Origin: Octopus bimaculoides
Lineage: Eukaryota
Reading direction: 5' to 3'
NCBI RefSeq assembly: GCF_001194135.2
Contig: NC_068991.1
Coordinates: 72,534,021-72,598,020 of the forward strand
Length of the DNA stretch: 64,000 nt
Of the stretch, positions 1 through 64,000 are shown piece after piece. The position numbers and the translations under genes are program-made. Numbering within the stretch: position 1 is the first letter of the stretch; the number at the start of each line of letters is the position of its first letter. The notes under the pieces were generated by a model that searched no databases, had not been told where the DNA came from, and saw only the letters and a program-made list of their open reading frames with translations.

Positions 1-244
1 GTGTCCACAAAGTCTGGGTACATGGGGATTAACACATACTTTAGGAAATTATTATTTCTTATATTTAATTGTTTATGTTTTTTTTTTTCAATTCATCAGT
101 ATTCAAAAAAAAAAAATTATTTTATTTACTCCATGTACCCACATGGGGATTAACACATACTTTAAGAAATTATTATTTTGTATATTTAATTGTTTCTGTT
201 ATGATTTTATTTACTCCATGTACCCAGACCTTGTGGACACCCTG
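1..244. mobile_element. Tc1/mariner-type MITE (left end cut by window start)
   Basis: GTGTCCACAAAGTCTGGGTACATGG at 1-25 is inverted at ~216-240 and ends ...GTGGACACCCTG followed by TA; internal ~120-bp tandem duplication. Confidence 0.7.
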
Positions 245-468
245 TACAACACTTCTTTGCTTGCTCTCATGCTCCACATAAATACTGATTTTTAAGAGAA
301 ATATAAACACTAAAAGTACATCAATGGTGATATTTTCAAATAAATGAAGAGAAATTATTGATTGCAGTCTCAGTGTTCAAAGATTTAATCAATTCATATT
401 GACTGGGCACAACTGTTTGGACATTGGCAATTTGGCATGGCTAACTGGACATTGAACATCCACCTATA

Positions 469-527
<59 letters not shown>

Positions 528-687
528 ATGTATATATATATGTATATATATATGTATATATGTATATGTGTGTGTATATGTATATATATATATATATACA
601 CACACACACATATATATGTGTGTGTGTGTATGTATGTATATATATATGTATATATATATATATAGACATACACATATACATATATAC

Positions 688-730
<43 letters not shown>

Positions 731-1005
731 TGCAGGCATGACTCTGTGATAACAAGTTTGCTTCCCAGTCACATAGTTTTAGGTTCAGTCTCATTGTGTG
801 GCACCTTGGGCAAGTGTCTTCTACTATAGCCTTGGGCTGGCCAAAGCCTTGTGAATATATATATATATATATATATATANNNNNNNNNNNNNNNNNNNNN
901 NNNNNNNNNNNNNNNNNNNNNNNNNNNNNNNNNNNNNNNNNACCTAATGAGTGAAACAAATACAAGACAAAAGATAAGAAATGTCCTCAAGCCACTTATA
1001 CACTT

Positions 1006-1221
1006 ATTCTTTTCTACTCTAGGCACAAGGCCCAAAATTTTGGGGGAGGGGGCCAGTCAATTAAATCGACCCCAGTACACAACTGGTACTTAATTTATCA
1101 ACCCCAAAAGGATGAAAGGTAAAGTCGACCTTGGTGGAATTTGAACTCAGAACATAAAATAGACAAAATATTGCTAAGCATCTTGCCCGGCATGTTAACG
1201 TTTCAGCCAGCTTACCGCCTT
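1006..1221 (-). mobile_element. tRNA-derived SINE, family B
   Basis: Near-identical to copies at 16061, 27050 and 29461; on the minus strand a tRNA-like head with B box (GAGTTCAAATTCC) is followed by a conserved central block. Confidence 0.8.
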
Positions 1222-1289
1222 GCTTATATACATCTTCACACCAGGTAGATATTCTGGTACAAGTGTCTCAATGACTACTCTGTTGGACA

Positions 1290-1981
1290 ATGATATTATT
1301 ATTGTACAAATATACAATATGATAGAAGCTTGAAAATAACAAAAGAAATGTTGATGCATTCTCAAGACTGCCATTTCAGGTTTGGTGACAGATTAAATGA
1401 AAAAAATCAAAACTCATGTTCTATTTATGGATTCGAAATACATCAAATTATTGATGGACATATCTTAAGGGAATATTGGTTACCATTAAAGAAATTGAAC
1501 CAGCCATGAAGTCTGATATTGACGTTATTCTAATTAAACAATTCTTTAATAATGATTGGCCAGAAAACTAAATATCAAAGCCAACCATCTAAGAGAATAT
1601 TGGTAGATGGGGAGGAAGAATGTAATGTAATTTATGATCATAGGAATTTAATAATTTTGCTGTTCAGTTTTTCTTAAGTAATTATTCCAAAAATATTCCT
1701 GAATAAAAGTTTGACTCAACTGCAAGAAAGTCACTAGGGCATGGTTTTGAATGAAACAAATGAGTCATAGATACTGGTGCTGACAGAATTTTTGATCATT
1801 GGAGTCTGGTATCCTTGCAATAGTCTGCCATGTTCCAGCATATCAATAGATTGTACCTGACAAAGAATATAAAGAAGGATCCAGAATATCTGGACTATGG
1901 TAACCAGAGCAAAGAATACATATCAACTATACTGCATATTTTATGCTGATGATAAATATGCAAATTATTGTTGTTGATCCG
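1290..1981 (+). mobile_element. Degraded Ty3/Gypsy pol fragment (end of RNase H to start of integrase)
   Basis: Manual translation across stops and frameshifts gives NVDAFSRLP, VTIKEI...NDWP, VIIPK...LQESH*G and RIHINYT...IVVD in Gypsy pol order. Confidence 0.65.
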
Positions 1982-2006
1982 TCATCATCATCGTCATCAT
2001 CATCAT

Positions 2007-2077
2007 GGGCATATGGCGTAGTGATTAAGAGTCCGAGCTACTAATCCTAAGATTCCGAGTTCGATTCCAGGCAGTGA

Positions 2078-2109
<32 letters not shown>

Positions 2110-2770
2110 GTAATAATAATAATGATAATAATAATGATAATAATGATACTCTTTTACTTTTTTACTTGTTTCAATCATTTGACTGTGGCCATGCTGGAGC
2201 ACCGCCTTTAGTCGAGCAAATCGACCCCAGGACTTATTCTTTGTAAGCCTAGTACTTATTCTATCGGTTCCTTTTGCTGAACCGCTAAGTTACGGGGACG
2301 TAAACACACCAGCATCGTTGTCAAGCAATGTTGGGGGGACAAACACAGACACACAGACATATACACACTCACACATACATATATATNNNNNNNNNNNNNN
2401 NNNNNNNNNNNNNNNNNNNNNNNNNNNNNNNNNTTCCACTCACAAGGCTTTGGTCGGCCCGAGGCTATAGAAGACACTTGCCCAAGGTGCCATGCAGTGG
2501 GACTGAACCCGGAACCATGTGGTTGGTAAGCAAGCTACTTACCACACAGCCACTCCTACGCCTATAAATAATATGATAATGATAATAATAATAAGAAGAA
2601 GAAGGAGGAGGAGGAGGAGGAGGTGGAGGAGGAGAAGAAGAAGAAGAAGAAGAAGTTCGAAATTTCCCCAAGATATCTGATGAAGGTTGTGGGGTATATC
2701 AGCCAAAATGTTGTGTTAACAACAAACAAGATGAGGACAAATATCCGTCAAATGTGAATAATGTAAATAA
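2007..2770 (+). mobile_element. tRNA-head/hammerhead-tail element, copy 1 (interrupted; ribozyme core degenerate)
   Basis: Head 2007-2080 with A box TGGCGTAGTG and B box GTTCGATTC, then (AAT)n; tail 2655-2770 matches copies 2 and 3; split by a family A SINE. Confidence 0.8.
2148..2565 (-). mobile_element. tRNA-derived SINE, family A
   Basis: Reverse complement of the copies at 15183, 52796 and 60611; internal microsatellite and assembly gap. Confidence 0.85.
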
Positions 2771-3107
2771 AATCTATTTGTTCTCCATTGCATTGAATGT
2801 CCACACACACACACACACATTGGCTTTCACACAGTTTCCCCTCTACCAAATTCATTCACAAGGCATTTGTTGGCCCCGGGTTATAGTAGAAAACTCTTGT
2901 CAGAGGTGCCACTCAGTGGCACTGAACTTGAAACCATGTGGTTGTAAAGCCAGTTTCTTAAACACGCACCCATGCCTGTGCATTTTCCAACATACATCCC
3001 ATTAGTTTGCTTTATTCTCTCAGAAACTTCCTGTACCAAAATATAATTTGATTTTCTAAAGTGTAAGAATTCAAGTTTTTCAACTTTTACATGTAAATAT
3101 TTTTCAG

Positions 3108-3156
3108 ATCCTCCAAGAAAAAGAGTCGATGCAGTTCAACTGAATGGCTCTCAAAG
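3108..3156 (+). CDS. BRSK2: BRSK/SAD kinase exon: (D)PPRKRVDAVQLNGSQ
   Basis: ttttcag acceptor, gtaaga donor; DPPRKRVD is the conserved post-UBA motif of BRSK1/2; phase 1 to phase 2. Confidence 0.9.
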
Positions 3157-3936
3157 GTAAGATTCTTAACACTGTCTTTTACTGAAACCTATTAACTACC
3201 AAAAAGCTTCACCTAATTCTTCCAATACAATGGAATTGGCTTTTGTCTTTTACATTTTTATCAATATATTTCTGATATAATAGTTTTTTAAAGAGAATTT
3301 TGAATTATGTTTAGTGAATTCTTAAGTTTAGATAACCATCTTCTGCTGCAGAATTTATTTTTAATTATCTCTGATATTTAACTATAAGCAACAAAAATTT
3401 TGAAAAGATATTTTTTTAAGATAGCTCTTTAGCGTTTAGATTACTCCACCAAACATAATGCTTATTTATTTACATCGTTTTTAATTAATCATGCATTATC
3501 ACTTAGCTTTGAGATTCAATGATGTGATTGTTTATTTTTAGAATCATATTGTAGCATAGGTGTGAGGGGCCAGTTGTAGCCAGCTTGAGCATAAAACAGG
3601 TAGAATAGTTGGGTTGGATATGACCAGTTTAAATATCAAATGGTCAGAATAAGACGGAGAATTTGAGGGGGAAAAAAAAAAGGAATAAAAAAACTCCTTT
3701 CCAGTCATCATGGTTGTCTTCATCATCATCATCTTCATCATTATCATCTTCTTCAAATAATCTACTATAACACATTTATAATAGCGATTATTCATGATTT
3801 AGCAAGGTGATTTTTATTTACTTAAACTCATATATATCTGCATTTTTGTGTGATAAACTCAGCTGTCTCAGTTTATATTTCTTTTAAAGGAAGCATTTTT
3901 TTTTTAGTGTTTTAGTTTATGAAAGTGATTTGTATT

Positions 3937-4347
3937 ACAGTTTTATATTTAAGAGATGAGGAATTATTTACATTATTTACATTTGACGGATATTTGTCCT
4001 CATCTTGTTTGTTGTTAACACAAAGTTTCGGCTGATATACCCTCCAACCTTCATCAGGTGTCTTGGGAAAATTTCAAACCTGGGTTCTCATTGCCCATGG
4101 GCATATGGCATAGTGGTTAAGAGCATGGGCTATTAAGCGCAAGATTCCGAGTTTGATTCCAGGCAGTGACCTGAATAAAAATAATAATAATGTTAACATT
4201 GAAAAATACCTTAGGAATGAGAACCCAGGTTCGAAATTTCCCCAAGCCACCTGATGAAGGGTGAAGGGTATATCAGCTGAAATGTTGTGTTAACAACAAG
4301 CAAGGTGAGAACAAATATCCGTCAAATGTAAAGAATGTAAATAATGT
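3937..4347. mobile_element. tRNA-head/hammerhead-tail element, copy 2 (head-to-head inverted dimer)
   Basis: Left arm is the reverse complement of the right-arm tail; forward tRNA-like head at 4099-4172; hammerhead-like motifs at 4017-4062 (-) and 4246-4291 (+). Confidence 0.85.
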
Positions 4348-4595
4348 GAGATTTGTATTTTCATGAAAAATAATTCGACGATCTCAGTTGTGTGTAAACA
4401 TACATAACGTATGTATGTACATACATACATACATATGTGTGTGAGTGTGTGTGTATGTATATNNNNNNNNNNNNNNNNNNNNNNNNNNNNNNNNNNNNNN
4501 NNNNNNNNNNNNNNNNNNNNNNNNNNNNNNNNNNNNNNNNNNNNNNNNNNNNNNNNNNNNNNNNNNNNNNNNNNNNNNNNNNNNNNNNNNNNNNN

Positions 4596-4648
<53 letters not shown>

Positions 4649-5272
4649 TGCTGTGTTATCTGAAACTGTAGATCATCAAATCAAAATTTCCAATCATTAT
4701 ACTATTGAACATAATTGATTTGTATTATCAGCAGATTAGTTTACAAATTGTGTTCAATTCTCTACGTGATAAGTAGCAAAATAAATAAATAAATAGATAA
4801 ATAAATAAATAAAACGTCTGATCTATTTTTAACTTATTGCTGTCCAACCCATACCGACATGGAAGATGGACATCAAAAGAAAAAGAAAAAGAAGATGATG
4901 ATGATGATATATTAGACTTTATATTAACTGAAAAGAATAGATTAAAACGTGGAAAGTTATAGAAACATCGAAATTGATTTAGTATAGCTTTTTTATCGAT
5001 TGCTCTTCTTCTTGTGAAGATGCATGGCATTGTTTGGTTGTTGGGATTAAGATTGTTAGAATGTGAGTTCATCTCCTCAGTTGCATGTGTGTTACATCTT
5101 TGAGCAAGGAACTCCTTTTCACATTACTCTGGTCCACCCAGATGAAACTGTACACCAGCATCTTTTGGAAATGGTTGACCCTATGATGGACTGGCATCTT
5201 GTTTAGGATTTAGTTTTGTACTCTAACTCACTATGGAGACTAGAGTAAGCTCAGGTCTAAAGGGTCTGTAGG

Positions 5273-5700
5273 TTTGAGACAGACTTTGAGAAAGACCTTG
5301 AGACAGACTTTGAGGCAGACTTTGAGACAGACTTTGAGGTAGGCTTTGAAACAGACTTTGAGGCAGACTTTGTGACAGACTTTGAGGCAGACTTTGAGGT
5401 AGGCTTTGAAACAGACTTTGAGGCAGACTTTGTGACAGGTTTTCTGGTAGATTTTGAGACAGACTTTGAACCTGACTTTGAGACAGACTTAGAGGCAGAC
5501 TTTGAGGTAGACTTTGTGACAGGCTTTGAGACAGATTTTGATGCAGACCTTGAGACAGACTTTGAGGCAGGCTTTTGTGACAGACTTTTAAACAGATTTT
5601 GAGATAGACTTTGAGATGGACTTTGAGATAGACTTCGAGATAGACTTTGAGACAGACCTTGAGACAGATTTTGAGAAAGACTTTGAGGCAGACTTTGTGA
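5273..5700. repeat. 12-bp minisatellite (GAGRCAGACTTT), about 35 units
   Basis: Direct reading of the tandem units; explains ORFs 5223-5705 and 5372-5602. Confidence 0.95.
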
Positions 5701-6278
5701 TGCACTCTGTCTTCTACATTTGAAGTCCTTTTCTGTTTCAGTAAGGAGCAGACCTCAACATATGAAACACTGTGTACTCAACACCAGTTCACTTTCACCA
5801 TTGACTCCTGTATTGAACATGGATTTGTCAAGAGTTTCATTAGAACCATCACAATCAAAGCAGAACTTACTAAAAGGGGTTTTAAAATGCCTGTACCTTA
5901 GTTCTTAAAGTTTGGTGTTATAAGAAAGGCATCTAATTGTTGTTTACTGAATATGGATTTGGACAGGAGAAAGTCAATACATAAGAAGTGATTGTTTTAT
6001 AGGTATTCCCAGTTGTTGTATTTGCTGGACATATGTAAATAGTGATCACATGCACATGTTTATATATACATAGGGTATGGGACATCATGGCACAGCTGTT
6101 TTGGCACTGCCGGTTTGGCATTGCTGATTTGACACTGATTTATTTGAGATCAATTGTTTTAATGTTTCTCTCCCTTCTCCTCACTCTCCTTTTGTGTATG
6201 TGTGTGAGCATATCTCTCTTTATATCTATGAGGGAAAAATGGTGATGCCAGTTGTGTTCTGTTAATAAATTGTAAATG

Positions 6279-6338
<60 letters not shown>

Positions 6339-7635
6339 CATGTGTATATTTCTGCACATTTATGAGTGTGTGTGTGTTTGCTTCCAGTGCCGAAAAGTAC
6401 TGTTGCTAAAACAGGTTCAGTGTCCAGTTAGCCATGCCAAATTGCCAGTGTCAAACAGCTGCTCTCAGTTGTCTCATTCTAAAATATGTATATATGTCTC
6501 AGTAAAATTACAAATATTAGGAGAACTTTGTGTTGGTGAAGTGTATGTTTTCCTAACTTGTGTATAATCTAAATTCAAATATATGCTTATTTTCAAATTA
6601 GTATTGATGGGGTTTGATAGGTTTGCCATAGCAATATGAGATTTAGAATGTAATCATTTAAACTGAAGAAAATTTGTGAATTGTTACTGCTCTTTTTGGC
6701 ATGCAAGTTGGATTATTCCAACCAAAATTTACAGCCAAAAATGGTGGTTCAATGCATACACCAAGATGACTTTGGAGAACCAAAACCTTCATTTGAAATG
6801 CAGCAGGATTTAGAAAGATGGTGACACTGTTTAAACGTATACACTATGTTTGCATTATATATTGTATCGACTTATATTCTGGAAAATACAGTAATTAGAG
6901 ACGTACTGTAAGTCAAAGAATTCTAGAAAGTAGAAAGCATTTCTATTTAGTACTGAGAAATAGATATAAAAATTGGAAAATATAATGATTTCTTTTAACT
7001 TTTGATTGCTCCATTTTTTTTACCATTTATCAAATGTTTGGAATTATTATGACATGGAATTATGTCATGTACTGTAGTATTTCTAAGATTGCTTTGCTTT
7101 CATATCTGAAGCTTTTGCATTGGCTATATCTTTTCAAACTAAAATCTTATATTATAAATATGAATAAACACATAGAAATATTTAGTATAAGTGTACAAAG
7201 CAGTGAGAATCTAAATAAAGGTGTGTACAGTTTCTCTTAACATGTTTTTGTACGCTAGAATGTGAAAGGTATTCACTGTAGGATTTTGGAGGAAAACACT
7301 CTAGACTTTGTGTGTGCAACTGTATAGGAAAACACTATAGGACATTGTGTGTGAAAGCTCATAGTTTTTACAGACAAAAAGAAATTCTTATGCCACTTGG
7401 ATCTCGATTCGATGTGTTTTTGGTCACTTGGACACTTGGAGTTCAGCTCAATGTGGTTTTATACACAAAGTCAATTTGAGATAATTATTATTATTTTTTT
7501 TTACTTTGAGACAGAATCTTGCAGTGAATATCTTTCATGTTCAACTGTCCAAGAATGGGTTGAAAATAAATGTACATGTCTATATATATATATAGATACG
7601 TGTTGTGCGCATATATAATATATGCATGTATGTGA

Positions 7636-7685
<50 letters not shown>

Positions 7686-8227
7686 NNNNNNNNNNNNNNN
7701 NNNNNNNNNNNNNNNNNNNNNNNNNNNNNNNNNNNNNNNNNNNNNNNNNNNNNNNNNNNNNNNNNNNNNNNNNNNNNNNNNNNNNNNNNNNNNNNNNNNN
7801 NNNNNNNNNNNNNNNNNNNNNNNNNNNNNNNNNNNNNNNNNNNNNNNNNNNNNNNNNNNNNNNNNNNNNNNNNNNNNNNNNNNNNNNNNNNNNNNNNNNN
7901 NNNNNNNNNNNNNNNNNNNNNNNNNNNNNNNNNNATATCATCTTAATCATCTTAATTAAAAACAAGAGAGTAACTAATTTGTACCTTTGCACAAAGATAT
8001 AGTTTAAAACTGCCATCATTACCATCATACATTCTTCTACTAATTCCATGCTTCTTTTCTTCCAATGAATTTTTAAAGCTTCTCAAAAAAACTTTCCCAG
8101 GAATGAAAAAAAAAAAAAGAAACCTTCCTAAAATAGTGATATTTTCTAACTGTAGCTGTTTAATGTTTAACTTGAGCATGTGATTAACATGACGCCTATT
8201 CATCCTATTATCTTTCTTTGCCTTCAG

Positions 8228-8299
8228 CCGACTTTCATTAGGCAGCATCAGTGAAGGATCCCCTGTTGCTTCTCGGAGGGCACTTGCCATTCAGCAAGT
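8228..8299 (+). CDS. BRSK2: BRSK/SAD kinase exon: (S)RLSLGSISEGSPVASRRALAIQQ(V)
   Basis: ccttcag acceptor, gtaagt donor; 72 bp, phase 2-2; resembles the BRSK GSPV..RRA segment; in frame with both neighbours. Confidence 0.85.
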
Positions 8300-8700
8300 G
8301 TAAGTAGCATGGGCTTCATCACTTCTCTCTGTGTTGTTACCTCTGTGTCGTTTGCCTGCACCTGCACATGCATACATACACACACACACACACACACACA
8401 AGCATGCATGCAAGCATACATACATATGCACACATGTACATCCATGGGTGCATATATATATATATATATATATATAGGCAGCAATTTGCAATGTTTCACC
8501 AAAAGGGAGTATTATAATTGTCACTAAATGAGGCTAGAAATAAGAGCTAAACTGTGCTCCTATTTGTATATATGTACACACACACACACACACACACACA
8601 TACGCATATTTATAAAAAATGAAGGCAGCTATATGCAATATAAAACCCCCCCAAAAAATCCAGTTGTCAATAATTGTGACTGAGGGTACTGGGTAGCACC

Positions 8701-8887
8701 TATATTGTTAGAAATAAGAATTAAAAAGCCTTAAAATTGCAAGAAAGCACATTTTCATATACTAACAGGGAAGATAACCACCCAATAAGCAAAGCTAGAT
8801 CACTAGACTAGATTCCCCTGTCAATATATGAAGATGTGCTTTCTTGCAGCGCTAAGGGCTTTTAACTCTTATTTCTAGCTAAATATA
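8701..8887. repeat. Foldback inverted repeat, ~70-bp arms
   Basis: 8701-8772 is an imperfect reverse complement of 8813-8887. Confidence 0.8.
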
Positions 8888-9272
8888 CATACATACATAC
8901 ATACATATATATATANNNNNNNNNNNNNNNNNNNNNNNNNNNNNNNNNNNNNNNNNNNNNNNNNNNNNNNNNNNNNNNNNNNNNNNNNNNNNNNNNNNNN
9001 NNNNNNNNNNNNNNNNNNNNNNNNNNNNNNNNNNNNNNNNNNNNNNNNNNNNNNNNNNNNNNNNNNNNNNNNNNNNNNNNNNNNNNNNNNNNNNNNNNNN
9101 NNNNNNNNNNNNNNNNNNNNNNNNNNNNNNNNNNNNNNNNNNNNNNNNNNNNNNNNNNNNNNNNNNNNNNNNNNNNNNNNNNNNNNNNNNNNNNNNNNNN
9201 NNNNNNNNNNNNNNNNNNNNNNNNNNNNNNNNNNNNNNNNNNNNNNNNNNNNNNNNNNNNNNNNNNNNNATA

Positions 9273-9305
<33 letters not shown>

Positions 9306-9368
9306 GTATGTATACATATCCCACCCATGCTAGCATGGAAGGTGGATGTTAAATGATAATGATGATGA

Positions 9369-9401
<33 letters not shown>

Positions 9402-10148
9402 TATCATCATCAATATTAAATGTTCACTTTTCGATGCTTACATAAGTCAGTCAGAATTTGTTGAGGTAGATTTTCTACACCTTGACACCCCTCCTTGTCA
9501 CCAACCCACACCTGTTTCCAAGCAAGGTAAATATTTCCCCGTGTCCAAACATGTTTTTCACAGAAGACTGGAAACGAACAACCTCACTACATATGTTGAT
9601 GTTGCTTATTTACTAGTATCACGTGATGTCTACACACGCACGCACACACTCACATGTGTTTCTTCTTTATTTGATATCTGTGTTGTAATGCCTCTGTGTG
9701 TAAAGTATATAAAGACTTAGGTGTGAGACAGTTTAATGCAACAGTAAAGAAAAAAATGGAATAGGTAAAAAAAACAGAGTCCAAGGAAATCACTGGTGGT
9801 GTTTGTTGGTAAGCATTATACAGAGAAGTTTATAAGTTTATGGAAATTTGCATGATGTTTGGGTAGAAGAGGAACCTGATGTCTTAGGGTTGTCTCTTTT
9901 TTGGAAAGCAAAGGCCCCATGGCATAGTAGATTGGATGTTGGGCTTGTGACTATTAGATCGTTGTTTCAGTTCTCAGACTGGGTAGAGCATTGAGTCAGG
10001 AAGCAATGCACCTCATGTTGCTTCAGTCAACTTAGCAGCAAACAAAAATAAGAAAATGTGGTGGAGGACATCAGCGACAGGTGAGGGTGGGTGGGTTATT
10101 GACTCCGTCCATTTTAGTGGAGGAAGTCTTGAAGCTTCTGTCATTTAA

Positions 10149-10343
10149 CCCTTTTGATAACGCCTCTGGCTCTGTCTTGTTTTTAAAAGTTCTGAATTAA
10201 AATCTTCGACCAAACCTTAGTCACAATTTATGTTCCTAACACTAGCTTAATGATAATTAAGTTATTTTACTAAATTCTTTGTTATATTTTAAATTAATTG
10301 AAAGAAATACAGAGCATCTCAACTGAAATATGGTAACAAAGGG
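10149..10343. mobile_element. piggyBac-type MITE
   Basis: TTAA on both flanks, termini CCCTTT...AAAGGG; related to 25546-25784. Confidence 0.75.
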
Positions 10344-13061
10344 TTAAATGTTACAGAAATTTGGACAAATTCCAGTTTAGTAGGCCAGTAGGTTTGGGAC
10401 AGATTTTAAATTTAGCTTAACTTTAGTCTTGAAGAGAGAAAACATCTTTTCAACACATGAAAAAAAAATCTCTATTAGTTGAAGAAATGTTTCTGAAGCA
10501 CCAGATTCGTTCTTCATTTGTCTTTTCACCACAGTATATAAACTTCTTTGGATTTATCTGGACTCATAAACTTCAATAGTAAAACAGAAATCAACAAGCT
10601 GGTAATTCATTTCATTGTTATCAAAACACACAAAATATTTTTTAAATATAAAANNNNNNNNNNTTAAATTTTGGTAGCAATGAATTCACTCTGAAAGAAA
10701 TGTTTAAGTTTTTAGCACACATGAAATAAATGTTATTAGTATCTCTCAAAGGACTTGAAAAAACATTTATAAACATTCTCTTTTTATCCTGTTTTACTTT
10801 GTTTATCTCTTGTTCTTTTCTTTCTTCTTTGCTCTTTCCTTTTTTTTTTTTTGCTATTTTTTTTCTATTTCTTCAGTGCATGAATTCTAACCTAAGATAA
10901 ACTTTATATCTAACAGTTAATTTTGTTTTTGTATTTGATTTGCAAGATTCTTGATGTGAATTTGTATATTGAAACGCTTTTTGTTGTATCTTGGGAGGGT
11001 CATTATGCCAATAACAAACACACACAAACATTGGTTCTACTTCATTTCTTTTATTATTATTATTATTAGTCATTTTGTTCAAATGATTAATCAAACAATT
11101 AATTACTTGATTGATTAAATGTTAATGAATTGACTAATAATTTTTGATATAGACACAAAGTGTGACATTTGGGGAGAAGAGACTAGTTGATTAAATAAAT
11201 CACCCCCAGTGCTTGACTGTGAACCATGGTCGGTGAACTGTGATAAGTGAACTGCAATATGGCGAGGGATTACTGTATGTAACTGCAGGCATGGGTGTGT
11301 GGTGATGAAGCTCACTTTGAAACCACGGGGTTTTGGGATCAGTCCCACTGAGTGGCACCGTGGGCAAGTGTCTTCTACTATAACTCCAGGCTGACCAATA
11401 CCTTGTGAGTGAATCTTGTGAATTTCACACAATCTTGCTTCCCAACCACATAGTTCCGGGTTCTATCCCACTGCATGTCACCTTGGACAAGTGTCTTCTA
11501 CTATAGCCTCAGGCCATCCAAAGCCTTGTGTGTGGATTTGGTAGATGGAAACTGAAAGAAGCCCATAATATATATATATATATATATGTATATATTTATG
11601 TGTGTGTGTCTGTCTGTACCCCCACCATCGCTTGACGACTGATGCCGGTATGTTTATGTCCCCGTAACTTAGTGGTTTGGCTAAAGAGACCGGTAGAATA
11701 AGTACTAGGCTTACAAAGAATAAGTTCTGGGGTCAATTTCTTTGACTAAAACCCTTTAAGGTGGTGCTCCAGCATGACCACAGTCAGATGACTGAAACAA
11801 GTTAAAGGATATAGATATGTGTATGTTTGTGTTTGTCATCACTCTCCTACTGCTTGACATCTGGTGTTGGTTTGTTTATGTTCCTGTAACATAGCAGTTC
11901 AGCAAAAAAGACTAATAGAATATGTACCAGACTTTAAAAAAGCAACACAAAAACATAAGTACTAGTGTTGATTTGTTTGACTAGAACTTTTCAAGGTGGT
12001 GCTCCAGCATGGCTGCAGTCCAATGACTGAATCAAGTTAAAGATTATCGAAAGAAAAAAGAAGATATTAAATAACAGCAAAAGAAAAAAAAAATTACCCC
12101 TTAATTACATTGTTTATAGTAAATCTAACCACAAATTATTATTTCATATAATTTTCTTAGTTATGTCTATCTTTATTAATGAAAATCAGTAAGTTAATAG
12201 TGAAATAATCGTTAACTTCATCTGAAACATAGAAAAATATTTACTCATTCTATTATTTTAAAATGAATTCATTTTCAAAAGCATTTAATGTGATTTCTAT
12301 TGTATGTCAATGTTATTATTTTCGATATAAATCCATTAATTCTGCTAGATATGCAAATTACTTTATAATTGCTTGCAATTTTCTGAGAGCTTTTTCTTTT
12401 AAAAAGAAAACACAGCATTTTGAAGTCAAGTAATAGCAGCTGATATTGTTGTATATTTAGCCAAATAGTGTATATAATTTCAAATAGTTGATATACAACA
12501 ACTTTTTATTTTTATTTTTCTATGTGATTCACTCATTGGACTGTGGCCATACTGGAGGCTTAACTGAACAAATTGACTCCAGTACTTTTGTTTAAGTGTA
12601 TTATTCTGTCAGTCTATTTTACTGACTCACTAAGCTACAAGGAACATCAACAAACCAACACCAGTTGTCAAGTGTGACTGAGACAAACACAAAAAACATA
12701 TGCATATATGTACATACATATGCACACATTTATATGTGTGTGTATGTGTGTGTGTGTGTGACTTAAAGGTTTGGTCGCCGTTTAGTTACATATTTAGGAG
12801 TTGGTTATAGATTTACTTATTGAATTTATTTCCTGATACAGTTGTACATAGGGTAAATGTGTTTGAAAGTTGTAGTTTCTTTGGTATGTTTGTTCCCTAA
12901 CAACACTTATTTTAGTGTTGTTGACACCACTGGATTAAATGGTACTGCCCAGGTGTCAAAACCATAATGATATCCGTGGGGCAGCTGATGATGGAGGTAT
13001 GTCGGATTGTTGGTATGGCTGTTTTTGTATGTGTGGAATAGGGTTAGAACATGTCCTTTTG

Positions 13062-13097
<36 letters not shown>

Positions 13098-13675
13098 TCA
13101 TCATCATCGTTTAACGTCCGCTTTCCATGCTAGCATGGGTTGGACGAACCATGGGTTAATGTTAGCAGTTTAAGTACTGAATAGCAATCTTTATATCTTA
13201 CTTAATGTGGATATATTTAAGAACACCATAATACTGTGGTATTTGTCTTGAGAAAGTCTGGACATGTTGTGTCTGCTGCTATTTCCATGCTTTTTAGTAC
13301 TATACCAGATGTTTTCTGAAGCTGAATATCACAGTATTATGCTATTCTTAAAGTATATCCATGTTAAGTAGGATATAAAGATTGATATATATGTGCGTGT
13401 GTGTGTGATAGGTTTCTTTCAGTTTCCATCTATGAGAAACTCTCATGAGATGCTGGTCGCCCCAGAGACTTAGTAGAAGATACCTGTCCAAGATGCTGTG
13501 TAGTGGGACCGAACCCAGAACTATGGTGGGAAGCAAATTTCACGTGTGCTTTTTTATATATAATGTAATATCTGTATATATATTTGTAAATTGTCTGTCT
13601 GTATGTCCATCCTATATTCAGAAACTACAAAATGACTACCATAAAGCCATATGCATACATACATACATACATACA

Positions 13676-13711
<36 letters not shown>

Positions 13712-13720
13712 TATATATAT

Positions 13721-13876
13721 CGTCGTCGTCGTCGTTTAACGTCCGCTTTCCATGCTAGCATGGGTTGGACGATTTGACTGAAGACTGGTGGCCCAGGAGG
13801 CGACACCAGGCTCCAATCTGATTTGGCAGAGTTTCTACAGCTGGATGCCCTTCCTAACGCCAACCACTCCAGGAGT
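13721..13876 (-). mobile_element. RTE-tailed SINE-like repeat, family C (5' truncated)
   Basis: Matches copies at 20996, 41855, 58553 and 62958. Confidence 0.8.
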
Positions 13877-13925
13877 GCCAATTGAGATAGATATTAATAA
13901 TAATAATAATAATGATGATGATGCC

Positions 13926-13959
<34 letters not shown>

Positions 13960-13962
<3 letters not shown>

Positions 13963-14158
13963 TGATAATAGGGAAAACAAAGAATTTGAACATTCAGACT
14001 TTCTGCTTGGTTTATTCATGATAATTGTCCAACACGTGTTTCGATTGTATCAACTGCAAATTGCTACGTACAATTGAAACACGTGTTGGTCAATTATCAT
14101 GAAAAAACAAAACAGAAAGTCTGAATGTTCAAATTCTTCGTTTTCCTTGCTATCAGTA
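13960..14158. repeat. Foldback inverted repeat, ~90-bp arms, 19-nt loop
   Basis: 13960-14049 is the reverse complement of 14069-14158 with few mismatches. Confidence 0.9.
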
Positions 14159-14382
14159 TTGTGATTTTACACTCTAAGTAGCCAGGGAATAAGCTGTAAC
14201 ATTGGATGGTAGTTTTTAGGATATACACCTTAAAATGGACCATTGGAAGAAACTAGCCTTGGCACTTTACATAGAGTAATGCGTTATCTGCCTGGATATT
14301 TATATCTATCTTCTTACTATATATTATTATTATTATTATTATTATTATTGTTATTATTATTTATATCTATCTTCTTACTATA

Positions 14383-14434
<52 letters not shown>

Positions 14435-15182
14435 GTTATTATTATTATTATTATTATTACTATATAATAATATATATATATATGGCTGTCAGCAGTGAGC
14501 TGGTAGAAACATTAGCATGCTGGACAAAATGCTGGGGTCGATGTAATCAACCGGGTTCATTCCCCCAAATTTGGGGCCTTTTACCTACAATAGAAAGGAT
14601 TGTTGTTTTTATTGTGTTCTGAGTATATTTTATTTATAATCTAATTTAAATTCTGAAATACATTTCATTCATGATAAATTAATATGTAACATGTCTTCTC
14701 AAAGAAGACAAAAAGTAAAACGTAAAGCTACATAATAGTAACTTCCAAGAATATTAATATAAAAAAAATGTAATTACTGATCAATATCCAATCAAACATT
14801 CACAAGTATTTTGGCTGGGAGCAATAATTGATATATTTGTTTTATTAAGGAATTCTAAATAAAGTGTCAGCTAATTATCAGCTAATTATATGATATGAAA
14901 AACTGATTGGGAATAGATATAATTATAAGACCTGCTGGTGAATTTATTAATTATTAATTATTAATTATTATGGTTCACTTACTTAAGCCATAAACCTTCT
15001 GAAGCTTTTTATAACATATTTATTGATTTTTTTAAAACTGTGATTGGTAGAAGATGGGAAGCACTGCCTTGGTTTTTACAAGAAGTGTCCCAGATAAGGG
15101 AGAATGATGTTGTTGATGTTTGGCTTGTGGTTGGATGTGTCTTTAGGAAAGTCTTTGATCGACAGAGAATTCCAGAAAATTT

Positions 15183-15580
15183 GGCGCAGGAGTGGCTGTG
15201 TGGTAAGTAGCTTGCTTACCAACCACATGGTTCCGGGTTCAGTCCCACTGCGTGGCACCTTGGGCAAGTGTCTTCTACTATAGCCTCGGGCTGACCAAAG
15301 CCTTGTGAGTGGATTTGGTAGACGGAAACTGAAAGAAGCCCGTCGTATATATGTATATATAGATGTGTGTGTTTGAGTGTCTGTGTTTGTCCTCCCAACA
15401 TCGCTTGACAACCGATGCTGGTGTGTTTACGTCCCCGTCACTTAGCAGTTCGGCAAAAGGGACCGATAAAATGAGTACTAGGCTTACAAAGAATAAGTCC
15501 TGGGATCGATTTGCTCGACTGAAGGCAGTGCTCCAGCATGGCTGCAGTCAAATGAATGAAACAAGTAAAAGAGTAAAGAG
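15183..15580 (+). mobile_element. tRNA-derived SINE, family A (full length)
   Basis: tRNA-like head, conserved body, internal (TA/TG)n, AAAGAGT-type tail; multiple copies in the window. Confidence 0.85.
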
Positions 15581-16060
15581 TATTCTAGCAAAGATAAAAA
15601 AGGCTGGCTGGCTGGCTTGTTGGCTGGATAGAGTGTGTTCTTTACTATGTGTGAGAGATGATACACAGTAAGGTTGCTAGGAGGGTGAAAAAAGATGGGT
15701 GGGTCTGGTTGGTGTAGATATGCAGTTTGCTAGGACAAACAATTGTAGCAGTGATAGAGAAGACACAGTCCACTCTTTGAGCTACTGGTTCACATTGGTC
15801 AGGGATTGAATCTTTGCCAATCAGTTGAATAGCTAAAGCTGGTTGAGAAGTTAGCTGAGCTGTATCTGACAGTGTTAACAAGAAACCTTATCATAGTTTT
15901 AGTTATTTTGTTGATGGGTTTAAAACCACTGTCATCTGGTCGTTACATTAATTTAGCTGAGTTAACATTAGGGCTGGTCATCAATCTGCGGATGACTGTC
16001 CCACTTCTTCCAAACTTTTACAGAGGCCATTAAAAAGGTCATGGATACTGCCTTTTATTT

Positions 16061-16297
16061 TTCTTATTTCTTTATTGCCCACAAGGGGCTAAACATAGAG
16101 GGGACAAACAATGACAGACAAAGGGATTAAGCTGATTACATCAACCCCAGTGCATAACTGGTACTTAATTTATCGACCCCGAAAGGATGAAAGGCAAAGT
16201 CAACCTCGGCGGAATTTGAACTCAAAACGTAACGGCAGACGAAATACCGCTAAGCATTTCGCCCGGCGTGCTAACGATTCTGCCAGCTCGACGCCTT
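16061..16297 (-). mobile_element. tRNA-derived SINE, family B
   Basis: High similarity to 27050-27285. Confidence 0.85.
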
Positions 16298-16766
16298 AAA
16301 TTTTTCTGTTAACTAAACTGATTAAAAAGAAATTTAATTTAATTAACTGTTCATTATTGACATGATGTATTTGACTTACACCTTCTTCACACACACCACT
16401 AAAAAGACTTAGGGGTAGACCTCAGGGTAAGATGGTTGAATAATGTCCATAACCTTGATTGGTATTACTGGGGGATCCAGTTGGAATATTTTCTAGTTGT
16501 TGCTTTTGCTATGATACTCTATAGGACATGTCTGAGAACTCTGCCATTCATGACCCTGACAGAAATAATGGACACCGAAAGTAGTTGGATTATAATAATA
16601 CCAATTGTTTAATTTAGATATCAATTATTTTTATGGAGAGATACTTTTCCTAAAACACCTACAATTTTCAGAATACAGTTTCTCTTTGTAAATATGTAGC
16701 TTAAATGTTTCTATGCTTAATTGGTCAATGTTTAAATTTATGTTGAATTTGTTTGTGTAATGTGTG

Positions 16767-16852
<86 letters not shown>

Positions 16853-16874
16853 TACATACATACATACATACATA

Positions 16875-17763
16875 CAGGGTGCAATGGGTAAATTGTCACC
16901 ATTTTACATTTTTTTATTTTATGCATGTGTATTGTTCGTTTTTGATTTTGTCAACTGCACAGTATAGTAGGGTCAGTTGAGCACCATCTGTGAGAAAAAT
17001 AGCACCATGATGTAATTCAGTCTGCTAGAAATTTGAAAATGACATGCTGTACTGCTTGACATTTGCACTGGAAACTCCAGTACTAACATTTCAGAGTGTT
17101 TGGGTGTCAATCTGAGGACAGTGCAATCTGAGGACATGTACCAAGAGTGATGATAATCAAACACTCAGTCAACATCATGGTGTTTGGAGTGATCACTAGT
17201 GATGGCAACGTTATGCCTACATTCATCTTCCCACATGGCCTCAACCTCAACAGAGAGGCCTACATCAAGTGCCTGGAGGAGGTAGTGCTGCCCTGGGTAA
17301 AGAGGGTGGCTGCTGGAAGACCCTATGTCTGGCAACAGGACTCTGCACCATGCCACACTGCAGGAGAATCCAGTCATGGTTGTCAGACAATTTCTGCAAC
17401 TCCATTACTCCTAACATCTGGCCAACTAACTCCCTAGACTGCAACCCCCTTGATTATTATGCATTGGGCGCAGTTGAGCGGGAGACCAACAAAACTTCAT
17501 GTAACACTAAAGATAAACTGAAGGCAAGGATTATTGCAACATTCACCAACTTAAACAAGAAGACCATTCAGAAGAGTTGCAGGAGATACCAAAGTCGTTT
17601 GGAGGCCGTGGTTGAAGCCAATGGCGATTTTTTTGAATAAATTTACTCTTTAATATTTCAAGATATTTTTATGTAATTCTGGTAAATATATCTGTTACAA
17701 TGAGATGTCAGCATTATTTTCATTTTTGCGTAATTTAGACGACGGTTTATTCACTGCACACTG
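16875..17763 (+). mobile_element. Internally deleted Tc1/mariner transposon, DD37D (maT) type
   Basis: Frameshifted transposase ...WQQDSAPCHT/RRIQSWL...NSLDCNPLDYY gives 37 residues between the 2nd and 3rd D once one lost base is restored; imperfect 23-bp TIRs (17/23), left one preceded by TA. Confidence 0.85.
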
Positions 17764-18344
17764 AATATATATACATATATGTATTATATTTTTATTTTTA
17801 TTTTATGAGAAAGTGTTATTCTTCATTATGCCTTTGTTTTCATTATCATTGTACTTCAATCAACTTGTTAATTGTACTTTAACACAACACCAGCCTCTGC
17901 ACGTCGTTTCAGCTTTTCATTTCACTCCCTACACAGCTCCAACTGGTTTACTTTAATTCAAAGGCATCGATAACTACCTTTGATTTTTTATCAATATTTT
18001 TATGTAACAACATCTTTTCATTGAGTAAACTAAATATACTTTCATTGTTGCCAGCTAAAGGTTTATATAACCATCAGAATCTTCTCTGAATATTATTTTG
18101 TTCCATAGTCATAAAACTAGTTATCACTGATATCACTCACCAATTCATATGCATTGCACATTTATAAGTTTCCACTACGTTAAGTACTATATTTCAGGGA
18201 GTTAATTTACTGCTTCGCATGTAAAGAAGTAGAAATTATTCTTCTCTAGAAAGATAGTATCTCATTCTACCGTTTTGCATTAACATGGAATTTATGTTAA
18301 GGATTTCCAGCTAATTTATACGTAACTCAACAACCAGCTATTCA

Positions 18345-18596
18345 AATGTGAGTGAGTTAGTGAGTGTGTGTGTGCATGTGTGTGAGTGTGTGTGTATGTG
18401 AGTGAGTGTGTGAGTGAGTGAGTGAGTGTGTGAGTGAGTGTGGGTGAGTGAGTGTGTGTGTTTGAGTGAGTGTGTGTGTGTGATTGATTGTGAGTGAGTG
18501 TGTGTGTGTGAGTGTGAGTAAGTGAGTGTGTGTGTGAGTGAGTGAGTGTTTATGTGTGTGAATGAGTGAGTGAGTGTGTGTGTGTGCATGTGTGCA

Positions 18597-18689
<93 letters not shown>

Positions 18690-18718
18690 TTATGTATATG
18701 TCTGTGAGAGTACATATA

Positions 18719-18756
<38 letters not shown>

Positions 18757-18760
18757 CATA
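18345..18760. repeat. Compound microsatellite (GTGA)n/(GT)n/(TA)n/(CA)n
   Basis: Direct reading. Confidence 0.9.
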
Positions 18761-18932
18761 CACACATGATGCATATACACACAAACATTGAAAAATATAC
18801 TTGGATTATTTCAAATATAACACATCTTCATAAATGTAAATATAATTTTAAGAATTGCAATTAATTAATATTCTTTAAAGATATACTCTTTTGGTTCAAA
18901 TTGTTTATTTTTGTTTGTTTTATTTCCTGTAG

Positions 18933-19135
18933 GAGAAAAGCCAGTATAACAGGAAGTCCTGGTTCATCACCCCTATCAAGTCCAAAGTTGTCTCAACGTG
19001 CTACACCAACTAATAGCCCTACTAATACTCCTCCAACATCCCCAAGAATCACCCCAGCACCATGGAAAACTCGTCTTCATACTATTAAAAACAGTTTTCT
19101 GGGATCTCCTCGCTTTCACAGACGCAAACTTCAAG
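18933..19135 (+). CDS. BRSK2: BRSK/SAD kinase exon: [18 protein letters not shown]...[25 protein letters not shown]
   Basis: Polypyrimidine tract plus tag acceptor, gtattc donor; [14 protein letters not shown] is the diagnostic BRSK/SAD autoinhibitory-region motif. Confidence 0.97.
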
Positions 19136-20995
19136 GTATTCCCTACCACAATGGCCTTCTTTTTGAAATGGATCAGATCTCAGGTGAATTATATTATAGG
19201 CATGTAGGAGTTGAAAGCATTGCTGGTTTGCAGCTGCTGCATGACCCCTGGACACAGCCTCGCTGTAACCCCTTATTACCAGCTCTTGTCACTGCTGTAA
19301 TTACTGCTTTACTAACAACCAAGCCAAACCTTAACAACATTCTGTTTTTATCTGAGATTTGAGTCATTTTTCTGACATTCTTACCATTCTTTATTTTTGT
19401 GTGTAAAACATTTTATGAATAATGTTTTTTTCTGTTGTCGTTTTTGTTTTTATAAATTACTTTGTTTTTAAATTACTTAAACTAAAACTTACAAAAACAT
19501 TTTAAATAACATATTTGAAGTCTGGTAATTCACATCTAAGTTACTATATAAGTAATTGTGTAATTTAACATATAATGATATTTTGGACAGACGTGGATCG
19601 TGAGATCTGAAGGGTGGAGGTGATGCTAGAAAAGAAAATGTTATGTCTTAAGTAAAATAGTTCCATTTAGGCATTAAAAAGAATGGGACCTAGATTTGAT
19701 TTACTGAAAACTAACATCTGCAGTTTTAGGGGATTTAATTGTAAATTACTGAAAACTGAGAATTTATCATCATTATTGCTAATGATGCAAGACTATATGT
19801 GAGATGTTAGTGTTAAATTTTGGGGAAATTTTTCAGAGGGTTGTGGAAAGTAGTGGGTCAAAAGATTGCTTTGAACTTTTTGAAAACATGGCAACCTCTC
19901 TAGTGCTGGTGCCACAAAAATATTGCATGCAGTTCATTTTGTAAAGTGGTTGCCATTAAGGAGGGCATCCAGCCCTTCCTATCAACAACCAATTTACAGT
20001 GTTTTATTTTCGCCGAACCATAAGTGAAACCTTTGAATGAAATGTGGTCCTCTGACCCACCTAGAAGTGTAGTAACAACTGTGCAACCCTTATCACAATG
20101 CAAAGCAGATATAAAACATTATTGGTGATGATTTTGAGTTATCTTGCAGTGCAGGACAGAATTCTCTTTACCAATATCGCATTTGAACTTGTTATTTATT
20201 GAGATCAATAATCATTTTCATCAATAATTTATTGTTTTAAACATATTTTATTTAGGGTTATTCCTATGTTACCAAATTGCTCTTTACTGTGTAGAATTGT
20301 ACAAGATATCAGCAATTTTCCACTTTGGTTCTGGTAAAAATAATTAAATAGGTGAAATAAAAAGTTAACAAGATGGAATTTAAATAAATGTTAATTATTT
20401 CAGTAGCTTTCTGAAGGTATTTGTTGCTAATTTTTTTCTAGCATATTTAAGTGTATATAGATGTATGATGGTATGCATGCATGTCTATATGGGTGTGCAT
20501 GTATGTGTGTGTGTGTATGCTAACATTTCATAATATTTATGGTTACTGTTTCCAGTGTCTAGTCTTCACTAATGTATATGTATGTGCATGTGTGTGTATA
20601 TTATCATCATCATTGTCTTCATCATTATCTCCACCATCATCACCATCACCACTACCATCATCACCATCATCATCATCAGCATCATTGTCATAAGTTGACA
20701 TCCTCTTCCTATGCTGGCATGAGTCGGACAGTTTAACAGCGAATGGCAAAGCAGAAGACTGCACCAAGCGCCACCGTCTGCTTTGGCATGGTTTCTATGG
20801 CTGGATGCCCTTTCTCATGCCAACCACTTTACAGAGTGTACCGGGTGCTGCTTTTTTTTTACATGACAACAGCAGCAGCAGCTGTGAGGACACCAAGTAA
20901 CCGGAAAGGCAAGACACCCCCACCTTGACTGAATAGGAAGTGGTATTGGGGGGGGGGGGCTATGTGTCAGGTGATGAGAGGTTAAAGTATGAATA

Positions 20996-21350
20996 TCATC
21001 ATCATCATCATCGTCATTTAACGTCCGCTTTCCATGCTAGCATGGGTTGGACGATTTGACTAAAGACTGGTGGACCAGATGGCTACACCAGGCTCCAATC
21101 TGATTTGGCAGAGTTTCTACAGCTGGATGCGCTTCCTAATGCCAACCACTCAGAGAGTGTAGTGGGTGCTTTTACGTGCCACCGGCATGAGGACCAGTCA
21201 GGCGGTACTGGCAACGGCCACGCTCAAAATGGTGTACTTTATGTGCCACCCGCACAAGAGCCAGTCCAGGGGCACTGGCAACGATCTTGCTCGAAAGTCC
21301 TTACACATGCCGCAGGCACAAGTGCCAGAAAGGTGACGCTGGGCACAGGT
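20996..21350 (-). mobile_element. RTE-tailed SINE-like repeat, family C
   Basis: 3' end on the minus strand reads ...GCATGGAAAGCGGACGTTAAAT(GAT)n; five or more copies in the window. Confidence 0.8.
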
Positions 21351-21409
21351 GAATAGAGTGACAAAAATAGATGTCTTGCAGTAGAAGAGAATTATGACTA
21401 CTTTAGCTG

Positions 21410-21444
<35 letters not shown>

Positions 21445-22324
21445 AGAGAGAGATAGTATAATATAGTGAAGATGTGATGGGGTGAGGTACACCCAACATA
21501 CAGGGAGGTGTATGTAAGTGAAGTGGGACCAAGGATTGGATAGGGTGAGTGTGTGGGTAAGTTCAAGGGATTGTGAAGGGTGGTGGAGAGGGAAGAGAAT
21601 GCAGCGAGCAGATGCAAATAGAGGGAGAGGGTGCCAGGAGGAGATGTTGTGGGGGAAGAAATCCAACAGGAACACATTGCGTGCACACATAATCATATTT
21701 GCATAATGATGAGTTGGAACATGTGAAGCTTTGCGCCCTTGAATGCACACAAATTCACTGCCCTCCCCCCACCTCCATTCCATTTCATAACTCCAGTAAA
21801 AAAGCATTCACTTACTATTCTGTATACACTTCTGTTATCTCCCGTCTCAATTTTGAGGAGAGGAGATTTAATCAACTATTTCACCAACCCCTGTACATGA
21901 CAGCGCTTTATTTTATCGACCTTGCAAGGATGAAAGTCAATATCGACCCTTACAGGATTTGAACTCAGAACATAAAGGATTAAAATAAGCACAAAGTAGA
22001 AGAACCATGCCTAAAAGCTATTTTATTTGGGACAATTTCATTGTTGTCTACGGATTTTACTGTGGTCTTTGTATTGAAAGATATTTGTTTGTTTGCCATT
22101 TTATTGTATCATCTCAGATCATTCGTTAATGCTGACTAATTTCTTTTAATTAATATTGTAAAATTTTGATTTCAAATTAATACCTGTAAATGTTAATTGT
22201 TTGGATGCATGCATTGCTATGGAAACTAAAATTGAAAGGTGACTAATTTTTGGTTGATTGTCACGAATTGGATGAAATTTGTATCTTATAGAATTCTGTT
22301 GACATGAATCAGTTATGACTATAT

Positions 22325-22680
22325 GTGTTTAAATGTGTGTGTGTGTGTTTGTGTTTGTTTGTGTGTGTTTGTGTGTGTGTGTTTGTGTGTGTTTGTGTTT
22401 GTTTGTTTGTGTGTGTGTGTGTGTGTGTGTATTAGTGAGTGTGTGTGTGGGTTTGTGTATGTGTGTGTTAGTGTGTGTTTGTGTGTGTGTGTTAGTGTGT
22501 GTTTGTATGTGTATGTGTGTTAGTTTGTGTGTGTGTGCATGTTAGTGAGTGTGGGGGGTTGTGTGTGTGCATGTTAGTGAGTGTGGGGGGTTGTGTGTGT
22601 GCTTCTGTGTTTGTGTGTGTGTGTGTGCTTCTGTGTTTGTGTGTGTGTGTGTGTGTATTTGTGTGTGTGTTAGTGTGTTT
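22325..22680. repeat. Degenerate (GT)n/(GTTT)n microsatellite tract
   Basis: Direct reading. Confidence 0.9.
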
Positions 22681-23644
22681 GTGTACATATATATGTGTAT
22701 ACATATATTTACACATGTATACACAAACACACACACATACACACATGCACACATGCACACGTACATGCAAGACTACTTATTCAGAGTCATTGGATGGGTT
22801 GCTTTGTGGTAATTATTCTGGGTCTCTACACTCAGAGTTCAAATCTCACCAAAGTCAACATAGTCTTTCATCCTTTCAGGGTTGATAAATAAAGTACCAG
22901 TCATGTTCCGGGGTTCGTTCTTCTCTTTCTCTCACTCTGTTTTTCTCTCTTTCTAATTTCATCCCTTTGTGGAAGAAATCAATTCTGGTCACACCTGGCA
23001 AACAGTGGGCTCCACCAGGTCTAAAGATGGCCAGGTCATACCATATGTCACAATGGTGTCCCTATGGTTCCATCAAGACATTGAGGGCCAAAAGTAAAGC
23101 AAGGCAGATATGTGTGTGTGTGGTGGGGTGTATGTATGTATGGTTGGATGACTGTATGGGAAAAAAATAGGATAAACACATATGCAGTGTATACCATAGT
23201 TTTCCTACACACGTATCGCCATTGTGGCTGTTTTGCATTTTCTGCAACGGGTGCTCATAGTACATTTGAATGCATATCAACGATGGTTCTTCTTACCATA
23301 CACACAGGCACTACTTATATACACACACACATGCACACTTAGCAGGATTTTATGGTTGGATGCTCTTCCCATTGCCAACCCTTATCTATTTTTCAGGTAA
23401 GGGATTTTTTATTCCACATGTCTTCNNNNNNNNNNNNNNNNNNNNNNNNNNNNNNNNNNNNNNNNNNNNNNNNNNNNNNNNNNNNNNNNNNNNNNNNNNN
23501 NNNNNNNNNNNNNNNNNNNNNNNNNNNNNNNNNNNNNNNNNNNNNNNNNNNNNNNNNNNNNNNNNNNNNNNNNNNNNNNNNNNNNNNNNNNNNNNNNNNN
23601 NNNNNNNNNNNNNNNNNNNNNNNNNNNNNNNNNNNNNNNNCTGT

Positions 23645-23855
23645 TGCTCCATTCTACTCAACTGGCAAAACTGAGTTGCACCTGTAATTCAAAGGGCCAG
23701 CCTTGTCACATTCTGTATAATATTCAATCTCCCTGAGAACCACATTAAGGGTACACATGTCTGTGGAGTACTCAGCCACTTAAACATTAATTTCATGAGC
23801 AGGCTGTTCTGTTGATTAGATCAACTGGAACCCTTGATGTCATAACTGACAGAGT
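23645..23855 (+). mobile_element. 3' part of SINE family D
   Basis: Reverse complement of part of 55821-56202. Confidence 0.7.
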
Positions 23856-24081
23856 ACCAGATAACTTATATACTCATGTGCACTCACATGCATCTAAACC
23901 CAAATACACATACACTGTGGGATTCCACACAGTTTCCATTGACCAAATTCATTCATAAGGCATTGTTTGATGTAGAGATATATGAATATTTGTGTAATCT
24001 ACATGAAATGGTATCAAGAAGAGACACCATTAAAGGAGAAATAACAATTTCTACATTTATAATGCTTTACCAGTTGGCACA

Positions 24082-24601
24082 TTCATCATCATCCATCATT
24101 TTGAATCTAAGTTTTGTCCCATTAACAGGCGTGGTTGGATCTACCTCAATGCCATAGCAACTGCCCTCACACCATCTTGCCTGGTTTTGGGTGTCCTCTC
24201 TCCTCAAGCCAACCCTCCCAATCTCCTCCTCTACTTGTCCCCTCCACCTTTTCTTCAGTCTACGTTGCTTTTGCTGTCCATTTACCCCAAACTCAAGCAC
24301 CCTCCTCAGAACATTCTCCTCATCCCTCCTCAACACATGCCCATACCACTGCACGTCATTCACCCTTACCAGCTGTTCCACTGATTCCTCCAACTCCTGC
24401 ATCCCCATCAAGTCGTCAGTCAAACAGCCTCACACCACACATTTCGCTCACCATTGCTCTCTCAGTCCTCAAAATTGCCATCTCTCTCTCCCTCAAACAC
24501 CATGTCGCACTCCCATACAGCATTGCAGCTCTCACACAACTCCTATAGAACTTTCCTTTCATCTTCAATGAGAACCTTTTCCCCACATAATAATGCCCCA
24601 C
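24082..24601 (-). mobile_element. RTE-clade LINE 3' fragment
   Basis: ORF track gives KGKFYRSCVRAAMLYGSATW...QWYGHVLRR...KKRW, the typical RTE C-terminus, followed by a (GAT)n tail. Confidence 0.85.
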
Positions 24602-25545
24602 ATTCCCTGAACTTCACTCAGCACACTAAATTTACTTAACAACTGATTGATTATAGACAGAAGATTTATAAGAACCACAATACTTCAGGTAGCTCAAAAT
24701 AGGCTGGTATTTATGGTGGATTTACTTGGACTGATATTTTCTGACTGATGTTGCTATTTGTGGTGTTCTGATTCATTCAGGAGACTTGTATTATCCATGA
24801 AGAAAGAAGAAGCTTGCAGGTGATGTGACACATCTTAGAATTTCCTTGCAAATGAATTTATTTTCTGTGGATATATACTATTGTTATTTTTAGAGAATGT
24901 TGTTGTCAAGGAAAGTGAGCTGGCAGAAGCATTAACGCTATAGGGCTAAATGGTTCTTTATGTTTTGAGTTCAAATCCTGCAAAGGTAAACTCAGCCTTT
25001 CAACCTTCCATGTCAGTAAAACAAACATCAGTCATACTGAGGTTCATGGTATCAACTTACCATCCCACCTCAAAATTTCTGGCCTTATCTCTAAATGAGA
25101 AACCATTATAAGAGGGAGTTGTAGGGCAATGGTGGGGCAAAATGGTTAGAATGTTAGAAAAATGTGCCTCGCAGTATTTCTTTCATCTTTTTAATTTCTG
25201 AGCTCATGTTGTTTTTCATCCATTTGGGGGTCAATATAATAAAGTACAACTCAAGTACAAGGGTTGATTTAATCAACAAACCCTTCATGATACGGCAGGG
25301 GTAAACCAACATATGCTGTCAGGCTCTGCTGCTGATATTGGGGGTTGTGCTCTATGCCTTGACCTGAGCATTGGATGGGGCTTGCCTCACGAGCTGGGAA
25401 ATGAATGGAATGCCTGGTGTGTGTCTTGTGGCCACCCCCTCCTAAAAAGAAAATGGAGAGTAGGCCTGGGTATATGTATGTATATGTATAAAAATAACAT
25501 TTTTGGATTTCTAGTTTAGCAATTTAACTTTATGCATTTGCTTAA

Positions 25546-25784
25546 CCCTTCCGTTATCATATTTCTGGTAAATTGCACTTTCTTTGTTTCATTTGATTTT
25601 GAAAATAATTAGGGCTAGGGTTAGGGGTAGAAAATACCTTTACCATGGTTAAAAATGGTATTTGTAACATAATGAACAGGAAATTTTAATGGACATTTTT
25701 AATATAGATCACTTTCGTAAGGAAGTTTGTGTCACAGAAGCCATAGAACCAAGGGTAGTGCCAGATGGTTTGGTATCAAAAGGG
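25546..25784. mobile_element. piggyBac-type MITE
   Basis: TTAA flanks at 25542 and 25785; CCCTT...AAGGG termini. Confidence 0.75.
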
Positions 25785-25943
25785 TTAAGAGGAAATAAAC
25801 AACATGGTTTTTTTTACCTGTTTTTCTATTATTTTTTTTAGAAAAAATTTCTGTGGAAATGTGATAAGTCTTTGTTTTATGAAAAGTATTGATGTTCTAT
25901 GAAATGTGTGTTTAAATTAATTTTGTCCTTTTTATTTTTACAG

Positions 25944-25989
25944 TTCCCACGAGCGACGATCTTGGTTGTACTCCTGAATCCTCTCCTGA
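25944..25989 (+). CDS. BRSK2: BRSK/SAD kinase exon: (V)PTSDDLGCTPESSPE
   Basis: Long polypyrimidine tract plus cag, gtgagt donor; TPESSPE motif; phase 1-2. Confidence 0.93.
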
Positions 25990-26302
25990 GTGAGTAAATG
26001 TTTTGATAACTTTTGGGAATTGTATCTGTGATCATCAATCTTCAATGCACCACAGAGACCCTCCATCACATATTATTGTACAATATTATCTCAAAAAACA
26101 AAAAAACTGAATATAATGGCGTTTATGTACTCTAACCCTTTAGCATTCAGATTAAATTAATTTTCATGAATTATGTGTCTTAATTATGTAATTATTGAAT
26201 CAGTTATGCTTATTCCTAATGAAACAGCTGTTGAAAGTACTTAACTGATGATCTATCTGTGAAACTTATGCTTTTCTGCCTTTTATAATAAACACACACA
26301 CA

Positions 26303-26349
<47 letters not shown>

Positions 26350-26391
26350 CATTTGTCGCTGTGGCTGTAAACCCTGTGCATTTATTTTCAG

Positions 26392-26515
26392 AATGACAAA
26401 ACGGTCATGGTTTGGTGCTCTAATGGGAACAGAGCGAGAAGAACATCACTTTGTTATTGTACGTGACAAACCCTTGAGTCAAGTGAAAGCAGATTTAGTT
26501 CATGCTTTCCTTTCA
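26392..26515 (+). CDS. BRSK2: BRSK/SAD kinase exon: MTKRSWFG...RDKPLSQVKADLVHAFLS (start of KA1)
   Basis: ttttcag acceptor, gtaagt donor; SWFG and DKPLS..KAD.VHAFLS motifs; phase 2-0. Confidence 0.97.
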
Positions 26516-27049
26516 GTAAGTTCAGCGCTTTTTATTTTTGTTAATTACAAAAAAAAAATATAAATAAAACTATTAATTATTTCTCTGTGATTTTATTTGG
26601 TTAATTGCTGCAGAAAAATTGTTTGTATCCTTTTCTTATTTTAAAATGATTTTAAACTTGTCTTACTATGTTTACCATATTTCTAATTCTGCTGTACCAT
26701 GCTAGATATTCTTGTGTTAATTGCTGTTGCATTGTGTGTGTGTAATGTCCATTGATATCTTTTGGGAGACTTGCATGCATGGGTAACTGTTAGTCACTCA
26801 CAAGAAAAAAAAAGAAAAACTTTGTCAAGCTTGTGCATACAGATGCAGATGTATAACCAGTCTTGACTGATGGCTGCCCCTTACCCCTAATGTTATACTG
26901 TGAGAGAGAGAGAGAGATGAAAAAGCAGTTGGTTATCAAAGATATAAATTGAAGTATGCAGCATGAGAACTATAATGTTATGAAGATATGATGTATGTGG
27001 ACAATGAGGATTAAGAGAAAATATTTTGTGTACTGTTTGTGGAAGGGTT

Positions 27050-27285
27050 TCTTATTTCTTTACTGCCCACAAGGGGCTACACACAGAGGGGACAAAGAAG
27101 GACAGACAAACGGATTAAGTCGATTATATCGACCCCAGTGCGTAACTGGTACTTATCTAATCGACCCCGAAAGGATGAAAGGCAAAGTCGACCTCAGCGG
27201 AATTTGAACTCAGAACGTAACGGCAGACGAAATACTGCTAAGCATTTTGTCCGGCGTGCTAACGTTTCTGCCAGCTCGCCGCCTT
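27050..27285 (-). mobile_element. tRNA-derived SINE, family B
   Basis: Matches other family B copies. Confidence 0.85.
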
Positions 27286-27308
27286 ACCCCAGCTGGACGG
27301 GACGCCAG

Positions 27309-27465
27309 TCCATCAGCGTTACTCATTTTTGCCAGCTGAGTGGACTGGAGCAACATGAAATGAAGTGTTTTGCTCAAGAACACAACGCGTCACCCGGTCC
27401 AGGAATCGAAACCACAATCTTATATCATGGTGCTGACACCCTAACCGCTAGGCCACGCGCCTCCA
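27309..27465 (-). mobile_element. tRNA-derived SINE with CORE-like domain
   Basis: Minus strand: tRNA-like head with B box GGTTTCGATTCC, then GTGTTCTTGAGCAAAACACTTCATTTCA.GTTGCTCCAGTCCACTCAGCTG, resembling the CORE block. Confidence 0.65.
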
Positions 27466-28619
27466 AGGGGTTCTATTATGCTCATTCATTCCTTTGTCTG
27501 TTTTTCCATACTAGTGTGAGTTAGACAAATATGTTACTGAGCCATTGTTTTATAGCTGGACGCTCTTCTTGTTTTTTAAGTAAGGGATCCCATTATTCCA
27601 CTCAACTTCAAATGCATGAAGCCTGCTGATGACTTATTCACAGAGGAAATGTAACCAACCGCATCATTCAAATGTTGTAACTTCCACATAAGTGAGTGGA
27701 GATGTAAACAAGCACACAAACGCACACATGTGTATGCATGCATATGTGTGCATACACATACATTTAAATGTATGTGTGTGTGTGTGTGTGTGTATATATA
27801 TGTGTGTGTATATGTTACATGTGTGTGTATATATACTTGTTGACTGTTTTACTCTTTTATGTATTTTAGCCTAAAGGCTGTGGCCATGCTGGGGCACACA
27901 CACACACACACACATCAAGCATTTTTCTTTGGATGAAAGGACAAAATATTTCTACCCCAAGTATCATTCGTATTTGCTTTGCGGATATTTGTATATATAT
28001 TATTGAACCTTGGGAGGGTCATTATGCTGGTAACAATAAACACACACACTGGTTAGGTCCTTTATTGTTATTGTTAGCTAACGGGTTAGTTACTCCGCTA
28101 ACAAATTTATCGACCAGCCATTTTTTACTAGATTTTCTAACTCGTATGTTAAACACTTTGGTCAAAGAGTCAATCGATAGTTCAAATGTCCATTATTGTT
28201 TGTGTTGTCATTTCTTTTTTTTTCTTTTGTCAAATAATTATTTCATTGCACTGTTGCTATCTCTTCAGTGACACACCTCTCGCCTTTCATTTCTTTTGTA
28301 TATATATATATATATATATATATATANNNNNNNNNNNNNNNNNNNNNNNNNNNNNNNNNNNNNNNNNNNNNNNNNNNNNNNNNNNNNNNNNNNNNNNNNN
28401 NNNNNNNNNNNNNNNNNNNNNNNNNNNNNNNNNNNNNNNNNNNNNNNNNNNNNNNNNNNNNNNNNNNNNNNNNNNNNNNNNNNNNNNNNNNNNNNNNNNN
28501 NNNNNNNNNNNNNNNNNNNNNNNNNNNNNNNNNNNNNNNNNNNNNNNNNNNNNNNNNNNNNNNNNNNNNNNNNNNNNNNNNNNNNNNTCTATTTCTATTC
28601 CCTCGTATATTTTGTTTAG

Positions 28620-28794
28620 ACTCCAGATATGAGTCATAGTGTTGTCTCAACTACAACGTTCCGAGCAGAATACAGGAGATCCAGCAGTGCTTCCATGTTT
28701 TCCCGTAATGTTCGATTTCAAGTGGATATCTCTCCCTCACCAGGTTATGAGAATAACGGAGAATCCTACTGCTTGACATTTACCCTGATTTCAG
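28620..28794 (+). CDS. BRSK2: BRSK/SAD kinase KA1 exon: TPDMSHSVVSTTTFRAEYRR...VRFQVDIS...YCLTFTLIS
   Basis: tttag acceptor, gtaatc donor; SHSV.S..FRAEY, V.FQVDI and TFTL.SG motifs; phase 0-1. Confidence 0.97.
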
Positions 28795-29460
28795 GTAATC
28801 TCAGGTGTTCTTCTTTTTTTGTATACTTTATTCTGTATATATTTTACACGTAATCAGGTTGGCCTTTTTCGTTGTTGGTCAATGGTATTGCAGAGACAGT
28901 GACCACCATCTCTGCTGTGCCTGGGCTACTTCCAGAAGCGAGTGCCTAGCCCCAAGCACATTTATCTTCCTTCCATTCATGAATATGCTCCCAAGGAAAG
29001 ACAAGTCAATACATTTGCAGCATCCATGGAGCTGCAGGGATGCCTGATATTGGTTAAGTATAACTGTATATATTTGCCTTAGGGTCCCACCCTCTGGATT
29101 TTCTGCTGTGGTTTACTCCCTTATGTAATCTATCATCATCATCATCATTATCATCATCACCGTTTAACATCTGTTTTCCATGCTGGTATGGGTTGGATTG
29201 TTTGACATGGAGCTGGCCAGTAGGGAGCTGTCCTGACTCCAACTGCCTGTTGTGGCATGGTTTCTATAATCAGTCATGTTGCTCAACACTGCTTGGATTT
29301 CTGTTAATTTTGAAAACAATGAATTTAGCAAAATAACTTTGTTTATTATAAACCATCTTAAAGAGATCTAAATTAAAAATTCTAGTTTAATAATGAGTCA
29401 TTTTACTATATTCATCATAAAATTTCATATTAATTTATGTTCCAAACACCAGTTTAATAA

Positions 29461-29667
29461 TCTTCTCTACTCTAGGCCCGAAATTTTGGGAGAGGGGACC
29501 AGGTGATTAGATTGACCCAGTGCACAACTGGTACTTAATTTATCAACCCCGAAAGGATGAAAGACAAAGTCGACCTTGGTGGAATTTGAACTCAGAAAGT
29601 AAAGACAGACGAAATACCGTTAAGCATTTCGCCCGGCGTGCTAACGTTTCTGCCAGCCCCCCGCCTT
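29461..29667 (-). mobile_element. tRNA-derived SINE, family B
   Basis: Matches 1006-1221. Confidence 0.85.
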
Positions 29668-30010
29668 ATAACATCAGTTTAATAATGAGAAAGTCGTTTT
29701 TACTAAATTCTTCATTGTTCCTGGATTAATGGAAACATGCACAGTGTATTTTATTAGAAATATGGTAACAAAAAGGTTAAGCTGGTGTTTGGATGGGCAG
29801 TTTTAATTTAGACCACTTTAAAATTTAGACCACTTTGTATCATAGAACCAGAGGTGGTCTCAAGTCAGTTGGTATCAAAAGGCTTAGTACAAAGTGTATG
29901 ACGAACGGTAGACTTTAAACTATGTCAGTATTGAGTAAAGGGAGATAATTAGTGTCAGTTCTGGAGCTATAAACAAATTGCTATATCACACACATACATA
30001 CACACACACA

Positions 30011-30093
<83 letters not shown>

Positions 30094-30195
30094 GCATACA
30101 TATGTGTGTGTGTGTGTGTGTATGCATATATGTATGTATGTATATATTTACACACACATATATATACATATATATATATATATTATATATATATG

Positions 30196-30257
<62 letters not shown>

Positions 30258-30423
30258 GCATGACTGTAGAAAGTATGCCAGAGCAGGCATTTGTGTATTA
30301 TGCCATGCTCCGACCCTAGATTCTGCCAACTGTCCAACCCATGCCAGCATGGAAGACAGACGTTAAAGGCTGATGATGACATACATATAATATTCATATA
30401 TGCATAATTCTGTCCATCTATAT

Positions 30424-30708
30424 CAGTGGTTCTCAACCATTTTTTGCCTGGGGACCCCTTGTGGTTCCTATTTTACTCAGGTGGACCTTAATAGCTATTC
30501 TATAACCCTGTTATATTTTTATTCTTTTATTCGTTTCAGTCATTTGACTGCGGCCATGCTGGAGCACCATTATTAGGAACCGTATAAAAAAATGTTAAAA
30601 TATTTTGCGTATTGCAGAACTAAAACCAATTCATTGCACAGGAATTTTAGGAACAAAATCTTATGTGTACCTCCAAGGGCCATAGGGTTCCCCAGTTGAG
30701 AACCCCTG
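30424..30708. mobile_element. hAT (Charlie-like) MITE with 8-bp target-site duplication
   Basis: Termini CAGTGGTTCTCAAC / GTTGAGAACCCCTG; identical ATCTATAT at 30416-30423 and 30709-30716. Confidence 0.9.
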
Positions 30709-30757
30709 ATCTATATGTTGCAATGTTTATTATTATTTACTTTTTGTTTTTTGTTAG

Positions 30758-30927
30758 GGCCAACTCGACGCTTTAAGAGAATCTGTGAATACATTCAAGC
30801 TCTATTACTGACTCCACGTGGAGAGAGAGAAATAACTCGAAGAATAAGCACTGACAGTTCTTCATCATATTCATCGGAAATGTCACCTACCCATAATGCC
30901 AGTCCCCGAGATACTACGGAAGATGAG
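30758..30927 (+). CDS. BRSK2: BRSK/SAD kinase exon: GPTRRFKRICEYIQALLL...SPRDTTEDE (end of KA1)
   Basis: gttag acceptor, gtaacg donor; GP.RRFKR..E.IQA.LL motif; phase 1-0. Confidence 0.95.
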
Positions 30928-31208
30928 GTAACGGTTGGTTGAATGAGTTTTCTCAGTTATCTTTTACGTCTTCTTTGTTTTCCGAAAATGTATCATCTCT
31001 GTTTTGCAAACGGGTTAAAAATTTAACTCATGAAATTTCATTGTTTATTATTTTCAACAATTCACATACTTTTAAATTTTTTTTTTTATTGAATTGATCA
31101 ATCAGTTGAGAAACATTGTCTTACTACGAAGAGAAGCTTAATATTTTCATTCTTTAATTTATGTTAAAATACCTGCAAAGTTTATGGGAACTCTAATTAT
31201 AGATTCCC

Positions 31209-31269
<61 letters not shown>

Positions 31270-31859
31270 TGTATATATATATACACGTTTCATTTGAACC
31301 ATTTACTTGTGTAACTTAATATAACCCTATGGAAATATAATTGATTTTAAATTTATAAAATGTTTATATAAAATGCTTTTCGCTTCCAAAATCACCTGAA
31401 AATATCAGACTTGAAGATTACCTTCTTCCATGCATTTGATTTTGCTCTTTTCTTATTAAACCATTAACACCAAGATTTGCTTGAAGCAAAGATGATTAAT
31501 TCTATGAGGTATTTAATAAATGAAAAATTCATTTTTAATCAAAGGTTTCAAAAATAACAAACGTACATATGTTTATCGTTTTAGTTTCATTATCGATAAT
31601 AGCAAAGTTTAATCTTTTTAAATGTGATACAAAATATCTTAGAAATTGGTCTCTTATATTTAAATATTCCAATGCATTATCAACATTCTAGTTCTTGGTA
31701 GTTATTGCTTATGAAAGTCACTTTTATAGGACTGATTCGATTTAACATTATTTCAAGCTAGCTTCTGGATTCTTCATCCTTGAAATCTCTGCTAATGACT
31801 GAAGTTCCAACTTGATAAGAATTATCTCTGACATTAAAAAGCATAAGGATTACTGTTAA

Positions 31860-32079
31860 TCCTTTAGCATTCAGATTACTCTGTCATATGTAATGCTTGT
31901 TTATTCACATTGTCTTGAATTAATCACCAAAAATCTCTAAGCTTCTAGATTTCAATGATGTGTTTGCTTATTTTTAGAATGACATTGTAGGGTAAGTGTA
32001 AGAAGCTAGATTTGGCTGATTTGAACATAAAACAGATAGAATATTTCAGCCTGTTATGGCTGGTTTAAATGCTAAAGGG
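31860..32079. mobile_element. piggyBac-type MITE (second family)
   Basis: TTAA flanks; termini (C)CCTTTAGCATT / AATGCTAAAGGG; opposite-orientation copy at 41378-41573. Confidence 0.75.
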
Positions 32080-33579
32080 TTAAATGTTCCTTGCTAAAGT
32101 GGCAGTTTATTACAAGCATGTAGAATTTTAGAGTAGCAAAGATAAGCTTTCCTATACACTTTAATTCTCAAATGTTATACTTTTCACAAACAAGCTCACC
32201 TTTGAGATTTTATTCTAACTCACTGGGTTTTCTTCCCCATTAGACTCTTGGATTATAATATTTAAACTTGGATGAAAAATGATATATGAAATTAAGACCT
32301 TGATAAAACACGTGGGTTTATATGATTCACAAGTAATTTCTTGATTTCAATTAGAATTCATTGTAGGTTTTTATTGTTAAGACATGTTTATATGGCCAAA
32401 GGTGCAATATGGGCAAATGGTTAAGAACTTTGCTTGACAACCACAAAGTCCCTGGTTCAGTCCTACTGAGTGGCATTTTGGGAAAATATTTTCTCTGTAG
32501 CCTTGGATCAACCCTTATCTTGTGAGTAAAATCAGGTGGTTGGAAATTGTATAGAAGCCTATTGAATGAATTGTGCCTGTAATTCAAAAGAACAGCTTTG
32601 TTAGATACTGTACCATGTTGATTCTGATTGAGAATTACATTAAAGGCACACATTCTGTGGAATACTCAGCCACTTATATTTTAAATCAGGAGCAAATGAT
32701 TCAGAGAATGCTTCTCCATCTTTCCTTTAACTTGAAAATATCCTCTTCCCAGAATTGAGGTGGTTTCATGGCAAATAAGTCGAAAGGTAAGCTATTATAA
32801 ATCGGCACGAACTTTCCGGACAACCCAATATTTATTTATTTATAATACATAAAAATAAATAAAAAGCATTGAGGTTGATTTATTCAACTAAAAATTCTTC
32901 AAGGTGGTGCCCCAGCATGGCCGTAGTCTAATGACTGAAACAAGCAAAAGATAAAAAAAGATTCTGTGATGTGTTTGTGAAGAGTAAAGGGTGGAACAGG
33001 ACCATCGATGAACAGTGTCGGGTCCAAAACAGAGATAATGTAGTCAGGAATGCAGGACATGTGGGAATAGACATGGCCAAGTGGTTAAGATGTACTCTTT
33101 ACACCCATGTGATTGTGGGTTCAGTCCTACTGCACAGCATTTTAGGCAAGAATGGAATTTGGTTGGTAGAAACTGTGCAGAAGTATTACGTAAGTACATG
33201 TGTGTGTGTGTGTATTTGCCTGTGTGTGAGAGTGTGAACAAACTTTATGCAGCAAAGGAAAGTAACTTCGTGCTGTTTTAATGCTACCCTAAATTATCTC
33301 CCCTTATGACAAAGTCGACTGGCCTCATGTTTCTCCCGAGATCGATAAAATATGTACTACACGAAGTACTGAAATCAATACAATTGATTGAAACTCTTAA
33401 AGGCAGTGTCCCAGCATGGCTACTCTCCAATAATTAAAGCTAATAAAAGATTAATAAAATAAAAGAAAAGAATAATAAGACCAACAAAAATGGAGCACTT
33501 CCACAACTATGGCTTGGTATATTTGCTATGGATAGGGAAAAATATACAAATAATAATGGCAGTAAAACAAATCCACGAA

Positions 33580-33928
33580 AGAACCTGGCACAAACCATCT
33601 GATCATTAAAACCAGTGAAAACAGCAACAAACTGTTGTGTTGTAACTTCCAGTATTTCGAAAGTACTCTGGGAAATTAGATTCTTATAAATCAATGTTGT
33701 TTGCTAAAACAGTGTTGTTTGTTATCATTGATATTATTTGAGTAATTATAATTATTTATTCAAATGAGATATCTAGAAGCAGTGTTCATGACCTTCGTAA
33801 GCCATCAGGCCATGGACACTGCGTATTTGAATAAAATAGATAATTATAATTACTCAAATAATATCAATGATAATAATTTGTTGCTGTTTTCATTGGTTTT
33901 AATGATCAGAGGGTTAGTGCCAGGTTCT
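33580..33928. repeat. Nested foldback (three stacked inverted-repeat segments)
   Basis: 33580-33630 pairs with 33877-33928; 33722-33765 with 33825-33873; 33779-33793 with 33808-33822. Confidence 0.85.
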
Positions 33929-33989
33929 GTCTTGGATTGAGATTGGTATGGTTGATGCCATTAATGTTCCATATGTATCGTTATGAGCC

Positions 33990-34440
33990 CAGTATCTGCA
34001 AGAAATACATTATTAGGGAGAGAATTCCAGAGAGCTAACATTATGAGAATGCAAGACAGGGTGTAGTGGTTAGTGCTGGGCCTAGGGTGTGTGGACACAA
34101 GAGGGATTGTGAAAGGAGGAGAGATGAGTAGGTCAGGAATACTTGAGTGGGTGTGGCATAAACCCAATCAACTCTAAGGAGCAGGGGCCATTAAAATAGA
34201 AATATAAAAGAAAGAGAGAGTAGACAGCATGTCCATGGGCTAGAGGCTGGAACATGCCTGGGCCTGGGAATGATTTTATGCTAATCAGTTAGGCAACCTG
34301 TTTTTGAGTGGATGTGGCATAAATTCAGCTAGCTACTGGTGTTTGATGGAACAGAGAATGTCAGTACAAGATCTGCATTTACCAGACCCATGTAATTCTG
34401 TTCTCTGTCAAAATGTCCTTTATTACTCTCAACTCATAAG
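33990..34440 (-). mobile_element. CR1/L2-like LINE 3' fragment
   Basis: Minus-strand translation has LWNSLPNNVF and a frameshifted LQPLAH..V.SLS.FY..FNGPCS.EL-like segment. Confidence 0.55.
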
Positions 34441-36829
34441 AATATAGTTTAAGATTGTCTCTTTGTTCTTTTAGTTGTTTCAGTCACTGGACCGTGACCA
34501 TGCTGGAGCACTGCCTGGAAGGGTTTAGTCTCTCAAGTCAACCCCAGCACTAGATTGTTTAAAGTTTGGTACTTATTCTCTTGGACTCCTTTGCTGAACT
34601 GCTAAGTTATAGGGATGTAAACAAACCAACACTGGTTGTCAAGCAGTGGGGAAGGGACACATGCTAGGATAGACACACACACACATGACAGGCTTCCACA
34701 CAGTTTCTGTCTATCAAATTCACTCAGAAAGTGTTGGTTAACCCAGGGTGAGTTTGAATCCAAAACCATGTAGCTTTAAAGCAAACCTCTTAACCACATG
34801 GCCACGCCTGCATCAATGTCCAGTTTTTGCTTTAGACGTAGGTTCTTCTTTTGGATTAGTGAAGCAAACAGGTTGTCTTTCATGAATGTTTCATGCTCCA
34901 AGAATTAAAGACAATTCTAAAAGGTGGAAGTATGTAGTGTTGATTTGATAGTGTAGAACTGGATAAAATAATAATGCTAATTCTAGCATAAAAATTACTT
35001 AAGAACACAAAAAAAATGTGACCTAGCATAATAAATCATTTTGGGATGTTTCCAGGTCATTTTTAATGATTGAATTTGATAGGAAAGGCTGCATATAGTT
35101 TGATGTGTTTTCTATGAGATTTCTATCCGTTGTGTTGTAACTTTCGGTATTTCCAAAGTATTTTGGGAAATTTGATTCTTATAAATCAATGTTGTTTTAT
35201 AGTAAATATTTTTGTAAAACTTTCTGTTTGAAATTATAAATATCCATACCACAGATAATCACCTTTAATCCTTACTGCACAAGGACCAGGTATACTAGAT
35301 TCCCTATATAACCCCTTGAAGCATGGGAATCGAGTTTGGTATGTTTTTGATAGTGCGGTGCTTTCCAGCATTCTCCACATTTCATATGATGTTGTATGGA
35401 CATTTTATTTTTACTGTCCAATAGAAAGAGGTTGTGAGAAGTGATTTGCATATGATTAGCATATTACATCACCAGCAAAAATGTAATCAGTGCAGTGAGG
35501 GTTAAATATCATAATAATTAATTTCAATTAACACCTTTAAAGTTAATGCCTCAACTTTGCTGCACTTTTTTTATCTTTCTCTGATTTAATTTAGAGAAAC
35601 CAATTGCAGAATAAAAAATTGTGGGCTTGTCAATTTAAAGAATTATTGAAAAAATGGCAGCTCTAAAATGTAGCGCCTTTACATTCGAAAGCAACTCTTA
35701 TTATGTTATTCAGTGCAACTTTTATAAGGATAAAACATACAATTCCATCTGATATTATTTGTTGAAAAGCCAACAGGAAACATACAATGCTTTTGATTTC
35801 AGTGAAATCAAGTCGTCCTCAAACCATTTCTGCCCTTGGTGCGTACCTGGATTTTAAATTTTTTACCAATCTTTTCCACCCTTCTTGGTCTTGGGCTTTT
35901 TTTCTTGGCCATGAACAGTCCAGTATAGAACTTAATATTGGTGTAGCTCCCACCTAGTGTTTTACTGTGTTTGTGGTAATTCTGTTGGCGTCCATCTCCT
36001 CTTAAGGTAATAAGTGTCTTTACAACCGTCTGAAGAAGCTCTTCTGTCTTTGTCAGGATTTTGTTATTTGATTCTGCCGGGTATCCACACCCACCCTCAT
36101 GGAGAGGCCCAATAGGGGACTGGTTTAGTCAATGACTCCTCGACCACGAGTGGCAGGTGGTACTTTACATTTGAAAATGTAGGAATTGAACAAAGTGTAA
36201 TTTTTATGAATCTGAATCTAACATTACAGTTTTCCATCGTGTATTACTTCGGTCATGCTGCCATTTAGGAGTTCTATAGATATACTGGAACATTTGAAAG
36301 AATTTATGTTTGGATACTTCTCTTTCCAGGATAATATCTATTCTATTAACTTTAGTATTTTGTGTTTAACTAACTTGACAATAACATGTTTATGCTTTAT
36401 AGATTCATTTATTTAACTATATATTCTGTATATTTATATAATAAGTGAGTATCTTGGCTCTTTACCAGAATTAAACATTACTCTCACATGAGAAAACTAA
36501 GTTGAAAAAAAATATATCTAAAAAAATATTGTATAACAGTCTATATTTGTGGATATTAATTGTAACAATAATATTGAAACATTTTTAATATATTATACTT
36601 CTCTGTGAACAATCAAAGATAAATATATATAAAAAAAGAAGATATATTAAGTTTTAAAAGTCCCCTAAAACACGAAGTAGTAGACATTATAAGTTTGGTA
36701 ATTTAAAACTTATAATAAAATGTTCTCTCCTTACATACAGAAAATATAACCAGAGAAAGTCCCCACGAAAAGGATTCATTCTCCGTGTGAACTATTTCTG
36801 TTGATGGAATAATTTGTTTTCTAATTCAG

Positions 36830-36889
36830 ATAATGAAAGTAGCTCGAAGCACTATCATGACTACTCCATCAACTTTACGACCTGGAGAG
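36830..36889 (+). CDS. BRSK2: BRSK C-terminal 60-bp exon, copy A: IMKVARSTIMTTPSTLRPGE
   Basis: ttcag acceptor, gtaagc donor; phase 0-0; 44/60 nt and 13/20 aa identical to copy B. Confidence 0.8.
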
Positions 36890-38258
36890 GTAAGCCAACT
36901 AAGTACTGTGCCTCACAATTACATATAACTCTCAGAATAATACAAAGCTCAGCTTAGCTTATTTTGTGACTTCACTGTAGCAAGTACCAGTAATTGCATA
37001 GGGGAAGCCTTCGGTATTATCATAATTGCATGTAAATATTGAAGCATGATCACATCTTTGTATATTGTGCTAATTTTGAGAGAGTGTCTTTAAGTTCTTA
37101 ATCTTTTTAATAAAATCTGTTTTTTAACATTAAGTGAATAATGTATTCAGGGTAATTTCTAATTAGGTTATTTAAGCAATCAACCGGGAAAAAATAACAA
37201 GGTTTTTTTTTTTTTTCAAATTTAAATATATGTTTAATTATCATAGATTAGTTATGTTGATTCATATCCTTCTTCTTTCAGAACTTTTATGCTAAAATAG
37301 TTTTAAAACAAAATTTTTAAATGCGGGGTTCAGTCTTACATTTACTAATTTGTATAAATAAATAAATATAAATATATATATATATATGTATGTATGTATA
37401 TACATGTGTATATATATATATATATATATATATNNNNNNNNNNNNNNNNNNNNNNNNNNNNNNNNNNNNNNNNNNATGTATGTATGTATATGTATATGTG
37501 TGTGTATATATATTTATATATATATATATATGCACCATCATCATAACGTATTGAAAACACAACTGTTCTAGCTTTAACTTTTTATTTCATTTAAGTTTTT
37601 CATATTTTTGTATGGGGTTTTTTGCAGTTTCTTTGAAACACTTAAGCTTCCAAATCCAAACTTTCACAGTCTCATCTTCAGGACGACACAGTGCTGCAGT
37701 CTCTTTACAAGTAAATAATACTTACATAATTAGTGTAGACATTACTGCCACAGTCTGAATTTTAGACTGTCATATTATACATCATCAAGTACATATTTTT
37801 GTTAGTGATTACAATATACTATCTATATTATTTATCTTAATATTATTCTGTTTCCATCATTAATCCTGTATTTTTTTTTTTTTTGTGAGGAATTCTATAC
37901 AAGGTAGACATATTGTTTACTAATGTTTTCCTATCTCATTTTGTTTTATATCATGAAGCATAATATACTGCACTTACTCCTTGTTGCAAGTGCATAGTGA
38001 ACTGACTAGAGACTATTGTATTTGTATGGCCAATATGACAGCTAGGGTTATGAAGTTCACAACTTTCATATTAGCAATCAAATCAATAAACCCATTGATC
38101 ATTAGTAGCTTCTTGCATTCTTGTTTATTATTGATAATTTTGTCTTTAATTTTAATGTCTTAGTAGTATATAATTAATGTCAGCTTATATTTGGATGTGG
38201 TGCATTTAGTGTTCTGTTTTATGAGGCTTTTCACAATGTGTTCATTTATTCTATTGAT

Positions 38259-38528
38259 ACATTATTTACATTATTTACATTTGATGGATATTTGTCCTCA
38301 TCTTGTTTGTTGTTAACACAACGTTTCAGCTGATATACCCTCCAGCCTTCATCAGGTGTCTTGGGGAAATCTCGAACCTGGGTTCTCATTCCTAAGGTAT
38401 TTTATGATGTTGTTGGGGTTAGTAGCCTGTGCTCTTAATCACTATGCCATATGCCCGTGGGCAATAGCATAGTGGTTAAGAGCGCGGGCTACTAACCGCA
38501 AGATTCCGAGTTCAATTCCAGGCTGTGA

Positions 38529-38569
<41 letters not shown>

Positions 38570-38672
38570 TCGAAAAATACCTTAGGAATGAGAACAACAA
38601 ACAAAATGAGGACAAATATCCATGAAATGTAAATAATGTAAATAATTCTTCATCACTTAAATATAGAACTGT
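38259..38672. mobile_element. tRNA-head/hammerhead-tail element, copy 3 (head-to-head inverted dimer)
   Basis: Inverted partial head 38415-38456 abuts forward head 38459-38531; left arm carries the hammerhead; right arm has the hammerhead region deleted. Confidence 0.85.
38315..38360 (-). ncRNA. Putative minimal type I hammerhead ribozyme
   Basis: Minus strand reads GACAC-CUGAUGA-A-GGCUG-GAGGGUAUAU-CAGCU-GAAA-CGUU-GUGUU: stem I, conserved core, stem II, GAAA, loopless palindromic stem III, GUU triplet. Confidence 0.7.
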
Positions 38673-39240
38673 ATTATTCTATTGCTTGTGTGCATTTGAT
38701 TCGTATGAATAGATTGTAGAGCCTTAATGCTTGTAGTTTCTGATTTATTTATTGCATTGTATTTATGATTGTATTATTTCTACGGCTGGGTCTATTAGTT
38801 TGTCAGAATACCTGCTGCCAATTAGTGTTTGCTTTATTCTGTAGATTCCTTTAGTGCTTCATTTGTCAAGGACAATCTGTTGAGGGATTTCACCTCTGGC
38901 ATTTGTATCTGTGTGGGCATTTACATTTTCATCCAAGTAAAGGTGTTTGGCATCACACAAGTCAACAGGCATGATTTGCACTTTATTTTTCTATATGAGT
39001 AGTTATGTCTAGAAATGGAGTCACTGTATTGCTAGCAGGGCATTTGTTCCTGAAATATAGAAAAGTTCCGTAGCTTTCCCTTTTTGTATTCTTAGAAACC
39101 CTCTTTCTTCATTACTTAATATTTATACCATTTTAAATGAATTTTCATATGGAGTTTCTTTCTTCATCACCTACGAAGAGAAAAGACCCTGTTTGTCAAC
39201 ATTTCAGGACTAGAAACAATAGAAATCATATGAAATAATA

Positions 39241-39808
39241 CAGGGTCCACCAAAATTAACTATACATTTTTATTTCAACATGATAAATGTAACATAGAAG
39301 AAATAAGCTACTACAATACAGAAAGTAACACAGGGTACACTAAAGTTTGTTGCAACATAAAACGTGATGTTTATTAAAGCTCCGTGTGCTCTCCGTGGAG
39401 CTCAATGCACTTTGTTAATCTTTCAGGGACCAAGCGGTATACTCTGGCGCACAGCTCCAATGGCACTTGAGCAATGGCAGCTCGTATTTGTTCCTTAAGT
39501 TCAGCAATGTTGCAGGGCTTTGTTGAGTAGACTTTCTCTTTGAGAACGCCCCACAGGAAAAAGTCGGGTGGGGTCAAATCCGGCAAACGAGACAGCCACT
39601 CAAGCAGTCCTCACCTGCCAATCCATCAACCGGGCAGGTTGGCATCCAGCCAGTCTCGCACAAGCGTAGCATAATGGGCCGGTGCCCCATCCTGCTGAAA
39701 GTACAGACCTTCTGCTCCATCCTGCTATTGTAATAACAGCAAAAGCAGCTTCTGTAGAACCATTTCAAAACTGCAATCTTTTGCTCTTTTGTTAATCGGG
39801 TGGACATA
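39241..39808 (-). mobile_element. Internally deleted Tc1/mariner transposon, DD41D type
   Basis: YFQQDGAPAHY...PG*WIGR*GLLEW..R.PDLTPPDFFLWG has 41 residues between the 2nd and 3rd D; TA-CAGGGTCCACC terminus and a weak TIR remnant near 39791-39808. Confidence 0.85.
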
Positions 39809-40862
39809 ATCGATATAACAGTATATCTGAAATAGGGGGGGGGGGAGAAATAAAAATATAACATTTCAGCTTTCAAATGACATATTAAATAGAAAAATTG
39901 AATAAGTATCGACAAAGTTACAAGCAAAAGAAAATATATAGTTACTTATGGTGGACTCTGTATTTACAAACATCCAATAATAAATCCACTTGGCATATCA
40001 GCGGATTATTAATGAAGAAATGGTTCATGTTCCATACAACAGAAATACTCTTTCACTGTTCACATGGGTTCTTTCTTATGGCTCACATTTGCATCCTTAT
40101 ATGTGGTCAGAGTAGTAGCAAACTGATGCCAAGATACAAACAAGCAGAATATTCCAAGAGTGTGGGCAATAAATTTGTTTAATGGAGAAACTGGAAAACA
40201 TTAAAGAAATCAAAAGAAAACATAGAAAATAATTCCATATGAGATTTTAGTATCCAGGAGAGTTAAATTAAAACTTCTAGTAATACAGTGACCATATTTC
40301 TAGATATAAAGCATTCAGAAAGAAAATAACAAATAAATACACCACATCTCTTTTCACTAAAGAGACAATGGAAACATGCGTAATGTTTAACACAGATACT
40401 GAATGATGTCAGTGGTGGAACTGTTACTTTGGAGGGCATTTAAATTCTCTTCGACTAGTGAAGCTCTCTGCATAAGGAAATCTACAGGAAATAACAACGG
40501 CAAACACTAACCAACAGCTAATATCCAAACAAACTAATAGAACGAATCACAGAAGTGTGAATATAATGCAATAAATACATCTGTTAACTTACACAAACTA
40601 TCATAAAGTGTGTTATATGAATCAAATGCATGGTAACTATGAAATGGGTGAGCACATTATCAAAACCTTTATAAGCAAGGCACAAAATACATTACATCAA
40701 GCCATAAAACTATCATTAATGACATGCTACAAAAATAATAAAATGGAAAACCTTATCAATAAAAATTCCAATGGATGTAAGACTGCAGACAAGCCATTAA
40801 TTATCAACAGGGTTTATTACAAAATTGATTGCTAACATGGAAGTTGTGAACTTCATGACTCT

Positions 40863-41033
40863 AAGTAGTTGTATGCTGTCAACTTAATGTGACAGTCCCA
40901 TGAAGGTAATAATAATGACACAGGAAATGCGTCAAGGCCGACAGGAAGTGGTGCAGCTTCCTAAGTCTAAACAACAGTAGTATTATTCCCTTCATGGGAC
41001 TGTCAACATTAAGTTGACAGCATACAACTACTT
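40863..41033. repeat. Inverted repeat, ~45-bp arms
   Basis: 40863-40906 is the reverse complement of 40989-41033 (one indel). Confidence 0.85.
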
Positions 41034-41377
41034 CAACGTATCGCTACTGCATAAATCTCTATGAGAGATTTAGAAATGTATTATTTCTAATTCATGACTC
41101 TAATTGTTATATTGGCCATGTAAGTATAAAACTCTACTGTTGGTCCATCATGTATTTTCTGTGAGTAGCAATTGCAATGCATTATATTCCACCAAAAATA
41201 AAAAAGCTAGATGGGAAAACATTAGCAGATAAGACATCAATCCTATACAGAATTTGTTTGCCATGAAAGCAAACTAATGATGAAAGAAATGCAAATACCA
41301 AACAATGATGGTAAAATAAGATAACGTATACTAATCACAAACAAAAACAATACCCAGTTTATGATGTTTAATTTTAA

Positions 41378-41573
41378 CCCTTTAGCATTTAAACTGACCA
41401 TATCTGGCTAAAATGTTCTACTTGTTTAATGCTCAAACAAACCAAATCTGGTCTCTTACACCTATCCTACAATGTCACCGAAATCTCAAAGCTACATGAT
41501 AATGCATGATTAATTCGAGAGGATGTTAATATATAAGCTTAACATTTAACAGAATAATCTGAATGCTAAAAGG
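41378..41573. mobile_element. piggyBac-type MITE (second family)
   Basis: TTAA at 41374 and 41574; homologous to 31860-32079. Confidence 0.75.
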
Positions 41574-41854
41574 TTAAAGACCAAAACTTCAAATTCTGGC
41601 ACTAATGTCTGCATCAATCATATAGGTGCTGTTTTTTATAAACAGACAGCAACACACACCAACATTCCTTCATCCTGAAGATGAAATCTCGAAGGTTTAG
41701 AAACGTCTGCTAACAAATTGCAAAAAATTAATATGAAAATATGAGGGAAAAGACTTGGATAAAAACGCAAAGTAGAACTCAGTCATGTTTCCAATACAAT
41801 ATGTCTAAAAGAGAAACTGTTCCAGCATATGTATGTGTATATATATATATATAT

Positions 41855-42178
41855 CATCATCATCGTTTAACGTCCGCTTTCCATGCTAGCATGGGTTGGA
41901 CGATTTGACTGAGGACTGGTGAAACCGGATGGCAACACCAGGCTCCAATCTAATTTGGCAGAGTTTCTACAGCTGGATGCCCTTCCTAACGCCAACCACT
42001 CAGTGTAGTGGGTGCTTTTACGTGTCACCCGCACGAAGGCCAGTCAGGCGGTACTGGCAACAGCCACGCTCAAAATGGTGCATCTTATGTGCCACCTGCA
42101 CAAGAGCTAGTCCAGGGGCACTGGCAACGATCTCACTTGGCTTGCCGGGTCTTCTCACGCACAGCACATTTCCAAAGG
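41855..42178 (-). mobile_element. RTE-tailed SINE-like repeat, family C
   Basis: Matches other family C copies. Confidence 0.8.
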
Positions 42179-42371
42179 TATTTGTATTTATAATTATAAT
42201 TATATATAAACATTTTATTTATAACAAAAGGGCTTAATATATGATGCAGAGTTGAATATTTATTATTCAACTACTGACAGTCACTTCAGAGTTTTGCTAA
42301 GGGTGGCTTGTCAAAGTATTTGATAGACCACCCCCTGTGAAAAACAGCATAGTAATTATCAACCTTTTGGT

Positions 42372-42408
<37 letters not shown>

Positions 42409-42609
42409 AGATGGAAGAGAGAAAAAAAACTACTGAATAAATAGAGTTCATTAATTTATTTTGAATCGATGACTTGTGTCAATGTTAGGCCAAGTTTCTC
42501 ACTTCTAAGCATTTGTTCAGGCAACAAACGGACTGTGTTTCACAGAGATAGGGAACTGGGAGTAGCTACAGTGTGATTTTATCAACCGCAAGTGAATGCA
42601 AATATACCA

Positions 42610-42611
42610 TG

Positions 42612-42654
<43 letters not shown>

Positions 42655-42755
42655 TATCATCCTTGTGATCATTGTCATTGTCAGCATCACCATCATCATT
42701 GTCATCATGACCACCACCACCACCACCACCACCACCACCACCACCACCATCATCA
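42610..42755. repeat. (CAT)n/(CAC)n trinucleotide tract
   Basis: Direct reading; source of the poly-H, poly-D and poly-M ORFs. Confidence 0.95.
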
Positions 42756-43591
42756 TTTCCCATCTATTCCTCATGCTGGATGGGTTACCAGGATCCAAGT
42801 CNNNNNNNNNNNNNNNNNNNNNNNNNNNNNNNNNNNNNNNNNGAGTTACTACCCCCTCACATTGGAGACCCTGTCTTGCTCATATATCCATATTTGGAAG
42901 GGTTTCTACAGCTGGATGCCCTTCATAAAGCCAACCACTTTACAGGGTGTGCTGTTGGCATTTTTCTTGTGGCACGAACAGTAGGGAAGTTGCTTTGTGT
43001 CTGGCAAGATTGAAGAATTCTCTCTCCTCTACTTTCTCTTTATTTCATTCAAGTAATGTGGCTGATGAGAGAGGAAACAGATGAAGAGCAAGAAGATAGA
43101 AGAGAGATTTTGATGGAGAAGAGGAGAGTGATAGGGGTGAATGGAGGAAGGAGTAATAGAAGTGAGACAGTGATAGGAAACTACATGTCGCTTGTGGATA
43201 AGGAAATTGAATAGAAACACAGTTTGAGTGTTGCGCAGAATGTGAGAGAGTGATCAAAGGTTGATATGAGGGTGAGAGAGAGAGAGAGATTAATATGAAA
43301 GAATAAGAGACAGAGAGAGAGAGAATGAAAGGAGGGGAGTGATGTATGTCAACAATGAATGATGGATGTGTATGTGAAACAGTGATTGGTAGATAATATT
43401 AAAAATGAGAGAGAGAGAGAGAGAGTGATAAAGATAAGTAATGGTAGGAGGTGATTAAATAAGGACTGATACAATGCTATCCCTCATTAGACAGGCAGCA
43501 TGATGGGAGAGAGGCAGAGTGATAAAGGGTAATGGTAGCAGGACTGAAATAAGACAGACCCAAATTCCAAACTTCATTGCCCCCCCCCCCC

Positions 43592-44030
43592 CATTTTAAC
43601 ATCCATTTTGTCATGCATGCATGGGTGGGTTGTGACTGACCACAATCATTTACCATGACCATTGTGAGGTTCAGTTTCTCATCATCAGTAATCACTACTT
43701 CTTCCTATGTCTACCTAGGTCTTTATCTACCACATGTTCAACACATTTCAAGGTTCACTAAGCACTTCTTTACACAACCGACATCTTTCATATGCATCAC
43801 GTGCGCAGACCATTGCAGTCTCTTATTTCCTGCACACACTGCATTTGGTTCCTCCTACATCCGACTTTTCAGTCTCTCATTTCATTCGTGCCATTGTTCC
43901 TTCCCACCAACATTACACACCCGGTGCCGCATGCTTGCTTCACTTCTCTCCAGCCTTCACCAGCCTTTCACATTTAAGGCCGACACCTTGCAACTGTACA
44001 GCATTGCACTTTGTACACAAGCGTCGTAAC
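43592..44030 (-). mobile_element. Degraded RTE-clade LINE 3' end
   Basis: Minus-strand translation has SAMLYS...RLQWSAHVMHM..CVKKC...RPR.T.EEVV; its 3' tail resembles the family C tail. Confidence 0.65.
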
Positions 44031-44261
44031 CATCTGCTCTCCATTACAAGTATGTGCATGTACATGCACTCAAATACATATATTCATATTGTCTGAATGT
44101 GCACACACACACATACGTATATATGTTAATACATAGCAAAGTACTTGTTAAATTATCTATGTTCTCTACATGCACACTTACACATAGACACTCTCTGTCT
44201 GTCTCCCTCTCTCCCTCTCTCTCTCTTTCTCATTGCCTCTGTCTGTCTGTCTCTCTCGCTC

Positions 44262-44262
<1 letters not shown>

Positions 44263-44297
<35 letters not shown>

Positions 44298-44369
44298 CCT
44301 ACCTGCATATCTATCTACCTATCTACCTACCTACCTACCTACCTACCTACCTATCTATCTATCTATCTA

Positions 44370-44419
<50 letters not shown>

Positions 44420-44420
44420 C
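44263..44420. repeat. (TATC)n/(TACC)n/(TGTC)n tetranucleotide tract
   Basis: Direct reading. Confidence 0.95.
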
Positions 44421-44520
44421 ATCTCTCTTAAATACACACTTTCTCAGTTACAGTCTTTGTTTAAAGCATTTTAATTCACAGATAATTCAATATATTGGTT
44501 CACATATCAAAATTTTATGA

Positions 44521-44567
<47 letters not shown>

Positions 44568-45023
44568 GATAATTTTTATTTTACTTTAAGCAGTAACTCC
44601 CTAAGCTTTTATACCCCATTCTTTCATGGGCTACTATCCTTCTTTTGAAACAGCCCCCTCCACTGCTAATCAGGTTACCTTGGTAACAAAAGCTATTAAG
44701 CCTTCCAGGAATTTGAAAGAATCTATTTCCCTAAGGCTCATACTGATGATTGCTCTGGTGCATCTACCACATATGATGTTTACCTTTATTGTCAGCTTGC
44801 CTGTGACCCCACAACACCTGTTGTGTAGCCATCATTTACACTGAGTACACAGGTTGACATTCACATATATGCACACCTACTCTAAATTTCATAAATAGTC
44901 CCACTCAAATAAGTCTATGGCAGAGGTTATCTACATCAACTAATATAATTTCAGTAGAGATCTAGTATGCATGTACATTTGTGTGTATATGTATGTATGT
45001 ATATACATATACATATGTTTATA

Positions 45024-45070
<47 letters not shown>

Positions 45071-45320
45071 NNNNNNNNNNNNNNNNNNNNNNNNNNNNNN
45101 NNNNNNNNNNNNNNNNNNNNNNNNNNNNNNNNNNNNNNNNNNNNNNNNNNNNNNNNNNNNNNNNNNNNNNNNNNNNNNNNNNNNNNNNNNNNNNNNNNNN
45201 NNNNNNNNNNNNNNNNNNNNNNNNNNNNNNNNNNNNNNNNNNNNNNNNNNNNNNNNNNNNNNNNNNNNNNNNNNNNNNNNNNNNNNNNNNNNNNNNNNNN
45301 NNNNNNNNNNNNNNNNNNNN

Positions 45321-45677
45321 GACCCCTAGGGGTGGATGTTACTGTTGCTTTAGCCCCAGGAGGACATCTCCTCCAGCTGGCTTATCGACACACTACTGTG
45401 TCCTGTTTGTTTTGCCAAGGGAAGTTATCCCTCTCATCGTGATCGTAGCACGAATGGACCCGGGTTTCAGGGTTATTTCCCTTCGTCAGCGTCCGATAGC
45501 TACCGACCTTCGATAGCTACCATAACCCTGAAACCCGGGTCCGTTCGTGCTACGATCACGATGAGAGGGATAACTTCCGTTGGCAAAACAAACAGGACAC
45601 AGTAGTGTGTCGATAAGCCAGCTGGAGGAGATGTCCTCCTGGGACTAAAGCAACAGTAACATCCACCCCTAGGGGTC
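45321..45677. mobile_element. Foldback element, 156-bp arms (3 mismatches), 45-bp spacer; left end lost in a gap
   Basis: 45321-45476 is the reverse complement of 45522-45677; the spacer has CGATAGCTACC twice. Confidence 0.9.
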
Positions 45678-46383
45678 AGCCACACTTAAGTGGCAATACA
45701 CTTCACTATATATATATATATATACATATATATATTATCCATATTTTACTATGGCTGGGTAGCCAGTGTATTTTGACTGGAATCTAACAAGAGAAATCTA
45801 GTTTCATAGTTAGTCCAGAGTTGCCTCTCTTTCCAGTTTTCAATGTTGATGAAGGCTCCCCAAACTCACTTGATGTGTTTACAACTTTTTGACTACAACT
45901 AGAATATTTCTCTAATCCAAAATGCAGTGAATGACCTTCTTAAGTGTTCAAATGTGTTTCAAGCTTATTTGAACTGATTACAAGTTCAGTTATATAATGT
46001 TTATTTTTATGTGAAATTATCTTTAAAAATAATTTATCATTAAACTGAAGGACTACTTAATACAAAGAGCATATTTATTAATTTTTATGATGGGAAGGTT
46101 GACAGTAACTTCAATATTTCGACTCATCACCTTTCATCACCAACCTGTTTATGTGTAAATGTTTTAAATATTTTTGTTTTAAAGCCAAAACAATGCAACT
46201 TATAAAAATTAATAATAATACAAGTCAATGGTTAGTACTATTTATTAACTAGTATTTCAATGTTTCAAAGCTGAAATATCATGTAATAGTACTAACCATT
46301 GACCTGTATTAATGCTATTTATAACTTGCACTATGTGTGGTTTAAAAAAATATTCAAAACATTTATATATATATATATACACA

Positions 46384-46465
<82 letters not shown>

Positions 46466-46466
46466 C

Positions 46467-46511
<45 letters not shown>

Positions 46512-46512
46512 C

Positions 46513-46555
<43 letters not shown>

Positions 46556-47691
46556 CACACATACATATATATATATATTGATAGTGATGTTGAAGTTTTG
46601 GTCAGCTAAACCATAATTAGACTGTAATGCATTAAGTTAATCTTGTATTTATATAGTACCTGGGGAGATAAAATTTTTCTGAGATTTGCTCAGTTGAATG
46701 GTAATTAAGTTGTAGAGTAGAAGTTGTGATGGAGAGATGTTGTGGAGAAATTTTTTATTGATTAAAGTTGGGGTTATGTTATTGTTCAGAATTTATTCAT
46801 GCATGTACAACTTTGTAAACAGGTGTGTATATTTAGGGCTGTTAGCTTCAGGTCATAAGATTGCTTTTTAGCGGTTCACAAAAAGGAAGTAGGTATGGTA
46901 GGGGAAGATTTTAGGTCTGAAGATATGCCTTATTTTTAGTTATTATTGGTCTTATCAGATTTCATTCTTTGCTTTGGCAATGTAAAAGAATATATATTGT
47001 TCACACAACATGTGGACATTAAGCCACATGTGCAATACAAGCACTGCCTGCTTAGTTCAGATGTCACTTGGTTTAAACCACTTCCTTGTCCTTGAGTGCC
47101 TCTATTGGAGTCCGTTCTCTTGTAGGCATTTATGCCAGGTGTCCTGTGAGAGGATAACTTTCTCCTTTCCTCTTACCATTCTTGGAGTCCTTGAAAACAG
47201 CCATGAGTACTATTTGTCCTCTTGTGACTCATTGAAAAACGTTTATGCAAAGTCTAGTTTGTTTTAATTAAACTGGGTTGACATATTTTTCATATGTGGA
47301 AGGCAGAATGATCAAGTTGATCGTTGCTGAGATTTGAATACAGATTGTAAAGGGACATAATTCAAGTCATAATAGGTTTAGCATGGCAGTTAATTATGTC
47401 CAACATGTTGCTACCCCTATGTTGACCAGATTTTAGAAAAAAAATCAGAGTGAAGTGGCAGCCTTTACCATTAACACTGGAAAGTTTTGAAAACTACTTT
47501 CCCTGTTTATTCTTTCCTAAAATATTTTATTGTATTTTGATTTATTTAATGCTTTCACCAAGGAACCTCTTTCAAATTGGTGAAATTTTCCTTGGTATTT
47601 AGTTGGAATCTAATGTGTACCAGTGGCTATTTCCTTCAAACTAGGAAATATTTATGCATTCAAATAAACATAACAGATATGTGTATGCGTG

Positions 47692-47726
<35 letters not shown>

Positions 47727-47841
47727 ATTCTATTATTCATAAGATACATTGATGAGATGAGGCAGATTTTAGGCTCATAGTTATTTTGAGTGATCTAATG
47801 TGTATGTGGATAAATGTATATCATCTATCTATCTATCTATC

Positions 47842-47882
<41 letters not shown>

Positions 47883-48418
47883 GTATGTATGTATGTATGT
47901 ATGTATGTATGTATGTATGCATGTGTGTGCGTATATATGTATGTATATATGTGAGTGTGTGTGTTATTATAGAGCAAATTGTTTTCAGCTGTGTATATTT
48001 TCCGCATACAATCACGCACTCACACGTGCACATGCACAAACACACATTCACTTTCACACACACACACACTCATGCATATGCACATTCTATGTTTAAAGCA
48101 TATTAATTTGCAGATAGTTGAATACATTGATTCGCATTTTGTAATTTTATATTACTTTTTTACTGCAAATTTTTTATTTATTTTTAAGATTTTCCATTTT
48201 CTCATTTGGTTTTGAAACATACACACATTTCTTCCACCATGCAAATATATTTTGTCTGCTTAGAAAGTCAAATAAATAAGTTTGTATAACTTTAGTAAAT
48301 TTCAATCTTGATATTAAACAGCAACAAAAAGACAGCATTAATTATAAGAAAATAGATTAAATTGGAAAATCTTAAATATTTAACATTTTGCATTCATTTG
48401 AGCAAAATTGAGAAAAAC

Positions 48419-48659
48419 AGTAAAGTTTATTTGCCAACAGAATGTGGTGGTCCTTTAAAGGAAGATGTCACTCTTGTTTAAGCTCCAGGAAAACATCTTT
48501 TCCAGTTGGTTATTGACACAGTATCTGTGTTCCTATAGTGTTTGCAAGGGAGGTCATCGCTCCCATCTCCAGCTGGAAAAGATGTTTTCCTGGGACTTAA
48601 ACAAGAGCAGCAACATCCTTTAGAGGACTGCCACATTCTGTTGGCAAATAAACTTTACT
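48419..48659. mobile_element. Foldback element, diverged relative of 45321-45677
   Basis: Terminal AGTAAAGTTTATTTGCCAACAGAATGTGG inverted at both ends; arm sequence aligns by eye to the 45.3-kb element. Confidence 0.8.
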
Positions 48660-48934
48660 ATTCGCTACTATTACTGTATATCTATCGATGAGAGATTTAA
48701 AACAAGTTGTTTTTCTCTATTGAGAAAAGCAGTTTGCCACATGTCTGTGTGTTCATGAAACTAGAGTTTATTCAGATTTTCAAAGTATTTATGTTGACAG
48801 TTGAAAAGTCTAACCCTAATCCTAACCCTAATCCTAACCGTAACTGGATGCTTGTCTGTTGCAGACTTAAGCCACAGATGTGACTGGTATTTATTTTCCA
48901 GTGAAACAACAGTCATGTAGCTCAGGAAATGAAG

Positions 48935-49196
48935 TGCCTTGTTCAAGAACTCAGTTCACTGCTCAGTTTGATAATCAAGCCTTGCTCAATGTGTCGTGTA
49001 CTGTTTGGTCTGAGAAATGATCCTCGCACAAAGACTCAGTACATTAATCAGTCTGAGAGCCAAGCCTTGCATAAGGACCCAGTGAATTGCTCACTCCAAG
49101 AATTGAGCCTTGGTCAAGGATTCAGTGCAGTGCTCAGTTTGAGGGTTGAGCTTTGGTCAACGAACCAATGCACTACTCAGTCTGAGAATTGAAACC
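48935..49196. repeat. Degenerate 43-bp tandem repeat, ~6 units, inside a CORE-like SINE
   Basis: Unit starts at 48953, 48996, 49038, 49081, 49124 and 49167. Confidence 0.75.
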
Positions 49197-50418
49197 CATG
49201 AGTTAATGATCATGAGCTCAACAATGCAACCATTAGGCTATGTACTTTATACCTTCACTGAGCCAATAATAGAGATTGAAATTAATTTTATGTTGGTGGA
49301 AACTTGATTCTTGAGGAATAATAATACAACCTGATGGTAACTCCTCATAATCATTTAACATCCACTTTTCCATGCTTGCATGGGTCAGATGGAATTTGTG
49401 GAGGCAGATCTTCCATTGATGGATGCTCTTATCATCAACCCTCACCTGTTTCCCAGTAAGGTTACATTTCCCCATTACCAAACATATTTTTCACAGAAGA
49501 CTTGTATGTTGGTGATGCTCGTTTACAACCATCATGTGATGTCAAGGTTATTATTGTCATTATTGTATCATGACAAAACAAAAAAAGCACCAAAGCCATA
49601 TTCACCTTCCCGAATCCTTTCTATTTGTGTGTTTTCTCTTTGAAAAAGACCACAATTGCATAGAATATAGAATTAATAATATTCACACTTAATATCAAGT
49701 TGTGAAAGCATTTCTAAGAACACAATTCCATTCTATAGAAATACTTACTCAATACTTTTCTCCTGGATATTTAAATACAACTTTTAGTCTCTGCACCTGT
49801 ATCAATAAGATGTATGTATTTGATAATATATTTCTCTTACGAATAATGCATATTTTGTACATCAGTGAGCAGCTGTGTGGTTTCATAATGTTTAAAAACC
49901 CTTAGTTATGTAATTTGTTATTGCTTATAATTTACCACCATGGATTAAACTAATTTTGTAATTTGATTTTTATTTATTTTGTACACATTATCAGGAAATA
50001 GCATTCTCTCTTTATTGAAGCTAACATTTTCAAAGAGAAACATTTACACTATGTATCCCTCTGTGAAATAAATTATCACCTCGATAAATAGACTTAATCC
50101 CATGATTAATATTGATGAATATTAATCTTAATAGTCATTAATTAAAACCTATTGAAATTTAGTAAAACATCACTGAGTTATATTTCCAAATAGTTTGAGT
50201 TAAAAACCTGCTCAGTTTATACTCAGACATTTTAAAAGAATAGTAATATTTAGAGTGAAGCTTTTTATTATTTTCATTGCTGGCTACTCATACACACACA
50301 CACACACACACACATAATATGTGTGTACATGTGTGTATATATATATATATATATATATGATATAATGTATGTATGCATGGGTGTATACGTACGTGTGAGT
50401 GTGGGTGTATATATATAG

Positions 50419-50450
<32 letters not shown>

Positions 50451-50533
50451 ATGTATAAATAGGTATGTATGTGTATATGTATGTATGTGTGTATATATAT
50501 GTATGTATGTGTATATATATATGTATACATATA

Positions 50534-50565
<32 letters not shown>

Positions 50566-50993
50566 CATATANNNNNNNNNNNNNNNNNNNNNNNNNNNNN
50601 NNNNNNNNNNNNNNNNNNNNNNNNNNNNNNNNNNNNNNNNNNNNNNNNNNNNNNNNNNNNNNNNNNNNNNNNNNNNNNNNNNNNNNNNNNNNNNNNNNNN
50701 NNNNNNNNNNNNNNNNNNNNNNNNNNNNNNNNNNNNNNNNNNNNNNNNNNNNNNNNNNNNNNNNNNNNNNNNNNNNNNNNNTTCATTTTCTGCCTTTATT
50801 ACTTTATTCTGAGAGAGATGTGTTTGAGAAGCTTCTTTTTGCACGATAGTTGTGGCCCAGTCACCTCTCCTGGTTCTAGACCCAAGGACAGTGCCTTAGG
50901 AAGGAATACCTGAGATTGCATCTGTTTTTGATTTTCTTCCTTTTTTTTTTTTGTACAAACTATGTTGATGGCATTATTTGTTTTCTAATCCAG

Positions 50994-51053
50994 ATGATGA
51001 AAGAAGCTAGAAGTTCGATCATGAGTGGCTCATCGACTTTAAAGCCAGGAGAG
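50994..51053 (+). CDS. BRSK2: BRSK C-terminal 60-bp exon, copy B: MMKEARSSIMSGSSTLKPGE
   Basis: tccag acceptor, gtaaga donor; phase 0-0; paralogue of 36830-36889. Confidence 0.8.
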
Positions 51054-52795
51054 GTAAGACAACCATGCATCGACTGCAGTGCACTGAGCTAATTTAAATC
51101 AGTGTATTGCTGCCTTTGCTGTAGTCACCTCAGATGTTGTCTTGGAGGCTATTTTTGTTTATAATTGACTTTATCTTTCACTTTACTCCCAAATTTTTTT
51201 AATTCCACGCATGAATTTTGGACATAGAGTGGAAGTTCAATTATAAACAACTGTTTTTCTCCCAAGACCCCTAATAGAATGTAGAATTTATTAGAACCAC
51301 TTTCCCTTGAAACAGGTACTTCTGTTATTCCTTGAATGATGATGAAAAAAAAAAAAAGAAATCAATAAGATGGTGGTATAAAGGCGTGTGTAGTTGGTAC
51401 AAAATATCTTTGCCTTTATTTGGAAGCTGCTGAGTAAAACCAATTGAAAATATTTAGTGATGTTTAATTGATATTTATTAACATCACTTGAATAATGTTT
51501 GGAAGAGTACTACACATATCGTTGTTTGGAATGGGAAATGAAACAATATACAGATTTAAAATACATAAACCATTTTTTTTTCATTAGAAAATGAATAACT
51601 AAATATATTAATAAATAAACCAAATTTTAAAAGCACTCAAAAACAGAAAATTATCCTCATCTTAATGATGTGTTTTGATTTCGTATAATGTTGAGATTTT
51701 TAAAGATTATCTTCAAAATGGTTTTGAGATGAAAATGTCCTATATTTTTAAAAAATTAAAGATTTTTAGTGTTTCCATGACTATTTCTTATTTTAAATTT
51801 CATTCTATCTACACAAAAATATAAGTGTAATTCAAAACACCCATCAGTAAAATATTCTAAGTATATACTCTCGTCTTTTCCTCACACATGAACCCTATTA
51901 AGGTGTTAAAATATATTTTTGGCTGAAATATACCTTTATGTATTTTTAAAGGGCTCTAAAATTTTTATAATTTCTTTAAACTTTTGAACTGTTCATTTCA
52001 GTGGACTTTCAGACGTTTCTTCCAGGTTCAATCAAACCTGGGTTGTGTACCCAATTCAAAAATGTCCTTTTTATTTTAATGCTAACTTTTTTAGATCCAA
52101 TTTATAATTATTCATCTGCTATGCCCCTTTCTTCGTATGCTGTGGCATTAGCATCTACAAAGAAACTGAAGCATGCAGGCAACAATTTCAGAATCCCTTT
52201 GTTGCACAGCTGCCCACAGAATCTTATAGTCCAACGATCAAATTGGTTGTAGAATTACTTCTGGTAATCCCATCCTAATCTTTTAAAACATGCCAGAAAT
52301 AAATATAGATAGATAGGTGCAGGCATGACTATGTGGTTAGAAGTTTTCTTCCCAACCACATGGGTTCAGTCCTGCTATGTGGCATCTTGGGCAAGTATCT
52401 TCTACTAAAGCATCAGACTGACCAATGCCTTCTAAATGGGTTTGGTAAATGGAAACTGAAAGAAACATGTCGTATATGTGTGTGTGTGTGTATGTCTTTG
52501 TGTCCGTGTTTATACCCCACCACTGCTTGGCAACCAGTGTTGGTGTGTTTACATCCCTGTAACTTAGCAGTTTTCCAAAAGAGACCAATAGACTAAATGC
52601 CAGGCTTAAAATAACCAATACTGGAGTTGATTAGTTCAACCAAAATTCCTCAAGGTGGTGCCCCAGCATGGCCGCAGTCTAATGACTGAAACAAGTTAAA
52701 GATAGAGTAAAAGATGCTGAACTGTTGGATACAAATATGTCCATCAATGTAAGCCCTCTTTTTTAGTTTCCATATTTATATTGTTATTAGTTGTA

Positions 52796-53198
52796 GGCGT
52801 AGGAGTGGCTGTGTGGTAAGTAGCTTGCTTACCAACCACATAGTTCCGGGTTCAGTCCCACTGCGTGGCACCTTGGGCAAGTGTCTTCTACTATAGCCTC
52901 GGGCCGACCAAAGCCTTGTGAATGGATTTGGTAGACGGAAACTGAAAGAAGCCCGTCACATATATATATATGTGCGTGTGTGTGTGTCTGTGTTTGTCCC
53001 CCCCCCACACACACACACACTTGACAACCGATGCTGGTGTGTTTACGTCCCCGTAACTTAGCGGTTTGGCAAAAGAGACCGATAGAATAAGTACTAGGCT
53101 TACAAAGAATAAACCCTGGGGGTCGATTTGCTCGACTAAACGCGGTGCTCCAGCATGGCCACAGTCAAATGACTGAAACAAGTAAAAGAGCAAAAGAG
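52796..53198 (+). mobile_element. tRNA-derived SINE, family A (full length)
   Basis: High similarity to 15183-15580; an older copy lies at ~52318-52712. Confidence 0.85.
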
Positions 53199-53933
53199 AA
53201 AGAGAGAGTCTCCATACCATCAACTTTGTCAGTCCACCTTACTGAACAGATGCAGCTTCAACATGTCTTTAACAGGCATTTCAAAGAACGGTCATTACCA
53301 TCATTGGTGTTGGCAGCAACACAATGTTGACTTGCAAAGACTTGCAAAGATAAATTTTAATGGGAATTTTAATGGGAATTTTAATGCGCTATAAACTATT
53401 TCTGTTTCACAGTCTCTATATATACTCATATGACATTTTATAAAAAACATATTAAATTTTTTCTTTATATGTTAATCAACATACCATGTTAATTAAGTTT
53501 TCATGCATTTAGTTAACTAACTTTTAGTAATATGTTTAACATAACTAACTTTTAGTAATGTATTTAACGTAAATTTTACTAACATAATTCTTAACTTACA
53601 ATCTCCATTATTTCAGTTCAAATACTTACATTAAAAATTTTTAATTTTTTAAAAACATTTCTAAATTCTAATATAATTTTTCAACCTAATAAAAGGGTTA
53701 AAATTTAGATATCTAACTTCATTTCTTTAACAAATTCAATTAGCATCATATTAAATACAGAAAAATAATAATAAAAAAAAAAACAGGCTTCTCATAGAAC
53801 TAACAACGGTTGGTAAAAATTGTCTAAGAATTCCTAGATTTCAACAAAGTATGGTTGAATCTGTACTTGTTTCTTTTCTCTTGGCATGAGCATGCACTGT
53901 TTAAGCCTCACCTCATGTAGAAATCTTCTCATT

Positions 53934-53995
<62 letters not shown>

Positions 53996-54591
53996 NNNNN
54001 NNNNNNNNNNNNNNNNNNNNNNNNNNNNNNNNNNNNNNNNNNNNNNNNNNNNNNNNNNNNNNNNNNNNNNNNNNNNNNNNNNNNNNNNNNNNNNNNNNNN
54101 NNNNNNNNNNNNNNNNNNNNNNNNNNNNNNNNNNNNNNNNNNNNNNNNNNNNNNNNNNNNNNNNNNNNNNNNNNNNNNNNNNNNNNNNNNNNNNNNNNNN
54201 NNNNNNNNNNNNNNNNNNNNNNNNNNNNNNNNNNNNNNNNNNNNNNNNNNNNNNNNNNNNNNNNNNNNNNNNNNNNNNNNNNNNNNNNNNNNNNNNNNNN
54301 NNNNNNNNNNNNNNNNNNNNNNNNNNNNNNNNNNNNNNNNNNNNNTTTTTTTTTTTTTTTTTTACAAATTTATTTAAAGATTTTTCAAGCAAATATTTTT
54401 TTAATTTTTTTTCAACAAAATATTATTTTTTTGATCATGAACTTTCTTCTTTCAATATTTTTTTGAATGATTTTCTAAAAAATATTTATTGAAAATTTTT
54501 AGATAATAATAATGATGATGATGATGTTGATGATTTCAGTGATTTTTCTGATAATATTTGCGATGATACTGATAACTATTTTTACATTCAG

Positions 54592-54618
54592 ATGAAACGA
54601 GAAAATGTTGAGCTGTGA
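54592..54618 (+). CDS. BRSK2: Probable BRSK terminal coding exon: MKRENVEL*
   Basis: tttttacattcag acceptor; phase 0 matches the 60-bp exons; TGA at 54616-54618; no homology check possible. Confidence 0.6.
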   Translation: MKRENVEL

Positions 54619-55820
54619 TGTTCATGCCTTTCCTATTGGTATGAGCAATGAAAATTAGATAGTTCCACTTGAAGTAAAGAAGGGACACAACTGCTTAATA
54701 GCTTGTCAACATCCGTTGGTTTCTTACATTACCAAAAGATTAAAGAAATTAAGTCAAAACTAACACCAAAACGATATCTCACCGTATTTAATTGTATCTT
54801 ACCATGTTTTGGGTTTGATTTTGTTTTAATGTTGATTTTGACTTTGGTCAAAATTTGGTCACCTGCCATAAAAATAATTCCTAGAAACACAGGCGCAAGC
54901 ATGGCTGTGTGGTAAGAAGTTTGCTTGCCGACCACATGGTTTTGGGTTCAATCCCACTGCGTAGCAAATTGGACAAGTGTCTTCTACTATAGCCTCAGGC
55001 TGAAAGGATGACAGACAACGTTGACCATGACAGTATTTAGAAACAGAATGTAAAGAGATGGAAGAAATACCACACAGCATTTTTTTTCTCAATGCTCTAA
55101 CAATCTTGCATGCTAACTGCCTTAACATCAACAACAACAGCAACAACAATAATAACAACCATAATAATTAACAACAACAATAATTTCTTTATTGGCCACA
55201 AGGGCCTTAACATGCAATACAAACATCATACAAAAGGAGTTACGAAACTTGCATAGAATGTACAGCATCATCATCTTCATCATCCTCATCATTGTCATCG
55301 TCATCATTATCATCATCATCATTTTCATTTTCATTTTCACATATATGATAAGCAGTGGCAGATTGCAAGAACTGAGTATAGTAAAAGAGATGTTAGAATC
55401 TGTCATCTTGACAGGGTTAGAACACCTTACAGCTTGATCCCCTTCAGATTCAGACATGTGTATCTCTAGCTTTAGGAATGCCGAGGGAAGTGTTCCTTCA
55501 GCTCTACATAGACTGTTGGTGTAGTTTTCCCCAGTAACCTGTCACTTTGGGTACTTGGTATTTGTCCAAGAACTGTGAGTTTCATGAACTGCAAGGGAAA
55601 TGGGCTCTTTTGTCATGAGGGACTTTCAGCGTCATCTTGCCTTCTGTCTCAGCTCATTCTGCCACTTCTCTCTCTTTTTATTCTTTCCAATGTCTTCTCA
55701 TTTTTCTCTGGAAATCATCTCGTCAGCTTCCGTTTGAGACAGTGATGACGGAGATTATAACATATGTGGGAATGTACACACATAGTTATATAAAAAAAAG
55801 TTATATTAAGTATATAAGTC

Positions 55821-56202
55821 GTGGCACTCCGTCGGTTACAACGACGAAGGTTCCAGTGGATCCGATCAACAGAACAGCCTGCTCATGAAGTTAACGTGTA
55901 AGTGGCTGAGCACTCCACAGACACATGTACCCTTAACGTAGTTCTCGGGGAAACTCAGCATGACCCAGTGTGTGTCAAGGTTGGCCCTTTGAAATACAGG
56001 TACAACAGAAACAGGAAGAAAGAATGAGAGAAAGTTGTGGTGAAAGAGTACAGCAGGGTTCGCCACCATCCCCTGCCAGAGCCTCGTGGAACTTTAGGTG
56101 TTGTCGCTCGATAAATACTCACAACACCTGGTCTGGGAATTGAAACCATGATCCCACGACCGCGAGTCCACTGCCCTAACCACTGGGCCATTGTGCCTCC
56201 AC
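55821..56202 (-). mobile_element. tRNA-derived SINE, family D (full length)
   Basis: Minus strand starts GTGGAGGCACAATGGCCCAGTGGTTAGGGCAG (A box) followed by a B-box-like GGTTTCAATTCC; partial copy at 23645. Confidence 0.75.
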
Positions 56203-58552
56203 AGTATATAAAAGTATATGGAGTATATTAAGATGCTTAGAACTGACAGTCAAATATTTTAAAGTCAACATGGCTAACTTCTTCAGGACATCTGTAGAGA
56301 GCATTCTTCTCTATAAGTGATGAATCCTGGACTATGAAGAAAGTGCTTTAGGATTGCCTTGATGGCACCAAAGAGGAAATTTATGGACACATTCTATCCT
56401 ATCTTTACTATTGTTGTACAATGCAAAGTAAGCTTTGCTGACCTCGTACTGAACACCTGGCCATTTCAAATGTTATATTTTGGAAGCTTCTGCATTGTAA
56501 CAGAAGATGAAGACTACACAATGTCATTGGTCTTATTAGGAGAAACATGCAACATGAAATTGAGAATTTACAAATGTTAATGGAGGCAGAGGTTCCCAAT
56601 GTAGTTTGAAATGCATTCCAGTTGTGGCTGCTCTTGAAGAAGAAACAGTGGTAAATAAACACAAATAAATACATTATATGAATATAAACAAAAAGGAATA
56701 AGGACAACTCACTCTTGCATGGGTGAGAAGCCACAACTTTAGGTGCTTCAAAGCACTCTGTAACCTAGGTTACTTCTTGCTCCTGGTATTGGAACTTAGG
56801 ACTCTTGAAAGTGACTGTTAATATTACATTGTCCATACTAGGCTAGCTTTGAGTCCTAATGAAGACTCTGGGAAGCTTTCATTTGGTTCTTCTTCCACCA
56901 GCTATTTGCTATCAACTCTAAGGTCTGTGAATTACATGCCAGAACAAGATAGACTTTTCTGATGCTTGTCTTTGATCTGGACTCGCTCTTCTGCTTCTGG
57001 ATGTCTTGTTTTTGGTTTTTGGCTGTCTCTGGTGGCTTTTTCATCCCTTTCCCGCCTCCATATCCTCTTCATCTTTGCAAAGTGACAGCTGAAGTGCACC
57101 CTGCAAACAATAATTTCTAGGGCCTACAGCTTTTGATGCTGCTTTTCCTTTTGTCTACTACTTTCTTCCTCTGCTTTTCCAGCCCCTTTTTTGTTGAAAG
57201 CCTTCATGTGGCTTTTACTGCCACTTATATGGCAACTAGGATTTTGCTCTTCATTGCTCTACTTTTTACCTCCACAATGGACAGCTCCAGAATAGCTTTG
57301 TAGTCTTCAAGGGTCATGCAAGTCACTATAGCTCCCTCATGATGCCATGTTATTTTGCATCATCTCTGCACTTGCTACTTACACAAAAGATATCAATAAT
57401 CTTTGTAGCTCATTGCTTCATATATTCTGACACCAGCCTGTAGGCAGGTGGGTGGTGCACCACTTTACCTGTCACTTCATCTCATCTCCCCTTTGGCACA
57501 ACACTCTTGTGTGTCCTGCATCTGGTCACTGGAGCACATATCATGCTATCCTTTGGTAAGGGCTTTCTGCAACTATTCCTTTGAGAGTGTATGAAAGCCT
57601 GCTCCATGTTTGATTAAACAGAGGTATATTACTCTTCACTTGCTAGTTATCATATTTGATGTCATATAAGATGCACCTTTACCCCCCCCCNNNNNNNNNN
57701 NNNNNNNNNNNNNNNNNNNNNNNNNNNNNNNNNNNNNNNNCCCCCCCCCCCCAATGTCTCAAAAAGTCACTGCTGCTAAAATTGGGGTGCATCTAATGTC
57801 TTGGCATCTTTTATAGCAATAAGACATATTACAGGGTGACCCCCCCCCCCCAAAAAAAAACAACCCACAAGTCTTTGAATAAAACTGTTTGGATAAAAGG
57901 ATGCAGAGGGATAGATCGAAATGAACAGTGGTTCCTGCAATCTGGGGTCACCCTCCCACGCATCAGGTGACTCCCTAGCCTGGCTGAGAGAGCGATTTCA
58001 GGAGAGACTGATCAGCAGGAAGTGTAACATTGAATGGGCACGCATTCACAATGCATGAAATTAGAAATATAAAATGACAATTTACCCATCGCNNNNNNNN
58101 NNNNNNNNNNNNNNNNNNNNNNNNNNNNNNNNNNNNNNNNNNNNNNNNNNNNNNNNNNNNNNNNNNNNNNNNNNNNNNNNNNNNNNNNNNNNNNNNNNNN
58201 NNNNNNNNNNNNNNNNNNNNNNNNNNNNNNNNNNNNNNNNNNNNNNNNNNNNNNNNNNNNNNNNNNNNNNNNNNNNNNNNNNNNNNNNNNNNNNNNNNNN
58301 NNNNNNNNNNNNNNNNNNNNNNNNNNNNNNNNNNNNNNNNNNNNNNNNNNNNNNNNNNNNNNNNNNNNNNNNNNNNNNNNNNNNNNNNNNNNNNNNNNNN
58401 NNNNNNNNNNNNNNNNNNNNNNNNNNNNNNNNNNNNNNNNNNNNNNNNNNNNNNNNNNNNNNNNNNNNNNNNNNNNNNNNNNNNNNNNNNNNNNNNNNNN
58501 NNNNNNNNNNNNNNNNNNNNNNNNNNNNNNNNNNNNNNNNNATATATATATA

Positions 58553-58915
58553 TCATCGTCATCATCATCATCATCGTTTAAAGTCCGCTTTCCATGCTAG
58601 CATGGGTTGGACGATTTGACTGAGGACTGGCGAACCAGATGGCTACACCAGGCTCCAATCTGATTTGGCAGAGTTTCTACAGCTGGATGCCCTTCCTAAT
58701 GCCAACCACTCCGAGAGTGTAGTGGGTGCTTTTACATGCCACTGGCACGAAGGCCAGTCAGGCGGTACTGGCAGTGGCCATGCTCAAAATGGTATATTTT
58801 ACATGCCACCTGCACAGTCCAGCGGCACTGGCAACGATCTCGCTCGAACAACTTTTCACGTGCCACTGGCATAAGTGCCAGGAAGGCGACACTGGTAACG
58901 ATCATGCTCGAACGG
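58553..58915 (-). mobile_element. RTE-tailed SINE-like repeat, family C
   Basis: Matches other family C copies. Confidence 0.8.
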
Positions 58916-58978
58916 TGCTCTTTGCGCTCCACTGGTACAGGTACCATTACTGGTACAGGTGCTGAGTTTAGTGTCCAA

Positions 58979-59019
<41 letters not shown>

Positions 59020-59666
59020 CGGAGTAAGCACATGAAATGTGCAACAAGGTGGAAAAAAGAGTACTCAAATACCAGAGGTAGAGTAATATGCTTTATTTAA
59101 AAGCAGCAGAAATATAACAAAAAGACCGTTACTCTGAGNNNNNNNNNNAACGGTGCTCTTTGCGCTCCACTGGTACAGGTACCATTACTGGTACAGGTGC
59201 TGAGTTTAGTGTCCAATGAATATATATATATATGTGTGTGTGTAAAGTAGTAGATGCAACCATGATATAACTGTAAGTGTAACTGATATTCTGGTGATTT
59301 AATGAGATAGCTTTCTCTATTTGCATTAATTTGTGAATATATAACTGTAAAATACTAATTTTTGCATACTGAAATTAATACGACATGAAGAAGTTTACAA
59401 ATCAATTGTAATCATATCAAAGCCATTTGTAAAAAATAAATTATCATCTCTCTCACTTCCTGTCATTAAAAACATGCCAGAAAAACATACAGATATAGAA
59501 AATGTGCACCTCCAGGGTCTTTTTGCTTCATCTAGCACTGAAGTACATTGTGTTTTTAACATAACATGTCTATAAAGGAGTCTTTTCCTGGATAAACACT
59601 GTAGGTAGTGGACTTTCTATGATATATATATGTTTAGCATGTCATATAATATATATATATATATAT

Positions 59667-59846
59667 ATAATATGAGTAGCTAATTCACAATTTTACAACC
59701 TAAAGGCAGAAATATACACGTCATTAAAGTAAACAAGGGCATTAATCAGCACTATGGCTATTATTTCTAGCAATTCTGGTGATGATTAGTGACATATATA
59801 TTTCTGCCTTTAGTTTGTAAAATTGTGAATTAGCCATCCATATTAT
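59667..59846. repeat. Foldback inverted repeat, ~60-bp arms
   Basis: 59667-59727 is an imperfect reverse complement of 59786-59846. Confidence 0.8.
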
Positions 59847-60610
59847 TTATAATTCTCACACTACCATTTATGAAATCAATATATGATTTCAACGGAGATC
59901 TTATAAGCTGACATGGTGAGATGCGTTTAACCCCAGGCCAGCTAAGCCATTGTCAGACTTGTTTAAGAATAATAAATTTGTACTCTACAAAAGTATAGAG
60001 TAACCCATCAGATTAAAGTAAAATTGATTTTATTATAACAACATAAGAACAGACATTAATATAAACATTTTTATATATGTGTGTATGTGCCTGCCTGTGC
60101 AAATGTGTACACCCTTACAACATACATACATATACATGTGCACCTATATAAGCATACATGCCAGAGAACAACTCATATATATACACAGTCAAAATGTTTT
60201 ATATCAGTACTAATAGTATTCTAGTATTTGCTTCCAAATATGAATGAAACGAAAGCACCTTCAAGCTGCAAGGTAACGTTACAAGCTTCAAACATAATCA
60301 CCAACGTATAGGAATGTTTTAATAATTTCGTTTGATTCGTATTTCTTTTCAAATATTTGTTACAATATTATGCATGAAGATAATATGTCTGTTTACCTTT
60401 CAGCTTTGAAATACAATCTTTTATGTCTAATCTGTACATTTTCTTTTCTTATTTTTTATACCTTTTATATTACAGCTTACATGTGAGTGATCCAAATTAA
60501 TGTTTGGTTTCTTTGTGTTGTGGCTTCTATTGCGTATTAGAATCATCCATGCCTTTTATACTGTAGAATAATTGAATATCATAATATTATATTGTTTAAA
60601 AATAAACTAT

Positions 60611-60779
60611 AGGCAGGAGTGGCTGTGTGGTAAGTAGCTTGCTTACCAACCACATGGTTCCGGGTTCAGTCCCACTGCATGGCATTTGGGCAGGTGTCTT
60701 CTACTATAGCCTTGGGCCGACCAAAGCCTTGTAAGTGGATTTGGTAGACGGAAACTGAAAGAAGTCCATCGTATATATG

Positions 60780-60816
<37 letters not shown>

Positions 60817-60988
60817 ATGTTTGTTTGTCTGTGTTTGTCCCCCCAACATCACTTGACAAACTTGATGCTGGTGTGTTTACGTCCCCGTAACTTAGTGGTT
60901 TGGCAAAAGAGAACAGTAGAATAAGTACTAGGCTTACAAAGAATAAGTCCTGGGGTCAATTTGCTCAACAAGTAAATGAGTAAAAGAG
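60611..60988 (+). mobile_element. tRNA-derived SINE, family A
   Basis: Matches other family A copies, with a short deletion near the tail. Confidence 0.85.
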
Positions 60989-62429
60989 TATAGAACAAGA
61001 TAATCTTTGGTTGTGTGGTTAAGAAGTTGGTTTCAGGATCTCATAGTTTGGACTTCGGTCCAGCTTCATAGATGCTGTCAGTCAGATGATGTCCTCTGCT
61101 GTAGCTACAGGTTGACCAGTGCCATATCAGTGGAATATGGTTGATGGAAACTAAAAGAAGCTTGTTGTACACACACACAGATGAGCATAGCTGCTTTTGG
61201 ACTTGTCACTCCCTGGTGGCATGCACGAGTGTGTGTATTTGTAGTTATATAAATATATATATGTGTGTGTACTTAAGTGTGTATGTAGTCACAATGGGGA
61301 CATTTAAGCCTCTTATAGGGATACTTTATCCAAGATACACGTATACTATTATATATATATATTTATTTATGTGTTTCAGCCAAGTGGCTGCGGTCATGCT
61401 GGTGCACCACATATATATATACATACATACATACATACATATATATGTATATATATATATATATANNNNNNNNNNNNNNNNNNNNNNNNNNNNNNNNNNN
61501 NNNNNNNNNNNNNNNNNNNNNNNNNNNNNNNNNNNNNNNNNNNNNNNNNNNNNNNNNNNNNNNNNNNNNNNNNNNNNNNNNNNNNNNNNNNNNNNNNNNN
61601 NNNNNNNNNNNNNNNNNNNNNNNNNNNNNNNNNNNNNNNNNNNNNNNNNNNNNNNNNNNNNNNNNNNNNNNNNNNNNNNNNNNNNNNNNNNNNNNNNNNN
61701 NNNNNNNNNNNNNNNNNNNNNNNNNNNNNNNNNNNNNNNNNNNNNNNNNNNNNNNNNNNNNNNNNNNNNNNNNNNNNNNNNNNNNNNNNNNNNNNNNNNN
61801 NNNNNNNNNNNNNNNNNNNNNNNNNNNNNNNNNNNNNNNNNNNNNNNNNNNNNNNNNNNNNNNNNNNNNNNNNNNNNNNNNNNNNNNNNNNNNNNNNNNN
61901 NNNNNNNNNNNNNNNNNNNNNNNNNNNNNNNNNNNNNNNNNNNNNNNNNNNNNNNNNNNNNNNNNNNNNNNNNNNNNNNNNNNNNNNNNNNNNNNNNNNN
62001 NNNNNNNNNNNNNNNNNNNNNNNNNNNNNNNNNNNNNNNNNNNNNNNNNNNNNNNNNNNNNNNNNNNNNNNNNNNNNNNNNNNNNNNNNNNNNNNNNNNN
62101 NNNNNNNNNNNNNNNNNNNNNNNNNNNNNNNNNNNNNNNNNNNNNNNNNNNNNNNNNNNNNNNNNNNNNNNNNNNNNNNNNNNNNNNNNNNNNNNNNNNN
62201 NNNNNNNNNNNNNNNNNNNNNNNNNNNNNNNNNNNNNNNNNNNNNNNNNNNNNNNNNNNNNNNNNNNNNNNNNNNNNNNNNNNNNNNNNNNNNNNNNNNN
62301 NNNNNNNNNNNNNNNNNNNNNNNNNNNNNNNNNNNNNNNNNNNNNNNNNNNNNNNNNNNNNNNNNNNNNNNNNNNNNNNNNNNNNNNNNNNNNNNNNNNN
62401 NNNNNNNNNNNNNNNNNNNNNNNNNNNNN

Positions 62430-62461
<32 letters not shown>

Positions 62462-62957
62462 AGAGAGAGATATATATAAATAGATACGTGTGTGTATGTT
62501 TATCCGTATGTATGTGTGAATGTGTATATGTTTGTATCTCCTTGTCTTGATATAGTGCGATTGTTGTAAATGAGTGTCGTTTGTTTCCAATATTCTGTAG
62601 AAACATGTCTGGAAACAGATGAGGGTTAGTGACAAGAAGAGTATCCAGGAGTGGAACATCTGCCTCAATAAACCTTGTCCACCCCATGTGAACATAGAAA
62701 AGTGGATGTTAAAATGAGGACAATAATGATGTTACATCTAAACCTGTCTTGAATTGTTTACAAAATATTAAAACTAACCAAAACTCAAAATTAAAATTGT
62801 AATTCATTTGTTTCTTCTTCAGTTTTCAGCCTCTGTCTTTATGATGTGTTCATGTATTTCTGTATATATTTGCATGTGCTGATGTCTGGCATGTATGCAA
62901 ATATGTGTATTTGTATGAATTTCATATATATATATATATATATATCTGTATATATAT

Positions 62958-63322
62958 CATCATCATCATCGTTTAACGTCCGCCTTCCATGCTAGCATGG
63001 GTTGGACGATTTGACTGAGGACTGGCGAACCAGGTGGCTACACCAGGCTCCAATTTGATTTGGCAGAGTTTCTACAGCTGGATGCCCTTCTTAATGCCAA
63101 CCACTCTGAGAGTGTAGTGGGTGCTTTTACGTGACTCTGGCACGAGGGCTAGTCAGGCAGTACTGGCAACGGCCATGCTCAAATGGTGTATTTTACGTGC
63201 CACCTGCACAGGAGCCAGTTCAGCGGTACTGGCAACAACCTCGCTCAAATGTTTTTTCATGTGCCAGTGGCACAAGTACCAGTAAGGCGACGCTGGTAAT
63301 GATCATGCTCAAATGGTGCTAT
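62958..63322 (-). mobile_element. RTE-tailed SINE-like repeat, family C
   Basis: Matches other family C copies. Confidence 0.8.
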
Positions 63323-63689
63323 TNNNNNNNNNNGGGGGGGGGGAAGAAAGAGAGGGTGATTGAAAGAGAGATAAATGTGTGTGTGTGTGTGTGTGAGTAT
63401 ATTACTAAGGAGCTGAACTCAGAATGTAGAGAGCCAGAACAGATATCCCAAAGACAGTTTTTTCTTGTTTCTCCAACAGTTCTTCCAGCTTAAACAGCCC
63501 TGGGCAAACTGTGGCCCACAAGAATTTCTGAATGGCCAACCAATGAAAAATTATCTTGAGTTTTTGTAGTAGTGTGGCCTACCTGATGATGAGCCATGTC
63601 TTGTGGCCAGCTTTTTGAGAAATGTTACCCAAACTTGGCTTTAAAGAACATCATGGTCAATAATGGAAGTATTTAAAAAGAATAAGAAC

Positions 63690-63711
63690 TCTTCTTCTTC
63701 TTCTTCTTCTT

Positions 63712-63751
<40 letters not shown>

Positions 63752-63790
63752 GACTACGACTACTACTACTACTACTGTTGCTGCTGCTGC
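63690..63790. repeat. (CTT)n/(TAC)n/(GCT)n compound trinucleotide tract
   Basis: Direct reading. Confidence 0.9.
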
Positions 63791-64000
63791 TATTACTACC
63801 ACAAAACAAAATTACAGCAGCAAGTGCAGGATTGACACTTCAAGCTACAATAGCACTAACTTTGGAAAGTTTCCCTTTCCCCCTCAGTGTGGCACCTTGG
63901 GCGAGTGTCTTGAACTGTAATTGCAAGTGGACCAAAGCCTTGTGAGTTGCATTTGGTGGACAGAAACCGAAAGAAGACTGTTAATATATATATATATATA

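What the first reader, a model, noticed from the sequence alone, without database searches (positions are those of the whole stretch)
36830..51053. Tandemly duplicated 60-bp coding exon in the BRSK tail: candidate mutually exclusive pair
Seen: exons A (36830-36889) and B (50994-51053) lie 14 kb apart. Both are 60 bp, phase 0-0 and have canonical splice sites; they share 44/60 nt and 13/20 aa. Differences include four synonymous changes and conservative I/M, T/S and R/K swaps, which indicates that both remain under coding constraint. The divergent middle (TIMTTP versus SIMSGS) changes the Ser/Thr content. Established: equal-length paralogous exons are the usual origin of mutually exclusive splicing. 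Inference: a lineage-specific isoform switch downstream of the KA1 domain in a neuronal polarity kinase.
Basis: partly seen in the sequence, partly recalled or inferred. Interest (0 to 1): 0.8.

Follow-up and report, generated by a model that had tools for sequence, protein, structure and literature searches.

The report
Duplicated 60-bp exon in BRSK tail
A neuronal kinase gene (BRSK/SAD) of a cephalopod-like genome carries two related 60-base coding exons after its KA1 domain; one is strictly conserved in a distant relative and looks like a regulated neuronal exon, but nothing in the DNA shows that the two are used one-or-the-other.

Summary
Exons A (36830-36889) and B (50994-51053) are both 60 nt, phase 0-0 and AG/GT-bounded. 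They share 44/60 nt and 13/20 aa, within a 101-bp duplicated block (blastn E 1e-21) that has no third copy in the window. The gene is BRSK (Pfam KA1_BRSK, E 2e-19).

- **Exon A is real.** In a deeply diverged species (Logan contig L001; KA1-exon dS 1.45) it is 20/20 aa identical. All 9 nt changes are synonymous. Its intron flanks are conserved, including a UGCAUG...GCAUG pair downstream, as expected of a regulated neuronal exon.
- **Exon B rests on indirect evidence.** It has an open frame and no indels. Its branch-point/polypyrimidine/3' splice-site block (28/31) and donor (9/10) are better kept than the synonymous sites (dS about 1). No orthologue or transcript of B could be retrieved.
- **Mutual exclusivity is untested and not hard-wired.** Both exons are 3n long, the intron between them is about 14 kb, both introns are GT-AG, and no convincing competing RNA structure was found.
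- **Other caveats.** B lies on a 3.2-kb contig bounded by gaps.

I judge this an ordinary tandem exon duplication giving probable alternative exons. Interest is modest.

The parts
28620..28794 (+). BRSK KA1-domain exon (TPDMSHSVV...TFTLIS-G), ends in phase 1
   Evidence: tblastn with mollusc BRSK tails. Pfam KA1_BRSK E 2.3e-19. Orthologue L007 has dN 0.023 and dS 1.45, and similarity stops at the exon edges.
30758..30927 (+). Exon that closes the KA1 domain and encodes the Ser-rich linker (G)PTRRFKRICEYIQ...SPRDTTEDE; donor GAG|GTAACG, ends in phase 0
   Evidence: Aligns to Sinanodonta, Elysia and other BRSK tails.
36799..36829 (+). Conserved 3' splice-site block of exon A: candidate branch point UUGAU (A at 36804), polypyrimidine tract UUUGUUUUCU, CAG
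   Evidence: 28/31 identical to the block before B and 23/31 to L001. Upstream of it no similarity remains.
36830..36889 (+). Exon A, 60 nt, phase 0-0, IMKVARSTIMTTPSTLRPGE
   Evidence: Orthologue in L001-L005 (P0001, P0094): 20/20 aa, 9 nt changes all synonymous.
36890..36942 (+). Conserved intron element directly after exon A: donor GTAAGC, CAACTAAGTA, TTACATATAACTCTCAGAATAATA
   Evidence: 51/60 matches to L001, against 37/60 for the intron after the KA1 exon. A 4-nt indel shows it is non-coding. The 24-mer is unique in the window.
36959..36970 (+). Conserved intron island TTATTTTGTGAC (12/12 identical in L001)
37027..37048 (+). TGCATG N11 GCATG: pair of Rbfox-type (U)GCAUG motifs at +138 and +155 after exon A
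   Evidence: The same pair with the same 11-nt spacing lies at +165/+182 in L001, inside otherwise poorly alignable intron.
50963..50993 (+). 3' splice-site block of exon B, paralogous to 36799-36829 (branch-point candidate A at 50968)
50994..51053 (+). Exon B, 60 nt, phase 0-0, MMKEARSSIMSGSSTLKPGE; donor GAG|GTAAGA
   Evidence: Against A: NG86 dN 0.21, dS 0.96. No orthologue or transcript was retrievable.
51209..51213 (+). Single GCATG at +156 after exon B, the same offset as the second motif after A (suggestive only)
52716..52749 (+). Best candidate partner for base-pairing with the upstream 31-mers of A (-23.9 kcal/mol) and B (-21.8); marginal
   Evidence: 2 of 60 shuffles of A's 31-mer do as well. 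B's own best site is elsewhere (33908; 9 of 60).
54592..54618 (+).
   Evidence: AG-preceded short ORF. No similarity to the A/B block or to other BRSK C-termini. The NGRR...DK[VM]* tail of other invertebrates is absent from 30.9-64 kb.

Best explanation
**What it is.** A and B are two paralogous coding exons of the BRSK (SAD kinase) gene, made by an old tandem exon duplication. They lie between the exon that ends the KA1 domain and Ser-rich linker and the still undefined 3' end of the gene.

**What they encode.** Each encodes a 20-residue module, [I/M]MK[V/E]ARS[T/S]IM-xxx-STL[R/K]PGE, in what is most likely a disordered tail. A carries T-T-P, a proline-directed phospho-acceptor. B carries S-G-S.

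**How I think they are used.** Each exon is 3n long and phase 0-0, so either, both or neither can be spliced in without changing the frame. I therefore read them as regulated alternative (cassette-type) exons. I think their use is set by trans-acting splicing factors bound to conserved intron elements, not by a hard-wired either/or device. Those elements are:
- the shared branch-point/polypyrimidine/3' splice-site block;
- the conserved elements after A;
- the (U)GCAUG motifs, which in other animals are Rbfox sites that promote inclusion when they lie downstream of an exon.

**Shown:** the duplication, the BRSK identity, coding constraint on A, conserved flanks and (U)GCAUG motifs of A, and intact signals of B.

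**Inferred:** that B is spliced, that the exons are alternative, that Rbfox-type factors act here, and that the module tunes phosphorylation or partner binding of the kinase tail.
For: - **Duplication.** 101-bp block, E 1e-21, exactly two copies.
- **BRSK identity.** KA1_BRSK E 2e-19 and hits named BRSK2.
- **Exon A is coding.** 9 of 9 substitutions against L001 are synonymous (dN 0, dS 1.06). The KA1 exon of the same sample gives dS 1.45, so neutral sites are saturated.
- **Exon A looks regulated.** Its flanks are conserved (42/60 upstream, 51/60 downstream), whereas similarity around the constitutive KA1 exon stops at the splice sites. There is also a 12/12 island and a TGCATG-N11-GCATG pair with identical spacing in both species.
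- **Meaning of (U)GCAUG.** It is the conserved metazoan Fox-1/Rbfox element of tissue-specific exons (PMC2777236).
- **Exon B.** No stop and no indel over 101 nt. The 3' splice-site block is 28/31 and the donor 9/10 identical to A, although synonymous sites have diverged to dS about 1. Homology ends exactly where the splice signals end (-31, which includes a UUGAU branch-point candidate, and +10).
- **Precedent in the same gene family.** C. elegans sad-1 has a cassette exon near the 3' end that changes the C-terminus. It is set neuron by neuron by RNA-binding proteins at conserved flanking intron elements (PMC6641836).
- **Base rate.** In C. elegans, 8 putative exclusive clusters turned out to be tandem cassette pairs, all 3n apart from those carrying natural termination codons. 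Only 5 true exclusive clusters were 3n with an excisable intervening intron (PMC4165533).
Against: - No transcript evidence of any kind could be reached.
- No orthologue of B was found, so B's use rests on a paralogue comparison of 101 nt.
- A substitution-only test cannot reject a younger duplication with a neutrally drifting B: flank 4/41 against non-synonymous about 9/46 differences.
- In the upstream block A and B are closer to each other (3 differences) than A is to its orthologue (8). This fits a younger duplication or concerted evolution and conflicts with the dS estimate.
- B lies on a contig placed only by scaffolding.
- Homologous, equal-length, same-phase neighbouring exons are more often exclusive than not in Drosophila annotation (PMC3228551).
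- The 3' partner exon is unknown.
Confidence: 0.42

Rival explanations
1. Strict mutually exclusive pair. Every mRNA carries A or B, never both or neither, giving two tail isoforms that differ only in the 20-residue module.
For: - All sequence-level criteria for exclusive-exon candidates are met: equal length, same phase and splice-site type, homology, neighbouring position (criteria in PMC3228551).
- Both copies keep near-identical 3' splice-site blocks. These could act as competing selector sequences.
- One site, 52716-52749, can pair with both blocks.
- A and B are more alike in that block than A is to its orthologue. Co-evolution with a shared partner would produce this.
Against: - No enforcing mechanism is visible. 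The exons are 3n, so there is no frame/NMD penalty.
- The intron between them is about 14 kb, so there is no steric block.
- Both introns are GT-AG.
- The docking candidate is marginal: 2 of 60 shuffles equal it for A, and for B it is only the third-best site. Its conservation cannot be checked.
- The module lies in a probably disordered tail, so the usual structural reason for exclusivity is missing.
- A GCAUG lies downstream of both exons, which would favour inclusion of both in the same cells.
- The C. elegans base rate for 3n pairs with long introns is about 5 exclusive to 8 tandem cassette (PMC4165533).
Confidence: 0.3
2. B is an unused, slowly decaying duplicate (pseudo-exon). Only A is ever spliced.
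For: - No orthologue, ORF or transcript of B was found in any collection.
- All 7 amino-acid differences can be placed on B's branch, because A is unchanged in a distant species.
- Codon-position counts of the A/B differences (5/4/7) show no third-position excess.
- With only 60 nt, a neutral B after a moderately recent duplication cannot be rejected from substitutions alone.
Against: - AG, GT, the polypyrimidine tract, the branch-point candidate and the donor +1 to +10 are all intact and better conserved than synonymous sites.
- There is no indel or stop in 101 nt, although dS(A,B) of about 1 equals the between-species dS.
- Homology ends exactly at the limits of the splice signals, as expected from selection rather than from a 101-bp duplication unit.
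- The failure to find an orthologue is uninformative. The collections hold only called ORFs, and B's ORF is short.
Confidence: 0.12
3. Both exons are constitutive. The duplication simply made a tandem 2 x 20-residue repeat in the tail.
For: Both exons are 3n and in phase, and both have strong, similar splice sites. A repeat in a disordered tail would be tolerated.
Against: Exon A has long conserved intron flanks and conserved (U)GCAUG motifs. The constitutive KA1 exon of the same gene, compared between the same two species, has none. Such flanks are typical of regulated alternative exons.
Confidence: 0.08
4. Assembly artefact. The 3.2-kb contig carrying B (50782-53995) is misplaced. It may belong to another locus or paralogue, or to a collapsed or duplicated region.
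For: The B contig is bounded by gaps on both sides and holds no other BRSK exon. Continuity across the gaps could not be verified.
Against: - B is on the gene's strand and sits between plausible neighbours.
- It is not a haplotype copy of A: 73% exon identity and no flank similarity beyond 101 bp.
- Gaps start at (TA)n repeats, as is typical of within-scaffold gaps.
- Only one KA1_BRSK exon was recovered from the related species' sample, which gives no hint of a second BRSK gene.
Confidence: 0.05

Closest known systems
C. elegans sad-1 exon 15 (alternative cassette exon of the SAD/BRSK orthologue; PMC6641836)
   Same: - Same gene family and the same region: a penultimate part of the gene, after the kinase, UBA and KA1 parts.
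- Alternative splicing changes the C-terminal tail.
- It is controlled by neuronal RNA-binding proteins at conserved intron elements on both sides of the exon.
   Different: - The worm exon is single, not duplicated.
[quoted passage not shown]
- The worm regulators are MBL-1, MEC-8 and MSI-1. Here the conserved motifs are (U)GCAUG.
- There is no sequence similarity between the exons.
Mutually exclusive exon clusters born by tandem exon duplication (tropomyosin, Mhc, 14-3-3 zeta, Dscam and others; PMC3228551, PMC9013439, PMC6071210)
   Same: Equal length, the same phase and splice-site type, sequence homology, neighbouring position, and asymmetric divergence of the copies.
   Different: - Exclusivity is not shown here.
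- No short intron, U12 site, frame penalty or convincing docking/selector pairing was found.
- The exons encode a probably disordered tail rather than a fixed piece of a folded domain.
Tandem cassette exon pairs of 3n length (for example lev-11 exons 9a/9b, and 8 clusters re-classified in PMC4165533)
   Same: Two adjacent 3n exons whose single, double and zero inclusion all stay in frame, separated by a long excisable intron.
   Different: I did not check how many of the re-classified worm pairs are homologous to each other. Here the two exons are clear paralogues.
Rbfox/Fox-1-dependent neuronal exons with conserved downstream (U)GCAUG (PMC2777236)
   Same: UGCAUG plus GCAUG within 160 nt downstream of exon A, conserved in position and spacing between deeply diverged species, in a neuronal gene.
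   Different: Binding and dependence are untested. Other conserved elements after A have no assigned factor.

Membership tests
Mutually exclusive exon cluster | Exons of about the same length | tested here: met
   60 nt and 60 nt
Mutually exclusive exon cluster | Same splice-site type and same reading-frame phase | tested here: met
   Both are CAG|AT...GAG|GTAAG and phase 0-0. The upstream exon ends in phase 0.
Mutually exclusive exon cluster | Sequence similarity between the exons | tested here: met
   44/60 nt and 13/20 aa. The 101-bp block has E 1.3e-21.
Mutually exclusive exon cluster | Neighbouring internal exons with further exons on both sides | tested here: inconclusive
   The upstream exon is secure. 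The downstream exon at 54592 is unsupported. No other exon candidate was recognised between A and B, but 543 nt there are unread.
Mutually exclusive exon cluster | [quoted passage not shown] | not testable with these tools
   No cephalopod transcript or annotated isoform could be retrieved.
Mutually exclusive exon cluster | A device that forbids double inclusion or double skipping: intron too short, U2/U12 incompatibility, or frame shift with NMD | tested here: not met
   The intervening intron is about 14.1 kb, both introns are GT-AG, and both exons are 3n.
Mutually exclusive exon cluster | Competing RNA structures (one docking site, one selector per exon) | tested here: inconclusive
   The best common partner, 52716-52749, pairs at -23.9 (A) and -21.8 (B) kcal/mol. 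2 of 60 and 9 of 60 shuffled selectors reach the observed optimum. No second species was available to test conservation.
BRSK/SAD kinase gene | KA1_BRSK domain and the conserved pre-KA1 segments | tested here: met
   PF21122 E 2.3e-19. Exons align to BRSK2-named proteins of molluscs, arthropods and vertebrates.
BRSK/SAD kinase gene | N-terminal kinase and UBA domains | not tested
   Only the C-terminal half of the gene was mapped in the window; the earliest exon match is at 3104.
Rbfox-regulated alternative exon | (U)GCAUG in the flanking intron, conserved between species | tested here: met
   TGCATG at 37027 and GCATG at 37044. The same pair with the same spacing is in L001.
Rbfox-regulated alternative exon | Exon inclusion depends on an Rbfox protein | not testable with these tools
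   Needs a knock-down or a minigene experiment.

The most novel reading that the evidence does not exclude
A cephalopod-restricted, neuron-type-specific either/or switch in the SAD/BRSK kinase tail. Conserved (U)GCAUG and other intron elements would select module A, which has a proline-directed T-T-P phospho-site, or module B, which has S-G-S. The kinase would then be regulated or localised differently in different neurons, without any of the known hard-wired exclusivity devices.
Probability: 0.25. Interest if true: 0.5.

Novelty: new member of a known kind. Interest (0 to 1): 0.3.

Why it matters
SAD/BRSK kinases control neuronal polarity and synapse maturation. Their C-terminal tails are where worm isoforms and the two vertebrate paralogues differ (PMC6641836).

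A lineage-restricted pair of tail modules with conserved neuronal splicing signals would be a further, independent way of diversifying that tail. It would also be a simple test case for how 3n duplicated exons are coordinated when no structural device enforces a choice.

As it stands, this is a well-documented candidate of a common kind, not a discovery.

Tried and rejected
1. **Protein searches for transcripts or orthologues of the tail.**
   - The first search gave only P0001, a genomic ORF over exon A in another species.
   - A profile of the A, B and P0001 ORFs found no candidates in the word-indexed search. In the exhaustive representative search it found only P0001 plus two irrelevant repeat proteins.
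2. **Exact look-ups of the window's own ORFs over B.** Not on record.
3. **Degenerate exon pattern scanned against JGI metagenome contigs.** Zero hits.
4. **A third, diverged copy.**
   - The terminal segment at 54592 shows no significant similarity to the A or B block (141 and 171 of 500 shuffles score as high).
   - No other copy was found in the window.
5. **An ancestral-type terminal exon between A and B.** The 'ISNGRR' hit at 43410 lies in a (GA)n tract that ends in a stop. I rejected it as low complexity. No NGRR-type exon exists in 30.9-64 kb.
6. **Homology of A/B to the tails of bivalve, gastropod, spider and other invertebrate BRSK.** Not significant (p 0.27-0.95). No A/B-like exon lies in the 4.8-kb last intron of Sinanodonta.
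7. **Local RNA structure.**
   - Fold z-scores are -1.4 for B and -1.1 for A, which is not significant.
   - The two-species consensus fold is weak.
   - The strong 'self-duplex' after B is only a palindrome.
8. **Rfam and tRNA scans of the window.** Nothing.
10. **Identifying the species behind the Logan runs through the literature.** No hits.
11. **Checking continuity across gaps using repeats that span them.** Uninformative.

Full report
**1. The observation**

Exon A (36830-36889) and exon B (50994-51053) are each 60 nt. They translate to IMKVARSTIMTTPSTLRPGE and MMKEARSSIMSGSSTLKPGE and share 44/60 nt and 13/20 aa. Both follow TTTTCTAAT[T/C]CAG and precede GTAAG.

A local alignment shows that the duplicated block is 101 bp, 36799-36899 against 50963-51063. 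It is ungapped and 80% identical, with blastn E 1.3e-21 inside the window. The 31 nt before the exons are 28/31 identical and the 10 nt after them 9/10. Beyond these limits there is no similarity. tblastn, blastn and a 20-nt pattern with three mismatches find exactly two copies.

**2. Assembly gaps**

No gap touches an exon or its splice signals. The nearest gap is 545 nt after A and the next nearest 212 nt before B, so the reading frames do not depend on the gaps. Most gaps begin at (TA)n microsatellites.

Exon A lies on the same uninterrupted contig (28588-37433) as the two KA1-coding exons. Exon B is alone on a 3.2-kb contig (50782-53995) with gaps on both sides. Order, orientation and the 14-kb distance are therefore scaffold statements only. 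I found no repeat spanning a gap that could confirm continuity. B is not a haplotype copy of A: the exons are 73% identical and the flanks unrelated.

**3. The gene**

Several segments on the + strand align to BRSK proteins of molluscs, arthropods and vertebrates, many named BRSK2 by their sources:
- about 3104 and about 8229;
- 18928-19137;
- about 25937;
- 26393-26515;
- 28620-28794;
- 30758-30927.

The joined C-terminal part hits Pfam KA1_BRSK at E 2.3e-19. Exon 30758-30927 closes the KA1 domain, runs through a Ser-rich linker and ends in phase 0 at ...TTEDE|GTAACG. That phase fits the phase-0 start of both A and B.

**4. Exon A is a real, strongly constrained exon with the marks of regulation**

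A tail query retrieved one ORF, P0001, with a near-identical variant P0094. It comes from Logan assemblies of five sequencing runs (L001-L005). It covers an orthologous exon A.

- **Coding constraint.** The exon is 20/20 aa identical. It has nine nucleotide changes, all synonymous (dN 0, dS 1.06).
- **Divergence of the two species.** The KA1 exon from the same sample (L007) gives dN 0.023 and dS 1.45. Its similarity stops within 4-5 nt of the splice sites. The two species are thus so far apart that neutral sequence is saturated.
- **Conserved flanks.** Against that background the introns around exon A are conserved: 42/60 matches upstream, concentrated in the last 31-34 nt, and 51/60 downstream. 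The intron after the KA1 exon scores 37/60. A 4-nt indel in the downstream element shows that it is non-coding.
- **Conserved islands further out.** There is a 12/12 island (36959-36970). There is also a TGCATG-N11-GCATG pair (37027-37048) that recurs with the same spacing in L001.

(U)GCAUG is the conserved binding element of Fox-1/Rbfox splicing regulators of tissue-specific exons (PMC2777236). Conserved flanks and conserved (U)GCAUG are what one expects of a regulated, probably neuronal, alternative exon. This is an inference; no transcript was seen.

**5. Exon B**

I could not retrieve any orthologue or transcript of B. This is not evidence of absence. The collections hold called ORFs, and B's ORF is short. 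The case for B is internal.

- There is no stop and no indel over 101 nt.
- AG, GT, the polypyrimidine tract, a UUGAU branch-point candidate at -26 and the donor up to +10 are all kept.
- These flanks differ from A at 4 of 41 positions. The exon has dS 0.96 and dN 0.21 (omega 0.22).
- Homology ends exactly where the splice signals end. Selection on an old duplicate would produce this. A 101-bp duplication unit that later acquired 14 kb of insert at its junction would be a much less likely route.

There are weak points.
- With 60 nt, a substitution-only test cannot reject a younger duplication with a drifting B.
- Codon-position counts of the differences (5/4/7) show no third-position excess.
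- In the upstream block A and B differ at 3 positions, while A and its orthologue differ at 8. This suggests a younger duplication or concerted or co-evolution, and disagrees with the dS estimate. I leave this unexplained.

I put the probability that B is a used exon at about 0.75-0.8.

**6. Is the pair mutually exclusive?**

The sequence-level criteria for exclusive-exon candidates are met: length, phase and splice type, homology, adjacency (PMC3228551). The defining criterion, one and only one exon per transcript, cannot be tested here.

The known hard-wired devices are absent:
- both exons are 3n, so double inclusion and double skipping stay in frame and escape NMD;
- the intervening intron is about 14 kb;
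- both introns are GT-AG.

I scanned 28.6-57.6 kb for partners of the two conserved 31-mers, and ran the shuffle control on the introns 30.9-54.6 kb. The best partner of A's copy is 52716-52749 (-23.9 kcal/mol), which also pairs with B's copy (-21.8). However, 2 of 60 dinucleotide shuffles of A's 31-mer do as well. B's own optimum lies elsewhere and is matched by 9 of 60 shuffles. That is a lead, not evidence.

Experimental base rates from C. elegans are sobering. Eight putative exclusive clusters proved to be tandem cassette pairs, all 3n apart from those carrying natural termination codons. Only five of the verified exclusive clusters were 3n with an excisable intervening intron (PMC4165533). 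In Drosophila annotation, on the other hand, homologous same-phase neighbours are mostly exclusive (PMC3228551).

The module lies in a Ser/Thr/Pro-rich tail after the folded KA1 domain, so the usual structural reason for exclusivity is weak. B also has a GCATG at +156, the same offset as A's second motif. If that site is functional, it would favour co-inclusion. My estimates are:

| Reading | Probability |
|---|---|
| Regulated cassette-type use without strict exclusivity | about 0.4 |
| Strict exclusivity | about 0.3 |
| B unused | about 0.12 |
| Both constitutive | about 0.08 |
| Mis-scaffolding | about 0.05 |

**7. Lineage and the 3' end**

The bivalve Sinanodonta BRSK locus (L006) goes from the KA1-tail exon (...EEDISFQ|GTAAGG, also phase 0) across a 4.8-kb intron to one terminal exon, VFEKERV...NGRR...KRKDKM*. 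No A/B-like exon lies in between. Tails of a gastropod, a spider and other invertebrates show no significant similarity to A or B. So the module is not detectable outside the group that holds the window species and the L001 species.

Several invertebrate tails share a VF[EQ]...NGR[RK]...[DT][KR][VLM]* pattern. Nothing like it exists in 30.9-64 kb of the window. The one apparent hit, at 43410, is a (GA)n tract.

It is not related to the A/B block. The true 3' exon may be outside the window or in a gap. This does not affect the phase logic for A and B, but the junctions '36889>54592' and '51053>54592' should not be taken as given.

**8. Comparison with what is known**

The closest functional precedent is C. 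elegans sad-1 exon 15. It is a cassette exon near the 3' end that changes the C-terminus. It is set neuron by neuron by RNA-binding proteins at conserved flanking intron elements. The same paper notes that vertebrate SAD-A and SAD-B differ mainly in their C-terminal sequence (PMC6641836).

Structurally the pair is a textbook tandem exon duplication (PMC9013439, PMC6071210). What would be new is only the gene and lineage, plus possibly a trans-factor-only way of coordinating two 3n paralogous exons.

**9. Verdict**

The duplication and the coding nature of A are solid. B is probably a used exon. Alternative use is likely for A. Exclusivity is open, and the DNA does not enforce it. I rate this a new member of a known kind, interest about 0.3.

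Noticed in passing
window 37027-37048; L001 989-1010: TGCATG-N11-GCATG downstream of exon A is conserved in position and spacing between two species whose neutral sites are saturated. This is a likely Rbfox-type splicing enhancer. A 12/12 island, TTATTTTGTGAC, lies at 36959-36970.
   Followed up: partly
The VF[EQ]...NGRR...DK[VM]* C-terminal pattern shared by bivalve, arthropod and other invertebrate BRSK tails is absent from the read sequence downstream of 30.9 kb. The true last exon may lie outside the window or in a gap.
   Followed up: partly
window 36799-36807 with 36875-36883; 50963-50971 with about 51038-51047: In both copies the first 9 nt of the conserved upstream block (GUUGAUGG) can pair with exon codons 13-15 (CCAUCAAC in A, UCAUCGAC in B). 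This would loop out the 3' splice site. The synonymous TCA>TCG change in B turns U-A into U-G. The helix is weaker in L001, and the fold z-scores are not significant.
   Followed up: partly
window 36799-36829 against 50963-50993 against L001 734-764: The paralogous upstream blocks of A and B differ at 3 of 31 positions, but A and its orthologue differ at 8 of 31. Yet dS(A,B) is about equal to dS(A,orthologue). Concerted evolution, co-evolution with a shared partner, or a younger duplication are all possible; this is unresolved.
   Followed up: no
window 19138-19200: After the exon ending ...RFHRRKLQ the frame stays open as GIPYHNGL.... This resembles the residues GIPHPYCNGF that are annotated as coding in the bivalve protein P0002 and appear in many mollusc ORFs. 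It may be an exon extension or an alternative donor.
   Followed up: no
window 45321-45677: A 357-nt stretch directly right of gap 45071-45320 is its own reverse complement (92% over 362 aligned columns). It is a large inverted repeat or an assembly artefact.
   Followed up: no
window 17147-17640 (+), 39374-39586 (-), 24067-24423 (-): These ORF remnants resemble Tc1/mariner transposase (QQDSAPCHTA, DCNPLDYY) and a retroelement tail. The resemblance is judged from memory only; Pfam gave no hit at E <= 0.01. Many copies of a short interspersed repeat (translating as ...SKLLTTQPLLR) and (TA)n/(CA)n microsatellites fill the introns. ARAGORN and Rfam found nothing.
   Followed up: partly

What the first reader, a model, noticed from the sequence alone, without database searches (positions are those of the whole stretch)
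38259..38672. tRNA-headed element with a Penelope-type hammerhead ribozyme tail, arranged as a head-to-head dimer
Seen: three copies in the window (2007, 3937, 38259) share a tRNA-like head with A and B boxes, an (AAT)n linker and a ~190-bp tail ending in (AATGTAAAT)n. The cross-copy consensus of the tail folds as GACAC-CUGAUGA-A-GGCUG/10-nt loop/CAGCC-GAAA-CGUU-GUGUU. The best copy is 38315-38360 on the minus strand. The sense strand of the element has no TTTT run before the ribozyme, so Pol III could read through it. Here two heads sit back to back around GCCC-GT-GGGC. Established: minimal type I hammerheads with a loopless palindromic stem III are typical of Penelope-like element termini and cleave as dimers; Penelope insertions often carry inverted terminal repeats; Schistosoma SM-alpha is a known Pol III hammerhead repeat. 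Inference: this is a non-autonomous, Pol III-driven, Penelope-mobilised SINE or retrozyme-like family. I do not know of a description of it in cephalopods.
Basis: partly seen in the sequence, partly recalled or inferred. Interest (0 to 1): 0.9.

Follow-up and report, generated by a model that had tools for sequence, protein, structure and literature searches.

The report
Octopus SINE with Penelope-type ribozyme tail
A short mobile element of octopus genomes joins a tRNA-derived promoter head to a tail laid out like the 3' end of Penelope-like retrotransposons (a minimal hammerhead ribozyme plus a terminal hairpin), and it inserts as the inverted pairs typical of those elements, so it is probably a SINE that Penelope elements copy, a partnership I found described nowhere.

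Summary
The window holds three loci of one repeat family. The unit is a tRNA-derived head (A box 11/11 at +8, B box 10/11 at +52), an (AAT)n linker and a ~150-nt tail. The tail consensus is a complete minimal type I hammerhead: CUGAUGA-A-GGCUGG/8 nt/UCAGCC-GAAA-CG-UU-GUGUU. The strict motif occurs twice in the window and never in 10 Mb of simulated sequence. Rfam and ARAGORN see nothing.

New here:
- Both inverted units (3927-4359 and 38246-38684) are single insertions flanked by exact 10- and 11-bp target duplications.
- A 26-27-nt 3' extension sits on only one arm of each unit and forms a 9-bp hairpin with the tail.
- Homologous tails occur in another organism.

The head-to-head arrangement puts the ribozymes on opposite strands, so it cannot supply the cis dimer needed for cleavage. 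No tandem (retrozyme-type) copy was seen. No octopus Penelope element could be retrieved, so the partner is inferred. Covariation within the homologous tails alone is not significant. Only one of eight tails meets every feature of the motif.

Verdict: a probable Penelope-mobilised tRNA-SINE, a new variant of a known kind. Interest 0.6.

The parts
38246..38256 (.). Locus C, left target-site duplication TTATTCTATTG
   Evidence: Exact 11-bp repeat of 38674-38684.
38259..38456 (-). Locus C, inverted arm. It holds head nt 1-40 (38413-38456), an internal deletion, then the complete tail (38259-38411). It lacks the 3' extension.
   Evidence: BLASTN, MAFFT, inverted repeats I1-I3.
38315..38360 (-). 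Best minimal type I hammerhead: GACAC-CUGAUGA-A-GGCUGG/AGGGUAUA/UCAGCU-GAAA-CG-UU-GUGUU. The predicted cut is after GUU, between 38320 and 38321 on the + ruler.
   Evidence: Descriptor hit. Covariance model R1 scores 77.6 bits. The core is intact and G10.1 pairs with U11.1.
38459..38532 (+). Locus C, right-arm tRNA-derived head. A box 38465-38475, B box 38509-38519.
   Evidence: The two heads meet at GCCC-GT-GGGC, 38453-38462.
38533..38568 (+). (AAT)12 linker
38569..38646 (+). Locus C, right-arm tail with the ribozyme segment deleted (reference positions ~126-192 are missing)
   Evidence: BLASTN (1-125 and then 193-246 of the reference). Alignment.
38647..38673 (+). 27-nt 3' extension TCTTCATCACTTAAATATAGAACTGTA. 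Its first 7-9 nt pair with the internal AUGAGGA to form the terminal hairpin.
   Evidence: It is homologous to 3937-3962(-), to L001 copies V2 and V3, and to the C-terminus of O. bimaculoides A0A0L8FV75.
38674..38684 (.). Locus C, right target-site duplication
3927..3936 (.). Locus B, left target-site duplication GATTTGTATT
   Evidence: Exact 10-bp repeat of 4350-4359.
3937..4098 (-). Locus B, inverted arm. It holds the 3' extension (3937-3962), the tail (3963-4092) and a 6-nt remnant of the head forming the palindromic centre TGCCCA|TGGGCA (4093-4104).
   Evidence: (arms of 130 nt, 91% complementary).
4017..4062 (-). Hammerhead with an intact core and G10.1-C11.1, but 15.2/16.2 = C/U (not palindromic)
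   Evidence: 76.3 bits.
4099..4349 (+). Locus B, full unit: head (A box 4106-4116, B box 4150-4160), short AAT linker, and tail without the extension
4247..4291 (+). Hammerhead copy with an intact core, one mismatch in helix II and a helix I of 3 bp
   Evidence: 68.6 bits.
4350..4359 (.). Locus B, right target-site duplication
2007..2150 (+). Locus A, head (B box 2058-2068) plus a long (AAT)n linker interrupted by a foreign insertion
2655..2770 (+). Locus A, tail. It is 5'-shortened and preceded by (GAA/GGA)n. The hammerhead at 2672-2717 is inactivated (G12 to A). There is no extension and no detectable target duplication.
   Evidence: 65.6 bits.

Best explanation
This is a non-autonomous retrotransposon of SINE design. 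An internal Pol III promoter sits in a tRNA-derived head of about 75 nt. It is joined through an (AAT)n microsatellite to a 3' module of about 180 nt laid out like the 3' end of a Penelope-like element (PLE). That module is a minimal type I hammerhead without helix III, then 15 nt, a 9-bp hairpin with a 33-nt loop, and 18 terminal nt.

**Proposed cycle.**
1. Inferred: Pol III starts at the head, reads through the whole unit (no T4 run) and stops in the flanking DNA.
2. Inferred: the reverse transcriptase and GIY-YIG endonuclease of a PLE recognise the 3' module in trans.
3. Read from the sequence: integration makes 10-11-bp target duplications. It often lays down two copies with tails outward and 5' ends meeting in the middle. 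Only one of the two carries the last 26-27 nt.
4. Inferred: as a lone monomer the ribozyme is expected to be inactive, so full-length RNA survives. It is kept because it is part of the module the PLE enzyme needs, or because it acts only when two RNAs pair through the palindrome ACGU.

The head-to-head unit is an insertion product, not a functional ribozyme dimer.
For: **One family, one unit.**
- All 5 heads (window and O. vulgaris locus L001) are followed by a tail.
- The linker-tail junction AACAACATTGAAAAATACCTTAGG is constant.

**Retro-type insertion.**
- Exact target duplications of 10, 11 and 10 bp occur at B, C and the L001 monomer V2.
- Copy V3 is 5'-truncated.

**PLE-type insertion anatomy.**
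- Both arms of B and C end with the same 3' tail facing outward.
- The 26-27-nt extension is on one arm only.
- Craig et al. 2021 (PMC8557442) describe this for PLEs: an adjacent inverted copy and a 30-40-bp extension at one end.

**The ribozyme is not chance.**
- The descriptor gives 0 hits in 5 Mb x 2 strands of simulated sequence and 2 in the window.
- It has the extra nucleotide after A9, G10.1-C11.1 in the consensus, palindromic C15.2-G16.2, a helix I of 5 bp and a helix II of 6 bp. Cervera & de la Pena 2014 list these features for PLE minimal hammerheads.

**Direct comparison with real PLEs.**
- Fragments L006, L008 and L009 encode the GIY-YIG endonuclease. Sister fragment L010 has the YVDD reverse-transcriptase motif.
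- They carry CTGATGA-N-GGAGG...CCTCC-GAAA-CG-TY 221-333 nt after the stop codon.
- In the two copies of one PLE family (L006, L009) the element ends about 80 nt after the cut site, with a 6-7-bp hairpin and 19 terminal nt. In the octopus tail the distance is 85 nt.
- A covariance model built only from the SINE tails finds the L006 ribozyme at E=0.005 and the L008 ribozyme at E=0.07.

**Cross-species conservation of the tail only.**
- About 70% identical tails occur in ENA assembly ERZ21867824.
- They show compensatory changes in helix II (GGCUG/CAGCC versus GGUCG/CGACC and GGCCG/CGGCC). They also show them in the hairpin (GAUGAGG/CCUCAUC versus GAUGAAG/CUUCAUC).

**Other points.**
- No T4 run occurs on the sense strand.
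- The hammerhead two-helix fold is within 0.6 kcal/mol of the monomer minimum free energy.
Against: - No PLE coding sequence lies in the window, in L001 or in the ERZ loci (tblastn). No octopus PLE could be fetched, so a shared tail with an autonomous partner is not shown.
- The comparison PLEs come from unidentified metagenome eukaryotes. They match in layout, not in alignable sequence outside the ribozyme core.
- Covariation within the 9 homologous tails alone does not exceed the shuffles: 83.8% against 83.4% paired, 250/500. The signal depends on adding the three PLE ribozymes, and the alignments were anchored by hand on the motif.
- The tail as a whole is not unusually stable (z = -0.97).
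- Only 6 loci were seen. Loci A and V1 show no target duplication.
- The inverted arms are internally deleted copies that keep the first 6-40 nt of the head. They are not the plain 5' truncations described for PLEs.
- The hairpin plus a short tandem repeat, (AATGTAAAT)2, near the 3' end also recalls CR1/L2-type LINE tails (from my own knowledge).
- No copy begins at the predicted cleavage site (0 of 8), so nothing shows that the ribozyme ever cuts.
Confidence: 0.62

Rival explanations
1. It is an ordinary LINE-mobilised tRNA-SINE, with CR1, L2, RTE or Dong-R4 as partner. The tail happens to contain a fossil hammerhead. The inverted units arise by twin priming, as in L1.
For: - The 3' hairpin followed by a short tandem repeat (AATGTAAAT)2 resembles stringent-type LINE tails (my own knowledge).
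- LINEs are abundant in octopus genomes (PMC13282606).
- No PLE was found nearby.
Against: - From my own knowledge, L1-type twin priming inverts a different, more 5' part of one RNA. Here both arms repeat the same 3' tail.
- The one-sided 26-27-nt extension and the minimal hammerhead about 85 nt from the 3' end match PLE 3' ends.
- A full hammerhead descriptor is not expected by chance.
Confidence: 0.13
2. Head and tail are two separate elements. The first is a tRNA-SINE ending in (AAT)n. The second is a short PLE-derived tail (a solo pseudo-LTR fragment) that targets microsatellites and landed in that (AAT)n.
For: - PLEs show an insertion bias for microsatellites (PMC8557442).
- At locus A the tail is preceded by (GAA/GGA)n and starts at a different position.
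- Foreign elements did insert into the linker at locus A and at L001 V1.
Against: - All 5 heads have a tail.
- The linker-tail junction is the same in B, C-left, V1 and V2. Independent insertions would give varied 5' ends.
- The target duplications enclose head and tail together: V2 as a monomer, B and C as units.
Confidence: 0.1
3. It is a DNA-transposon MITE or foldback element, for example Mutator-like, with terminal inverted repeats of about 130 bp and 9-11-bp target duplications.
For: Loci B and C have long inverted terminal arms (130 nt at 91%; 54 nt at 96%) and 10-11-bp duplications.
Against: - Monomer V2 has a 10-bp duplication and no inverted arm.
- V3 is a 5'-truncated tail.
- The arms are unequal and centred exactly on head nucleotide 1.
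- The extension is on one side only.
- The unit carries Pol III boxes.
Confidence: 0.04
4. It is a non-LTR retrozyme. Tandem copies are transcribed, cut by the hammerheads into unit-length RNA and circularised, and the circles are the transposition template.
For: - It carries a type I hammerhead that needs a partner copy.
- Animal retrozymes are proposed to be PLE dependants (PMC7229834; bioRxiv 10.64898/2026.07.22.740005).
Against: - None of 6 loci is a direct tandem.
- The copies have defined 5' ends (head nt 1) and 3' ends, not circularly permuted ones.
- No copy starts at the cut site.
Confidence: 0.06

Closest known systems
[quoted passage not shown] 2017, not readable here)
   Same: - Type I topology with no helix III or loop 3, and a palindromic ACGU.
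- An extra nucleotide after A9, G10.1-C11.1, a short helix I and a longer helix II.
- Pairs of motifs about 100-700 bp apart on opposite strands are reported there too.
- The format matches PLE fragments L006, L008 and L009.
   Different: Here the motif sits in a 250-280-nt non-coding unit headed by a tRNA-derived Pol III promoter, not next to a reverse transcriptase/endonuclease reading frame.
Schistosoma Sm-alpha SINE-like repeats (Ferbeyre et al. 1998, as summarised in PMC6765202)
   Same: A Pol III-type promoter is followed by a hammerhead in a short, abundant, non-coding repeat.
   Different: - According to the PMC6765202 summary, Sm-alpha lies in repetitive arrays (at least two tandem units) and its hammerhead cuts multimeric transcripts in vitro, in cis or in trans.
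- From my own knowledge, the Sm-alpha hammerhead is canonical, with a helix III.
- The octopus element is dispersed. Its ribozyme lacks helix III and lies about 120 nt or more from the head. It shows PLE-type inverted insertions.
Animal non-LTR retrozymes (Cervera & de la Pena 2020, PMC7229834; Li et al. 2026 preprint)
   Same: Both are non-autonomous, carry a hammerhead and are proposed to depend on PLE enzymes.
   Different: Retrozymes are tandem arrays processed to circular RNA and have no Pol III head. Here there are no tandems, and the ends are defined and flanked by target duplications.
tRNA-SINE/LINE pairs with a common 3' tail (Ohshima & Okada model), including the octopus SINEs OK, OR1 and OR2 (Ohshima & Okada 1994, not readable here)
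   Same: The design is a tRNA-derived head plus a 3' module taken from the autonomous partner, and the tail is more conserved across species than the head.
   Different: - The tail has PLE features rather than LINE features.
- OR1 and OR2 are CORE-SINEs, and this element shows no CORE domain.
- Identity with the tRNA-Lys-derived 'OK' family could not be checked.

Membership tests
PLE-type minimal type I hammerhead | Conserved core C3-U-G-A-N-G-A9, G12-A-A14, A15.1/U16.1 and H17 | tested here: met
   The core is complete in the consensus and in 38315-38360(-), 4017-4062(-) and 4247-4291(+). It is broken at CpG sites or by deletion in the other 4 tails and deleted in one.
PLE-type minimal type I hammerhead | No helix III or loop 3, palindromic 15.2/16.2, an unpaired nucleotide between 9 and 10.1, and G10.1-C11.1 | tested here: met
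   - GAAA-CG-UU appears in C-left, V2 and L002; it has decayed (CU, UG, CC, CA) elsewhere.
- The extra A or G is present in all copies.
- G-C occurs in 9 and G-U in 5 of 14 sequences.
PLE-type minimal type I hammerhead | Helices I and II supported by compensatory change | tested here: inconclusive
   - With 3 PLE ribozymes added: 83.8% paired against 71% in shuffles, 0/500.
- Homologous tails alone: no excess over shuffles, 3 pairs with double changes.
PLE-type minimal type I hammerhead | Self-cleavage, as a dimer | not testable with these tools
   The double-hammerhead pairing is feasible (-24.3 kcal/mol) but is not the predicted minimum (-31.2).
PLE-type minimal type I hammerhead | Location in the terminal repeat of an element encoding reverse transcriptase plus GIY-YIG endonuclease | tested here: not met
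   No PLE coding sequence is in the window or L001. The motif lies in a SINE-like unit.
tRNA-derived SINE | Internal A and B boxes at tRNA positions in a short non-coding unit | tested here: met
   The A box matches 11/11 at +8 and the B box 10/11 at +52, and the unit is 250-280 nt. The cloverleaf is not recognised by ARAGORN or Rfam.
tRNA-derived SINE | Dispersed copies with target-site duplications and 5' truncation | tested here: met
   Duplications of 10, 11 and 10 bp occur at 3 of 6 loci, and V3 is 5'-truncated. Genome-wide copy number was not measurable.
tRNA-derived SINE | 3' tail shared with an autonomous partner of the same genome | not testable with these tools
- The DNA collections hold no octopus match.
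- Only the layout matches foreign PLEs.
tRNA-derived SINE | Transcription by RNA polymerase III | not testable with these tools
   There is only indirect support: promoter boxes and no T4 run on the sense strand.
Insertion products of Penelope-like elements | An adjacent inverted copy at the 5' end, and a 30-40-bp extension at only one end of the unit | tested here: met
   - Loci B and C each have two tail-out arms inside one pair of target duplications.
- The extension is 26-27 nt and sits on one arm only.
- The arms are internally deleted rather than plainly 5'-truncated.
Non-LTR retrozyme | Direct tandem repeats, each with a hammerhead | tested here: not met
   0 of 6 loci.
MITE / DNA transposon | Terminal inverted repeats in every copy | tested here: not met
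   V2, V3, V1 and A have no inverted arm.

The most novel reading that the evidence does not exclude
This family would be the first recognised SINE class mobilised by Penelope-like elements. A Pol III tRNA head has captured the PLE 3' recognition module (minimal hammerhead plus terminal hairpin). Such elements, rather than truncated PLEs, would then carry many of the thousands of 'dispersed' minimal hammerheads reported in animal genomes. The one-sided extension would mark where PLE reverse transcription starts on the second template.
Probability: 0.45. Interest if true: 0.75.

Novelty: new variant of a known kind. Interest (0 to 1): 0.6.

Why it matters
- **A missing partnership.** SINEs are classified by their LINE partners. 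No paper in the searchable library describes a tRNA-SINE that uses a Penelope-type tail.
- **A tractable template.** The transposition mechanism of Penelope elements and the role of their minimal hammerheads are still called unknown (PMC7761336, PMC8557442). A 250-nt passenger that carries only the 3' module would define the minimal cis-requirements for the Penelope reverse transcriptase. It would also give a small template for in vitro work.
- **Dispersed ribozymes.** It would explain why minimal hammerheads are mostly found away from Penelope reading frames.
- **Annotation.** These units are invisible to Rfam and to tRNA finders. At least one copy has been translated into a database 'protein' (O. 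bimaculoides A0A0L8FV75).

Tried and rejected
- **Rfam and ARAGORN.** Rfam at gathering and at E<=10 found no hammerhead or tRNA. ARAGORN found no tRNA. I read this as model blindness to a motif without helix III and to a decayed cloverleaf, not as absence.
- **PLE genes nearby.** Motif regexes and tblastn with 120 PLE endonuclease fragments found none in the window, L001 or the ERZ loci.
- **More octopus copies.**
  - A translated-tail query returned one protein only, and it has no contig on record.
  - Pattern scans of the metagenome and prokaryote-genome collections found nothing.
  - A mariner-fragment query gave one O. vulgaris locus, which was useful, and several loci of a non-octopus assembly.
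- **Octopus PLE.** I used an endonuclease probe written from memory. It hit 1994 proteins, but the 120 listed were all metagenome fragments. These served as comparison PLEs only.
- **Pfam on the comparison PLEs.** Only a weak GIY-YIG match appeared (E=0.0024). The YVDD motif was found by hand in L010.
- **Thermodynamics.** The whole tail has z = -0.97. The dimer fold is not the predicted minimum. Neither result is informative.
- **Identity with known families.** Whether the family equals the 1994 octopus 'OK' SINE or a Repbase/Dfam entry could not be checked. OR1 and OR2 are CORE-SINEs and differ.
Full report
**1. What is in the sequence**

Reading the region and searching the window with the longest copy (BLASTN; nhmmer) shows one repeat family at three loci.

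The unit is:
- a head of about 75 nt;
- an (AAT)n linker of 4 to more than 20 repeats;
- a tail of about 150 nt ending in (AATGTAAAT)2AAT.

The three loci are:
- **Locus A.** Head 2007-2075 and tail 2655-2770. They are separated by a foreign SINE, an assembly gap and (GAA/GGA)n, all inserted in the linker.
- **Locus B.** An inverted tail at 3963-4092(-) abuts a full unit at 4099-4349(+).
- **Locus C, the finding.** An inverted copy at 38259-38456(-) abuts a second copy at 38459-38673(+).

The inverted-repeat tool confirms the arms. They are 130 nt at 91% complementarity in B, and 54 nt at 96%, 38 nt at 87% and 33 nt at 88% in C.

At locus C the two arms carry complementary internal deletions:
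- The left arm has head nt 1-40 and then the whole tail.
- The right arm has the whole head and linker but lacks the ribozyme segment.

**2. The head**

- TGGCATAGTGG matches the A-box consensus TRGCNNAGTGG at all 11 positions and starts at element position 8.
- AGTTCGATTCC matches the B-box consensus GGTTCGANNCC at 10 of 11 positions and starts at position 52.
- The segment lengths follow tRNA numbering: a 7-nt anticodon-loop equivalent, a 5-nt variable region and the T-loop TTCGATT. The stems are largely decayed.
- ARAGORN and the Rfam tRNA model do not call it, even at E<=10.

So 'tRNA-derived' rests on the promoter boxes and the layout. No run of four or more T lies on the sense strand of any full copy. 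The first T4 run is 6 nt downstream at locus B and 252 nt downstream at locus C.

**3. The ribozyme**

The consensus of seven octopus tails is GACAC-CUGAUGA-A-GGCUGG-AGGGUAUA-UCAGCC-GAAA-CG-UU-GUGUU.

- Most differences between copies fall on the two CpG sites in CAGC[CG]AAA[CG]UU. This is the usual decay of old methylated repeats.
- Three tails keep the whole catalytic core. Only 38315-38360(-) also keeps the palindrome, and it has G10.1-U11.1 in place of G-C.
- A descriptor requiring helix I of at least 4 bp, CUGANGA, 0-1 extra nt, helix II of at least 4 bp, GAAA, 0-6 nt and then U-H finds only the two family copies in the window. It finds none in 5 Mb of composition-matched simulated sequence scanned on both strands.
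- A relaxed form of the descriptor gives 3 hits per 5 Mb of simulated sequence.
- The motif shows the features that Cervera & de la Pena (PMC4209133) report as emerging in Penelope minimal hammerheads. These are the unpaired nucleotide after A9, G10.1-C11.1, palindromic 15.2/16.2, a short helix I and a long helix II.
- Rfam's hammerhead models give no match. This is expected, because they require a helix III.
- The two-helix hammerhead fold is within 0.6 kcal/mol of the monomer minimum free energy.

**4.

- **Target duplications.**
  - Locus B is bounded by GATTTGTATT (3927-3936 and 4350-4359).
  - Locus C is bounded by TTATTCTATTG (38246-38256 and 38674-38684).
  - An O. vulgaris monomer (L001 18459-18720) is bounded by a 10-bp duplication.
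  - Each inverted unit is therefore one insertion event.
- **Centres.** Both units are centred on nucleotide 1 of the head: TGCCCA|TGGGCA at 4093-4104 and GCCC-GT-GGGC at 38453-38462.
- **3' extension.**
  - Half of the tails continue for 26-27 nt beyond (AATGTAAAT)n, as TCYTCATCWCTTAAATATAGAACTGTA.
  - These are B-left, C-right and the O. vulgaris copies V2 and V3.
  - The O. bimaculoides database protein A0A0L8FV75 is also a translated copy that includes it.
  - In each inverted unit exactly one arm has the extension.
- **Terminal hairpin.** The first 9 nt of the extension are the reverse complement of AGAUGAGGA in the tail. They form a 9-bp hairpin that appears in the predicted folds of the four octopus tails that carry the extension.
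- **Match to the literature.** Craig et al. 2021 (PMC8557442) describe PLE insertions as often having an inverted copy adjacent at the 5' end. [quoted passage not shown] The curation guide PMC8969392 repeats this.

**5. Relatives elsewhere**

Twenty kilobases of O. vulgaris chromosome OX597814.1 (L001) hold three more copies.

Loci from ENA assembly ERZ21867824 share no other repeats with the window. They nevertheless contain tails about 70% identical to the octopus tail, found by nhmmer and BLASTN at E=1e-13. One of them is again an inverted pair (L003 1853-1938 and 2077-2163).

Only the ribozyme-plus-hairpin part is conserved. Compensatory differences are visible:
- helix II: GGCUG/CAGCC versus GGUCG/CGACC and GGCCG/CGGCC;
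- helix I: GACAC versus GAUAC with its matching partner strand;
- hairpin: GAUGAGG/CCUCAUC versus GAUGAAG/CUUCAUC and UAUGAA/UUCAUA.

**6. Comparison with real Penelope elements**

No PLE gene lies in the window or in L001. I could not obtain an octopus PLE. A GIY-YIG endonuclease probe written from memory retrieved 1994 proteins, and the 120 listed were metagenome fragments.

Four of their contigs were fetched (L006, L008, L009, L010). L010 carries ...SPVIANYFME...YVDDTFVIWPHG upstream of the endonuclease, so these are canonical PLEs with reverse transcriptase followed by endonuclease. Pfam support is weak.

Findings from the three contigs that include a 3' flank:
- All three have a minimal hammerhead of the same format 221-333 nt after the stop codon: CTGATGA-N-GGAGG-9 nt-CCTCC-GAAA-CG-TY.
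- Two copies of one family (L006, L009) stop being alike about 80 nt after the cut site.
- That stretch holds 18 nt, a 6-7-bp hairpin with a 34-nt loop, and 19 terminal nt.
- The octopus tail has 15 nt, a 9-bp hairpin with a 33-nt loop, and 18 nt.
- A covariance model built only from nine SINE tails finds the L006 ribozyme (E=0.005) and the L008 ribozyme (E=0.07) at those positions.

**7. How strong is the structural evidence**

- With the three PLE ribozymes included, 83.8% of cells pair against 71% in shuffles. There are 17 doubly changed cells against 5.9, and 0 of 500 shuffles reach these values. Slid controls give 19-53%.
- With the nine homologous tails alone there is no excess over the shuffles.
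- The hairpin shows two compensatory pairs, reached by 18 of 500 shuffles.
- The alignments were anchored by hand on the motif, which favours the structure.
- I therefore treat covariation as suggestive only. The argument rests on motif completeness, conservation of the module across species, and the match of layout to PLE 3' ends.

**8. Interpretation**

The best reading is a tRNA-derived SINE whose 3' module is a PLE 3' end and which PLE enzymes copy.

The head-to-head unit is an insertion product. Two cDNAs were probably primed at the two nicks, or made by fold-back at the RNA 5' end, and later shortened by deletions in the palindrome. This step is inference.

The unit is not a ribozyme dimer:
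- The two motifs are on opposite strands, so a transcript through the unit would form a long hairpin.
- At locus C only one motif exists.
- The inverted arms lack a complete promoter.

According to Cervera & de la Pena 2014, single minimal hammerheads show no detectable cleavage. This would let full-length Pol III transcripts survive. No copy starts at the cut site (0 of 8).

Rivals are scored in their own section:
- A LINE partner with L1-like twin priming is disfavoured because both arms repeat the same 3' tail.
- Separate head and tail elements are disfavoured by the constant junction and by duplications that enclose both.
- A MITE is disfavoured by the monomers and truncated copies.
- A retrozyme is disfavoured because there are no tandems.

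**9. Novelty**

These things are already known:
- dispersed minimal hammerheads (PMC4209133, PMC7761336);
- their presence in PLE terminal repeats;
- Sm-alpha as a Pol III-plus-hammerhead repeat (PMC6765202);
- retrozymes as PLE dependants (PMC7229834 and the 2026 preprint).

No searchable paper describes a tRNA-headed SINE with a PLE tail, in cephalopods or elsewhere. Octopus repeat surveys list hundreds of unclassified SINE families (PMC13282606). Repbase, Dfam and the 1994 octopus SINE paper could not be consulted.

I rate it a new variant of a known kind.

Noticed in passing
L007 8325-8470 (-) (ENA assembly ERZ21867824): An unrelated sequence has the same design. A tRNA-like head (TGGCCGAGCGG A box, GGGTTTCGATTCC B box) is followed within about 25 nt by a type I hammerhead with a 3-bp palindromic helix III (CCGCA-CUGAAGA-GUUGU/GAUA/ACAAU-GAAA-CAGUCUG-UU-UGUGG), and then by (AT)n. 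Rfam and ARAGORN do not call it. No second copy was found in the loci held.
   Followed up: partly
L007 3160-3450: An inverted pair of minimal hammerhead motifs (CCUGAAGAAGGUUAU..AUAACCGAAACGUU) has arms of about 100 nt. It lies between a (TATC)n/(TA)n microsatellite and an (ACAG)n/(AC)n microsatellite. Model R1 scores the two motifs at E=0.0025 and E=0.0035.
   Followed up: partly
window 2151-2654; L001 16125-16395: In two of five full copies the (AAT)n linker has taken up foreign insertions. At locus A these are a CORE-type tRNA SINE in reverse orientation plus a (GAA/GGA)n array. In O. vulgaris it is a different repeat of about 270 bp. The internal microsatellite seems to be an insertion hotspot.
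   Followed up: no
window 4093-4104 and 38453-38462: Both inverted units are centred exactly on the first nucleotide of the head, so the inverted arms are internally deleted copies rather than plain 5' truncations. This fits fold-back synthesis or the joining of two full-length cDNAs, followed by deletions in the palindrome.
   Followed up: partly
protein P0008 (UniProt A0A0L8FV75, Octopus bimaculoides, 51 aa): This database 'uncharacterized protein' is a translation of the SINE tail, running through the ribozyme and the 3' extension. It is an annotation artefact.
   Followed up: yes
L008 4799-4847 (-) and L006 8400-8444 (-): Model R1 gives weak hits on the opposite strand near the metagenome PLE fragments (E=0.94 and E=0.1). 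They may be inverted terminal repeats of those elements.
   Followed up: no
window 17132-17640 (+) and 24067-24423 (-): There is a mariner-type transposase remnant; its closest named relative is a hypothetical protein of Octopus vulgaris. There is also a C-terminal fragment that looks like a LINE reverse transcriptase. Many copies of a CORE-like tRNA SINE are scattered through the window.
   Followed up: partly
window ~3108-3156 and ~18900-19130 (+): Candidate host-gene exons. The first has AG...GT boundaries. The second is a Ser/Pro-rich open frame ([23 protein letters not shown]...). If so, the SINE loci would be intronic.
   Followed up: no
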